Notes: generated from the sequence alone by a model not told the origin. Shown: positions 1 through 64,000, counted from the stretch's first letter. The stretch: DNA of 64,000 bases from Phaeosaccion multiseriatum (GCA_965112735.1 OZ218963.1:3264160-3328159); one strand, 5' to 3'. Translations and numbers: made by a program.

Positions 1-839
1 CGCAATCCAATCCACTGAAAGTATCACCGGTAGACTGAAACCCCTTGCCCATGAGCCCCTCGCACAAAGAGTTGACATGAATTCCTTCACGTATGCACGC
101 CCCTTCCCGCCCCTCGATATCAGCAAGGGCCCGGTCGAGTAGCGATCAACGGAGAGGCCATTCCCATGCACGCAAAACCCGGCGACAAGGTGAGAGCCAA
201 GCAATGTGGCTGACCACCACCGTCGCATGTGGTAGTTAGGGACTCCTCCATTGTTCACACCTCTCTGACACGCCCACTGAGGTCCTGACCTGTACGCTTT
301 CACTTGCCAGTGCAGTCATTCACATGCTTGCTCATAACTCTCTTGTGATGGCACATACTGGTGCTTTGCCTGCGGCTGCCCCACTGACCTACACTTGTCT
401 GCCCACTTGCTTGCCCCGCAGATCCGCTTCCGGCAGTACGCTGGCAAGACTGTTGAGCTAAAGGGTGGGACGGATCCCACAGAGGGGTTTGTGGTCATCA
501 AGAACAACGATATCTTTGGGACTATTTGAGCCGCGGGCAGCCAAAGGAAGGCTTGGGTGGTAACGTCTACTCATTTACTGGATCTTCCTGATCAGTGTTC
601 GGAACAACGTACTGTTACCAAGCGATGGAGGAGAGGGGGCGCGCGTTGGAAAGGAGTGGGAGGGAAAAGATAACCACTTGATGGGAATCTGTGGTATGCC
701 ACCCTGGACAATTTGATGCTGGTCCTCCCTCTTAGCTGAACCGAACCCCCTTTTTTTTTGTCCTGTATCTTAGTACTGTACGCCAAAAAAATGAAAAAAT
801 TAAATTTAACATGCCTTCCTTCTTTGGCTATCATCAACA

Positions 840-2164
840 TCACCTCTTCCTTCTCCCCCTCCCTTTGCTACTCGTGCTGCTGCTGCTGCTTGCTCCATCA
901 TTTTTCGCCGAAATAGAGACATACTTTAAGGCCTCAAGTGCTGTTTGCCCTCCTTGCCGCAGGAGGAAGAAGAAGAGCTCTGTGGTCTCCATGAACTCCG
1001 TTGCCTGTCCAGAGCTCAAGATCTGAGCCCAAACAGACAAGAGGAGGAAGAGGTGCATGCGGGCAACGTAAGTGCGGCGGCAAAGGGAGAAAATGCCCCC
1101 CCCCCAGAGAGGAAGGAAGGCAGCAGGAGTAGCAAGAAGCAGCAGCAGCACCCTCCTCTGTCCTGCGTATGGTTCTGCCCCCCCCCCCTGGAGAGAGTGG
1201 TAGGCCAACGTAGGCCAGCACTCGGCACAAACATCAGGGGGATGGTTATGCGTCGAGACCGCACCAACACACGCCCATTGGCGAAAAGATTGAGCTCCAG
1301 TATCACTTGTTCCCACCTTTTTTGCTGTGGTGCTCTTGGCAACTGCATCAGGGTGCGAAATGAACAGGAAGCTCTGCCCCTCCTGCAGCTTTGTCGAAGG
1401 CAGCAGCCACTTCCCCCCCGCACTCTCCACCACCATCTTCATCTCAGCCTGCAAGCACGGCAGGCACAACCAAGGCAGCAGAGCATCATGTGCTTGTGGT
1501 GAAAGAGGCGGTTTGCTTTTGCTTGGCTCCCACAAAAGGGGAGCAGTTGCACTTCGTTTCAGAAGGAACAGGACCAACAAGACATTCCCACACGGCCAAA
1601 CAAAGTGCACGGCGAGTGCAATATACGCACCTTCGGAGGACACCTCAGCTCGGACTTGCCCATAATACTTGGGTCCACAAGCACCCCCACGCCGGCAAGA
1701 CACCCGGATTGACCGGAGGTCAACAGCTCATCCCGATGCGTCAGCGCCCCTGCCATATCAAAGCCCCATGCGGCTTCGGCCTTTCCGTCTCTCAGGATGA
1801 AATCGCCGCCTTCGAGCGCCTTGCCTGCCTTGGCGCTTTCGTGCAGCCAATTGACATCCACCACGTACTTGCACACGCTCATTCCTGCCAAGAGTTTGGG
1901 CGTTCGCTTAAGCTCTACTCCGTCGCCGCCCGCAATGAGGTGCGTTGCAGTGGTAACGTCGTCCACTTCAGTGGCCCCAATCCTTTTGAGCGCCGCGTGT
2001 TCACGCTTCTGAGGCTTCACTCCCGTAAAACAGACCTGCGAAGGAATGTCGGGGCCCAACATAGTGGAAGGGTCAAAGGGACGAGATAAAGACAAAAGAG
2101 TAGCAAGTAGACGGGAGGAGGAGGAGGACCAGGAGCAGGAGGAGGAGAAGGAGGAGGAGGAGGA

Positions 2165-2198
<34 letters not shown>

Positions 2199-4094
2199 GA
2201 GGAGGAGGAGGAGGAGGAGGGGGAGGAGGAGTCTTTTTCATCGACGGCAACTCAGGACATGGAGAGGAAGCACCGAGACGAGAGATAAAACGTTTGCTCA
2301 AACTCACCTTTACGGTCTCGCCCCCTGCAGTGCCCGAGCTACCTTGCTCGTGCTGCTGACTCTCGCCATTGCCGCGGCCTTGGCTCTGGGTCTGGCTGTG
2401 TCTGTGGTCGATTCTGCTGCTGTGTCTTCTCCGAAGAGAGGATGTCGAGGACGGTGTCGCTGTTGCCTCCGCCGTCGCCTTGTTGTCTTCCTCATGTTGG
2501 TCGTGGTGGTCGTTGCCCGCGGAGGTTGGTGCAGGAGGAGAAGCACGGTCGCCCGAATGGGCGGGCCCTGCACCTCTTCTCCTCTTCGCGGCAGGGGTGG
2601 ACCCAATAGACGCAGCAGGTGTGGCTACCTCTTCTGTTGCCGTTGTAGACGTCGTTGCTCCTGAACCATCTGCATCGGTACCACGCCTCGCTTTGCCCTT
2701 TCGCTGCTGTCTGCCTCCGTTCTTCCCCTTGGACGGGTCTTCAGCCTTTTGCGCCACCACTTTCGCCGCGCCACTGCCCCCGCCTCTCCGCTTACTGCTA
2801 CTCTTCCTTTTCTCCTCACTCTGTCCTTCGTCTTTGCTCTTCTCTGGGCCCGGCTCTTCTCCGTCTTCATCCTTCTCACCATCGTGGTTTCTCTTTGCTG
2901 TACTCCCGCGGCCACATGCTACCGGTGCTGGCACAGGCAAAGCGTCCGCTGTGGCAGATGCGGTGCGCTTCGAATCCCGCCTTCCTCCTCGCTTCGCAGG
3001 CCCCTTTGTGGGCGCCTTCACGGGAGTGTCCTCCCTCCCGTTGTCCTCTCCCTCGTGCTCCTTTACGCCTGCCTCCACATCCATATCCTCGACTGCTTCT
3101 ACCACTGCTGCTGCGGCCCCTGCTGATTCTGCGCCCACGACCTTTGCGTCATCTTCCTGCCTATCAGCGTCGTCTTGGCTTTTGCTCCTTGGCCTCTTTT
3201 GTCCTCTACCTCTGGTCTTCCTTCCTCTCGGAGACTTGTCCCCCGCAGCAGGCGACGAAGGGGGCACCTCTGCGCCGTTGTCTTCTGTATTAGCGTGAGG
3301 TACCGCTTCTGCCTCTTCTGCCTCTCCTGGCGCAGTGACGTCTTCTCCATCTTCCTTGGCGAGGGTACTCTTCGATACATCCTCGCCCTCGGTAGACGCC
3401 CCCCCCTTCTCTTCGTCCTCCTGTGCCTTGGCCTCGTCCTCCGCTTCAGTATTCGTCTCTACCACTACTGCTTCTTCTTTTTCATCTGTCTCTTCCTTTT
3501 CGTTGCCCGTGGTCTTCTCCTCACTACCTTTTTCTTCGCCGCCTCCAATTCGTTCTTCTTCCACCTCCTTCTTCTCTTCTTCATCCGCGGTTTTGTCTTC
3601 ACAATGCTCCTCCGTGCCTTTCGATGCTGCCATTTCCTGCAGCTCCTCGACACGAGCCTTTTCATCCTCCTTGCCCCCGCCACCTCCCTCTTCCGCAGCT
3701 TCATTCTTGTCTTCTTCAGCCCTGTTTGCATCTACAACTTCACTGGCATCTCCTCCCGTGTCTTTCGGTGATGGTGCGATTTCCTGCCCCGCTCCTTCGT
3801 TTTCCTCGCATACAAGTGCCTCTTGCTGCTTTGCACCTTCCTCGTCCACATCTGTGGGGCACTCGCTACCATACTCAATACCCTGCGCTGCAGCAGAAGA
3901 CCCAACACCATTTTCACCAACAGTGGTGACAGCAGCACCAGCAGCGGCGGCAGCAGCCGCAGTTGGTGATACCGGTGCACCTACAGAGACAGTACCATCT
4001 CCCGTAGGGTCCACCGCTCCCTCGTGTCCACTCTCGGGAGGAGCTGAGGATTGCGGCAAATCCATGAGGTCCATTGACATGACGCTAGACGCAC

Positions 4095-4127
<33 letters not shown>

Positions 4128-5781
4128 CATCATCATCATCCTCATCATCATCGCTGTCCTCGTCATTCTTGTCCTGAGGCTGCGTGGGAGGGGTCAAGGA
4201 AGGCGATCCGGACACGACCCTGGGAGCAACAGCCGCACCCCTTCCTAAGGTCGGGTTGGACGGGCTCCCCCCGGCCGCTGCCGTAGAACCAACTGCTGCT
4301 GTTTCACCTCCGCCCTTTCCCGCTGGGCTTCCCGCTGCTTCTCCGTCATTGGTTTCCTCTCCGCTGTCTACATCATCATCTTCCGCTCCGTCCTCAACCT
4401 CAGCCGCCTGAGTAGCACCGAAATCAATGTCAGCTGCATCTTCTCCGTCTCCGTCTGCCCCTCCTCCTCTTCCTCCTCCTCCTCCTCCTCTAGGCTTTCT
4501 CTCCTCTCTGCCGTCAGCGTTCTCATCTCCACCTCCCCCTTCATTTTTTGTCTCCTCTTTGTCTTCGGCGAGAGCGGTGGGATGTTCTCTCGGCGCAGCC
4601 TGCTCCCCAGCACCAAGGTTGGGTCCGGTTGTGCCAAAACTGTGGGAGGCTTGAGGCTTGGCGTCCTGATCCTCATCCTCATTCATGACCCCTTCATCGG
4701 AGTCCGGATCCTGCAAAGTCGCCGCGGTGTCCTCAAATCTGGCCTGGTCAACCTCTTGTTGAGCCAGCAAGTCCTCCCTCTCTCCCCCCTCATCTCCAGC
4801 CCGACGAGCGCTCTGGGCCGCGTGCTCTGTGTCCTCATGGATCCCTCCTGCACCGCCCCCCCCAGCGAGCTCAGCCACCGACGCTGCTTCTCCTCCTCCC
4901 GCCTGAGCTGCTGCTCCCATCTGCTGAACTCCATCTTCTCCCTCTCCCTTCTCCTTCGGCACCTCCATCTCAGCAGCAGCACTGCCCGTCGCCTTCTCCT
5001 TGTCCCCGCCAGCCGCCTCTGTGTCGGCCGGAGCGACGCTTTCCTCATCCTTGGCTGTTTCTGTCGTTTCTTTTGTAACCACTTCTTCCACCGCCCCTTC
5101 TATTCCGGTGAGTTCGACTGGATCCACTGCCTGAGTGTCTTGGTCATAGTTAAAGTCACCGTCCGCGCCACCTTCCTCATCGTCAGGAGGAGGCGCTCCA
5201 ATGCACACGGAAGCCCTCACGTTTCCGAACGCAAGAACGTCCTCGTCCGCCAGAGGAGTCGTCGTGGTTGGGCTGATGTGTTTGTTGTTTCTGCGCGACG
5301 TAGGAGAAGAGGTCGGTAGCGTTTCAGTCTCCCTTATAAAAAAAAGAAGTACTAAGTGATGGCCAAAGACAACCATTCCCTTCGTACCGAATAATTTTAG
5401 TTCCATTTGAGCTTGAAAGGTCTCGAACGGTAATTACGGTGATACCTGCTCCCCCAGGAAGGCTGTAGGCATCGATCTGAGCATGGCTCCCGGAGACGCT
5501 CGGGTCGGAAATGTGGATCGTCGATTCCGGGTTTCTCCCGATGGTTGTCAGGCCTGTGGCAAGGGAGATGGACAGAGTCAGAGTCTGACGATGCCACGCA
5601 AGTTCCTTTTTTTTCTCTTACCCTTCTTCAGAAGGTACTTGCTTTTCCTGCCTTCCTGTTCAATCATCAACACCCCAACCGGCGCTGCTTCTGCTGCGGC
5701 TGTAGATCCTGCTTCATCCTCAGACCCGTCCTCCTCCCAGTCATTCACTTCCAACGCCTGCGTAGCTGCAGAGAAGTCCAT
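840..5781 (-). CDS. FHA + long acidic linker + tandem BRCT protein (MDC1-like DNA-damage mediator), multi-exon
   Basis: ATG at 5781 (MDFSAATQ). Spliced exons give the FHA motifs TTIGRNPESTIHISDPSVSGSHAQI and VRDLSSSNGT. ORF 2017-5406 supplies a ~1000 aa D/E-rich linker. ORF 1559-2095 has BRCT motifs VCFTGV, KRTPKLL and VDVNWLHES; ORF 840-1703 has the second BRCT (MKMVVESAGG) and the stop at 840. Confidence 0.8.
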
Positions 5782-5916
5782 CGTGGGGGTTTTGGGTTTT
5801 TTTGAGTTGTTTTTTGGATTGCGTATCACCAACACGTCTCCGTGCACTTTCCCGTGCCCCTTTCCTGCGTTCCTGCTACGCATCCCATTGCTTTGAAGCA
5901 AGACCAAGTTCGTCCT

Positions 5917-7388
5917 ATGTCGGGAATCAGTCTGGCGAGCGAAAAGGTGGCCCTACTCGTCCTCCTGCTACTGAACCTCGCACAGCTCTGCTTGTCTTTC
6001 GTGTCGCACCGTGGGCGGCCATTCCCATTGATAAATGTAAGAGAGCAGCAGCGGAGAACGTGTTTGGAGAGAGGGAGGGCTTCAAGCAAAACATGGGCAA
6101 AGAGAAAGAAGCTGACGAAGGGGGGGTCACCGTCACCAGACGACGACGAAGGCTACTTGAAGCTGGGCAAGTTGGCGGGCAAGGAGAGTCTCAAGGCGGC
6201 GAAAGTTCTGGTGGAGGGGCTGGTAGAACAAGTAAGTATGGATGGATCACCACCTGCAGGAGGGGGAGGGGGAGGGGAAAGGCGGCGGGGAGGAGGTCTT
6301 GCTGGTAAGAGCACCGTCGCAACTGGGTCAGAGGCAGCGCGAAGGTTGACCGGTGCGGTTCGTCTATGCACATCACTGGAGTAGTATTACAGCTTCACCA
6401 TCTCCTCACCACGGCGCACATGCTGTCCTGTCCGGTACCGGCTTTTAGGTCTCGCCCGACAGCAAGCGGGATATGGGAGCCATCTCAGAGAGCTTTGCGC
6501 AGTTGCGGAGGCTAGCGGATGATTTCCGCCCCGTCACATCAACCTATCTGCAGGCCGACTGGAGGGTTGTGTTCGTAAACGAGGACGACGCATTGTCTGC
6601 GGTGGGAACAGGGCTCCACAAACTTCCCCTGATCAGGATGGAGGAAATGTTCATGACCTTTCGAACGTCCCCCACTGGAGGAAAGGATCAGGTGGAGACT
6701 ACGGAAATCATGCGGGTACTTGGTGAGTCCTTTTTGGTGTGCCTGCTCAGTTTGCATACGGCATGCGAAAAGGGATACTTCCCCCCCATCCTGTTGGTGC
6801 CTTCCCCCGCCATCTCTCACGCCCTCTCGCCCCCCCCGCCACCCTTTGCCACGTAAAGAAACACATTCATGGACTCAAGCCCTTACTGTTTCACACCCCT
6901 ACCCCATCCTACCTCGCCCCTTCCCCTTTCCTCAATACCAGGTCCGTTCCCGAATCTGCGCAACAAGCTCAGCGGAGACTACTCGGTGTCGGCGCCTACC
7001 ACGCTGAAGCTGACGTACGACTCCCTCATAGACGGTACGGGGAAGACAACGTCAGGGGCCAAGAGCACTCGACGCGTCAAGGTAGAGGTACTCTTTGCAG
7101 GTAAGGCAGCACGAGAGGAGAGCGGATGAGCCCGAAGCTTGGATGTATATGTAGCCCCAGGGAATAACTCCATTTAGTTGTCTTCATTATATTCCAATTG
7201 CCGTCCTGCTGGCATCGACATGCAAGACCTTAACTCCCCCTGCTCATCCCGTGTGTGTGACACGTGGCATGCCCCATCCAGGCAAGGATTACCTCGTGCT
7301 TTTAGCGGAAGAGGATAAGCAGCTCTTGCTCAAGAGAGAGATCGATATGGAAGCAGTCATGCAGTCTCTCCGAGTGGCAGAAACTTAA
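5917..7388 (+). CDS. Plastid-targeted PAP/fibrillin-like protein, 4 exons
   Basis: ATG at 5917 is followed by a hydrophobic signal ending CLS|FV and an Arg/Ser-rich transit peptide. GT-AG introns join LQADWRVVF, VETTEIMRVLGPFPNLRNKLSG, LKLTYDSLIDGTG and KDYLVL, ending TAA at 7388. The family call is from the overall fibrillin-like pattern only. Confidence 0.55.
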
Positions 7389-7433
7389 TTCCAAGATCAC
7401 ACCTTCCCTCTCCCTCTCCTCCTCTTCCTCCTC

Positions 7434-7638
7434 TCGACCCTGGACAAGATTACGGTGTGCGCCGGCCATAATCAGTAATCAGGCCAGCTGGTGCCATAAT
7501 CAGGGCGACTGGCGCCGGTCATATTCAGTAATCAGGCCGGCTGGTCACGGGCTGTAATCAGTAGTCAGGCCGGCTGGCGCCATAATCTGTATCAGGCCGG
7601 CTGCGCCGTCCCTCTCAGGTAATCTTGTCCAGGGTCGA
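7434..7638. mobile_element. MITE-like element A: 20-bp perfect TIRs, 6-bp TSD, internal ~30-bp repeats
   Basis: TCGACCCTGGACAAGATTAC (7434-7453) and its exact reverse complement (7619-7638), flanked by CTCCTC on both sides (7428-7433, 7639-7644). Internal units are CATAATC-AGTAATC-AGGCCGGCTGG. Confidence 0.8.
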
Positions 7639-7879
7639 CTCCTCTATTCCCTCCCCCCCCCTTCTCCTTCCTCCTTCACTCGAGGTACAACTTACGCTCA
7701 GTAAACGAATGTTGTTTTACCCATCCATGCCCAATCGCTCGGGGGAATGTAGAATCACCTTAAATTGAAAGTGTGTGTGGTGTGTGTGTGTGAGAGAGAG
7801 AGAGACAGACGACATGGATCAGGAGGGGGACTTCATAGGATCATGGACGGGTGGATGTTCGGCTCCAGGCGAGGTTTCT

Positions 7880-8060
7880 CTGGCCCCCGATAAGCAGAAG
7901 CCAGAGGCGGCCTGCGGCCGAAAGCAAGAAGCCAGGGGCTGGGCCTGTGGCTTCAGAAGCCAGCAGGACAGTAGCGACCCCCCCTCCCCCTTTCCCAGAC
8001 TGAGAAGCCAGAAGCCAGCGCTTGCCTGCGGCCAGAAGCCCGAAGCCAGGAGGGGGCACT
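7880..8060. repeat. Degenerate repeat cluster with CAGAAGC doublets and GC-rich spacers (possible decayed MITE)
   Basis: Repeated (C/G)AGAAGC-CAGAAGC and TGCGGCC spacers. The ends TGGCCCCC...GGGGGCA only loosely resemble TIRs. Confidence 0.4.
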
Positions 8061-8098
8061 ATGAGGAGCCAGAGAAACCTGCTGGTGTGGTGCACCTG

Positions 8099-8195
8099 TC
8101 GGCCCCTGACAAAGTTGACCCCCAGGTTCCAGGTTCTGGCCGGCGCCAGGCCCAGGTTCTGGCCTGGGTCGCCTCAGAACCTTGTCAGGGGCCGA
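8099..8195. mobile_element. MITE-like element B (97 bp), 14-bp perfect TIRs
   Basis: TCGGCCCCTGACAA (8099-8112) and TTGTCAGGGGCCGA (8182-8195). Internal CCAGGTT doublet and GCCGGCGCCAG core. Confidence 0.65.
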
Positions 8196-8581
8196 TGCCT
8201 GGAGCCGAGGATGTTTCATGATGAGGGTGTGTGCATGCAATGCTATTACACCCTTAAGTGCCATCTATGGTTGTCTAAGAGAAATAACTTAGCCCTCGTG
8301 GTCGTATCCCTCCGACTCGTCAGTTCTCCCCATCTGCACAAAGTTGATGCCAGCCAGGATCCTGTGTCGGATCGATCGTTCGTGTCGGGCCCGCTGGAGC
8401 GCGACGGCCAATCGCCGCCGAAAACGCAAACAGTGGCAATGTGCAATGTGGAGCCCTGTGATTTTGGAGCACCAACGCGCCTCCTTGTTTTCCCTCGATT
8501 TCTCGGGCTCCTACGTGGCCATTGTTTTCTCTCCCCTTCCACTCCTTTTCTGTTTGTAGCAGCAGGAAAGAGAGAGGCAAC

Positions 8582-10045
8582 ATGACTACTATAGTGAAAG
8601 ACTCAATCGCGAGCAGGTTCGTTGTTTCTTCTTTTGTTTGGATAAGATTGCAGGGTGCAATTCAAACCTGCTTGCTCATCTCCCTTTCCTTTTCTCCTGG
8701 CCTGTTCCTCTCCCACACAGCGTTGGCACAGCGATGTGCGTGTATACAGGACAGCCTCTCGATACTGTCAAGGTACGCACGTACCGCCACGCCGCGCTAC
8801 CACTTGCCTCTCATCTTTGCCCCGAGAAATTTCCCGGCCCTTTCCAACCTCCCGCGATACCGCAAAACCTCCCCCATTTGCTGCTGCTCCTGCTACTCCT
8901 GTCTGACAGGTTCGGATGCAGGCGCGGCCAAACGACTTCGTCTCACCATGGCAGTGCCTCACCAAGACCGCGAGGGGGGAGGGCACAGCCGCCCTTTGGA
9001 AGGGCTCAACACCTGCGCTCTCGGGAGCCATCTTTGAGAACATCGGCGCCTTTTGTATCAATCGGGAGCTGAAGCGAAGGTATCCCACTATAAACCAACC
9101 AGGAGAATATCAGTCCCTCAGCCAGCCCTTCGCACTCGGGGTAAGTCCGTGTGTGTCTGCGCTCCGTGTCGGGCCGGTGGTTGACGATGCTGGCTCCTCT
9201 TCTCCATCTTTCGTTTGCTCCTTCTACACAGGCCATCACAGGACTGTGCTCGAGCTTTCTGGCCTGCCCGCCCGACGTTATCAAATGCCGCACTCAGGTA
9301 CTGGATGCAGTGGAGACACACTACTGCTTTTGGCTTTCCCTTCACCCTTCTCCCTCTGCCTCCTCCTCCTCCTCCTCCTCCTCCTCCTCCTCCTCCTCCT
9401 CCTCCTCCTTCTCCTTCTCCTTCTCCTTCTCCTTCTCCTCCTCCTCGTCCTCCTCCTTCTCCTCCTCCACACCAAAAGATCACACACGGTAGCCGCTCGA
9501 GTGCGCTGCTCGTCTGTCGAGAGCTCCTAAAGAGCAAGGGGCCTGCTGGCTTGTTCACAGGAATAGGCGCCCAGGCGGTACGCGACACGATCTTTTACAC
9601 CTTCTTCTTCGGCGTCTATGACATAGGCGTGGCGTATATGAAGAGAATCATACCGCCAGAGAAGCAAACGCGCACCACCGACTATTTAACGTACATCATG
9701 GCGGGCGGGACGGCAGGTGAGCAAATAAGAGTCACTCCCTTCTTGAAGTCTCGTTGTGAATGGAGCAAGTGACGAAACGTGTGGTGGCGTTGTGTACCTT
9801 CTGTCTGCTCATCCCCAGGCGTATTCGGATGGTCCACAAGTATGCCCTTTGATGTGGCAAAGTCCATCATCCAGACGGCGGAAACCCCCAAATCGCTGGG
9901 GGCGACGCTCAAGCAAGTATATGGGGCCAAGGGATGGCGCGGACTCTACGTGGGGGTCGAGGCCGCTTGCTATAGAGCCTTCCCTTCCAATGCGGCCCTA
10001 TTCCTCGGATACGAAATCTGCAGACAGCAGCTTGATTTTTTATGA
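8582..10045 (+). CDS. Mitochondrial carrier family (SLC25) protein, ornithine/carnitine-carrier-like
   Basis: Three carrier signature motifs across exons (PLDTVKVRMQ, PPDVIKCRTQ, PFDVAKSIIQ), plus EGTAALWKG, GPAGLFTG and GWRGLYVG..RAFPSNA. ATG at 8582, stop at 10045. Confidence 0.9.
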
Positions 10046-10462
10046 CCATGGCCTCACAGCGCAGCGGAGCAGCGGCTGACGCATGCGTAGGTGGACGGAT
10101 GGAACAGTCGACTCTCTCTCTCGTAAGGTTGTTCTTGGACTGAAAAAGATGCCTCCCGACTTTCCCCCAAGCAAGAACAAACATAGGTTGTTCACGTTAA
10201 CAGCTGGTCTTGCCTTTCTTTCTTTTAATGCTTCAGTTAGGAGAAAATCAAGTCAAGAGGGTGGGCGAGGTAGGCGGTGTCTCCTTGTCCCCTCAGGCAT
10301 AACCACAGACGGTGTGTGGAAAAAATCAAGAGTCTCGAACACACATTTAACCCATCTCTTAACAATCCTTGGAGTACTCCTACCATAACACGGAGCAAAG
10401 CTTGCTATTCGCGCCCTGTTTGTCTCCGCCATCGCGTCCTTTTGTTCGTCCACACCACGAGT

Positions 10463-13057
10463 TTATTCTTTTCGTCTCCTCGCGGAGCCCGCCCGCCTCC
10501 CCCGGCCTTTCCGTACCGGAGCATCTGCAGCAGCAGCAGCAGCAGGAGGAGGAGGAGCAACAGCTTCGTCGTCTCCCTTCCCGCCCACAGCAGGGGGATT
10601 GGGTGCGGCAGCAACGGCGGTGACAGGGGCAGAAGGGGTAGCTGCGGCCGCCTGGTTTGCCTGTAACGCTGCCGCGCCGACCCTCTTCACAAAGCCCTTG
10701 CGGTAGGCCATTGAGTTGACTCCCTCCAGCAGAATTTGGATCAACTCCTCCTCGCCAGCCAGCGGTCTGATGAACACAATTCAATAAAAAAGTAATTGGG
10801 GACGGGAAAGGAAGGAAGGGTGTGGTGATGAGGTAAAAGATAGGAGAGAGAGAGGGTGGGGGGGGCTGACAAGATAGAAGAGAGAGTGCCAAGGGACACG
10901 AGAAGGGTGGGGGAGCTCCTCAGCCCGCTCGTCATCATCCCCCCCTCGACGGAGCATACACCCCTACTCATACAGCGACAAGCGTACCGAGGCAAAGGCT
11001 CTCCACGTCCGTCCTCTCGACTGACGACAAGCTGCGGCGTGGGATCCTTGCTGCCGGTGCCGTTCTCCATGAGTTCCATCTTGAGCTGGCCCGTCGTGAT
11101 GACGGAAAGGTCCGAGTCAAGGGACTCCCACGGCAGGCGCACGACGTGCAAGCCTTCCTTGGCCGTTTGCACCGGCTGCACGCCGATGGGGCGCTCTCCG
11201 GACCTGGCCAGGGTAATGCTGACGCTGCGAAGAGCGTTTGGGCCCCACGTGCTGACGAGCCACTGGGCCATCTCCTTCCCTTTGGGCATGGCCTCGAAGT
11301 CCATTCTCAGCACCTGTGGAGGACACACACAAGAGTCACAACAAGGGAGAGACAAGGAAGAGGCACGTGCGGGGAGGGGGGTTGGTGGGTGAGAATCGAT
11401 AAAGCAGGCACTCCGCGAGTGAAGCGCTAATCACAACTCAGACACAATTTCTTGCATTGAAGTGCCCGAGACAGTTCCTTGCATTGATATGTCCGGGCTT
11501 TCGTTTCTCCCCAACCAATGGGTGCGTGTGCTTATTTCAAATACTCTTCTCTGTCTCGTTCTGTCTCTTCCTCCCGCTTTTCTCAGGGCTGGACTTGGTC
11601 ATCGCGCAACACTACTTACCCTGACCCCGTCCGTGTCATCGAGCCGATTGAGCTCCTGCTTCCACTCCTCCTCTGTCGGAGGGACCTGGTGGAGAAAAGG
11701 AGGGGATGAAGTGAAGTGAGGTGACGCGATGAGAACTGCACTCCTCTTGCCTGCCACCAAGGGAAGAGGGTACGAAGCAAAAGGGGAAGAGTTCGTTCGG
11801 TTCTCTGTTGTACCTTGGACTCGACGCTAACCACGCTGAACTCGACGTTGCGTGTCCTCTCCTCCCCCTCCAGCACTCGGCCCACTACCTCGGCCACCGA
11901 CGACCGTTGGCTCTTGGAGTTCTGCAAGTGGGAAGGAGGAGGAGGAGGAGGAGGAGGATGAGAGAGGTCTGGACTCAGCAGCCGTTCGCCATGCTTCCAG
12001 ACAAACCAAATCCACCCCGCAAAAACTTGACGCCATCATGGGGTAAGCCAAGAAACCACCACGTCGGCAGAATGGAAAGCTTACAACATGTCACGTCCCA
12101 AGCCGCACAGCGCACCTGCATAGCCGTGAGGAGTGTCCCCTGGCCCAGGAGTACGCCCTGCCTGCTCCAACTGTCGTCGAGTTTGGGCTCCGCCTTGGGG
12201 CCCGTAACGAAGGGCAGTGGCCGAGGCTGCCCGGCATCTTCGCCAAAGAGCTCACCGCAGTGCACCACCACTTGAGTCGCACTCTCCACGTCTCTCACTG
12301 CGCTAAGAGAGGGCTCTAGCTTGCCTGAGGGAGGCGACACGAGGCATCAGGTCAGGGGCTGCTGTAAGCTTGTTTGGGCCTAGAGAAGAGATGTGACGAG
12401 GGGGGGGGGCGGGCAGGGTAAAAGGTCACAGCTGCAGGACCCACAAAGACCACAGGAGTAACCGCTAAATTCCTCCAACATTATGCATATGCGCACTCTG
12501 TTGTTCTTCGTCCTCACTTACCCAGCCCGAGGAACCCTGTACTGCCCCTAACGTCATTGCCAGACTCAATGTGCATCAAGTACCGAACGGATGACGGAAG
12601 GTTGGCCACAACGTTGTGGACCAGATCGGCGGGAGGCAGCTCGTCCTCCTCTGTTGGGGAGAAGGGCACAACCATAGGGCGCAGGGAGAGGGGCAGGGTG
12701 TGAGTGCTTGAACCGTAGGCGTTGGTGTAAGAGCTTTGGGATACTCAACAGCCTTGGGTTTAGGTCGATAGGAAGCAAGAAAGCGAGCACGAGTAGTGAG
12801 TGAAGGTGTGTTCGGCCCTGGACATGACTATGACATGCGCCGACCATAATCAGTAATCAGGCCTGGGAAAGGAAAATCAGGCTGGCTGGAGCCGGCCATA
12901 ATAAAAAATCAGGCCGGCTGACGCCGGCCAAAATCAATAACCAGGCCGGCTAGAACCGGCCATAATCAATAATCAGGCCTGGCTCAGCCATAATCAATAA
13001 CCAGGGCGGCTGGCGCCGGCCATAATCAATAATCAGATAATCATGTCCGGGGCCAAG

Positions 13058-13132
<75 letters not shown>

Positions 13133-13715
13133 TGCTTGGATGGGGGCGCTGCTTCGCCACCGCATCGAGACATGTCTTATCACCAGGTGGAAGACGGAGT
13201 GAACCATATTAGTTAGGGGACTCCCAAATGCTGTATGTCCTGCAAAAGGACCTTTGTTTTTGCGCAGGGACGCAACGCCTCAAACAGAGAGACGTGAGCC
13301 TTCCCCTTCACTGCCCTCATCCCATTCTAAGTCCCTCACCTCCCACGTTGCCGGGGTCACGGCTGACGATGACGACCTTGGCCCCCTCAATCGCGCTTCC
13401 CGACGCGTCCTCCACCATCTCCACCTTCCTGCCTTTCCCCTTCTCCTGCAGTTTCTGGGCAATCACGCCCGCCAGTCCTCGCCGGGGACCCACCACCACC
13501 ACCTTGTCCGAGCCTGCGGCCCCAGCCAGTGCCATTGTCGTCATGCTCCTGCTGCTGTGACTAGGACTACTCCTGCTGCAGCTGCTCCTGCTGCTGGCGA
13601 GCCCTGCTCGCCGGACTACAGTTCCCATGTGGAAAGCTTGAATCTCCTGGCCATTCCATAAACATACTACCGCTACTGCTGCCGCTGTAGCCGCGCAAGA
13701 GCTCAGGCGATGCAT
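10463..13715 (-). CDS. Plastid-targeted protein of unknown function (degenerate Rossmann-like N-terminal part), multi-exon
   Basis: ATG at 13715 has a signal peptide ending IQA|FH and a Ser/Arg-rich transit peptide, then KVVVVG..GLAGVIAQKL. GT-AG exons run through ORFs 11975-12340, 11616-11927, 10741-11355 and 10463-10777. Confidence 0.6.
12812..13056. mobile_element. MITE-like element C (intronic), related to element A
   Basis: Imperfect TIRs TCGGCCCTGGACATGACTA and TAATCATGTCCGGGGCCAA. About six internal CATAATC-AATAATC-AGGCCGGCTG units closely match those of element A. Confidence 0.7.
13060..13129. repeat. (GT)n microsatellite
   Basis: Uninterrupted GT dinucleotide run directly after element C. 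Confidence 0.95.
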
Positions 13716-13799
13716 GCGGAAAGGTAAATGTGGGGGGGAGAGGGAGGCAAATTTCAGTTTCATGGCACCTATCGGTATTAATACAACAAAAACAATTGG

Positions 13800-13868
13800 G
13801 CGGGCGCTGCTATCCGCTATCGGCCGGAGCGCGCTATCGAGAATGTGGGCATTGTTTCAGGGGTCCAC
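13800..13868. repeat. Remnant of the element-D type repeat
   Basis: CTATCCGCTATCGGCCGG is identical to the internal motif of the 39559 element, and is followed by TCAGGGGTCC resembling its right TIR. Confidence 0.45.
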
Positions 13869-13975
13869 AACTACTTTTTTATATTTAGCAAACAAATGAG
13901 GAGGGGATGTGTGGTAAGAGAAGGGAGTATAGACAAGGGCGGAGAAGGAGAGTGAGTGGAGTTCCTCGCTCGCCC

Positions 13976-16069
13976 CTACGATCCGGCCCCTTGCTGCTGC
14001 CCCACGTGTGCGGAAGCTTCCGAGGCCTGCTGATGAACCTCAATGGGCTTGCCCTCATTCTCCCGCACCGCCTTGAAATACGGGTGATCCATGGCGTCTC
14101 GCGCGGTGAGACGTTCCTGATGGTCATACCGCAGCAGCTGAGACACAAAGCTGATGGCGTCGTCACTGACTAAGTGCTGGTTCTCTGGCGTGATGAACTT
14201 TTGCCATGGCTTTTGGCTATGCCGGCCCAAAATGCCGTCGAAGTGAGGGTCCAATTCAAGCTCATACTTGTCCAGGTAGTTAAAGAGCTCGTCCGTGCCA
14301 ATCACCTTGGCGATTTTGACGAGCTGATCATAGTTATCGTGCCCGTGGAAAAACGGCTCCTTTCTGAACACCATGCCGGCAAACATGCACCCCAGGCTCC
14401 ACATGTCCAAGCTGTAGTCATACTCCTGGAGGTCCACCAACAGCTCCGGGCCTTTGAAGTACCTGCTCGCTACCCTGGCGTTGTACTCCCTGTTGGGGTG
14501 GTAGAACTCCGCTAACCCCCAATCAATGAGCCGAAGCTGACGCTTCTCGTGGTCGATCATGACGTTGTGCGGCTTGACATCTCTGTGCATAATTCCGTTA
14601 CTGCGGACAAGCATGACAGAAACAAAACACAACGCGAGCCCGGCGATGAGATGGACAGCGAAGATATTGCGTCAGTGCTTGGTACATCCAAAGAGAGTGC
14701 GGAGGAGGAAGAACCAGATGCTTCCTCGTTTTCCTTCCTCCTTCCCCCAGCGCTACATTCGTGATAACATTCTGCATAGGGAAAATTGGTGCCACCACAC
14801 TTTCGTGACGAACCTATGGCAGTATTCCAGGGCCTTGAGTAGCTCGTGGATGTAGTAGCGAATGTCATAGTCAGTGAGGGTGGGGTACATGACCTTGAAG
14901 TCCCTGTTGTTGATGTACTCAAACACCAGCGACGGCGTCTTACTTTGTGGGTCACGCACCACATCTAATAGCTGGACAATGTTCGTACCACCGCACAGAT
15001 TCTGCAGAATCTTAATCTCTCTGCGGGTTGAGACGGGGAAGCAGTTACGGTAACCAAACCAGAGTTTGGGTCGTAGAAGCGCACAGGGCGGTGGCAGAGG
15101 AGGATCACATGCCAAGGACGGAGAGAGAGAGAAGAGAGTGAGAGAGAGGCATGTCCCAAGGAGGAAGACAGAGAGATAGAGTCAGACCTACCCTCCTTTA
15201 TGGCAGTGCGCACAAACACACGTACACGGCAGCCTGGGCGGTGCGCGTGTGTGGGAAATCACCTAACACCCAACGTCAATCGCTTACCGCTTTATCTTCT
15301 TCTTCTTGACTGGTTTGAGGATCTTGATGACACATTTGGTGTTGTTGACCACATTCATGCCCTCGAACACCTCCGAATACTTGCCCCTCCCGATTTTGCG
15401 AATCACTTCATAGTCCTCCTGCAAGGACATGAGAGTTCAGGTTGTTAGCTCTGGATCGGAGCCCGCGGAAACCACTGGGAGACAGGGCCAGAAGGCGCAG
15501 GGGCACTTGGGTGGCGGAGCTCTAAGCCAAAACAACAAGAGACATGTCACTTTCTTTATCCCGCTCTTCACACCGGAGGGGGGACTAAACCCGCTGTCTC
15601 CTCTGTGCTTTCCTCCCTCACTCACCTGATCTCCCCAGTTCACAACCAAGCTTTCGTAATCCCAGTACTCACGTGGCCTGTGCACGTTCACATCCTTGTA
15701 CACCCTGGTACGGAATTTGAACAACAGCGCAACAAGGGGGGGGGGGAAGCGGCATTAAAGGTCTTGTGATGAGCGAATTTTCATGCAGGACAGGAGGGAG
15801 CGAAAGGAAACAAGAGTGTGGTGACCAGCAGCGAGTAAAAGGCCCATACTCGGGCTCGGAGTGGGGGGGGGGAGAACGGAGAGCGATGGCGAGCGGCAAT
15901 TCTCATTCTCCCTCCCAATCAAGCCCTGTGCTCTTCAAAAGAAGCATTCCAGACGTGACAGACTTGGCACTACCCAAGCACTCAGGTCCTCACTACAAAG
16001 TGGTGTCTCAGGCACTTCCCTAGCCAAGCCGCTCCACGCTCCCAAGACTACTCACCTTGCCGTGCTCAT
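13976..16069 (-). CDS. CSNK2A1: Casein kinase II catalytic subunit alpha
   Basis: Exons give [72 protein letters not shown] and [13 protein letters not shown]. Confidence 0.97.
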
Positions 16070-16456
16070 TGGCGGACGCTTGCGCGAAGCCAAGGCGCTT
16101 TTAGTATAAGAGACCGCTGCGGCCCCTATTCCCCTTCCTCTCAGCTTGATGAAAGTTGGTGAATCAGGACGCTGCTTGCTATTTTAGGTTTGGGGCGTCT
16201 GGAAAAAGTACGAGCAGTGTGGGCCAAGTGGGCCCGGGGGGGGGAAGGGGCTAATTTCAGTTTCCATTTGAGGGTCGGTTGGTTGGTTGGTTGGTTGGCC
16301 ATATTCTTCTCGATCCTCGAGCTCCTCTGCGCGGTCTGGTGGTCTGACCCCTTGAAGCAGAGTAGATTTGCTATACATAGCGTATACCAAGGGGGGGGGG
16401 GGAAAGCGTGGAAGAGAATTGCATGTAGGTGACAAGGTGAGCATGTAATTGGTTCA

Positions 16457-19400
16457 TCAGTCGCTATCGGATACCTCTATCTCTACCCCGCCGCCGTCGT
16501 TCCCGCCGCTGGCCCCTCCGGCTTCGCCACCATCGTTCTCATCATCACCCTCATCTTCAGTACCGTAGTCACTTCCACTGTCGGCATCAACCCCTTGATC
16601 AGAGCGGCGTTGTCCGGTGCCAGACTCCTCCTCCTCCTCCTCCTCCTCCTCCTCCTCCTCCTCCTCTTCCTCCTCCTCCTCCTCCTCCTCCTCAACGTCC
16701 ATCCTATCATCTCCTCGCCCATCATCTTGCTCGCCCTCGACATCGTTGTCCGACCGCTCCAGAGAACCCCCTTCCGTATGACTCCCTCCTCTTCGTCCCA
16801 CATGGTCAGCGTCACTGCTCTCCTCCACCCTTGACCGGCGACCCGCCCTACTCCCTTCACCTCCCGTAACTGATGCGCAAGGGGATGACTCAGCGGCGCT
16901 CACTGATCGAGGCCCCTCATCAGCCTCACACACTTCCATGGTCCCAAGGCGGCAGCTCTCTTTCCCCACCTCCTTGTCGTTCTCATTGTCACCATCATCA
17001 CCAGACCCAAAGTCCTCGCTCTCATTGCGTCGATCCCCGCCTCCGCCCTCCTCTTCCTCAGCATCTGCCTCCTCCTTCTCCTCGTCCTCCTCCCCCTTTT
17101 CCTCGTCCTCCTCGTCCGCCCCTTCTTCGTTCTCCTTGTCGGCTGCTTCCCCCTCTTCCCCCTCCTCCTCGTCCTCCTCGTCCTCCTCGTCCAACTCCCC
17201 CTCGTCCTCCTCCTTCTCCTCCTCACTCTCCTCATCAACATCCCTGCTGTCCGCGTTCTCCACCCACTCCTCATCGCTTTCCTGAATCTCCTCCCCGCGG
17301 AGAAGGTCGAGAACGATTTTTCTTCGCAGTCGGGGAATGTCGAGGTGGCAGAAGCCGAAACTCTTCCCCCTGGAGATTCGGTTGGCAAACATGACCGTGA
17401 AAACTCCGCAGTCGAAGAGGTTCTTCTGCTGGGGTGTGGGGGGAAACACGCGAGGCCACTCACTCATGTCAAAGGGCTCCTTCCGCTTGGACAACGACTC
17501 GTCATTGACATACTTTGCCAAGTTCTCCAGGGCCACCGCGTACTCTCCAGACATGGAGTCATAGTACTCCAGCCTCCTTTCCTTGAAATTGACAGCAGCA
17601 AGGGTCCAATGGTTGAGCCCGACGTTGATTGGCGCCAAGAAGTAGTCCAGATCGAAGAGATTGACCTTAACTCTCTTGGTGTAGTTTCGGACATTGTGGT
17701 ACGAGTAGCCTTCGTAGTTTTCTGACAGCTGCGTGTAGAAGAACGTCTTCATAATTGCGCATTTGAGACGGGGCTCTGTGTCTGTGCTGCTGCCCCCCTC
17801 CTGTGTGGGAAAGGTACGACGCTTTGCCTGCAACACCTTGAGGTACAGATTGACGACCTGTGGGCGTGGCGAGGGGGTGGGAGGAGGGGCGGCGGTGGGG
17901 GTCGTGAAGGTGGGATGAAAAGGTAAGAGACGTCGTCACACCTAGATAGATAGATGTAGATACATAGATATACAGATAAATAGATAGATAGCCCCAGAGG
18001 AACGAACAAAAGAGTAGTAGTAGAGCCTCTTGCAAGGATTCCTTCGCACCAACACCACCAAGAGTGAAGAACGCTTATTGTGTGCTGACGACAAAGCGGT
18101 CCGTCAAGATGCTAATTGAAGCAAGCGTACCTGATCGTTGAGCAAGCACTTGTCCTTCAGCGTGGCCATTGACCTCCTCGTCACTACTTCGTTGAATGCT
18201 TCCACCAGCTCCTGCTCTTTCTCGCCGTCGGCCCACGCGCCTCGAATCTTGAGGAAATGAACAAACAAGGCAGGCAAAGCGAAAGGTGTACCCTCCGGTC
18301 AGTCTCAAGCTTTGGGTTGGGACGAGGGAGGAGAGCCAAACGGCACAATCCAGGTCAATCCGTCACTTTGTGAATGACACTAAACGTCCAGTGGTCACAG
18401 AAGGTATCGAAGGAAATCCCTCTGAGCAGCTCAGGGCATACATGTTATACCTGGTCCGCCTCCTCTGGAGTGAAGAACTGAAGCACATCAGCGCCTCCGT
18501 CTGCACTCCTCGACTCCGCTGAGCTCCCCTCCGCTTCTTCCCCGCTGCCTCCTTCTGCCTCATCATCATGCTGCTCCTCTCCAGCCTCCATTGTGTTTGC
18601 CTTCTGCTCCTGCGCGTCCTCCTCATCCTCGTCTACAAGGAGAGGTCTCTCCACCGTGAGGCCCCCGTCGTGGGGCTGAGGGGCGCGTTTGTCGTCGGAC
18701 AAGACCCTTCGCAATGCGTCGCGCTTCACCCCTTCAGCCTTTTCGGGGTATCTGCTCCCCGCCATTGGGGCGGTTGAGTCAGTCAATGTGCATGAGTGAG
18801 TGCGGGAGCGAGTCAAGCGGCAAGGGAGGCACTCAGGCTGGCAAGTAGAAGGTGGAAAGAGGCCGATCATGCACCCTAGTGATGGAAAGTACGAGACACA
18901 GGCAGGCCTCTTACCTTGACTGAAGCTTTTGGGCCTGCAGATCCGCCTGATTCAGGAATTGCGCCTGGAGGCTTTGTGTGTGCTTCGCTGCGAGCACTCG
19001 GAGATGGTCCAGGTGCTTCCTGGAATGAATGGCTCTCTGGAGGGAGGCGGACACGACAACAGAATACACTCAAACAGTTAGCACCCCGTGGCATGGCAGG
19101 CCTAGAAACTGCGCTCCTGCTATGCACCTCAGCGAATTCCAGCTCTTCTGCTGTCAATGGTCCAGTCAGAGCCGAAGCGCCCAATGAGGCAGCCAGACGA
19201 TGATACATCGGCGCAGATTGATAGCGCTGCTGCTGCTCTGGTGGGCTCTGGAGTTGCTCGTCCTGAGCATAGTAGGAGGGGCGTTGGTAGGCCGCGTTAT
19301 CCCTTGCATCATCACCGACATTGGGTGCCATTTCGCGGAGCGGAAGGAGGGGCCGTAAAGAAGAAGAACAAGAGGAAGAAGCCCCGAGCTGCCACTGGGA

Positions 19401-20340
19401 ATGGCGTCCATGATGATCGTGGTGGTGTTGGTGCTGAACCTCGTCTGGTTCATACTGGAGCTGCTGAGGTGCATTCTCCTTCCTCGCGGCAGCCAATCCC
19501 GCTAGTCCCCGATGCCCAAAGTCGCGTTGCTCCACCCTCCCTCTGCGCTGCTTCGCATCCGTCACAATGCCTGCGAGGCCCCTCTCCCAGTTCCCCGGTG
19601 ACGGAGAGTAGGCATCTTTCCCCTGTCGGCCCCCAAGCTCCTGCAAAAGAAGGAGTCATGAGGTTAACAGGAGTCCGGGTGAACAAGACCAAAGGGGGGA
19701 GCAATGCCAAGAATTCAAGCCCATCGACAAGAACCGGATGTGTGTACGTTCGCACCGATTCCTTCGCCTTGAACGGAGGCATAGATGAACGGAAGTCCAA
19801 GAGACTGGACCGCCTTTCAGCATCGCCGCCATTGAAGCCGTCGCTGCAGCCGCTTCCATCTGGTCTCCGAGTGGAAGTATCGTCGGCACGAGGGGGGGCG
19901 CCAGGGGGCAGTGCTTTCATTGAGCGAAGGAGGCAGCCTTAGCGCCAGCCACCTGCCTTCAAAGGTTTCGACCCCGTGGCGCAAACGTAGGTCTGCCACA
20001 CCCTCAAGCTAGAACAAGACCGAGAGAGCCGTACGTGAAGCCCCCCTTTCAGCCTTCCCCTCCCCACAAGGGGTCCGTTCTCAAGCCCACCCCCCTCATG
20101 CTTGCTTCCCTCGATCCACGCACCTCCTCGTCTTGTTTCTTGGGATTCCCACCTCTCCCTCTTCTCCTCGATCCTCCTTTGTCGCTTGAGTACAGGCGTG
20201 TTAAAGTACGACTCGTTGCTTACTTCTCCTCCCCAATTCAGACTCAGCGCCGAGTGGGGAGGGGCGTCCAAGCTGTGGCGCTTCCTGCCCTGCCCCTGAC
20301 CCCCGCCCCTTTCTCGCCTTCGATTGTCGAGATAAGCCAT
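16457..20340 (-). CDS. Ulp1/SENP-family SUMO protease (peptidase C48) with long acidic C-terminal tail
   Basis: LLNDQVVNLYL, TFFYTQL, PINVGLNHWTL (His), YYDSM (Asp) and PQQKNLFDCGVF (Gln/Cys). The 5' exons are low-complexity, and the ATG at 20340 is inferred. Confidence 0.85.
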
Positions 20341-20405
20341 TTTCTAGGAAGGAAGGAAGGAAAGGGGGGGGGGGGGATGGCACTTATGGGTGTAATAGAT
20401 CACCA
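20341..20405. promoter_or_regulatory. Putative bidirectional promoter between SENP and ORC1
   Basis: Divergent inferred ATGs only 65 bp apart. Similar short divergent gaps occur at 5782-5916, 31047-31206 and 47197-47310. Confidence 0.5.
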
Positions 20406-23400
20406 ATGGCCAAAGCTCTCATTTCCTCCACCAGACCGTGGCTGATGTTTGAATCCGCGGATAGGTTGGGCCTTTCGGCTCAAGGGGATGTCTATTACAA
20501 GGCAATCAAACAGGGAGGAGAGGTGTACAATGTGGGGGACTGCGTTATCATCGAAGGTGACTCGAACTTGTGAGTGAAGGACGGGGAGGAGCTGTGCTTC
20601 ACGGCGTAAAGCACCACCCTCTTGCTGACAGCTGCACAACGCTCCTGGCCGGCGTCGTTCTTTATTCATCCATTCCACGACCGCAGAGACTCTGGAGTGG
20701 CTGAGCTGCTGCACCTGTGGCACCCGAGAGAAGATGCCAGCACGGGCAGGATGGAGTATAGGTGGTTTTACCGGTCTTGGGACGTAGAAAACATGTACGT
20801 GTCCCCCGATTCATCGTCGAAGAGGAAGAGCACTTTCGCTCACACCGCTCTTTTTCCTTTTGTGCGCAGCGTAACGACTACCCTCGCCGCATCTCTCTCG
20901 ACAGGTGTACGGACGACGAAGTAGACGAAGCAGAGATATTTGAGTCGGACCAAGTGGCGGAGAGCCTGCCAGTAGTGAGTGTTTGTGGTTCCCCTTTCTT
21001 TCCTTCGTGGGGGGCGGGGTTACACGGGTGGCAGTGTGGTTGACTATTGGGGGTTTGTTTTCCACTGAAACAGCCCTCTTCCCTCCTCCACTCCTTCTTT
21101 TCTGTGCCCCCCATTCCTCTGCTGGGGCTCAGGATACCATCGTGAGAAAGGTCTGTGTCCTCGATTTCGACTCCTATGTTGACTGGAAAGGTGAAGGGCA
21201 CGCGACGAAAAGGCCAGAGCCAAGGGAGCAAGGCGTTAATGAAAGGTCGCCACTGGCCTTGGATGTGGGCGAGGACTGCAGCTTTGATCGCACTAACTTC
21301 TTCTGCAGAAAGATGTACTACGAGAAGTGGAAAATGATTTCCCCGGTGTGGAACAGGAATGGCATGGAGGATGGTACAGATCGGCGGCAGCGAGCTCTCC
21401 TGTATAGCCGAAGGAAACCTCATCTCCCGTCGACTTTCTCGCCCTCGCTGCAAAAGGCAGCAACCCATTCGGAAGACTCGATTGCTTCGCACCTGAAAGA
21501 AACAAGTCCATCAGAGACACCTGTCAGCAGCAGCAGCCCTCGCAAGAGAGGGGGACAGGAGTTTGAGGACGATGAGAAGGAGGTGGAGAGAGAACAGAGG
21601 CATGCCCGGAAAAGACATCGGTGTGAGCAGCGCCAAGAGCAATGCAGGCAACACCTTGCAGACTTGCAGCAGGCAATGGTTTGTCTGCAGCTCTCTGCCG
21701 TGCCCGAGACGCTGCCCTGCAGGGAGGAGGAAAGAAAGAAGATGTACGGGCTAATACTGTCCGCCCTAAGGTCTGAGAGCAAGGGGGGTAGCATGTACAT
21801 CCATGGCATGCCCGGAACGGGGAAGACTGCCACTGTGAAGGAGGTGGTCCGCGCACTGCAGAGGGAGAGCCACACGACAGGCGTGGCCGCACTACTGGAG
21901 GAGGAGGAGGAGGAGGAGGAGGAGGAGGAGGAGGAGGAGGAGGAGGGCTTCACCGTGGGCAAAGCCAAAGGAAAGGGGAAAGGGAAAGGGAAAGGGGGTA
22001 GGAGGAAGCCACAACAGGAAAAAAGGGAGGTAAAGGGCAGAGAAAAAGGCGCATCCCGAGTAATGGCCCAGACGGGGCCTGACGCAACAGGAGCAGCAGA
22101 TTGGTCAATGAGGCCCGCGGCGGTTCCAGTTCCGCCGTTTCAGCTGGTGGAGATCAACGCTATGCGTCTGCAGAGTCCCGAGCAGGCGTACTCCGTGCTC
22201 TGGGCAGCGATGCAGGGAGGCAGGCTGCAGCCCAAAGAAGCTTTGCGACGGCTCGAGAGGTGGGGGTGACTGTTCCTTTGCTTTTTCTTTTGCTTTTGCT
22301 TTTGCGTCTCCCAACACACGCAAGAATGATGTCTGACACCACAACCCCACGGGACGACAAGAAGGCCGTTTGGGCTGTTGCTGCTGCTACAGCTTCTTCT
22401 TCCCCACCAGAGTCCTAACGGTTCCATGTCCCTTCCTTGCCCGACCGGGCAATGTGCCGGCTGGGGTGCATTGCCTGGGTTGCATTGCTCTGCATGTGTA
22501 GACTCTTGTCCAGTAAAGACACCGCTCGCAAGATGGTTGTGGTGCTGGTGGACGAGCTGGACTTCATGGTCACGCCCAAGGAGGTGGAGATTTACAACTT
22601 GTTCAATTGGCCGGCCCAGGAGGGGTCGCATTTGATCGTCATTGGCATATCCAACACCATGGATCTGCCGGAGCGCCTCAACGTAAGTGTGTGGTGTGGT
22701 GGTGGTAGTCGTGGTCGTGGTGGTGGTGATGTGGTGGTGGTGATGCGGTGGTGGTGGAAAAGAAGGAGTGACAGGTGATAGTCATAACGGTGAGGCAGAG
22801 TAGGAACGCTCGGGCTCGACAATGAAGTGCATGTGGGTGAGTAGACAAGGGGGGAGGAGGTCAAGAGACGAGGATGAGGTCGAGGATGCAGGTCGGGAGG
22901 GAGAGGGAGTAGTCATGGAGGCGGAAGTGGGGGAAGGGGACGAAAGATGAGCGAAAGGATTGGGACAATCTGGGGAGAGGACTGAGGGAGCTTGGCACGT
23001 GAAGACTTCCGCCGCGCACGGACGCGTAACGTAGATGCTCCCTCTCTCCCCTCCCCGGCCCGCTCCGCTCCGTTGTGTCTTGTGTGTTTGCGTTTCTGAC
23101 TGACACGACGCACCCTTTGTGGGCGCACCTCGCCCCCCTCAGCCGCGGGTATTTAGCAGACTCGCCGCCTCCAATCGGATCGTGTTCGGGTCGTACACCC
23201 ACAAGCACATCAATGCCATCCTCAAGGAGAGGCTGGGGGGGCTCAAGGCGTTCTGTCCGGTAGCTGTCGAGCTCGCGGGTAAGGAGATGGGTGTGACAAC
23301 AAGGAGGAGGGGGAGGAGGAGGAGGAGGAGGAGGAGGAGGAGGAGGAGGAAAAGTAGGCGACCGAGGGATGTCATCGGATCTTCCCTACTCCCCTCAGAG

Positions 23401-24681
23401 GGGAAGCACAAAGCACCCTCTAGAGAGGAGAATGACTTTGTCGAGGCCTAGGAAGCGACCCTGCTGCTCCCCCTTTGGCGGTTTCAATGCTCGCCTTGTA
23501 ACTCCTACAGCCACCTCTCCCCTATATTATAGCCTAAGAGCACCTTTCCTTTTGGTTTGTTGCCCGTCGTTGGCCCCCCTCCGTGCGTTGTCCCTTCCCC
23601 CTCTTGCAGCACGGAAGGTCAGTGCTTACTCAGGCGACGTACGGAGTGCTCTTCAGATATGCCGACATGCTGTGGAACTGTGCATAGCACGAGTAGAGGA
23701 AGAGCAAGGGAGGCAAACGCGACAGAGCCAGTACTTGCTCGCGACAAAAGAACAAGACTCTGAGGGGGACGATAGTGGTGATGATGATGCTGCTGAAGAA
23801 GACGGGAAGGAGGGGGGGGCGAATGCCAAAGCCGGCAAAAGCTTCCTGGTAACGCTCGAGGATGTTCAGAAAGCCGCGAAGGATCTCGCCAACCTTTTTC
23901 TCTCCAAGAGAATAACACATGCTGCCCCGATGGAGAAGCTCCTGCTGCTGGCAGTGGCCACGCATCAGTACAACACTGGGCTGCATGAAGTTTCCGTGGA
24001 GGAGATTCTGCCCCGCGTCCAAGCCATGGTGTCGGCAGAGACTGCTGAAAGCTCTCTCTTGTCTGCCGATGCTACTGCTGCTGAGCATGAGGATGATGAT
24101 GATGGTGTCCCTGCAGCTCCTAGGCGCACTTCAACTGGCCGTCGGGGGGCTTTGAGCCTCGAGGTTCCTTTACTTCCCCCCTCCCTCAGTGCGACGGACC
24201 TGATGGGCATTTGCATCACGCTGGGCGAGGCCCAAGTCTTAGACCTGAGCAGGGAGGCCCATGAGCGACAGACTCGCACCACTCTTCACACGGACATGTC
24301 GCTTGCTCAACTCGCGCGTAAGTGCCCCATGTAGGCTTTTGTGGTGAGGTGTAAATTCATGGTGGGGAGGTCAGGCTCGAACGCGGCTGCTGCTGGAGGG
24401 CAACATCTCCTATGGAAGACAGTCTTATTCTGTCCCTGTGTGGGTTAAGTCGAAGATCCATCCCCCTCACCCCACCCGTCACCAAACCTTCTTCGGAGTG
24501 CTGCTTCTAACCGTTCACTCACTCACTTGCTCGCTCTCGCTCTTGTTTATTGCTCCTATTCTCATGTCCCTCCTACTGCCGGGCGGACAACGGATCATGA
24601 ACAGAGCTGCTCCGGGACGACAGCATGGCTCGGAAGCAGCTGCCGCAGGACATACTTTCCGGCCTCGGCCATTTCAAGTGA
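20406..24681 (+). CDS. ORC1: Origin recognition complex subunit 1 (BAH + AAA+ + winged helix)
   Basis: BAH domain (VYNVGDCVII, YRWFYR, EIFESD), LPCREEE, Walker A GMPGTGKT, VEINAMRL, Walker B VLVDELD, YNLFNWP, GISNTMDLPER and SGDVRSALQICR. The last exon (24605-24681) is in phase. Confidence 0.92.
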
Positions 24682-24902
24682 CAGGCCCCAGCTCTGACAA
24701 AGCAGCAGAGACTTTTTGTACCAGAGCTCCCGCTTGCGCAATTCTCACGAACTTGCCGTGGTGGGTGAGGAAGTAGTCGAAGCGTGCGGTTGGTGCAGTA
24801 CGCATCTGTCCCCATGCCCTGGCTCTAAGAACACATGCATGCGCGGCTGAACGAAGAAGGGGGGCCAACTGGGAGCAGTGGGACGTGCAATAGCCAGACA
24901 AG

Positions 24903-27900
24903 GTGGGGGTGGTGATGGACCAGGACTTCAGAGGTATGACGCTGGACGAGGCCGTGCGGAGGTCCGCCGAGTGCATGGCCATGGGGATGGGGAGGCTGAT
25001 TTGGTCTGAACAACTCGATCTGACGGAGGGGAAGTGTCTGTGTGTCCTCCAGAAGGACCTGGCCTCGGAGCTCGTCGGGTGGGCGAACGAGGGGATCCAG
25101 AACCGGGCAGACTTGATTGGCATGGACGAGATGTGGGATTTCCTGGATATGTTCTTCTCTTTGGGCATAGTGAGGGTGTCCCTGTCCATGGCCTTCGAGG
25201 ACTGCCGCCGTATGTACCCGCATGGACCGATTCAGATTCATCTTCGCACGCGACGATACCGCAACACACGCCTATCCCCTTGTCATCATCCGGCGGCTTC
25301 CACGACTCAAGTGAGGATGGCACGGGTGTGCGCATGTGGGGGGTGGAGGGCTCTGGAGAGTGTGGTGAGCGATGGACTTTACGCTCCTCTGGTTGCCCCT
25401 GCTTCGATGCTTATGTGGGTGTGTGGGTGTGTGTGCGTAGGTGGACGCCACTTCCACTCCCATGCCCTCCTAAGCCAAGATTCCTTTGTCTCCTCCCTGC
25501 TCTGATACTGCTCACTCCTGGCGGCAGCCGAGTGGTGAGGCCTGGCAGACTCAGTTAGATGCGACGAAGCACTGTGTCGTGTGGGAGAGCGTGGTGCTAC
25601 GCAGGTCCCTCCGATATCAGACGGAGTGGTCGACGACGAGCTCACGAAGAGCAGGTCCAAACAGGTTCCGGTTCGAAAGTGTGACATGCGGAAGGCGGGA
25701 AACGAGGGCTGGGGGGTGGGCATCGCAGCTGAGGCAGCTTAGCTCGTGTACTTCGCCGTTAGGTGCGTTCACTGGGGTGACGATGGATCTGTGGGGCTCG
25801 GAGGGCGCCGGGGAGGGGGGTGTCAATGCTCTGCTGTCTCTGTGCGTCTGAACAACACTCTTCGGGTCCTCTCACTCCTCCGAACATCCCCTTCGCATCG
25901 AATCAGGCTGGACTGGCAAGGCGAGGATACCAAGACGCGTGTGCGTCCTCAAACACAGCACCCTGGAGAAGGCAGTGGAGACCATGTCCTGACTGTCGGT
26001 CGGGGCTTCGCTAGTGAGGAGCTCATAAGCTTCGTTGCAAAGTACCTGGGCATCAGTATCTGCACCATCGCCAAGTCCGGCGTCGCCTTCCACCCGTTTG
26101 TCTAGGAGTTGTCACTACGCACCCCAAACGCCCGAGGGTGAGTAAAGCGCATCCGATTGCTGTTGGACGTGGCCCACGATACGCGCTGTATTTACAGATG
26201 ATGTCTTCTCCAATGGTACTGGCCCTCCCTTCCCTCCTTCCTTCCTTCCTCCTCCCCTTCCCTCCTTCCTTCCTTCCTTCCTTCCTTCCTTACTTACTTC
26301 CTTCCTTCCTTCCTTCCTTCCTTCCTTCCTTCCTTCCTTCCTTTTCTCCTTTCGTCTTTTCTCACCACCCCCCATCCCTACGTCCTTCCACCATTCCTTC
26401 CTTTCTTCCTTCCTTCCTCCCCTCCTTCCTTTCTTTCTTCCTTCCTTCTTTCCTTCCTTCATTCCTCCCTTCCTTCCTTCCTTCCTTCCGTCCTTCCTTC
26501 CTTCCTTCCCTCCGTCCTTCCCTCCGTCCTTCCTTCCCTCCCTCCCTCCCTCCGTCCCTCTCTCCTTCCTTCCTTCCCTCCCTCCCTCCCTCCCTCCTTC
26601 CTTCCTTCCTTCCTTCCATCCTTCCTTCCCTCCTTCCTTCCTTCCCTCCCTCCCTCCCTCCGTCCTTCCTTCCTTCCCTCCCCTCCGTCCCTCCCTCCTT
26701 CCTTCCGTCCCTCACATCTTCCTTCCTTGCCTCCCTCCCTCCCTCCCTCCCTCCCTCCCTCCTTCCTTCCTTCCCGTGTTCCTTCCTTCCTTCCTTCCTT
26801 CCTTCCCTCCTTCCTTCCTTCCTTCCCTCCTTCCTTCCTTCCTTCCTTCCTTCCTTCCTTCCTTTCTTCCATCCATCCTTCCTTCCCTCCCTCCCTCCCT
26901 CCCTCCTTCTTCCTTCCTTCCCTCCGTCCCTCCCTCCTTCCTTCCGTCCCTCCCATCTTCCCTCCTTCCTTCCTTTCTTGCCTCCTTCCTTCCTTTCCTC
27001 CCTCCCATCTTCCTTCCTTCCGTCCTTCCTTCCCTCCCTCCCTCCTTCCTTCCGCCCCTCCCATCCTCCTTCCCTCCCTCCTCCCTCCCTTCCTTCCTGC
27101 CTTCCTCCCCCCCCCCCCCCCCCCAACACACACACACACCCTCCCTCTCGCCCTCTTTCGATCGGTCTCTGCACACGCCCCCCCCCCCCCTCTTCCTTCC
27201 CTCCCTCTCTCCTTCTATCCTTTCCTCTCCCTCTCTCTTCCTCTCCCTCTCTCTTCCTCTCCCTCCCCTCCCCACCTCTCTCCCTCCATCCCCCCCCCCC
27301 CCCTCGCTGTGTCTCTGCCCACATGTGCCCCTTTCTCTCTCCCCTGTATCCCGCCCCCCCCCCGCCCGCCCGCTCCCTCTCCCTCTCCCTCGCCAGCCGT
27401 CCCTTCACTACCATACCATGATGTCCTGTCTCCTCACCACGAACACAACGGGGAAAGGTTGGCCCCCCGAGTAGGCTCGAAGAAACACGTCATGCGCGAT
27501 GCACGCGGGAAGCACTCCGTCCTCTGCTGGCTCTGCAGGCAGGGTGTCGAAGACGAGCGTGCAGTGTGACACGTGTGGCGCCTTTCTGTGCCACCAGCCC
27601 CCGAAAGACAACCGGACATATGCGTGCAGCTTCCGTTGGCACAACACGAAGAGGCTAACGATACTGCGACAGCCAGTCAAGAAGGGGGCAAAGGGCGGCG
27701 GAGGAGCAGAGGGGCGCCGCCGCGACTCAGCGCCCGCAGCTATGGAGAGAGGGGGGGGGCGCACAGGTCAGACTCGGCGACTGCACTCCTCACCCCGGTG
27801 AAGCGACGGTCAGCGCCGCACGCAGTGCAGGACCCACTCTCCACCGACGACAGCGACAGCAGTAGCGTAACCTCCGCCGTCACTGGTCCCAGCAGGGTCG

Positions 27901-28638
27901 AGTCGAAATCAACTGGAGCAGCGAAGCGACGTCGCACGGAGCCGCCAACCGAGGCCGTAGGCAAGGGAGGGCCGAATGCGCAGAGGCGGGACGGAGGCAT
28001 CGGAGATGTCAGAGGGAGCACAGCAGGCAGGGGTGGGCGCGGAGGAGGGGAAGCTCGTGGTGGAGGAGGGCGCTCGCAAAGGGGGGGGGGCGTACGACGT
28101 GCAGAAGGGAGCGCAGCAGGCAGGGATGGCGCGGAGCGCGAAGGGGGGCATGGCAGGGGGGCAGGGGGGGGGGGAAGCGAGTCGCGGCGGAGGAGAGAGC
28201 ACATCATCCAAGGGGGGCAGCAAAGGGAGGCGTGGTGGAAGAGGGAGCACAAGCACGTCAGGGGGGGGAGGAGGGAGGCAGGGTGGGGGGGGGCAAGTGG
28301 AGGAGAGATTGGTGCCGCTAGTAGAGGGAAGACTCCTTCCGGGGGCGGAGGAGGGGGTGGAAGTGGAGATGGGGGCACAGTAGGGGGTGATTCGAAGACA
28401 GCGCCGGCTCACGGCACTGGGAGAAGCAGAACCCCCCCCCGCCTTCTCGCAGGGGTGCCCCTACGGTGACGCCTGCAAAGCCGTCGGACCCACTACCCTC
28501 GACGCCTGCAAAAAAGACAAATGCGTTAGAATTTCACACCACGTGTGCATTGTCGAGTACGCGGCTGCAAAGGGGGGTGACGAAGACGCGTGCGACCGCC
28601 GCTGCAGGCCGTGTGTCGACGCCGTGCTACAGTCGTAG
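24903..28638 (+). pseudogene. Decayed piggyBac-like (DDD) transposase with Cys-rich C-terminal domain
   Basis: VVDDELTKSRSK..RKAGNEG (first Asp region) is followed by an in-frame TAG (~25740). HVLTVGRGFASEELI..GISICTIAK is the second-Asp motif with D lost. CWLC..KTSVQCDTCGAFLC..CSFRWH resembles the piggyBac cysteine-rich domain but is frameshifted. No intact TTAA/CCC left end was found. Confidence 0.6.
26224..27392. repeat. ~1.2 kb homopyrimidine (CCTT/CCCT)n degenerate microsatellite
   Basis: Almost purely C/T on the + strand, built from CCTT/CCCT tetramers. The ORFs here are repeat artefacts. Confidence 0.95.
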
Positions 28639-29172
28639 AAAATAGGAGATAAATGCATTTTAATCCCCACCCACTGCAAGCAAAACGAAAACGAGAGATG
28701 GGGTAGGCCACGGACCCGCCCATGTGTCTGGCGCCAAGCCATGAGCGCCAGGGCCCACGGCCCCCCAAACCCCCCGAGCCGTTCTGCACGCCACAGACGT
28801 CCCCAAAGCCCAAGATTGGCGTGAGAGTGAGACAAGAGTGCCCCTAGCAGTGCTAGAAGCGCTCCGGCGGGGCGACGGCCCAAAAAGTAGGTACACCTCC
28901 GCAAACGTTGAAACCCTCTGGAGAGGGTTTAAAAATTCTACTCCTCTCTTTTTCCGATCAACCTACCTACATTTGCTCTCCTCGAAAATGTACAAGAACC
29001 TCGCTCACCCAGCGACGGGGCCTCATCCTGCAAAAGAGGGGCGAGATTGGAGGCACACAGCAGGTCCATCCCTGTCCCCCAATCTCTACTTTACTACTTC
29101 CTCGCCTTCCTCGCTTGTGACCAATGCTCACTGCTCGGGGCGGGCTTGGTCGAAGATTGCCATCAGCTGCCA

Positions 29173-31046
29173 TCAATTCATGGCGTGCACCTTCTTCTTG
29201 ATGCCCGCAATGGCCTTGCCTGGGTTGAGGTGCTTGGGGCATGTCTTGGAGCAGTTGAGAATGGTGTGGCAGCGAAACAGCCTGCAAAGAACGAGCGGAG
29301 AGGGCGGCACACAGCACAAGTGAGTGGGTGTGTAAGGCAAAGCCTTTGTCGAGTGTGCGCGATCGGTCACAAGTTCCTCCGAGGCCGCTGTGCACCGCAA
29401 GCCGCCGCTGTGGAAGGGGCATCCAACCACACCATATCGAGGGCATGCACCCACCCATCCACCCTCTTCCCCGGCCTGGGATAGCAGCACCATCAACTGC
29501 GAGGGGCTGATTCACTCACTTGAAGGCATCGTCCAGCTGCTCGAGACGCTCGTTGGTGATTTGATCGCGAGAGTCCTCAATCCAGCGATAGGCCTGTGTG
29601 TGCGGGGAGTCAGTCGGAGAAAGAGAGGGTTCTTCTTCGTTGGCGAGGTGAATGGCTTTCGTACGATATTTGCATCTTGGACACATACACATCCAGTACC
29701 ATATCCGAGGAAGTTGTTCCCAAGCAACTGCCTTGAGAGTAGGTACACGGATGCTACTAGACTTGCCTGCATGAGAACGGCCGGCCCCAGGTACGTGTCC
29801 GCGTTCCACCAGTAGGAGGGGCACGAGGACGAGCAGCACGCACACAAAATGCACTCGTACATTCCGTCCAGCTGAGAGGGAAAGAGAGAGAGTTGTGAAA
29901 GGAGGAACGCCAGGGGACAGGGGGAAGAAGGCTGTGAGGTAATTCCGTCAAGCGGTGGTTGCAGACACACGTCTGCAACTTCCAAGAATTGCGTGAACAT
30001 CCAATAACGTGGTCAACTTCATGACGAGAGGCGAGACAAGATAGGCACTCATCGGCCCACGTACCTTCTTGCGGTCCTGCTTGGATTGCAGAAACTCTCT
30101 CCCGTCCTCAGGCGTGTTGTCGTTGTGGAGCCAAGGCTTGATGCTCTTGTACTGGTCGTAAAAGTTGGTCAGATCGGGCACCAGGTCCTTGACCACATAC
30201 ATGTGCGGCAAAGGGTTGATCTGCACCTCCCCCTGGGTCATGGTAGGACTGCCTCCCTCCTTTGCGGACTTGTCCACCGAGCAGAGGCAAGCCAGCGTGT
30301 TCTTGCCATTGACGTTCATCGCACAAGAGCCGCAAATGCCCTCACGGCACGAGCGGCGAAAAGTTAACGTGGGGTCCTGGAATGTGGAGCAAGAGGAGGC
30401 GGGGGAGCGGGGAGAGGTAGAGGAGGGAGAGAGAGGATGAGCGGAAGAGGTAAGCGAGGATAGAGGAGGCATGGGGAAGGGGTGGCAGCCCACCTGCTCC
30501 GCCTTGATCTTGATGAGCGCATCCAGCACCATGGGGCCGCACTCGTCCATGTTCACATCGTACGACTGCAGGCGCGGCTTGTCCTCTGTTGCCGGGTCCC
30601 ATCGGTAGACCTACTCGCGGGAGGATCGATGAGCGGGGTCAGGCATGAGGCGGCGAGAGACACAGAAAGCATTCATAAACGCGTCGAAGGCGAGCGGCCG
30701 CGGAGTGCTGGGGCACTCTTTACCAGAGCATTGGACGGAAGGGAAAGGTCGGCTTTGAGTTTGCAGGGCAGGAAATGCTCCCCCCTCCCCGTTGTAACTG
30801 CACCGCCTTTCGGAGGCGGATCCCTCCACATTAGCTCGCAGGCATGGCCAAAGCAGCCGCGTACTGCAGCAGCAGGTCCAGGGAGCCGCTCACCTTGAAC
30901 GTCTGCATCTTCGAAGGCGCCTTAGTGGTGGAGAGAGCTCTCCTCCCCCCCACAGAGAGGCCCCTCCTGGCGAACACGGCTCCCACTGCGCTTGTTGCTC
31001 TTCTTGCTGCTGCTGCTGCTGCTGCAGCAGCCGGTACTCCCGACAT
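29173..31046 (-). CDS. SDHB: Succinate dehydrogenase iron-sulfur subunit (mitochondrial precursor)
   Basis: Ala/Arg-rich presequence, then [53 protein letters not shown] and [20 protein letters not shown]. Confidence 0.97.
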
Positions 31047-31206
31047 CTCTTGTAAGTATTCTTGTTACCTTGCCGCAGTTCCCTCTCTACGCCCTTCCCT
31101 CTCTTTTCACTTCTGCGAAATGACGCGGAAGCTGTGTGTGTTTGTTTCATGTTTCAAGGACCCGCCGACACCAAAATTAGTACTTAGTAGGAAACAAGCC
31201 GAAGAG

Positions 31207-33571
31207 ATGGGAACGAAGAAGCGGCAACGGCCCTACACGGACACCGCGCGGAGGTGTGGGTGTGTGTGGGTATGTACTGCTGCTGCATGGGGCGTGGCGG
31301 GCTTCTCGGCGGCCGCTCCCCGCAGCAGCTTGCGCAGCATCGGCAGAGGGAGCAGAGAATGGCGCTCGCAGCAGGGCTCTCTTGCTTCGGCTCGTGAATC
31401 CTCGCTGTCTGCCCGTGACCAGCAGCTGCAGCGACAGGCCGGGAGTTTGGTGGGCCGTGGGAGGAGCAGGCAGCAGCGGGCTTCCCGGCCAAGTCGTGTC
31501 GATTCCGATCAGGGCGATGAGGAGGAGAAGCCGCGCTCCCCTGTAGTCTTGTCGAACTGGTTCGACGAAGTGTTTGTGGAGGATGAGAGCGTGGGCAGGG
31601 AGGGGGAGAGAGAGGAAGAGGCGGGCCGCCCGCTGGACTCATCAGCGTCTCAGGGGCTCACCACGACGGAGTACCTAGAGCTGCTGTCGACGAGGAGCCA
31701 AGCAGCGGCTGTTGATGACACAACGACGACTCCTGCGACGAAGAGTAGGATTGGTGGAAGGCACGAGGCGGCATCAAGGGCAGACGGCAACAGCCGCGAC
31801 TTCGCATGTGATTATGGACGAGCAGAAGGGGAGCAGGAGGAGGTGGTGGAGGAGGAGGAAGAGGAGAACGAGGGGGAGGAGGAGGCGGAGGAGGAAGAGG
31901 AAGAGGATTGGCATGAGGGCACCCCTCGGAGGTTTCAGAAGCTCGTGTCTCAGTTGTGGAAGGACATCAACGCCGATAACTTGCTGGGATACATGGGGTT
32001 GGTGGAGCAGGAGCAGATCAAGCAAGCTCTTGTATTGGTTTCGGCGTACGCGGCCCTTAGCGATCTTCCCGCCTTTCATATGGGAGTCGGCACCAGCAGC
32101 GGGAGAGGTGGGATTGGTAGTGCCCTGAAAAAGCACAGCCCAGGCGAAGGAGCCGCGGATGCTGGTGGCGATGGGGGGTGGGTGGGCATCATCACGACCA
32201 GCAGCAGCAGCAGCATGACTGTGAGTGGAGCGGTGGGGGGTGAAGGAGATATTCCTGTGACAACACCGCAGGCGGCCTTCAGGCAGATGGACAGTGACGG
32301 AGACGGGGAGGTTACTTTCTTGGAATTCAGCGATTGGTACCGTAGTAGATTGGCAGGCGAAGATGGGGAGAAGAGCAAGTGGCCACGCGCTGAAGAGGAG
32401 GAGCAAGAAGAGAAGAAGGAGGAGCAGAGTGATGTTTACGACAAGGAGAACAGCAAAGAGACTGAAAGGGGTGCAGAGGGGAAGAGATATGTGGCGAGGG
32501 GTAGCACTGGGGGAGAGCCCATGTCCTTGCATGAGGCGGTGAAGCGGCAGCAAAGGCAGCAAGAGTACCGCCGGCAGCAGCGCACAGTGTATCCCCTCTC
32601 CTCATCCTTTTACGTCTCAATTACCACAAAGGACACAGCATCGGTTCCACCGAAAGCGGCACCAGCGGCACCAGCGGGAGGAGCAGCAATGGATGGGAAT
32701 GCAGAGGGATACGAGAATGATGTGGTAGAGAGCGGCAGTCGCGAGTCCTTCAACCCCAATGTCCTGTACCCTCCCGAAGGGGAGGACGACAGACTCACTG
32801 GGGAGAGGACACAGAAGCTCCGGGATGCATGGCTAGCTGGACACGCGTCAAGTCGCAGCTTATCAGGGTCCGCAGCGGAGTGGAAAGAGGGTAGAGGGCA
32901 CACAAATGCTGCTGCAGGAGGAGCAGGGCGAGGAGGGAGCATGTGGAGGGGTAAGAAGAGGAAAGCATCATCGAGGACGAGCGCAGCTGCGGATGCCCTT
33001 GACAAGAGCCTCACGATAGTAAGGATCCTCGTCAGGGGCCATGCCGACCACGAAACCATCATCGCTGCCCTCTCAAGGTACAGTAGAGAGGGAGAGGGAG
33101 GGGGGGTGGCCAGATTTCGAGAAGAAGTGGACAAGGAGGCTCTTCTCGGGCTTCCCCATTCCAAGTCGCAGCAGGACACATCCTTTCGCACTTGGGCCTG
33201 CCTTCTAACACTTGTGTTCGCTGTCGCCGTGTATGTGTGTGTGTCGTCTCTCTATCTCATAGTGGCTTGATGGTATCCCCCGAAGGGCAGTATGACCTGG
33301 ACATGATTGAGCACCAGTTCGGCAAGGTTATCAGGGGCATCGTGGAAGGCCGGTGCGTGCAGAGGAGGAGGAGGAGGAGGAGGAAGAGGAGGAGGAGGAG
33401 GAGGAGGAGGAGGAAGGGAAGGGAGGTGAAGGAGGAGGAGGAGGAGGAGGAGGAAGGGAAGGGAGGTGAAGGAAGAGAAGAAGGAAAGGTGAAGGAAGAG
33501 GAACAACAGAAGGCTCTTGATTTGCGTGGAGATGCAGCTTGATTTGGAGCCCAATTCATGCTCACTCCATC

Positions 33572-33611
<40 letters not shown>

Positions 33612-34400
33612 CCTCCTTTACCCTCCCTTTTCCTTCCAGAAATTTTCTCGAGCGTATCTGTGAGCCGTCCAGTTCGGAAAGGTCTCGCGCGCTCAAAGCC
33701 TCAGCCCCCAACGCCCGTGCCGCTGCCCTCGACCTGGATGACCACCACGCCCGCATCCTTCGAGATTATCTCGTGCAAGGAAGCAAGGACGTTCGTGCGG
33801 TGGTGGTTCACATGGCGGACTTGCTCTTTCGCATGCGCTCGCCCCTCGGCCACTTGCTATCCCAGCGACAATCTCTGGCCCTTGAGGCACTTCAGCTGTA
33901 CGTGCCGGTTTCCAACGCTCTTGGGCTGGGGGCAAGGTTTAGAGAACTGGAGGAGATGGGGTATCGCACCCTCTTCCCCGAAAGCTACGATGCTATTGTC
34001 TCGTGGCATTCGAGTGTTTGGGCCCAGGGGCACGCCATGATGGAGAGTGCGAAGCAACGCATCCTGGAAGCTCTTGATGCCCATTACCCCCTCCAAAGCG
34101 TGGTGCTGCACTACAGCATCCAAGGGCGAACGAAAGGAGTGGTGAGCACGTTTCGAAAGGTGTTCCGGGGCAACAAAAGAACAGACCAAGTACACGATCT
34201 CTGGGGCCTTCGGATTGTCATTACGCCAGCAGCAGGCGTGCCAGTACCTTCACCTCTCGGTCAGGAGGAGGGCCCCGGGGTGGGGGGGTATGCGGTCACC
34301 AGTGACGACAGTGTCGAGCGTGCAGGCCATGTTACGGGAGGTCCTGCAATCGACGTCACTCCCGAGCAGGAGTCGTCGGCGGCGTTGAAAGTGGATGGAG

Positions 34401-34435
<35 letters not shown>

Positions 34436-35308
34436 AGAGGAGGAGGAGCAGGAGGAGGAGAAGGAGGGGCGGCAACAGGGGTTGCTCCGAGCTCGGAACC
34501 CTCCGCAGAGTCTGTTGGTGCTGCTCCGTCAAGTCCAGGAGCAGGAACCTTCGCGACGAGCGTGGACCTGGGCGGGGGGGGGCGCGGTGATGAGTGGCTT
34601 ATGGATGTTGCGTCCTCACTCTACACTGAGGCTTCTACCCATGGAATCAACCGCAGGCATGAGAAGCTTGTGGAGGGCTGCTTGGAAGTGGAAGAGAGCA
34701 ACTCCGGTGCTGCTTTGCTGGAGGGATTTAAGGCCCAGTCTCCAGTTGACTCGGACAGATTGAGGGCCCACTCTCCAGTGGACTCGGACAGCGCTGTGGT
34801 CCACGAAGTGCATCGTGTGCTCACCTCTCTGTACCCCACTGTGCCAGGCCGTTGGAAGAACTATGTGGATCATCCCAAGCCAAATGGTGAGGCGAGGGGG
34901 CAAGAGGAGGGGGCGGGGAAGGTAGACACAATGTCTGGCTGGGGGTAGAAGAGAAGAGGATTGGAGCCATGAGATGACCGACTGCCTGATCGTTTCCCTC
35001 GTCTCTCATCAATCAACTTTCGTGGACATGTGGACGCAGGCTATCGGAGTGTACACGACTGCTGTGTCCATCCCTGTGGGCTTGCGTTTGAGGTGCAGAT
35101 TCGCACCCACTCCATGCACTTGGAGGCGGAGGGGGGCGTGGCCGCTCACTCGCTCTACAAGGGAGGAATGAGCATGGAAAGCGAGGCTGACGCTGAGCTC
35201 TTTCGCGCCAAAATATCCGTTGTGGCTCCACCGTCAAGGCAGCTCTTGGCCAAGTCGTCCCGAGGGAGCGGCGGCGGGGGGGAGAGCCAACAGAACCCGC
35301 GTCTGTGA
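31207..35308 (+). CDS. Plastid-targeted RelA/SpoT homologue ((p)ppGpp synthetase) with N-terminal EF-hand and degenerate HD domain
   Basis: Presequence ..WGVAG|FSA; EF-hand AAFRQMDSDGDGEVTFLEF; HD remnant HETIIAALS (no HD..ED). Synthetase motifs QGRTKG..STFRK, HDLWGLRIV, KNYVDHPKPNGYRSVH and FEVQIRT..MH..AE.GVAAH..YK. Confidence 0.88.
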
Positions 35309-35779
35309 AGAATCACACCACATGGTCCTCCCAATTGATATAGGGTAGGCTCCCCTCGCGTAGAGAAACCTTTCGTTAAGGGAGGCACAGCTCTTGTGCG
35401 TCGTGGTACGGAGATCTGTTGCGCCGTGGTCAGCGTGCCGCAACTGAATACACGCCTACGTGTTCTTTTCTGTGCTACAGACAAGTAAAGTAGCACGCAG
35501 CTTGCAAAAAGACAGGGAGCATGGTGCAGGCCTAGGCCATTCCGTGACTTTACCACCTCTTTCCTTATATGCCTCACTTCTAATCATTGTAACACTACAA
35601 TGGTACCGGATAGAGACGAGGAATTATGTAGAGAAGGGTCCATGGCATCGGAGAAAAGCTCGCATTGGCCTCTGCACCACCCAACGGGCAGCAGCAATTC
35701 ATTGTCACTAACTACTCTTTCGCTCGCCCCTCCCCTCCCCATCCCTCCGCTCGCCTCCCGTTCTTATGGAGGTCGTGCT

Positions 35780-38700
35780 TTAGAGCTTGTCGTAGTATCG
35801 GTCCAGAGGGGGGATGCCCTCGGGGAGCCCCTTTCGCTTCCTCACGCCCAGAATGGTCACGTTAGACCTGCTATTCTCCTCAAGAGGGTCTCCGCCCAGC
35901 TCCTGCCAGTGATCAAACACGCACTGAGGGAAGGCCTTGCCACCCGTGTGGGAACGCAGGTCTGCGGTGAAGCCGAACGACTCCATGACCGGCAAGTAGG
36001 CCTTGAGCTGCATCATTGGGGTTCCCGGCCTCTGCTCCTCGGCAAACACGTGACCTCTGCGGCGAGTCAGCACGCCATAGCAGCCTCCCATGGCGTCCTG
36101 GGGGCACTGAATATCCACGAGATAGATAGGCTCCAGCAGAGCGGGGGAGGCGGTCAGAATGCCAGCGAAGCACACTCGGCGAGACGTGGGCATGACTTGA
36201 CCCATTCCTCGGTGAATGGCATCTGCGTGCAGGGTCACGTCCAGAAGGTTGAAGCGCACGCCTCGGCACTGCTCCTCGCACATGGGGCCGTCAGTCATAG
36301 CCCAGTTGAAGCCTGCAATCACAGACTCCTTAATCTCGTTGAGGTACGACACTCCGGCAGTGGCGTCGGCGTAAATGTTGGTGCCTACTCCATCGGGGCC
36401 GAAAGCCCAAATCTGAATTCGAGGAAGGAAGAGCGGGACAAGCAAACTTTCAAAAAACAGAACCCAGACCTATAATAAGAAAGAGCCATCTCCTCCTTCA
36501 GTCAGTGCCCTCCCTGCTCACCTTGCGCGCTTCCGAAACGTCCCAGCCGAAGTTGTCCGCGAGGAAGTGGGCGCGAGCCTTGAACTCGTCGCGGCCGCTG
36601 AGCCTGCCCTCGTCCACGGCATCCGCTACACCGGGGTCCATGTTCTGGGCCTTGAGGAACAGACGGTTGTGCTTATTGGCGGACTTGCTCAGGCACGTGC
36701 GGTCAGACTCGGAGCCGCAAGTCTCTCGGTACGACACGACGGGGTCGGAAATCTTGACCTCGGTCCCCATAAAGTCCTCCTGCAAGTCCTTTAGGCAAAT
36801 CTCCAAGTGGAGCTCACCACAGCCGGCGATGATGTGCTCTCCGCTCTCCTCCGTGTAGCACAAGACCATGGGGTCTGACTTGGAGAGACGCTTCATGCCC
36901 TCTACCAGCTTGGGCAGGTCGGCAGAGTTCTTGGGCTCGACGGCCACGCGCACCACGGGAGACACGGAGAACTTCATGGTCTTGATGCAGTGACCCTGCT
37001 CGTAGGTGGTGATGGTGCCCGACTTGAGCAGATACTGATCCACACCAACCAGTCCGCACGTGTTTCCGGCAGGGATGTCCTGCACCTGCTCCACGTATCG
37101 GCCCATCATGATGATGGTGCGCTGAATGTTCTTGATCCACAGGTCCGTCTTCTTGCCAAGCACGTAGTTGGGGCCAAGAATGCGCACCTTCTGTCCGGTG
37201 GCTATGGTGCCCGAGAAGACACGGCCAAAGGCGTAGAAGCGACCCTTGTCGCTGGTGGGCACCATCTTTGACACGTACATGCAAAGAGGGGCATCGGGGC
37301 TGGTGTCGCACGAGCGAATGGCGTTGGCGACTGGGTCGTCCAGGGGTCCATCATACAGGTTCTCCACACGGTACTTTTGGGCCTGGTTGTTGGGAAGGGG
37401 CAGAAAGAAAATCCATGTTTTGGCAAGGGGAGAGGGGCAGTCGGGTAGGGCAGGACAACGGTCAGTAAGTAAGAGCGGTGAGAAGTGTCGTGCAGCGGGG
37501 CGAGGGGTTTTTGCACCCAACGGGCACGTCAGAGTTGTTCGTGCTAAACACAAAAGCAGAGCAAGAAGCGCACTTCGAAAGAAAAACCAACCAACCTGGG
37601 GAGGGGAGGGAAGGTGGACCACGATCATCTCGAGCACGGCATCGGCCGCCGGCAGCCACCGCTGCATGACCCTCTTGAGCAGGGGCTTGCCAATGAGGTC
37701 CTTCTCGTCGTTCTTCAGCACGACCCCCACGGCCTTGAGCATTCGCTCCGTCTTCTGCTTCTTCTCCTCCATAATGGCCGTGAACATTTTGCAGATGGGG
37801 TCCATGATGAAGTGGCAGAAGGCTCTCATGAGGCCGCCGTCGTCCTTATTCGTCAGCTTCTTGGTCTCCGGGTTGAAGTACCAGTTACCCCACAGCTTCT
37901 CCATCATAGTGGCCTCGGGAATGCCAAACTTGGACGAGTAAATGCTGGCAAACTTCTTGAGCGTAAAGCCCCACTGGTGCAGTCCAGACCCAAACGCCAC
38001 GGTACCCTTCTCCGGGTACACCTGAACGTCGCCCATCAGCTCGTCGTTGTAGGTGGCAATGACCACATTCACTGACTCAATGGCGCGAGAGAAACTCTGG
38101 TACATTTCCTCAGGGGGCAGCTGCAGCTCCAACAGCGCGCGGTCCACCTTGTTGACCATGAGCACAGGCTTGACGCGCTCGGAGATGGCCTGACGCAGCA
38201 CCGTCTCCGTCTGCACACACACGCCCTCGATGCAGTCCACCACCACCAGCGCGCCGTCCGTCACACGCAGCGCGGCGGTCACCTCCGAGGAGAAGTCGAC
38301 GTGACCGGGGGAGTCGATGAGGTTGATGAGGTAACTGTTCTCGCCAATCATGACGTCATCTCCGCCAGCCTCCGCCGCGTCCAGGGCACCCTGCTTGGCG
38401 AGGTCGAGCGCAGCCTGTGTGGCTGCGGCGTCCTCTCCAGCAGCGCGGGAAGCGTTCTTCTCCACGGCTCCTCGCACCAGCTTCTCTGCCTCGGACAATT
38501 CGTACTCAAAGAACATGGAAATGCCCGTGGACTTGATGGTAATGCAACGGTCCTGCTCGTCCTGGCGCGTGTCCGTGAAGCGAGCCTCTCCCGCGTTCTT
38601 GGCGGCGATGATACCCGCCTTGGACACGAGAGAGTCCGTGAGGGTGGACTTGCCGTGGTCCACGTGGGCGATCACGGACATGTTCCGGATGTTGTGCTTC

Positions 38701-39423
38701 AGACCCATAATGGCCCGAAGCTGTGGTGTTGTCGTTGTCGCAGAGACGGGGCAAGGAAGAATGAAGGGAACAGGAGGATGGGAGAGTTTACAGACTGGCC
38801 CAATATCGCGCGGCGACCAACCCCTCCCCTTTCATCTACAAAACTGTGCAATTACTGGCCCTTTGTCCACTGACTGTGTGAGTGGACAATGATGTTCACA
38901 TCGCTCAGCTTACCTGGTCTGTTGTGAAGTTAACCTGTAGAGCGAAGAGCGCCGGGCCGGGGGAAGAGATAATGAGCAGAACGAAAGTGGGGCAGACGTT
39001 AGCGCATCTGGACTTTGCACAAAGACTGAGGCGCCCGAGGGCGTTGGTGTAATGAAGAGGCGTATACCGAGGTTCGAATGGGGCTGTGGACCCATCATCC
39101 CACATATTCCCTCCCGCCCCGCTGGATCCCGCCTTCTGTATGCCTCGCTCATTTGGGCTGGGGCGAATGCAGCATCCACTTCCTAACCGTTCCCTCCGCT
39201 TCTTCTTCCTCCCAGCCCCCCAAAGCCAGTCAAGAACTACCGCAAACAGCCGGAGCCAGCAGAAGGAGGTGGGAAAGGGGAAGGGAGGAAGGGAAAAGCC
39301 AGACCTCCCACACAAGATAACAACCCCATTAAACCCATAGAAAGCTTCATCCTCCAGCCTACGCGCCCCCGCTCCTACTGCTGCTACCGCTCCTCCGGCC
39401 CTTTTCCTTCTCCCACTCACCAT
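35780..39423 (-). CDS. EEF2: Eukaryotic translation elongation factor 2
   Basis: Exons give M|VNFTTDQ|[41 protein letters not shown], the diphthamide loop LHADAIHRG, and the C-terminus YYDKL. Confidence 0.98.
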
Positions 39424-39558
39424 GGTGCTACGCTAAGGTGGGATGAATAATCCCTCGCAAAGTACAAGCCTCACGCGCTCCACACAACATTCGCACCCCC
39501 TGGGTCGCGCGTCCTATATCCCGTAGGTACTTTTGAGTTTCAGTTTACTATACTGGCT

Positions 39559-39662
39559 ATCGACCCCTGACGAACGAACACTATCCGCTATCCGCTATCG
39601 CCGGCGCCAGCCGATCCGCTATCCGCTATCGGCCGGCGGACGATAGCGCGTCAGGGGTCGAT
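39559..39662. mobile_element. MITE-like element D (~100 bp), 14-bp perfect TIRs, upstream of eEF2
   Basis: ATCGACCCCTGACG (39559-39572) and CGTCAGGGGTCGAT (39649-39662). Internal CTATCCG repeats and GCCGGCGCCAGCC core. Confidence 0.65.
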
Positions 39663-39742
39663 TCATTAAGTCGCACGCTCTGAACGCTCCGCTGTTACCG
39701 TCGGACGGTGAGTGGTATGATGGACGCTCAAATGATTTCAAT

Positions 39743-42700
39743 TCATTCCTCCTTAACGAGAATTACAGCGCAGTACATTTGCACGGCCTCCCACTCCTCC
39801 TTGCTAATGGCCCGAGGTGGGGGGGGGGCTCTAGCAGGGGCTCTACCATACCTTTGCTGCTGCTGTTGAAGGTGCGCTCCCCCGACCCCCCCCATCCTGG
39901 ACAGCAAGCCAATGAACTGCTCCTCCTCACAGCAACGAGCGATGAAGTGACTGAAGTTCTCTGCGAGAAGCATGCGGAAGCCCTCGGCTCGTGCCATACG
40001 GGCAAGCGTGGGGAGGTGCACGAGAAACTCTTTGCAACCAGTGACTGCGTCTCCCAATTGGAATCTGCGCGGGCAGAGGGTGGAGAGCACAGGAAAAAGA
40101 GCGAGAGGTGAGATGAGCAGAGACAAGAGACGGAGAGAGGAGAGGTGAGATTGAGGAAGGGAGAGGAGGGATGGTAAAGAGAGAGGGGGGGGGGGAGGGC
40201 GACGGTACAGGGTGGAGGGAGAAAACCCCCTTGAAATGCCAGTCTTGTGCTTAACACAAGGGTTAACCTTTGCGTAATGTGCGTACGTACCTGTATGCGT
40301 CTCCGAAGGCATTCTCGCTCTCGTCCAGAGACTTGAGCCGCTCCAACACCGCGGCCCTCTCTCCCTCCATCTCCAGACGGTACAGACCATTCCCAAAGGC
40401 CACCCCCCCTTTCTCATCTTTCTCCTCCTCCTGCTGCTGCTTCCCCGTCTTGCCAGCACTGCCCTCCTGACTTGCCCCTTGCTCAGTACTTCCCCCGCCA
40501 CCGTCACCAACAGCACCACCTTCCGCACCATTGGTAACGCCGGAACTTAACCCAGGTGCGACTCCTTGTCCTCCCGCTCCTCCTCCTACTGCCCCTCCTC
40601 CTGCTGCTGCTCCTGCTGTTGCTCCTGCTGCTGCTGCCCCAAAGGCGCGTTGGGTAATGACGCGGTAGTCGGGAACCGTGAGAAGCAACCTCCCCCCAGG
40701 GAGGAGCATTTTCCCTACATTGGCGAGCGTGGTTTCCAGGTTGGCACGTGAATCGCACACGTAGTGTAGGGTGAATTGCGCCGCGACGGCACCGAACAGC
40801 GGGAAGCGAGCTGACGGTTGACTACCTTCTGTCTCCCCCTCTCCATCCCCTTGCTCCACCCGCTCCACCCCAGCAGCTCCTATGCCCTCATTGGCCCCAT
40901 CTCCTCCGCCACTTTCATCCATCAGCAATGCAGCTACCCTCGACACCAGGTCAGAGTCCGCCATACTGCCCTGTAACGTCAGCCCTCTCCAGCCCAGTTT
41001 CTTCTTGTGAACATCGCTCCGTGCTCCTTCTCCTCGCCCCCCTCCTGCTCCTCGTTTCTCCCTCCCTACCCCTCCTCCTCCTCCTCCTCCTCCTCCTCCT
41101 CCTCCTCCTCCTACCCGTCTATTGCTCTCCTTCATCAGCCCATCTGCTCTTCTCTGTGCCTCCATCAAGGCCACTCCTGACACATCGACTCCGACCCACA
41201 AGCCCCGCGCAGCAATTCTACTCCACTTTAGCAAATCGCCGCCCCTGTGCACTCACGGGATGACACGCGGCCGGCCCCGCGGGGGAAGAGACGGAAGAGG
41301 GTTTCACTATTAGGCAACCATCGGCAGCTCAATCAATCCCTCGTTTGGGGCAAAGGGTTGTTCTTCTCCTAGCAAGTCACTAGATATCGGCGGAGGGGGA
41401 GGAGCCAGGAGCAAGCACGTCCACGTCAAAATCCAAGTCAAGTCCCCTCCCTCCTCCATACCTTCCACACCCAAGCTCGAGCACCGCTGCTCGGTTGCCC
41501 TCCAATGCACCTTCTGCGAAGAAGCGTGTATGGGGAAAGGGAAGGAGACACGATGAGCAAAGGGAACACATCTACACAAGCTTCAAGCGACGTACAAGTC
41601 CACAGCACCCCACAGCGAGCACGGCACACTGCCCTCATCGGTAGGTGCCATAACAGGAGCTTCGCGCTCGAGGGCACGCGTGGAGGGGCGCGAAGTGGAG
41701 GCCCATCGTTAGACACGAGCTAAGACCTCATCACGACCCCTCTCCTCTCCTCTCCTGCGGTCAACCTCGAGCCCGGGGCGGATGGGGAGCGATCGTTGAA
41801 GACTAAAAGTCTCTCTGACAAAAGCACCTGCCTGCTAAGCACCTGCGGGAGAGCCAAGCAGGACTTGGTTCAATCCGTCTTGGCATACGACCCCCTCCCC
41901 CCTCCCCAATGCGACCATCCCCCCGCACTCCGACTTGCTTCTTGCTTACGTTTGCCTCCTTGCCGTTGATGCCCCCCGCTCCCTCCGCCTCTCCTGTCGC
42001 CTCTCCTACCCCCGTGGCTGCCGCCGTTGCTGCGACTGCGGCTGCTGCTGACTAGCCCTGAGATAAGTGCGGGAGGAATGCCCGCAAGAGGGGGGAGGGA
42101 GGCCAAGGAAAGCGATCCATACAATGCCGCCTCGGAGTCCTTGCCCGGTGGGGCAGCGGACAGGTCCTCTTCTCTGGCCATGTTGATCATTACTGCCTTG
42201 AGCCTGCGGGCACACACACAGAGAGAGGGGGGAGAGGGAGGGGAAGAGAGACGGAAAGCAGTTGCGGAATCAATCCGAGCAGAAAATCAGGGAGTTTGAG
42301 GCTAGCGCCGTTACAATGAGGAAATCAGGGTAGAGAAAAGAAATGAACGGAACATGGATATACGTCGGGCAATTCATTGAGGCCTTGGCCGCGAAAGGTG
42401 GGAACCCAGTTGGGAATGAGCGTCACGACGGCGAGAATCTCTCTATCTCCCCCTGCTCACTACTCGCCAGTTGTGCAGTTCCTCAATATGGCAGTACTCA
42501 CCAGTTGTGCAGTTTCCTCAATACGGCGATACCGCCGTCGAGTGCTTCGCCTTGGTTTCGTGCCGCTTGCCTTTCGTCATAATGCTCTGCTGCTGCTGCG
42601 TCACCCCCTCCCGCGACCTCCATGCCACCCGTACCGCGAGCAGCGGCGGTAGGCTGAGTAGCGGTAGGTTTGGGTCCTCCTCCGTCGCCGCTGATCGTGA

Positions 42701-44385
42701 CGTTGGCATGACTGCTCATGTTTCTTCCGGGGGGTAGACTTGAGAGTTCCGAAGAAAGCTCCTCGAAAGTAACGTTCTCGGCTACTGCTTCCAGCACGCC
42801 CCACGCTGTGGTGCATTGACGATACAGAGTTGATCAGAGAGATTTGGGGGCTACAGTTAGACACACTCTCTCACACGCCAAGGGGACTCAAACTAAAAGT
42901 GACAGATAGCATGCAATAAAAAATTGTGGCCAAGCAGAGGCAAGAGATGAGATGACGCATCTGTTCCCTTGCCATGCGAATACGTCGTAGTATAGAGTCA
43001 ACGAATACCTTGGTCTTTGGCGGTGATGGTAGGCATGCAAGACTCTACTCACCATTTCCGAGGCTGTTTGGTTGGGCCTTGTCCAGGCGAGGCCCCACGA
43101 GGTGCCATCTTCCGTCCGAGCTGTCAAAGGAGCATTCAATGATCACCGTCGACTGAAGGGGGAGAGGGGGAGAGGAGGAGAGCCAAAGAAAGAGAAGAGA
43201 GGTAGGAGAGAGGAGGGAGCAGCGCAGCATGATGAAGCATGACGAGTTAACTGAGCACAGGTCATGTTGACAGGGGTTGAAGCCGCACCACCACACACAG
43301 AGAGAAAAGGTAGTTCTGCGAAGTATCGGGGGCGAGGAGAAGATGGGTTCGAGTTTGAGTTTGAGGTGCGGTGCGGTCCCCGCGGTGAGGAAGATGTGGT
43401 CTGCAAGTCCAGGAGTGGTCCAAGCGTGGCCGTGCGGACTTTGAGCCCTACCCGACACAAGGACGTACCAGCCCTCGGCCCGCAGACTCGAGCAAGCGGC
43501 GCTTCTCCGCGGTGGTCAAGACAACTTGCGCTAGGCGTACCTCCCCCTGCCCTGAGCGGACGCTGACGGACACACTGCTCTCTCCTCCTCCTCCTCCTCC
43601 TCCTCCTCCTCCTCCTCCTCCTCCTCCTCCTCCTCCTCCTCCTGCTGCTGCTGCTGCTCCTCCTCCTCTTCCTCCTCCTCCCCCCTTCCCTCGATTGCCA
43701 CGCCCCCGGTCCCATCCTCCTCCGCTGAGATCTTTGCATCGAACCGAAAAGTCCACCGTCAGCAGCTGTTGGGGCTTCCACTTGAGGACGTGATAGCTGT
43801 TGGAGAATAAAAGAAAAAAGCCCCCACCCCGGTGCACGCCCCAGTAAGGTAAGGTACGCAAGATAGACAGAGTACACAGGGGACAGACAGAGGTTGAGAG
43901 AAGGCTCTCTCATTGCGGTCCGAGTGCGGTTGGGAAAAGGAAGCACATGATGTGACGGGCGCACGGCTTTGCAGGAGTGCCGGCACATCTACGTAATTGC
44001 GCATATCAATGAAGGAAGAGGTGTACAGCAACATGTGCTTTCCCTTTCCCGCAACGCCCCAACCGTCCTCGTGCGGTGCGGAACAGGCGGCAGGACAGAC
44101 AGGACCCGACCGCGGCAAGGAGGAAAATACAGCATAGCAACACTGCCACCTAGTTTTAATTCATTCAACCCTCACCTGTACCAGCTCAATTTCGAAGGGG
44201 TAAACACCACCCCGTCCGTTGGTCCGCTGCACACCAAGTCACCGTCGGCGCCACCTGCGGAAGGAGGGGAGGACGGAGGAAGGAGTGGAAGAGGCGCGCA
44301 CTCAAAACGATGAGACCCTCCCATTCATCGGTTGTGTGTGAGGCCTCGAAACCCTTACACCGGGGGAGGGACATTTCCTTCCTTA

Positions 44386-44418
<33 letters not shown>

Positions 44419-47196
44419 GCACGCACACATGCTTGCAAGCGCTCCCTCTTCTCACCTCTCCCTCTCTGCCCCATGCCTTCGCAACTTACACACACATGTT
44501 CGCGTGCTCACTCCTCTCACCTTCTGTCCCTCGCTGCCCCATGACCAACGGTGCGATTTGACCGATATTTCGCAGCGGCAAAAACCGTTTGCACCGCAAG
44601 GGCAACAATGCAGTCAAGGGCGTGGCCTGCTGCTGGTGGTGGTGGTGCTGCTGCTGCTGCCCAAGGCTCACTCTGGTCTCCAGGGCGGCGATGCGCTCCG
44701 ATAGATGTTGTTTCGCCCCCCACTCCACCCCCCCAAGCTGGGCCACATCGAAGGCCAAAAAGTACTGCGACTTGTTGCCTCTACTGCTCCAGGCTGCTGC
44801 TCCTGCTGCCGCTGAGCCCCCTTCTGGCCGCCCCCCTGGGGGGTCCGAGTCCATCAGCTCCCCATCCAGAATGCACGGATGCCCTTGACCCTGACCCTCC
44901 GCGGAGCATAGCACATCTGCGTAGGCGGTGGCTAGTTCCACGGAGGAGGACTGATGCAGGCCCAGCTGTCGATCCATCAGGAGGAGAAGGGGTGGGGAGT
45001 CTGCTCCCCCTCCTTCTCCTTCGTGATCAGGACCACCAGCCGTTACCATTCCCGCAGGCAGGACGAAGAGCAAGTGCCTAACTCCGTCGCTCTTTTCGCA
45101 GACAAGGTAGTCGGAGCCGGCATTCCTCTTCAAGTCACGCAAATTGCTACGCCGGAACGCGGTGGCCCTTGGGCCCGGCGAGTCTTTCGCTTTGAGGTAA
45201 GCATCAGCTGAGTATGAGGGCAACAGTCTGCGCCACTCCTTGGTGCCGGTAAGGAGCTCCAGCACGAGCCGCTTGAGATGCTGTGTGCGAGCTGACTTCT
45301 CGGGCAAGGCCACCAAGGGGGGCACACGGGGGTCAGCAGTCCCGATGGTGGCGGAGGTGGGAGAGGGAGAGAAGTGCTGGTGCTGCTGCTCACCACCTTG
45401 AACAGCTGGAGGCAGCGGCAGCGGCAGGGAGTTCCATTCTCCTTCCCCTTCCGCTTCCGCCCGTCCTCCCTCTGTTGACGCACTCCCTCCTGCATCTGCT
45501 GCTTTCGCTGTTGCTGTTGCTGGTGCTGCTTCTGCAGGTGGAACTGGGTGCGACACAGGGAAGAAGTCACAGAACTTGCTTGTGGCCATGACATAGTCGC
45601 TGATGGATCTGCCCTCCTTGGCCTGGTGGGCTGTGGGGTTGGAGGAGAGGGGTCGAACGGAAACGGTCCACGGAGGTGCTGAGCGTTTCGGAATTTCCGG
45701 ACCAGTAAGTAAGACTATGAGGGCTGGAAAGTAAACAGTTTACTCGCGTCAGAGGGGAAGTGTTTGAGCCAAAATCCTAGAAAAGAGCGACATCCGACCC
45801 TCTCTCTCTCTCTTCTCACCCAAGACCTCAAGCTTCTGCACGAGTTCTCCGTCCGTCTTCAGCACGGCGTCGCTGTCGGCCATCGAGCGTGTGTACTCCG
45901 GTACAATCACGCAGGAACCCAGGGGGTTGCGCTGATCAAGGAGTGCAGAGTAATACAGAAACCAAGCCCCACGTTAGAAACCTAAACCTTCTCTCACCGA
46001 TCGTAAGCTCACTCCGCTCTCTACCAAGCAACAACAATATATCAACACCAACCACCACATGTGTACACGCAGACGTTTTCAAAAACCTTGCCTTCTACAC
46101 ATACACACTGCCGTGCGATTCACTTCGTCAGTGGGGAGCACGTGCTCTGTCCGCTCTCACCTCAAACTTCTCCGCGTGGTTGTCAATGAGAATGGTGTTC
46201 CTGCGATCAAACTGCGGAAACACTTGCCACACCTTGGCAATCTCCTTGAGAAAGAGGGGCTTCTTGGGGCTTACAAACGAAGTCCGCGGCCACAGGGAGG
46301 TGCTATCCTCCTGGTCAAACACAAAGAGCACTTGATCTTGATATCGGTCGAACAGCTCCATTTCGATGTTCGCGCGCTTGCCACAGCTCCATAGAGCCAC
46401 AACAAAGTTCTTGAAGCAGAAATCAAGGAAGTCCTCAAGGTGCGGTCTTACTACTACTCCTCCTCCCCCTCCTCCTCCTCCTCCTCCTCCTCCTGGGCCC
46501 TTCTTGTGGCGTTTATCAAAGGGCAGGCGATCGACCAGCACACCGTTCAGATCCAGGATGAGGAGTGGCCTCTTAGGGTCGAGCATTGGCGGAGCGAGTA
46601 GCTCAAACAGTCTTTTTGTTAGGTCAACCTTCTTCACTACACACCGCCCCTGCCAGCCCACCCCCACCCCGTACAGACGGGCATCTCCCGCGCGAAGTAG
46701 GCCGTCTTTCTCCAAAGGCCGCTGCAGGGGGGGCTCTCCACACACCACTTCCACGCGCAAGAAGACCCCAAGCGTGGGGTGGACATTTGTGGCTCGGGCG
46801 ACAACCACAGCACCCACGCGCAGCACCTCCAGAGGCTCCACCTGCAAGCAAAAGGGTGCGGATAAGACGGATATGGTACCACATGGGCGAGGACACCAAC
46901 TCCTCCTCGGCTAACCGTACCTGCCGTTGCCGCCCATTGGATTGCTGGTGCTGTTGCTGTTGCTGGTGCTGATGCTGGTGCTGCTGCTGGTGCTGGTGCC
47001 TCTGCTGGTGCTGGTGCAGCTGTTGATTTTGTCCTCGGTGCTTCGAAGCTACTCCTCCATCGTTTGTATTTCTTGTCTCACGCTTCCAGCGGTTGTTCGT
47101 GGGAAGCGGTTGGAACTGTGGTGGGGTCTCCATAGCGTGGGGATCTGGCTTTTGAAGCAGGTCCACGCTGCTCGAGGGTAAAGCGAGGGTGTGCAT
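39743..47196 (-). CDS. Multi-domain mRNA capping enzyme: S1/OB-like + FCP1/NIF-type HAD phosphatase + RNA guanylyltransferase + cap guanine-N7 methyltransferase (~12 exons)
   Basis: HAD: LILDLNGVLV, RPHLEDFL, ALWS, LFLKEI..VW, NTILIDN..K..RNP. GTase: YLVCEKSDGVR, ILDGEL, FLAFDV, TDGVVFTP, LKWKP..TVDF, IIECSF, RLDKAQPN. MTase: AEHYD..LRKLHNWLKAVMI, VLELGCGRGGDLLKW, VGVDVS, QFTLHY, PGGRLLLTVPD, EFLVH, EWEAVQMY. All junctions from the HAD exon onward are GT-AG with matching phase. The exact start codon is uncertain (47196 or 47133). Confidence 0.82.
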
Positions 47197-47310
47197 TTCC
47201 GAAGTCAACGAATCCTCTCGCCCCTGCCGCCCTCCTCCTCGTCTCTACCACTTGCGCGTAAGATAGCCAAAACTTTGCTCTCCTCTGTGTGCCTCTCCCT
47301 CTGTCTGAAC

Positions 47311-49295
47311 ATGTTTATGTTTATCAGTAGGAGGGGATTAATGCTGCTGTCGCTTGTGGCGAATAGCGTGGCGCTCTCCTGCTGTTCAAGCATGGTGCTA
47401 ACCTCTCTCAATAGGCGTGGCGTGAGCGAGCAGAAAGGTCACCATAGATGGGAGACGGAGAGAGAGAGTCGAAGGAGAATGAGAGGCAGGAGGGGGCCCT
47501 TTGGACTCGTTGTGCAAAGGTGAGCAGTACTTTCCAATCGCTGTCCATGTCACCATTTCATTGATTTTGTCCGTCCCATCCCCCTTTTTTCGCATTTTTT
47601 CCTCGCGTCAGGGCCGGAGCGGCTGAGGTAGCAATAGGTAAGCCCGACCGGCACATTGCCGGCGTTCACTTGTGTCTTCTCCCCATCTCTCCCACGTCCT
47701 CTCTCTGTTGCTCCTCCTCCCAACTCTCAACGCCTGTCTCTTGTGCACTGTACCGTTTGCGGAGGCAGACAATAGCGCTGTGGGGCGCGTACCCGTGGCT
47801 ATGCGGACGGACAGCGGTATTTTGGAGAACGTTCTTGAGGTCGGCATGTCCGCGCTCTCTGGGTATGTGTACAAGCAAGCAAGCTCCTTGGTTGTTTTTC
47901 ACTCGCATCTGCCCGCCATTGGTGACCGAGCCCGCCGCCCATAAAAGCGTCCATCGGCCCTGCTGGGCCCTCTTCTTTTTGAAGCCTTCGACGGTCCATG
48001 CCCCTGGACGCCAATGCCCCCCCGCCCACCCCCTTCATTCAGGCATTACCTAACCGCCTCACCCCCTCCCTCCGTCAGTCATCATCTTACGCCTCTGGCG
48101 TGTGTTGTCTTTTCTCTCCTGTCTCTTGCTGTGCTGCTGCTTCTTTGTGTGCCCTGCAGCTGGATTAGCGGGTACATCTTGGGTTCAGTCATTGGCTTTG
48201 GCGGCGGGCTAGTGAAAGGGCCAGGCGCGGCGGCGGGAGCGGAGGCAGCATGTAAGACGATCTGCGGACCTCTTCGCGTGTCCGGGACCGTTGCCGTCCC
48301 TTCTTTCTCCTCAATCCTTTGTCTTTTGTCTCATCCCCCCTCCATCCATTCCCCTCTGCTTGGCACTTTCCTCTCTCTCTGGTTCTTCTGAAATCAATGA
48401 CCGTATCGTCCGCCCCGTCTATTTCTCGAAAGCTACCCTTCCTCTATCCCCACACATTGGTTGGTCTGCCACGCATACAAGCACGACTCTCTGACTCTCT
48501 CACACTACCCCTCCTACCTCTCTCTCCAGCCAATGCAGTGAAAGGCCGCCTCGGGGCGGCTCGTGCGGCGGCCGGGCGGGAGGCAGGGAAGTGGGCAGGC
48601 ATCTCCAGCACCTTCTCCTTCTTTGGAACGGCGACGAGAGTAGTGAGGAGAAAGTGAGTTCCCCGTTCACTTTGGACTTCTTGCTTTCCTCAAAGCCTTT
48701 AGTATTGTGGGCTTTCGCGCTCCTAACCCTTTTCCGACATGCATGCATATGCGGTGACTGATGATGTCACTGACTCCCCCATCCTTCCCCTAACGGGCGC
48801 CTTGCGTTTATGTGTGGGTGCGCAGGGAGGATAAATGGAACAATGTCATTAGCTCATGTGGAGCGGGTGCACAGCTCAACAGGTGAGGAGAGCCCCTCTA
48901 TCTTCTGTGGGGTGTAGGTTACGGTCTGCCGCCCGGGAAAGCAAAAGCAGGGGCGCTCAGCCAACACACCCCTGGAGCGGCACATAGAAGTGAAGGAGGG
49001 ATGTTCTGATCCTCCTAGACCACGCTCGTGTGCTGGTTCCCGGTTCCCGGTTCCCTTGTTCCCCTCTTCGTCTCATTCCAAGCCCCTTTTTTTGTCTACA
49101 CCCCTCTCTGCGTGTATGTATGTGCTTGTCTCTGTCTCTCCGCGTATGTACGTATGTGTATGTGTGCCCCACAGGGGTAAGGGAGCCCAGGGTATGTTGA
49201 ATGGTTGCGCGAGCTACTCCATCTTCACATACTTCATAGAGGAGTTCCTGTCTCCGGCAGCCAAGGTGGGCGACGACTCAGCATACACAGGTTAG
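47311..49295 (+). CDS. Tim17/Tim22/PRAT-family membrane protein with N-terminal signal-like extension
   Basis: Gly-rich TM SWISGYILGSVIGFGGG, and RRKEDKWNNVISSCGAGA..GMLNGCASYSIF (PRAT motif). The exons join in phase back to MFMFISRRGLMLLSLVANSVAL. Confidence 0.7.
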
Positions 49296-49702
49296 ACAGA
49301 GCGCATATGCCTCTACCACAGCACGAAGGATCGAAGAACAATTAGGTGGGGTCTGTAGCAAGTGTAAGGCCAAGGCAGCCCCTTGCGCCGTCCTCATCTC
49401 TTGTCTCCTACGCTGCCATGCTGTCTTCCGTCTGTCTCTTTTGTCAGTTAAACCAAATTCAGAGCCCGCGCCGAGCAAGTCGACCAAAAAGGGCAAGGCT
49501 TCACGACAGTGAGGGGTGGGCAGAGGAGAGCGTTAGGCTGCTATACAACAGAGAAAGGACACAGTAGTATAGAAAACAGCGGTTTTGGAAAGGTTTTTGG
49601 GGGGCCTTGTTTGGGCCCTCAGCAGGGCCCCCTTTCCCTCGACGGGTAGAGAAGGGTGGCAGTGTTTATGTATGCAAGAGAGAGAGGAGAGGTGATGCAC
49701 AC

Positions 49703-50180
49703 CGGACGGGCTCGGTCGCACCCTGGGGTGAGAGCAATGCGTCTCACCCCCCCCCCCCCCACCCGTCTTAAATTATAAATTCAAGCCACCCATCCTATAG
49801 AAAGAAGAAGGGGGGAAATTACGAAGAACATTTCTGATCTCCGTAAACACGAAGGAGGAATCCCTACCAGAGGAGCCACAGGGGCAAGAGGCTCGTCTTG
49901 CTTGCATAGGCCTCCTTTGTGTTTATGGAGGCCAGGCGACTAGGTGCTTGGGCGTTGAAGTGGAGCGCCACAGAAGGATTTACCTTCCTTCCAGCAGGAG
50001 GGGAGAGCGAGGAGGACTCCACAGGCCGGAGGCCCTCCTGACAAACACGGTGAGCAGAGACGACGAGGGAGACGGAGGGGGGGACCGAGGGGGGGAGGGC
50101 TTCTGTGTTGTATATGTTGGTGGTGGGGGGGGGTGATACGCATATTGCGTCTCACCCCAGGGTGCGACCGAGGACGTCCG
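49703..50180. mobile_element. ~480-bp non-autonomous element E with long imperfect TIRs
   Basis: CTCGGTCGCACCCTGGGGTGAGA (49711-49733) and its exact reverse complement (50150-50172). Imperfect pairing extends about 60 bp, including the C-run/G-run. It lies between convergent genes. Confidence 0.7.
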
Positions 50181-50270
50181 TGATGCGCAGGCGAGGCGGA
50201 AACAAGTGGAATATGGAATATGGCGTCGTTTATAAATGTATACCTGCTCCCCCCCTGCTTCTATATCACC

Positions 50271-51649
50271 TTAGCCTGGCATAAACACCCCCCCTCCCTG
50301 ATACATTTGTTGCTGTTGCTGTCGCTGCTGCTGTTGCTGGTGCCCTTGCTGAGGAATGAAGCTGTTGGTCCTCTTTTGCTTCTTCTTCTTCTGACCCGTG
50401 GAGCCCTGTCGCTTGTGCGAGCGAGGCTGCGGCTGCTGCTGATGGTAGTGCTGCTGGCCCACAGCCAGTCCCCCACCCCCGGCTTGTAGTCGCTGCTGTT
50501 GAGCGAATAAACGCTGTTGCTGTGAGCCGCTATCCTGAGGGTCCATCATACCCATGTGGTACTCCGTGCCTTCCCCGCCCTCTTCTCCAAACTCATCCTC
50601 TTGGTTTTGATACATCATAGCCTGTTGTTGTTGTTGCTGCTGCTGCTGCTGCTGCTGTAGAAGGAGCTGCTGCTGCTGCTGCTGCTCTTGTCGTTGCCGC
50701 AGGCGAGTGGTCACATGATCCCAGAACATTACACTGAGAGGTTGCGAATAAGAGAGAGAGAGAGAGAGGGAACAAGAAAAGGGGTGGCCGTAGCAGCACC
50801 AAGAGTACGGAGAGTTAATTTGGAACTGTGAGTGTTACATTGTGTGAGCAACACAAGGCTTGACTGCATCTTCCCATGAAACAAACGGACCTGCTCTGAC
50901 TGAATATTCTATCCTTGAGGTCGACGTTGCGCTTCTGCGGCTGGCCGAGCTTATTGTCAAGAAAACCATCCCACCCCTTGATGGTATTGCCGTGAGACGT
51001 GTCCTGGAGGTAAGTTTCCTCCTGAGAGCAAAGCGTTGGGAGAGGGCAGCAGAGAAAGAGGACAGGCGAGGCAGACTCAGAAAGGGTTGTAAAAATGAAA
51101 TGCCGAAGACGCTTTGTCCCCTCTCCAAGTCTGTCAAGGTCTACCACTAGTCTACCAATGGTCTGCCAATGGCTCTGGGCAATGTCCAAGCCCAATTCCA
51201 GGCGTTCTCTCTGCTGGTTAACCAGCAGCAACAGGACACACTTTCAGAGGGGGGGAAAGGTCGCTCGGGTTTGCTCGGTCACTTCCCGAACATCCTCCAA
51301 CTTACCGCCTCCAAGATATCCCTCTCTATGGCAGCCAACCTCTCCTCAACGTCCTGCTTATGCTCAATGAGAGCACGCATCTCCTCAGAAGAGGGAGCCT
51401 ACGTTGCACAGGGGTGGGAGACGATTAACTTATGCTTCTCTCTCCTTATTGACCTGCGTGACTTACCCCTCCAGCCCCAACGACTGCGCTGACGGATCCA
51501 GTCGGCACATACGTCATGCCTTCTTTGTCCTCCCCATACTGCTGCTGCTGCTGCTGGTGCTGATGCTGGTGCTGGTGCGGGTGCTTGAAGCCCCCTGTCG
51601 CCACTGCTGCAGTCGCTGCACCCCCCCCTCCAATCGAGTTGAATGCCAT
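50271..51649 (-). CDS. EAF6: NuA4 histone acetyltransferase subunit Eaf6/MEAF6-like
   Basis: LIEHKQDVEERLAAIERDILEA|EETYLQDTSHGNTIKGWDGFL..DRIFSQS, with Q-rich extensions. Confidence 0.85.
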
Positions 51650-52460
51650 TCGCAAACGCACTCCTCTCTCCCTCTCAATTGCGAAGGACGACTCCTTAAT
51701 GGCAAGAGAAGGCCGTGGAGGGTTCGAAGGGAAGAGAGGGGGGAAGAGAGCAAAGGTCCTGATTTGAGAATCGGGGACCCGAAAGTCTCACCGAAAAACC
51801 ATCTGGAAATGAAACTCCAAAAAGCTCAGGCCCTTTCAGGAGGCACATTCAAAAACTGTTCATGACGAGGGTTTCCGACCTTAGTCTGAGCGGGTTTCCG
51901 AGACTGTATGCACACTGAGTCTGGGGAGGCCCAAAGTCTCACCCTTACGTAAGGCAAAAAGAGACGTGACCCCTAATATTAAGGGGTGTGTCGGTTCGGA
52001 GGGTTCACACCGGGGTTCTAATCGCGATTGGCATTTGACTTGGTTTAAGTATAGAAAAACGGCATGATGATTACGTAAGGCCCATGCCAATCGCTCTCTC
52101 TGTCCCCCTTCCAACTATCTCTCTCAGCTTCCTGTGATCACGAGAGACGTGAGAGTCAGTAGCTGCGATGGCCCCCCTTTGGCGTCGTCTCCTGTTTGTG
52201 ACATTGTAAAAGTTCTCGGGTGTTGCCAGGCCGAGGACGCGAGTTGCCATCCCCTGTGGTCTCTGAGACTCTTCGTCATTGTTCTGGTATGTGTAGCTCA
52301 TGTCTGTAAATGTGGACAAACAAGTCAAGTCGGTAATGTGTGAAATGATGTAAAATGAAACGTTCGAGGATTACTATTATGTAGATGGCACTATACGATC
52401 TCCCTACACACAGTAACTATCACGTCCACCCGAGAGTTTCATGCTCTTAGGAAGGAGAAA

Positions 52461-53603
52461 ATGGCAGAGAACTGTTGGGTACTACTGGCAAAGGCGATTC
52501 CCGTCTTTTACGGTGTGCTCGTTTTGTTGAGCATGTTCGCGAACTTAGTTACTGGAGAGAAAGGGAGGACCTTTAGACGGGCTGCGTTTTACTTGACCAA
52601 CTCTTTTTCTATTCTTACTTTAATTGATGTGCTGTGCGTCGTTCAGTCCACTCAATTGTTCAGCATGGTGACCGAGACGAAGGGCATCATCCATACCGCA
52701 AAGGAGGAGTTAAGTAATGATATAACCGATAAGATCACTGCGACAAAGGGGGAGTTGAGTGATGAAATGCAGAGAAGCATCACTGCGACGGAGCAGCAAA
52801 CTTCGGTATTGTCCACACAAATGGCATCCTTGCAGGACCTGCTGTCGGAAAAGCCAGCCTTGATCGCTATTTCAAATGCCGTAAGAGAGGCCGTGGGGCG
52901 TTCCGGGGCGGAGCAAGACGATCCTATCGACTTGGAACATGATGAAGGTTTTCTGATATTGAAGGAATCAATCCTCACCCTGTGCCGCGAGACAGAGTGT
53001 CACAGACTCGTGGACTCTGAGGAACTCTCTGTGAGTAAGGTATTGGCCTTTCTCGGAGAAGACCCCGCTACGGTCGTAGATCGACTCAAGACGTTTTGCA
53101 CGTATTGGGAAGACAGGGTTCCGAAGCCGTCCCACGACAGCAATTTCAGGTGGACCAGGGACCACCCGGAAAACGAGAGCCCGCTCAGGGCACTCCTTAC
53201 GCGCGAACCAACTCGAACAATTGAAACGATTGCAAGAACTCTTGCCCTCCAATGGACTCATCCCGACATTATTTCTAGCATCAGGAGCCGCGATTTCATC
53301 GTTCCCCTGGTATGTTTAAGCAATCTATCACCAGAGTCACGTGATCGATGCATGGCAATCGTGGATAGTTGTAGGGACCTGTCAGGGTTATGGGATCCAA
53401 CTGAAGCTCCTTGTGGACCAGAGAGTCAAGCCATGGTGGCGTTCCTTTCCATGAGGGGGTTCGTTGAGAACCGTTCGTGGTGTGCATGGGTAAAAAGTCT
53501 TGTCGGCGAGGCTGTATGGAACCATGGCGTTGCCAATGCGATTCCCATGAACCATTCAGGATGCCGAAAAGATGATCTCATGTTCTTAAGTCAATTATTA
53601 TGA
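52461..53603 (+). CDS. Intronless 380-aa hypothetical protein (two N-terminal TM helices, coiled-coil repeat)
   Basis: Long, non-repetitive ORF with ATG and stop, two hydrophobic segments, and a 15-aa periodic TAKEELSNDITDKI/TATKGELSDEMQRSI. No recognisable family. Confidence 0.6.
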   Translation: MAENCWVLLAKAIPVFYGVLVLLSMFANLVTGEKGRTFRRAAFYLTNSFSILTLIDVLCVVQSTQLFSMVTETKGIIHTAKEELSNDITDKITATKGELSDEMQRSITATEQQTSVLSTQMASLQDLLSEKPALIAISNAVREAVGRSGAEQDDPIDLEHDEGFLILKESILTLCRETECHRLVDSEELSVSKVLAFLGEDPATVVDRLKTFCTYWEDRVPKPSHDSNFRWTRDHPENESPLRALLTREPTRTIETIARTLALQWTHPDIISSIRSRDFIVPLVCLSNLSPESRDRCMAIVDSCRDLSGLWDPTEAPCGPESQAMVAFLSMRGFVENRSWCAWVKSLVGEAVWNHGVANAIPMNHSGCRKDDLMFLSQLL

Positions 53604-54137
53604 ATACATCATTCGGACGAACAAAACTCGTTTGTAATGATAACTATGCGACTCGAGACCGCCCTTGCGACCTTCTTCCCTTGCCCCCACCCTTGTGTGT
53701 CCCCCACGCACACCGGTGCAGCCATGTGTCAAGCGGATCTGCAATGCAAGCTCTCTACCATTTTTCTAAGAGGTACGACATACAGTACTACGTGCGACAC
53801 AAAGCTGGAAAACGAAAAATGTAACGTCACCCTCTGGACGTAAGCATGATGTAGCACCAGCCATTTGTGATATCAAAGGAAATAATCATAATCACGCAAG
53901 TGATACATAGCTTACCATGGTTTAGGATTCTTTGAGAGGGGGCAATGAGGAGAGCGGAGATGGAGGAATGCCCGCAGCATTCACCACAGATGATGGCAAG
54001 TTTTCTGTCGCTCTTTTTGCTTAGTTTAAGAGGATGGAAACTTAGGGGTGTTATTCTCTCACACCAGATGGGGCCCTTTGGTTGTGAGGTGCCATCTTTA
54101 GGTCTCAGACCGAATTTTGACGAACGATGACGGTTTG

Positions 54138-54231
54138 ACTTGATTAAAGTATAGAACTAATACAAACGCTTACACTTTTTTGGGACATCGACCTTTAACT
54201 CACGTTCCAAAAAAGTATACTTTAATCAAGT
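54138..54231. repeat. Nested inverted repeat (16-bp outer stem, 13-bp inner stem)
   Basis: Outer ACTTGATTAAAGTATA / TATACTTTAATCAAGT is perfect; inner ACTTTTTTGGGAC / GTTCCAAAAAAGT has 1 mismatch. Confidence 0.75.
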
Positions 54232-54288
54232 GCTTAGTACATGCTCGTGCCACCCCGAACCACGAAAATCCGCGCTTGCGGGAGCCCG

Positions 54289-54838
54289 TTCTCACCATAT
54301 CTGCCTGGGCCTGGGCCATTGACATATGGACCATCTAATCTGAGGCCTTCCAACAGCATCGCCCGCCTCCTTCTACAGAGGGATGCCGATACGGAGTCGG
54401 CCGCCAACGACGGGCGTCGGGCCATCCACATGATATGAGAGAGTAAGCCTGCCAGCGCATTTCCGATTCTTAGGGCACTTATCGTGTTTGGTGCCAGTGT
54501 CTGCGCAGTAGGTACCACGGGGTTCTCTGCTGTACACTTACGTGCTGCAGGAGGGACAGCAGATGTCTCTGACTGGTGCGTATGTTAACACACCTGCACT
54601 CTCGCCATTCCCCAGTATGCCACTCCACCAGGGTGTTTCCCACAACGATGTGTTAAGAGTCACGTTGAGGACGAGAAGAAAGGATAAGGCAACAACAAAC
54701 CCAACGCCAGCCTGGTAGCCAGCCTTGTCTCTATTAGCTTCATCCACGAGCCATCCCGAACAATCAGCCTGCTGGGAGTGAGCGATAAACAGGCCACTCA
54801 CCGTTTCTCACCGTATCTGCCTGGGCCTGGGCCACTGA
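54289..54838. repeat. 34-bp direct repeat pair, 516 bp apart
   Basis: TTCTCACCRTATCTGCCTGGGCCTGGGCCAYTGA at 54289-54322 and 54805-54838 (32/34 identical). Confidence 0.8.
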
Positions 54839-55586
54839 AACAATACTGACATTCAACAGATGACGACGTCATTAAAGTTCTTCTACGCAATTGCTACGGC
54901 TACCGAGACGCGGTTGCCAGCCCTTGCACATGGGGGAAGACAAAGCCACCGGTCCCGGTGTGGCCCTCGAACGTCAAACCTCCCACCCTCGCCGCTTCTC
55001 ATCGGAGCTGCACAGGCCCATCAGCCATGTACGCCAGCTACGACACGGGAGTTGGGTGGGCTGCCCCACGGGAGCGATACACACCTGATCGGCGAAGATG
55101 ACAGCAAGACGGTGGGTGAAAATCGAGGGATGGAGGGACCCGGCAACTGCTCAGACCTCGAACATACCCCTTCCTCCAGCCCCCGTCGCTGTTCGATAGG
55201 ACTCCACGCTAAGGAAGGACAGCGACCCACCCCGGGGCCTCACCCTCTGCCAAGCAGTTCACCAACGCTCACCTTCATTGAAGTTTCTGAATACTGTGAG
55301 ATTCATTTCGCTGGGGAAGAGCGAAGAGCGTGCAAAGAGCAAGCAGACGAGGAGTGTCACGAGTGTAAGCGAAGGTTCACCGACGCAAGAATAGGCGAGA
55401 TGGGAAGTTGCTGACGCACACCTGTAAAATATTGTCCTGGTAGCATACTAAGCACGTTGGATAGGTCACAAAATATAGTCTTCCACTAGGGTTTACACTG
55501 CACCTGCTCCTGTTCACAGAAGACACTCTGGGCAACAACCTAAAACCTACCCTGTCGTAACACTACCGTATAAAGCAGGGCAATGG

Positions 55587-58500
55587 TTAGGGTTAGGCCA
55601 GGGCCAGGGCCAGGCCAGGGCCAGGCCAGGCCAGGCCAGGCCAGGCCAGGCCAGGCCAGGCCAGGCCAGGCCAGGCCAGGCCAGGCCAGGCCAGGCCAGG
55701 CCAGGCCAGGCCAGGCCAGGCCAGGCCAGGCCAGGCCAGGCCAGGCCAGGCCAGGCCAGGCCAGGCCAGGCCAGGCCAGGCCAGGCCAGGCCAGGCCAGG
55801 CCAGGCCAGGCCAGGCCAGGCCAGGCCAGGCCAGGCCAGGCCAGGCCAGGCCAGGCCAGGCCAGGCCAGGCCAGGCCAGGCCAGGGCCAGGCCAGGCCAG
55901 GCCAGGCCAGGCCAGGCCAGGCCAGGCCAGGCCAGGCCAGGCCAGGCCAGGCCAGGCCAGGCCAGGCCAGGCCAGGCCAGGCCAGGCCAGGCCAGGCCAG
56001 GCCAGGCCAGGCCAGGCCAGGCCAGGCCAGGCCAGGCCAGGCCAGGCCAGGCCAGGCCAGGCCAGGCCAGGCCAGGCCAGGCCAGGCCAGGCCAGGCCAG
56101 GCCAGGCCAGGCCAGGCCAGGCCAGGCCAGGCCAGGCCAGGCCAGGCCAGGCCAGGCCAGGCCAGGCCAGGCCAGGCCAGGCCAGGCCAGGCCAGGCCAG
56201 GCCAGGCCAGGCCAGGCCAGGCCAGGCCAGGCCAGGCCAGGCCAGGCCAGGCCAGGCCAGGCCAGGCCAGGCCAGGCCAGGCCAGGCCAGGCCAGGCCAG
56301 GCCAGGCCAGGCCAGGCCAGGCCAGGCCAGGCCAGGCCAGGCCAGGCCAGGCCAGGCCAGGCCAGGCCAGGCCAGGCCAGGCCAGGCCAGGCCAGGCCAG
56401 GCCAGGCCAGGCCAGGCCAGGCCAGGCCAGGCCAGGCCAGGCCAGGCCAGGCCAGGCCAGGCCAGGCCAGGCCAGGCCAGGCCAGGCCAGGCCAGGCCAG
56501 GCCAGGCCAGGCCAGGCCAGGCCAGGCCAGGCCAGGCCAGGCCAGGCCAGGCCAGGCCAGGCCAGGCCAGGCCAGGCCAGGCCAGGCCAGGCCAGGCCAG
56601 GCCAGGCCAGGCCAGGCCAGGCCAGGCCAGGCCAGGCCAGGCCAGGCCAGGCCAGGCCAGGCCAGGCCAGGCCAGGCCAGGCCAGGCCAGGCCAGGCCAG
56701 GCCAGGCCAGGCCAGGCCAGGCCAGGCCAGGCCAGGCCAGGCCAGGCCAGGCCAGGCCAGGCCAGGCCAGGCCAGGCCAGGCCAGGCCAGGCCAGGCCAG
56801 GCCAGGCCAGGCCAGGCCAGGCCAGGCCAGGCCAGGCCAGGCCAGGCCAGGCCAGGCCAGGCCAGGCCAGGCCAGGCCAGGCCAGGCCAGGCCAGGCCAG
56901 GCCAGGCCAGGCCAGGCCAGGCCAGGCCAGGCCAGGCCAGGCCAGGCCAGGCCAGGCCAGGCCAGGCCAGGCCAGGCCAGGCCAGGCCAGGCCAGGCCAG
57001 GCCAGGCCAGGCCAGGCCAGGCCAGGCCAGGCCAGGCCAGGCCAGGCCAGGCCAGGCCAGGCCAGGCCAGGCCAGGCCAGGCCAGGCCAGGCCAGGCCAG
57101 GCCAGGCCAGGCCAGGCCAGGCCAGGCCAGGCCAGGCCAGGCCAGGCCAGGCCAGGCCAGGCCAGGCCAGGCCAGGCCAGGCCAGGCCAGGCCAGGCCAG
57201 GCCAGGCCAGGCCAGGCCAGGCCAGGCCAGGCCAGGCCAGGCCAGGCCAGGCCAGGCCAGGCCAGGCCAGGCCAGGCCAGGCCAGGCCAGGCCAGGCCAG
57301 GCCAGGCCAGGCCAGGCCAGGCCAGGCCAGGCCAGGCCAGGCCAGGCCAGGCCAGGCCAGGCCAGGCCAGGCCAGGCCAGGCCAGGCCAGGCCAGGCCAG
57401 GCCAGGCCAGGCCAGGCCAGGCCAGGCCAGGCCAGGCCAGGCCAGGCCAGGCCAGGCCAGGCCAGGCCAGGCCAGGCCAGGCCAGGCCAGGCCAGGCCAG
57501 GCCAGGCCAGGCCAGGCCAGGCCAGGCCAGGCCAGGCCAGGCCAGGCCAGGCCAGGCCAGGCCAGGCCAGGCCAGGCCAGGCCAGGCCAGGCCAGGCCAG
57601 GCCAGGCCAGGCCAGGCCAGGCCAGGCCAGGCCAGGCCAGGCCAGGCCAGGCCAGGCCAGGCCAGGCCAGGCCAGGCCAGGCCAGGCCAGGCCAGGCCAG
57701 GCCAGGCCAGGCCAGGCCAGGCCAGGCCAGGCCAGGCCAGGCCAGGCCAGGCCAGGCCAGGCCAGGCCAGGCCAGGCCAGGCCAGGCCAGGCCAGGCCAG
57801 GCCAGGCCAGGCCAGGCCAGGCCAGGCCAGGCCAGGCCAGGCCAGGCCAGGCCAGGCCAGGCCAGGCCAGGCCAGGCCAGGCCAGGCCAGGCCAGGCCAG
57901 GCCAGGCCAGGCCAGGCCAGGCCAGGCCAGGCCAGGCCAGGCCAGGCCAGGCCAGGCCAGGCCAGGCCAGGCCAGGCCAGGCCAGGCCAGGCCAGGCCAG
58001 GCCAGGCCAGGCCAGGCCAGGCCAGGCCAGGCCAGGCCAGGCCAGGCCAGGCCAGGCCAGGCCAGGCCAGGCCAGGCCAGGCCAGGCCAGGCCAGGCCAG
58101 GCCAGGCCAGGCCAGGCCAGGCCAGGCCAGGCCAGGCCAGGCCAGGCCAGGCCAGGCCAGGCCAGGCCAGGCCAGGCCAGGCCAGGCCAGGCCAGGCCAG
58201 GCCAGGCCAGGCCAGGCCAGGCCAGGCCAGGCCAGGCCAGGCCAGGCCAGGCCAGGCCAGGCCAGGCCAGGCCAGGCCAGGCCAGGCCAGGCCAGGCCAG
58301 GCCAGGCCAGGCCAGGCCAGGCCAGGCCAGGCCAGGCCAGGCCAGGCCAGGCCAGGCCAGGCCAGGCCAGGCCAGGCCAGGCCAGGCCAGGCCAGGCCAG
58401 GCCAGGCCAGGCCAGGCCAGGCCAGGCCAGGCCAGGCCAGGCCAGGCCAGGCCAGGCCAGGCCAGGCCAGGCCAGGCCAGGCCAGGCCAGGCCAGGCCAG

Positions 58501-61500
58501 GCCAGGCCAGGCCAGGCCAGGCCAGGCCAGGCCAGGCCAGGCCAGGCCAGGCCAGGCCAGGCCAGGCCAGGCCAGGCCAGGCCAGGCCAGGCCAGGCCAG
58601 GCCAGGCCAGGCCAGGCCAGGCCAGGCCAGGCCAGGCCAGGCCAGGCCAGGCCAGGCCAGGCCAGGCCAGGCCAGGCCAGGCCAGGCCAGGCCAGGCCAG
58701 GCCAGGCCAGGCCAGGCCAGGCCAGGCCAGGCCAGGCCAGGCCAGGCCAGGCCAGGCCAGGCCAGGCCAGGCCAGGCCAGGCCAGGCCAGGCCAGGCCAG
58801 GCCAGGCCAGGCCAGGCCAGGCCAGGCCAGGCCAGGCCAGGCCAGGCCAGGCCAGGCCAGGCCAGGCCAGGCCAGGCCAGGCCAGGCCAGGCCAGGCCAG
58901 GCCAGGCCAGGCCAGGCCAGGCCAGGCCAGGCCAGGCCAGGCCAGGCCAGGCCAGGCCAGGCCAGGCCAGGCCAGGCCAGGCCAGGCCAGGCCAGGCCAG
59001 GCCAGGCCAGGCCAGGCCAGGCCAGGCCAGGCCAGGCCAGGCCAGGCCAGGCCAGGCCAGGCCAGGCCAGGCCAGGCCAGGCCAGGCCAGGCCAGGCCAG
59101 GCCAGGCCAGGCCAGGCCAGGCCAGGCCAGGCCAGGCCAGGCCAGGCCAGGCCAGGCCAGGCCAGGCCAGGCCAGGCCAGGCCAGGCCAGGCCAGGCCAG
59201 GCCAGGCCAGGCCAGGCCAGGCCAGGCCAGGCCAGGCCAGGCCAGGCCAGGCCAGGCCAGGCCAGGCCAGGCCAGGCCAGGCCAGGCCAGGCCAGGCCAG
59301 GCCAGGCCAGGCCAGGCCAGGCCAGGCCAGGCCAGGCCAGGCCAGGCCAGGCCAGGCCAGGCCAGGCCAGGCCAGGCCAGGCCAGGCCAGGCCAGGCCAG
59401 GCCAGGCCAGGCCAGGCCAGGCCAGGCCAGGCCAGGCCAGGCCAGGCCAGGCCAGGCCAGGCCAGGCCAGGCCAGGCCAGGCCAGGCCAGGCCAGGCCAG
59501 GCCAGGCCAGGCCAGGCCAGGCCAGGCCAGGCCAGGCCAGGCCAGGCCAGGCCAGGCCAGGCCAGGCCAGGCCAGGCCAGGCCAGGCCAGGCCAGGCCAG
59601 GCCAGGCCAGGCCAGGCCAGGCCAGGCCAGGCCAGGCCAGGCCAGGCCAGGCCAGGCCAGGCCAGGCCAGGCCAGGCCAGGCCAGGCCAGGCCAGGCCAG
59701 GCCAGGCCAGGCCAGGCCAGGCCAGGCCAGGCCAGGCCAGGCCAGGCCAGGCCAGGCCAGGCCAGGCCAGGCCAGGCCAGGCCAGGCCAGGCCAGGCCAG
59801 GCCAGGCCAGGCCAGGCCAGGCCAGGCCAGGCCAGGCCAGGCCAGGCCAGGCCAGGCCAGGCCAGGCCAGGCCAGGCCAGGCCAGGCCAGGCCAGGCCAG
59901 GCCAGGCCAGGCCAGGCCAGGCCAGGCCAGGCCAGGCCAGGCCAGGCCAGGCCAGGCCAGGCCAGGCCAGGCCAGGCCAGGCCAGGCCAGGCCAGGCCAG
60001 GCCAGGCCAGGCCAGGCCAGGCCAGGCCAGGCCAGGCCAGGCCAGGCCAGGCCAGGCCAGGCCAGGCCAGGCCAGGCCAGGCCAGGCCAGGCCAGGCCAG
60101 GCCAGGCCAGGCCAGGCCAGGCCAGGCCAGGCCAGGCCAGGCCAGGCCAGGCCAGGCCAGCCAGGCCAGGCCAGGCCAGGCCAGGCCAGGCCAGGCCAGG
60201 CCAGGCCAGGCCAGGCCAGGCCAGGCCAGGCCAGGCCAGGCCAGGCCAGGCCAGGCCAGGCCAGGCCAGGCCAGGCCAGGCCAGGCCAGGCCAGGCCAGG
60301 CCAGGCCAGGCCAGGCCAGGCCAGGCCAGGCCAGGCCAGGCCAGGCCAGGCCAGGCCAGGCCAGGCCAGGCCAGGCCAGGCCAGGCCAGGCCAGGCCAGG
60401 CCAGGCCAGGCCAGGCCAGGCCAGGCCAGGCCAGGCCAGGCCAGGCCAGGCCAGGCCAGGCCAGGCCAGGCCAGGCCAGGCCAGGCCAGGCCAGGCCAGG
60501 CCAGGCCAGGCCAGGCCAGGCCAGGCCAGGCCAGGCCAGGCCAGGCCAGGCCAGGCCAGGCCAGGCCAGGCCAGGCCAGGCCAGGCCAGGCCAGGCCAGG
60601 CCAGGCCAGGCCAGGCCAGGCCAGGCCAGGCCAGGCCAGGCCAGGCCAGGCCAGGCCAGGCCAGGCCAGGCCAGGCCAGGCCAGGCCAGGCCAGGCCAGG
60701 CCAGGCCAGGCCAGGCCAGGCCAGGCCAGGCCAGGCCAGGCCAGGCCAGGCCAGGCCAGGCCAGGCCAGGCCAGGCCAGGCCAGGCCAGGCCAGGCCAGG
60801 CCAGGCCAGGCCAGGCCAGGCCAGGCCAGGCCAGGCCAGGCCAGGCCAGGCCAGGCCAGGCCAGGCCAGGCCAGGCCAGGCCAGGCCAGGCCAGGCCAGG
60901 CCAGGCCAGGCCAGGCCAGGCCAGGCCAGGCCAGGCCAGGCCAGGCCAGGCCAGGCCAGGCCAGGCCAGGCCAGGCCAGGCCAGGCCAGGCCAGGCCAGG
61001 CCAGGCCAGGCCAGGCCAGGCCAGGCCAGGCCAGGCCAGGCCAGGCCAGGCCAGGCCAGGCCAGGCCAGGCCAGGCCAGGCCAGGCCAGGCCAGGCCAGG
61101 CCAGGCCAGGCCAGGCCAGGCCAGGCCAGGCCAGGCCAGGCCAGGCCAGGCCAGGCCAGGCCAGGCCAGGCCAGGCCAGGCCAGGCCAGGCCAGGCCAGG
61201 CCAGGCCAGGCCAGGCCAGGCCAGGCCAGGCCAGGCCAGGCCAGGCCAGGCCAGGCCAGGCCAGGCCAGGCCAGGCCAGGCCAGGCCAGGCCAGGCCAGG
61301 CCAGGCCAGGCCAGGCCAGGCCAGGCCAGGCCAGGCCAGGCCAGGCCAGGCCAGGCCAGGCCAGGCCAGGCCAGGCCAGGCCAGGCCAGGCCAGGCCAGG
61401 CCAGGCCAGGCCAGGCCAGGCCAGGCCAGGCCAGGCCAGGCCAGGCCAGGCCAGGCCAGGCCAGGCCAGGCCAGGCCAGGCCAGGCCAGGCCAGGCCAGG

Positions 61501-64000
61501 CCAGGCCAGGCCAGGCCAGGCCAGGCCAGGCCAGGCCAGGCCAGGCCAGGCCAGGCCAGGCCAGGCCAGGCCAGGCCAGGCCAGGCCAGGCCAGGCCAGG
61601 CCAGGCCAGGCCAGGCCAGGCCAGGCCAGGCCAGGCCAGGCCAGGCCAGGCCAGGCCAGGCCAGGCCAGGCCAGGCCAGGCCAGGCCAGGCCAGGCCAGG
61701 CCAGGCCAGGCCAGGCCAGGCCAGGCCAGGCCAGGCCAGGCCAGGCCAGGCCAGGCCAGGCCAGGCCAGGCCAGGCCAGGCCAGGCCAGGCCAGGCCAGG
61801 CCAGGCCAGGCCAGGCCAGGCCAGGCCAGGCCAGGCCAGGCCAGGCCAGGCCAGGCCAGGCCAGGCCAGGCCAGGCCAGGCCAGGCCAGGCCAGGCCAGG
61901 CCAGGCCAGGCCAGGCCAGGCCAGGCCAGGCCAGGCCAGGCCAGGCCAGGCCAGGCCAGGCCAGGCCAGGCCAGGCCAGGCCAGGCCAGGCCAGGCCAGG
62001 CCAGGCCAGGCCAGGCCAGGCCAGGCCAGGCCAGGCCAGGCCAGGCCAGGCCAGGCCAGGCCAGGCCAGGCCAGGCCAGGCCAGGCCAGGCCAGGCCAGG
62101 CCAGGCCAGGCCAGGCCAGGCCAGGCCAGGCCAGGCCAGGCCAGGCCAGGCCAGGCCAGGCCAGGCCAGGCCAGGCCAGGCCAGGCCAGGCCAGGCCAGG
62201 CCAGGCCAGGCCAGGCCAGGCCAGGCCAGGCCAGGCCAGGCCAGGCCAGGCCAGGCCAGGCCAGGCCAGGCCAGGCCAGGCCAGGCCAGGCCAGGCCAGG
62301 CCAGGCCAGGCCAGGCCAGGCCAGGCCAGGCCAGGCCAGGCCAGGCCAGGCCAGGCCAGGCCAGGCCAGGCCAGGCCAGGCCAGGCCAGGCCAGGCCAGG
62401 CCAGGCCAGGCCAGGCCAGGCCAGGCCAGGCCAGGCCAGGCCAGGCCAGGCCAGGCCAGGCCAGGCCAGGCCAGGCCAGGCCAGGCCAGGCCAGGCCAGG
62501 CCAGGCCAGGCCAGGCCAGGCCAGGCCAGGCCAGGCCAGGCCAGGCCAGGCCAGGCCAGGCCAGGCCAGGCCAGGCCAGGCCAGGCCAGGCCAGGCCAGG
62601 CCAGGCCAGGCCAGGCCAGGCCAGGCCAGGCCAGGCCAGGCCAGGCCAGGCCAGGCCAGGCCAGGCCAGGCCAGGCCAGGCCAGGCCAGGCCAGGCCAGG
62701 CCAGGCCAGGCCAGGCCAGGCCAGGCCAGGCCAGGCCAGGCCAGGCCAGGCCAGGCCAGGCCAGGCCAGGCCAGGCCAGGCCAGGCCAGGCCAGGCCAGG
62801 CCAGGCCAGGCCAGGCCAGGCCAGGCCAGGCCAGGCCAGGCCAGGCCAGGCCAGGCCAGGCCAGGCCAGGCCAGGCCAGGCCAGGCCAGGCCAGGCCAGG
62901 CCAGGCCAGGCCAGGCCAGGCCAGGCCAGGCCAGGCCAGGCCAGGCCAGGCCAGGCCAGGCCAGGCCAGGCCAGGCCAGGCCAGGCCAGGCCAGGCCAGG
63001 CCAGGCCAGGCCAGGCCAGGCCAGGCCAGGCCAGGCCAGGCCAGGCCAGGCCAGGCCAGGCCAGGCCAGGCCAGGCCAGGCCAGGCCAGGCCAGGCCAGG
63101 CCAGGCCAGGCCAGGCCAGGCCAGGCCAGGCCAGGCCAGGCCAGGCCAGGCCAGGCCAGGCCAGGCCAGGCCAGGCCAGGCCAGGCCAGGCCAGGCCAGG
63201 CCAGGCCAGGCCAGGCCAGGCCAGGCCAGGCCAGGCCAGGCCAGGCCAGGCCAGGCCAGGCCAGGCCAGGCCAGGCCAGGCCAGGCCAGGCCAGGCCAGG
63301 CCAGGCCAGGCCAGGCCAGGCCAGGCCAGGCCAGGCCAGGCCAGGCCAGGCCAGGCCAGGCCAGGCCAGGCCAGGCCAGGCCAGGCCAGGCCAGGCCAGG
63401 CCAGGCCAGGCCAGGCCAGGCCAGGCCAGGCCAGGCCAGGCCAGGCCAGGCCAGGCCAGGCCAGGCCAGGCCAGGCCAGGCCAGGCCAGGCCAGGCCAGG
63501 CCAGGCCAGGCCAGGCCAGGCCAGGCCAGGCCAGGCCAGGCCAGGCCAGGCCAGGCCAGGCCAGGCCAGGCCAGGCCAGGCCAGGCCAGGCCAGGCCAGG
63601 CCAGGCCAGGCCAGGCCAGGCCAGGCCAGGCCAGGCCAGGCCAGGCCAGGCCAGGCCAGGCCAGGCCAGGCCAGGCCAGGCCAGGCCAGGCCAGGCCAGG
63701 CCAGGCCAGGCCAGGCCAGGCCAGGCCAGGCCAGGCCAGGCCAGGCCAGGCCAGGCCAGGCCAGGGCCAGGCCAGGCCAGGCCAGGCCAGGCCAGGCCAG
63801 GCCAGGCCAGGCCAGGCCAGGCCAGGCCAGGCCAGGGCCAGGCCAGGCCAGGGCCAGGCCAGGCCAGGGCCAGGGCCAGGGCCAGGCCAGGGCCAGGCCA
63901 GGCCAGGCCAGGCCAGGGCCAGGCCAGGCCAGGGCCAGGCCAGGCCAGAAGCCAGGGCCAGGCCAGGCCAGGCCAGGCCAGGGGCCAGGGCCAGGGCCAG
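55587..64000 (+). repeat. Terminal telomere-like array: TTAGGG-TTAGG then (CCAGG/CCAGGG)n to window end
   Basis: Begins GGTTAGGGTTAGG then switches to CCAGGG/CCAGG, G-rich strand pointing outward, about 8.4 kb. Confidence 0.85.

What the first reader, a model, noticed from the sequence alone, without database searches (positions are those of the whole stretch)
39743..47196. Candidate trifunctional cellular capping enzyme with a HAD (FCP1-like) phosphatase in the triphosphatase position
Seen: exons join with canonical GT-AG sites and matching phase (KFE|RNP, EVL-G|CC-HQ..MATSKF, TE-G|GAD, WY-AG|C-YH, GL|STV, GN-G|CG-WG, HN-TG|G-LK, GK-C|AA-GAL, CG-AG|G-GGD, AY|RF). The resulting single ORF is S1/OB-like domain, NIF/FCP1-type HAD, guanylyltransferase (motifs I, III, IIIa, IV, V and VI all present) and guanine-N7 methyltransferase. 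Established: capping needs triphosphatase, GTase and MTase. The main known triphosphatases are cysteine phosphatases (animals, plants) and triphosphate tunnel metalloenzymes (fungi, protozoa, DNA viruses). GTase-MTase fusions are known in Giardia and trypanosomes (Cgm1), and TPase-GTase-MTase fusions in large DNA viruses. Inference: the HAD domain sits in the triphosphatase slot in reaction order, so it may be a new class of RNA 5'-triphosphatase, or a Pol II CTD-phosphatase/recapping module tethered to capping.
Basis: partly seen in the sequence, partly recalled or inferred. Interest (0 to 1): 0.9.

Follow-up and report, generated by a model that had tools for sequence, protein, structure and literature searches.

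The report
Second capping enzyme with HAD domain
This algal gene really does encode one long protein that joins an RNA-binding S1 fold, an unusual HAD phosphatase-like domain, the mRNA cap guanylyltransferase and the cap methyltransferase. The same genome also has an ordinary triphosphatase-guanylyltransferase and a separate methyltransferase, so what the HAD domain does is still an open, testable question.

Summary
Window 47196-39743 (minus strand) gives a 12-exon, all GT-AG, 4,572-nt open frame of 1,523 aa. The domain order is S1-like fold, NIF/FCP-type HAD, guanylyltransferase (motifs I-VI intact) and cap N7-methyltransferase.

The GTase-MTase junction lies inside one exon. The HAD-GTase junction depends on intron 3, but the peptide across it is conserved in relatives that carry the whole protein as one uninterrupted ORF. 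Named relatives come from four ochrophyte classes.

- The same genome has a canonical TTM triphosphatase-GTase gene (contig C15) and a separate cap methyltransferase (C11). This protein is therefore a second, paralogous capping enzyme.
- The HAD has Asn in place of the general-acid Asp (D-x-N-G). This holds across the whole subfamily, including plant proteins unrelated to capping. The nucleophile and the other three HAD motifs are kept.
- All HAD-linked GTases form one clade. It includes S1-HAD-GTase proteins on compact AT-rich contigs, one of them binned as a giant virus.

No RNA data exist for this organism, and I found no paper on this architecture. Another first-stage reader of this scan noted the C15 TTM-GTase gene (s1-362952). 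A triphosphatase role for the HAD remains possible (about 0.3).

The parts
46921..47196 (-). Exon 1 (aa 1-92): start codon and a Q/H-rich low-complexity N-terminus. The true start is uncertain (second in-frame ATG at 47133).
   Evidence: donor GTACGG; sequence. This part is not conserved in relatives.
46161..46841 (-). Exon 2 (aa 93-319): S1-like OB fold (about aa 93-175), then the NIF/FCP-type HAD core. It carries motif I D189-L-N-G-V-L, motif II W243-S-C, motif III K286-P-L-F and motif IV D312-N-H.
   Evidence: Pfam NIF 39.2 bits. AF2 model pLDDT 82.8. Foldseek matches UBLCP1/SCP/CTDNEP1/TIM50/Fcp1 and S1 domains. UBLCP1 3shq at E 2.7e-10.
45820..45931 (-). Exon 3 (aa 320-356): C-terminal strand and helix of the HAD domain (RNPLGSCVIVPEY...LEVL).
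   Evidence: Aligns with the NIF C-terminus of relatives.
45631..45819 (-). Intron 3, the only element on which the HAD-GTase fusion depends. It is GTGAGA...CCACAG and 189 nt long. It holds an in-frame stop if retained.
   Evidence: Conservation across the junction. No RNA reads are available.
44521..45630 (-). Exon 4 (aa 357-726): conserved linker (..FFPVSHP..PP) and the GTase nucleotidyltransferase domain with motifs I (K536-S-D-G), III (D612-G-E) and IIIa (F647-L-A-F-D).
   Evidence: Pfam mRNA_cap_enzyme 26.4 bits on motif I. Local GTase profile E 4.5e-17. Nearest PDB sequences are fungal Pce1/Ceg1/Cgt1.
44176..44254 (-). Exon 5 (aa 727-752): GTase motif IV (T-D740-G-V-V-F-T-P).
43469..43796 (-). 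Exon 6 (aa 753-862): GTase motif V (K758-W-K-P) and the start of the OB domain, interrupted by a long Gly run.
43053..43152 (-). Exon 7 (aa 863-895): OB domain with GTase motif VI (R884-L-D-K).
42502..42805 (-). Exon 8 (aa 896-996): the end of the GTase OB domain and the start of the methyltransferase (..EHYDERQ..LRKLHNW) lie in one exon. The GTase-MTase fusion therefore needs no splice.
41950..42203 (-). Exon 9 (aa 997-1081): MTase N-terminal helix (LKAVMI) and a low-complexity insert.
41462..41513 (-). Exon 10 (aa 1082-1098): first half of the SAM-binding motif (VLELGCG).
40291..41244 (-). Exon 11 (aa 1099-1416): MTase core (GGDLLKW, VGVDVS, QFTLHY, PGGRLLLTVPD) with Gly/Ala-rich inserts.
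   Evidence: Pfam mRNA_G-N7_MeTrfase 51.6 bits. Ecm1 1ri1 at E 9.5e-7.
39743..40064 (-). Exon 12 (aa 1417-1523 plus stop): MTase C-terminal part (FQLGDAV..EFLV, EWEAVQMY).
   Evidence: Pfam mRNA_G-N7_MeTrfase 37.7 bits, profile positions 227-314.

Best explanation
The locus is one 12-exon nuclear gene of an ochrophyte alga. It encodes a 1,523-aa S1-HAD-GTase-MTase protein. It belongs to a conserved, monophyletic family of 'HAD-linked' guanylyltransferases. It is a second cap-forming enzyme, alongside the canonical set encoded elsewhere in the same genome (a TTM triphosphatase-GTase on C15 and a stand-alone cap methyltransferase on C11).

Shown: the gene model, the four folds, intact catalytic motifs of the GTase and MTase, and conservation of the architecture.

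Inferred: the GTase domain transfers GMP to a diphosphate RNA end through the Lys536-GMP intermediate, and the MTase domain methylates guanine N7, as in Cgm1-type bifunctional enzymes.

Inferred, and the least certain step: the N-terminal S1 + HAD module handles the phosphorylated 5' end of the RNA. The HAD keeps the Asp nucleophile and the motif II, III and IV residues (Ser244, Lys286, Asp312-Asn313), which in this family bind the phosphate and Mg2+. It has Asn where DxDxT enzymes have their general acid/base. It is therefore poorly suited to hydrolyse a pSer monoester. It could still attack a phosphoanhydride (the gamma-phosphate of pppRNA, which needs no proton donor), or simply clamp a phosphate end and hand it to the GTase.

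My odds: the gene and fusion are real 0.93; it is a second, functional capping enzyme 0.8; the HAD acts on or holds the RNA 5' polyphosphate end about 0.4, of which true gamma-phosphatase activity about 0.3.
For: - Gene model with 11 GT-AG introns and no internal stop.
- Pfam hits on exons.
- The same architecture in 9 of 9 long nearest relatives, and in about 22 of the 150 representative hits.
- Named orthologues in Chrysoparadoxa, Chrysophaeum, Nannochloropsis/Microchloropsis, Pedinella and Pelagophyceae sp. CCMP2097.
- Uninterrupted ORFs on metagenomic DNA and transcriptome-derived peptides.
- Junction conservation across intron 3.
- S1 and FCP/SCP folds in the AF2 model.
- The D-x-N motif occurs in 141 of 157 aligned domains. 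WSC, LWPRxS and D[ND]HxEKFE are specific to the capping-linked clade.
- The HAD-linked GTases form one side of a 95/91 branch, separate from the genome's own TTM-GTase. S1-HAD-GTase proteins without an MTase lie inside that clade.
- The fusion contains no HCx5R, ExExK or P-loop motif.
- T4 Pnkp D167N (Asp+2 to Asn) loses monoesterase activity, keeps activity on an activated substrate and sequesters the phosphate-ended RNA (PMC3592404).
- From established knowledge: every fused capping enzyme described so far carries a 5'-end-preparing domain N-terminal to its GTase. Examples are the cysteine phosphatase in animals and plants, the TTM in poxvirus D1 and mimivirus R382, and the P-loop kinase in T. 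brucei Ce1.
Against: - There is no transcript evidence for this organism.
- No biochemical data exist for any member.
- All characterised FCP/SCP/UBLCP1-family enzymes act on phosphoproteins (established knowledge).
- The D-x-N-G variant also occurs in plant proteins with tandem NIF domains and DUF724. In fungi it is classed as a predicted pseudophosphatase.
- Asn at Asp+2 should also slow hydrolysis of the aspartyl-phosphate intermediate.
- The genome has a canonical TTM triphosphatase, so no triphosphatase is 'missing'.
- Whether the AT-rich S1-HAD-GTase contigs are viral is unresolved.
Confidence: 0.4

Rival explanations
1. The HAD is a catalytically dead or substrate-trapping pseudophosphatase. 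It binds a phosphoprotein, most plausibly the Ser5-phosphorylated Pol II CTD or another transcription factor. In this way it recruits the GTase-MTase to its template, while the TTM enzyme supplies the triphosphatase activity.
For: - The closest solved relatives are UBLCP1, SCP1-3, CTDNEP1, TIM50 and Fcp1, which are phosphoprotein phosphatases or a pseudophosphatase.
- The Asp+2 to Asn change makes T4 Pnkp hold its phosphate-ended substrate without turnover.
- Fungal DXNXT NIF proteins are classed as pseudophosphatases.
- A canonical TTM exists in the genome.
- The D-x-N-G subfamily is not confined to capping proteins.
Against: - The nucleophile Asp and the motif II, III and IV residues are invariant, together with extra clade-specific residues next to the site. 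That is more conservation than a mere docking surface usually keeps.
- An S1 RNA-binding fold always accompanies the HAD.
- The module also occurs with a GTase in compact AT-rich, possibly giant-virus genomes. If these are viruses that transcribe in the cytoplasm, a CTD would be irrelevant there.
Confidence: 0.3
2. The HAD is an active Ser/Thr phosphoprotein phosphatase (CTD phosphatase-like) tethered to the capping enzyme. It uses another residue, such as the clade-specific His314 or Glu316 after motif IV, as general acid/base.
For: NIF family membership. An invariant His-x-Glu-Lys-Phe-Glu follows motif IV only in the capping-linked clade.
Against: The general acid Asp is replaced in 141 of 157 aligned domains of the subfamily. 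The equivalent mutation abolishes monoesterase activity in a DxDxT enzyme. No precedent is known to me for a relocated general acid in this family.
Confidence: 0.1
3. The fusion is a gene-model artefact in this genome. A HAD gene ends in intron 3 (...AQTLPL stop), and a separate GTase-MTase gene starts at the Met of MATSKF (45589).
For: An in-frame stop lies in intron 3 and an ATG lies 40 nt into exon 4. No RNA data are available.
Against: - The splice sites are canonical, with a pyrimidine-rich acceptor.
- The 30 residues upstream of that Met are conserved with relatives, while the Met itself is not.
- Relatives encode the whole protein in one ORF or one transcript.
- Only about 160 nt would separate the two genes.
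Confidence: 0.05
4. The family originated in giant viruses and was captured by ochrophyte algae, or the reverse. The algal copy serves a specialised role, such as cytoplasmic recapping or a subset of transcripts, rather than bulk nuclear mRNA capping. This concerns origin and role and is compatible with any of the HAD mechanisms above.
For: - S1-HAD-GTase sits on a contig binned as GVMAG-S-3300012936-62, and on syntenic, intron-free, 20% GC contigs with ankyrin, glycosyltransferase and translation-factor genes.
- These proteins sit in an unresolved position inside the HAD-linked clade.
- The genome has a full canonical set elsewhere.
- Trypanosomes offer a precedent for two parallel capping systems (established knowledge).
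Against: - Only one of 80 IMG/VR loci with a related GTase carries the HAD.
- No capsid, polymerase or other hallmark gene was seen within 10 kb.
- The helicases next to it resemble SKI2/DDX60 and XPB rather than poxvirus-type factors.
- The algal gene has 11 introns and host-like composition.
Confidence: 0.25

Closest known systems
Trypanosoma brucei Cgm1 (bifunctional cap guanylyltransferase-methyltransferase)
   Same: GTase followed by cap N7-MTase in one polypeptide. It coexists with a separate TTM triphosphatase and with a second GTase and MTase in the same genome (established knowledge; the analogous paralogues here are shown).
   Different: Cgm1 has no S1 or HAD module. Ochrophytes are not known to trans-splice.
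Poxvirus D1 / mimivirus R382 / ASFV NP868R (TPase-GTase-MTase)
   Same: Three domains in reaction order, with GTase and MTase in the same order.
   Different: Their N-terminal domain is a TTM (two ExE strands in a beta-barrel). The fusion here has no such motif, and a TTM profile does not score its N-terminus. It has an S1 fold plus an FCP-type HAD instead.
Metazoan/plant capping enzyme (cysteine-phosphatase TPase-GTase)
   Same: A phosphatase-fold domain directly N-terminal to the GTase.
   Different: There the phosphatase is a PTP-fold enzyme with HCx5R. No such motif is present here, and the fold is HAD. Those enzymes have no fused MTase.
UBLCP1 and SCP1/FCP1 (FCP/SCP family of HAD phosphoprotein phosphatases)
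   Same: Best sequence and fold matches for the HAD domain. Shares the nucleophile Asp, motif II Ser, motif III Lys-Pro-Leu and motif IV Asp-Asn.
   Different: The second Asp of DxDxT is Asn. There are clade-specific WSC, LWPRxS and DNHxEKFE elements. The UBL or BRCT partner domains are replaced by S1 and capping domains.
Fungal DXNXT NIF 'pseudophosphatase' and plant FCP1-homology proteins with D-[VIL]-N-G-L-L
   Same: The same D-x-N variant of motif I.
   Different: They are not fused to capping domains. They lack the WSC, LWPRxS and DNHxEKFE signatures. Their function is also unknown.
The genome's own TTM-GTase (G000 contig C15, about 2,290.5-2,297.6 kb, minus strand)
   Same: A capping GTase with all six motifs and a 5'-end-processing domain in front.
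   Different: The N-terminal domain is a canonical TTM (VEIEARLG ... DLRLSVARE ... EVEIE). It scores 22.5 bits against a viral TTM profile, versus 4.5 bits or less for 500 shuffles. The GTase is only 24% identical to the window's and groups with fungal Ceg1. No MTase was found in the part I modelled, whose C-terminus I did not trace.

Membership tests
mRNA capping guanylyltransferase (covalent nucleotidyltransferase superfamily) | Motif I KxDG with the catalytic Lys, and collinear motifs III, IIIa, IV, V and VI (RxDK in the OB domain) | tested here: met
   K536-S-D-G, D612-G-E, F647-L-A-F-D, D740-G-V-V-F, K758-W-K-P and R884-L-D-K appear in order. A GTase profile covers residues 495-918 at E 4.5e-17. 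Relatives reach the Pfam mRNA_cap_enzyme and mRNA_cap_C cut-offs.
mRNA capping guanylyltransferase (covalent nucleotidyltransferase superfamily) | Formation of a Lys-GMP intermediate and GMP transfer to ppRNA | not testable with these tools
   Needs an enzyme assay.
Cap guanine-N7 methyltransferase (RNMT/Abd1/Ecm1, Pfam PF03291) | Pfam model above the gathering score, the SAM-binding VL(D/E)LGCGxGGD motif, and the QF.LHY and C-terminal cap-binding elements | tested here: met
   51.6 and 37.7 bits on two exons against a cut-off of 26.6. LGCGRGGD at 1095 and FTLHY at 1256. Ecm1 1ri1 is the best PDB sequence match.
FCP/SCP (NIF) HAD phosphatases, Pfam PF03031 | NIF profile match and HAD Rossmann-like fold | tested here: met
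   39.2 bits against a cut-off of 21.8. Foldseek probability 1.00 to UBLCP1, SCP1-3, CTDNEP1, TIM50 and Fcp1.
FCP/SCP (NIF) HAD phosphatases, Pfam PF03031 | Motif I DxDx(T/V), with the first Asp as nucleophile and the second Asp as general acid/base | tested here: not met
   The motif is D189-L-N191-G-V: the nucleophile is present but the second Asp is Asn. This holds in 141 of 157 aligned domains of the subfamily.
FCP/SCP (NIF) HAD phosphatases, Pfam PF03031 | Motif II Ser/Thr, motif III Lys, motif IV DD/DN (Mg2+ ligands) | tested here: met
   W-S244-C, K286-P-L and D312-N313 are invariant or nearly so across 23 relatives and aligned to UBLCP1.
S1 RNA-binding domain (OB fold) | Five-stranded OB barrel matching solved S1 domains | tested here: met
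   The model's N-terminal ~85 residues match eIF2alpha, M. tuberculosis S1, SPT6 S1 and GSP13 at rmsd 2.2-3.5 A, E about 2e-3. The Pfam S1 model did not hit. RNA binding itself was not tested.
Triphosphate tunnel metalloenzyme RNA triphosphatases (Cet1/cvRtp1, Pfam PF02940) | Two ExE-containing beta strands at the ends of an eight-stranded tunnel | tested here: not met
   There is no ExEx[KR] motif in residues 1-360. The N-terminal 470 residues do not score against a viral TTM profile that scores the C15 protein at 22.5 bits.
Cysteine-phosphatase RNA triphosphatases (metazoan/plant Mce1 N-domain, baculovirus BVP) | HCx5R phosphate-binding loop in a PTP fold | tested here: not met
   No [HV]Cx5R anywhere in the protein. 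The fold is HAD.
RNA 5'-triphosphatase activity (function, irrespective of family) | Mg2+-dependent release of the gamma-phosphate from pppRNA | not testable with these tools
   Only indirect arguments are available: domain order, S1 partner, conserved site and leaving-group chemistry.

The most novel reading that the evidence does not exclude
The S1 + D-x-N-G HAD module is a fourth, so far undescribed class of RNA 5'-triphosphatase, or a covalent gamma-phosphate acceptor. It uses an aspartyl-phosphate intermediate without a general acid, much as P-type ATPases take the gamma-phosphate of ATP. It evolved once, together with a distinct GTase lineage that is now found in ochrophyte algae and in compact AT-rich, possibly giant-virus genomes.
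Probability: 0.3. Interest if true: 0.9.

Novelty: new variant of a known kind. Interest (0 to 1): 0.62.

Why it matters
mRNA capping enzymes are a classic marker of deep eukaryotic and viral evolution. Two triphosphatase mechanisms (TTM and cysteine phosphatase) have defined the field for 25 years.

This finding shows a conserved, monophyletic GTase lineage that always carries an S1 fold and an atypical HAD domain in the position where other fused capping enzymes carry their 5'-end-processing domain. It coexists with a canonical TTM-GTase in the same alga.

If the HAD works on RNA ends, it is a new triphosphatase chemistry, and a new job for a large D-x-N 'pseudophosphatase' subfamily whose function is unknown in plants and fungi. 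If it is a phospho-CTD clamp, it is a new way of coupling capping to transcription.

In either case ochrophytes would have two parallel capping systems, as trypanosomes do, which raises the question of which RNAs each one serves. The question can be tested directly with intron-free orthologues and in Nannochloropsis, where a named orthologue exists.

Tried and rejected
1. RNA evidence. The look-up of sequencing runs found only four runs, all from one sample and none recorded as RNA. Laying them on the locus gave contiguous genomic contigs with no spliced joints. A loose end exactly at the exon 3 boundary (45820) looked like an alternative splice, but its sequence maps to contig C9, so it is an assembly-graph chimera. 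One-base deletions at 42227, 44728 and 46727 appear in run X2 only. The one I inspected, 44728, lies in a run of eight G and is absent from the three other runs, so I treat it as a sequencing error. I did not inspect the other two.

2. Six-frame Pfam search of the genome for PF02940 found nothing. This was a false negative caused by short exons. The TTM emerged only after following a weak second GTase hit, reading the frames, splicing 15 exons and scoring against a viral TTM profile. Pfam on the unspliced ORFs gave only E 0.17. A PDB sequence search and an ESM Atlas search with one TTM exon gave nothing useful.

An ESM Atlas search with an orthologue gave no usable hit.

4. Whether the AT-rich S1-HAD-GTase contigs are viral. 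One contig carries a GVMAG bin name and the contigs share synteny. No hallmark gene lies within 10 kb, the helicases resemble cellular SKI2/XPB types, and only 1 of 80 IMG/VR GTase loci has the HAD. I leave this unresolved.

5. Literature. Five searches plus a term search inside one paper found nothing on a NIF/HAD-capping enzyme fusion. Searches for SCP1 D98 mutant data in the open library found nothing.

6. I considered and rejected a separate-genes model (see rivals), and a cysteine-phosphatase, TTM or P-loop domain hidden in the N-terminus.

7. The spliced protein could not be handed to the remote tools, which take references only. Structure prediction therefore used exon 2 alone, which lacks the last 37 residues of the HAD, and whole-protein work was done locally.

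Full report
WHAT IS THERE

The window is eukaryotic DNA at about 57% GC. On the minus strand between 47196 and 39743 I rebuilt a gene of 12 exons. All 11 introns are GT..AG and 79-436 nt long. The joined frame is 4,572 nt with one terminal stop, giving 1,523 aa.

The last junction is a split Arg codon rather than a clean AY|RF break. There is also one more intron (46920-46842) between a Q/H-rich first exon and exon 2.

Domain evidence:
- Pfam on single exons gives NIF at 39.2 bits and mRNA_G-N7_MeTrfase at 51.6 and 37.7 bits, all above cut-off. mRNA_cap_enzyme scores 26.4 bits on the motif I exon.
- A GTase profile that I built from fungal and viral enzymes covers residues 495-918 at E 4.5e-17.
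- All six GTase motifs and the SAM-binding and cap-binding motifs of the methyltransferase are present in order.
- About 11% of the protein is Gly-, Ala- or Gln-rich low complexity placed in loops.

IS THE FUSION REAL?

The GTase-MTase junction lies inside exon 8, so it needs no splice. The HAD-GTase junction depends on intron 3 (45819-45631). That intron would bring an in-frame stop if retained, and a Met follows 40 nt into exon 4.

No RNA run exists for this organism. The four runs that hold the locus are DNA runs of one sample and show no spliced joints. A loose end at the exon 3 boundary maps to another contig and is a graph chimera. The case therefore rests on comparison with relatives:

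- An exhaustive HMMER search with the S1-HAD exon found 1,064 relatives. The long ones among the best hits all carry NIF + mRNA_cap_enzyme + mRNA_cap_C (9 of 9 scanned); 8 of the 9 also carry mRNA_G-N7_MeTrfase, and the exception (P0001) is a partial protein. About 22 of the 150 listed representatives have a HAD followed by a GTase.
- The peptide across the exon 3/exon 4 junction is conserved in these proteins, including the 30 residues upstream of the Met. The Met itself is not conserved.
- P0019 is a single 3,480-nt ORF on Tara metagenomic DNA scaffolds, and P0005 is a single ORF on another metagenomic contig.
- MMETSP transcriptome peptides carry HAD+GTase (Pedinella) or all three domains (P0213).
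- Named orthologues come from Chrysoparadoxa australica (PX clade; best hit, 59% identity in the HAD), Chrysophaeum taylorii and Pelagophyceae sp. CCMP2097, Pedinella, and Nannochloropsis/Microchloropsis.

That covers at least four ochrophyte classes. I put the fusion in this genome at about 0.93.

THE N-TERMINAL MODULE

An AF2 model of exon 2 with 22 relatives reached a mean pLDDT of 82.8. Foldseek matches its C-terminal two thirds to UBLCP1, SCP1-3, CTDNEP1, TIM50 and Fcp1. Its first ~85 residues match S1 domains of eIF2alpha, bacterial S1, SPT6 and GSP13. By sequence profile the closest solved protein is UBLCP1 at E 2.7e-10.

The active site is not canonical. Motif I reads D189-L-N191-G-V, so the second Asp of DxDxT, the general acid/base, is Asn. 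Motif II (W-S-C), motif III (K-P-L-F) and motif IV (D-N) are intact.

The Asn is a subfamily trait. It occurs in 141 of 157 aligned domains among the nearest relatives. These include plant 'FCP1 homology' proteins with tandem NIF domains and DUF724, which have no link to capping. A 2026 survey lists fungal NIF proteins with DXNXT as predicted pseudophosphatases (PMC13216928).

Three features are specific to the capping-linked proteins: a Cys after the motif II Ser, an L-W-P-R-x-S insert, and H-x-E-K-F-E directly after motif IV. The plant proteins have WTS/WSS, TGF-NT and DDSPYKAL at those places. The genome has only this one copy of the module.

THE REST OF THE GENOME

A six-frame Pfam search for the TTM triphosphatase family found nothing. 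A search for GTases found a second locus on contig C15. Reading it and splicing 15 GT-AG exons gives an open frame of 645 aa without a stop.

The N-terminal 260 residues of that protein carry the TTM signature in order: VEIEARLG, DLRLSVARE, RLRQR, WRADLT, EVEIE. The rest is a GTase with all six motifs.

I checked the TTM call indirectly. Viral ORFs next to viral GTases are Pfam mRNA_triPase at 44-46 bits. A profile of 29 such ORFs scores the spliced C15 N-terminus at 22.5 bits (E 4e-9 for one sequence), against 4.5 bits for the best of 500 shuffles. It does not score the window protein's N-terminus. Another first-stage reader of this scan had noted the same C15 gene (s1-362952).

A second, better-scoring cap methyltransferase lies on contig C11 (78.9 bits). 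It starts with its own non-catalytic N-terminus, so it stands alone.

The genome thus has a complete canonical set, and the window's gene is a second GTase-MTase. The two GTases are 24% identical.

A WIDER FAMILY

Scanning IMG/VR with the S1-HAD alignment found one contig, binned as a giant-virus MAG (GVMAG-S-3300012936-62). It encodes a 659-aa S1-HAD(D-I-N-G-I-L)-GTase without a methyltransferase.

Relatives at 35-94% identity lie on intron-free, 20% GC, densely packed contigs from marine metagenomes. They share synteny: an RNase H-like gene, a SKI2/DDX60-like helicase and the capping gene, plus ankyrin, glycosyltransferase and translation-factor genes.

I could not settle whether these are viruses. 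No hallmark gene lies within reach, the helicases look cellular, and only 1 of 80 IMG/VR GTase loci has the HAD.

In a maximum-likelihood tree of the GTase domain, all HAD-linked GTases form one side of a 95/91 branch. The AT-rich group lies in an unresolved position among the algal ones. The C15 TTM-GTase joins fungal Ceg1 at 97/85, with a long-branch warning, and the small viral GTases group with those two. The S1-HAD-GTase core therefore arose once, and it is more constant than the attached methyltransferase.

HOW IT MOST LIKELY WORKS

The GTase and MTase domains have every catalytic motif. I infer that they form GpppN through a Lys536-GMP intermediate and then methylate N7, as in Cgm1-type enzymes.

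For the HAD the evidence is indirect. In T4 Pnkp, another DxDxT enzyme, changing the general-acid Asp to Asn abolishes phosphomonoesterase activity. It leaves about 7% activity on a 2',3'-cyclic phosphate, and the mutant holds the phosphate-ended RNA tightly (PMC3592404). By analogy, a natural D-x-N HAD is a poor candidate for a pSer (CTD) phosphatase. Two possibilities remain that fit a capping enzyme:

- Attack on a phosphoanhydride, whose leaving group needs no proton. The gamma-phosphate of pppRNA is the obvious candidate. From general knowledge, P-type ATPases also lack Asp at this position.
- Non-hydrolytic clamping of a phosphorylated ligand, either the RNA 5' end or a phosphoprotein such as the Ser5-P CTD.

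Points favouring an RNA-end role:
- The invariant S1 partner.
- The position in front of the GTase. In every fused capping enzyme described, that position is held by a 5'-end-preparing domain (cysteine phosphatase, TTM, or the kinase of TbCe1; established knowledge).
- The strict co-inheritance with one GTase clade.
- The clade-specific residues around an otherwise complete phosphoryl-transfer site.

Points against:
- All characterised relatives act on phosphoproteins.
- The D-x-N subfamily is much wider than capping.
- The Asn should also slow breakdown of an aspartyl-phosphate.
- The cell already has a TTM.

My odds are about 0.4 for a role at the RNA 5' end (0.3 for true gamma-phosphatase activity), 0.3 for a phosphoprotein-binding pseudophosphatase, 0.1 for an active protein phosphatase, and the remainder for something else.

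COMPARISON WITH WHAT IS KNOWN, AND NOVELTY

The protein is a member of the capping GTase and RNMT/Abd1 families (features tested and met). It is an atypical member of the NIF fold family, since the defining DxDxT motif is not met. It is not a TTM or a cysteine-phosphatase triphosphatase (features tested and not met).

In its GTase-MTase part it works like Cgm1, and in layout it resembles the viral three-domain enzymes. The N-terminal module has no described counterpart. Orthologues sit in public databases under automatic names such as 'mRNA (guanine-N(7))-methyltransferase' or 'hypothetical protein'. Five literature searches, plus a term search inside one of the papers they returned, found no description of the architecture.

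I rate it a new variant of a known kind, with interest 0.62. The architecture and the parallel capping systems are solid and would interest specialists. The headline claim, a new triphosphatase class, is open and is weakened by the canonical TTM in the same genome.

Noticed in passing
window 55595-63982 (and 55580-55595): An 8.4-kb perfect array of about 1,675 copies of the pentamer AGGCC fills the end of the window. It is directly preceded by two TTAGGG-like units (ggttagggttagg). This may be a subtelomeric satellite or an unusual chromosome end.
   Followed up: partly
G000 contig C15, about 2,290,540-2,297,580, minus strand (L016:743-7779): A second capping gene. It is a canonical TTM RNA triphosphatase joined in one 15-exon open frame to a guanylyltransferase (645 aa modelled; the C-terminus was not traced). 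The six-frame Pfam search of the genome missed the TTM. Another first-stage reader also noted it (s1-362952).
   Followed up: yes
G000 contig C11, about 545,300-548,700, minus strand (L017): A stand-alone RNMT/Abd1-type cap methyltransferase with its own N-terminal extension. It scores higher against Pfam PF03291 (78.9 bits on one exon) than the fused one does.
   Followed up: partly
L018/L023 (IMGVR GVMAG-S-3300012936-62), L019-L021, L103: Compact, 20% GC, intron-free contigs encode a 650-710-aa S1-HAD(DINGIL)-GTase without a methyltransferase. The gene sits in conserved synteny with an RNase H-like gene and a SKI2/DDX60-like helicase. Whether the contigs are viral or cellular is unresolved.
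   Followed up: partly
L065:11765-12538, L089:11570-12160 and about 27 other IMG/VR loci: In many viral contigs the small GTase gene is followed within 1-2 kb by a TTM triphosphatase gene (Pfam mRNA_triPase 44-46 bits). This is a separate-gene TPase + GTase arrangement.
   Followed up: partly
window 44728, 42227, 46727: Contigs of one run (X2) lack one base at these three places, while the other three runs of the same sample agree with the window. 44728 lies in a run of eight G inside exon 4, and the window's length keeps the reading frame. I did not inspect 42227 and 46727.
   Followed up: partly
window 46470-46505, 43590-43700, 41060-41120 and others: Runs of GGA/GGN codons encode 12-24 consecutive Gly residues. 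They sit inside the HAD, OB and methyltransferase domains, at places where relatives have variable loops.
   Followed up: no
window 31207-35308: Another first-stage note on this window reports a RelA/SpoT homologue with an EF-hand (s1-354801). I did not examine it.
   Followed up: no
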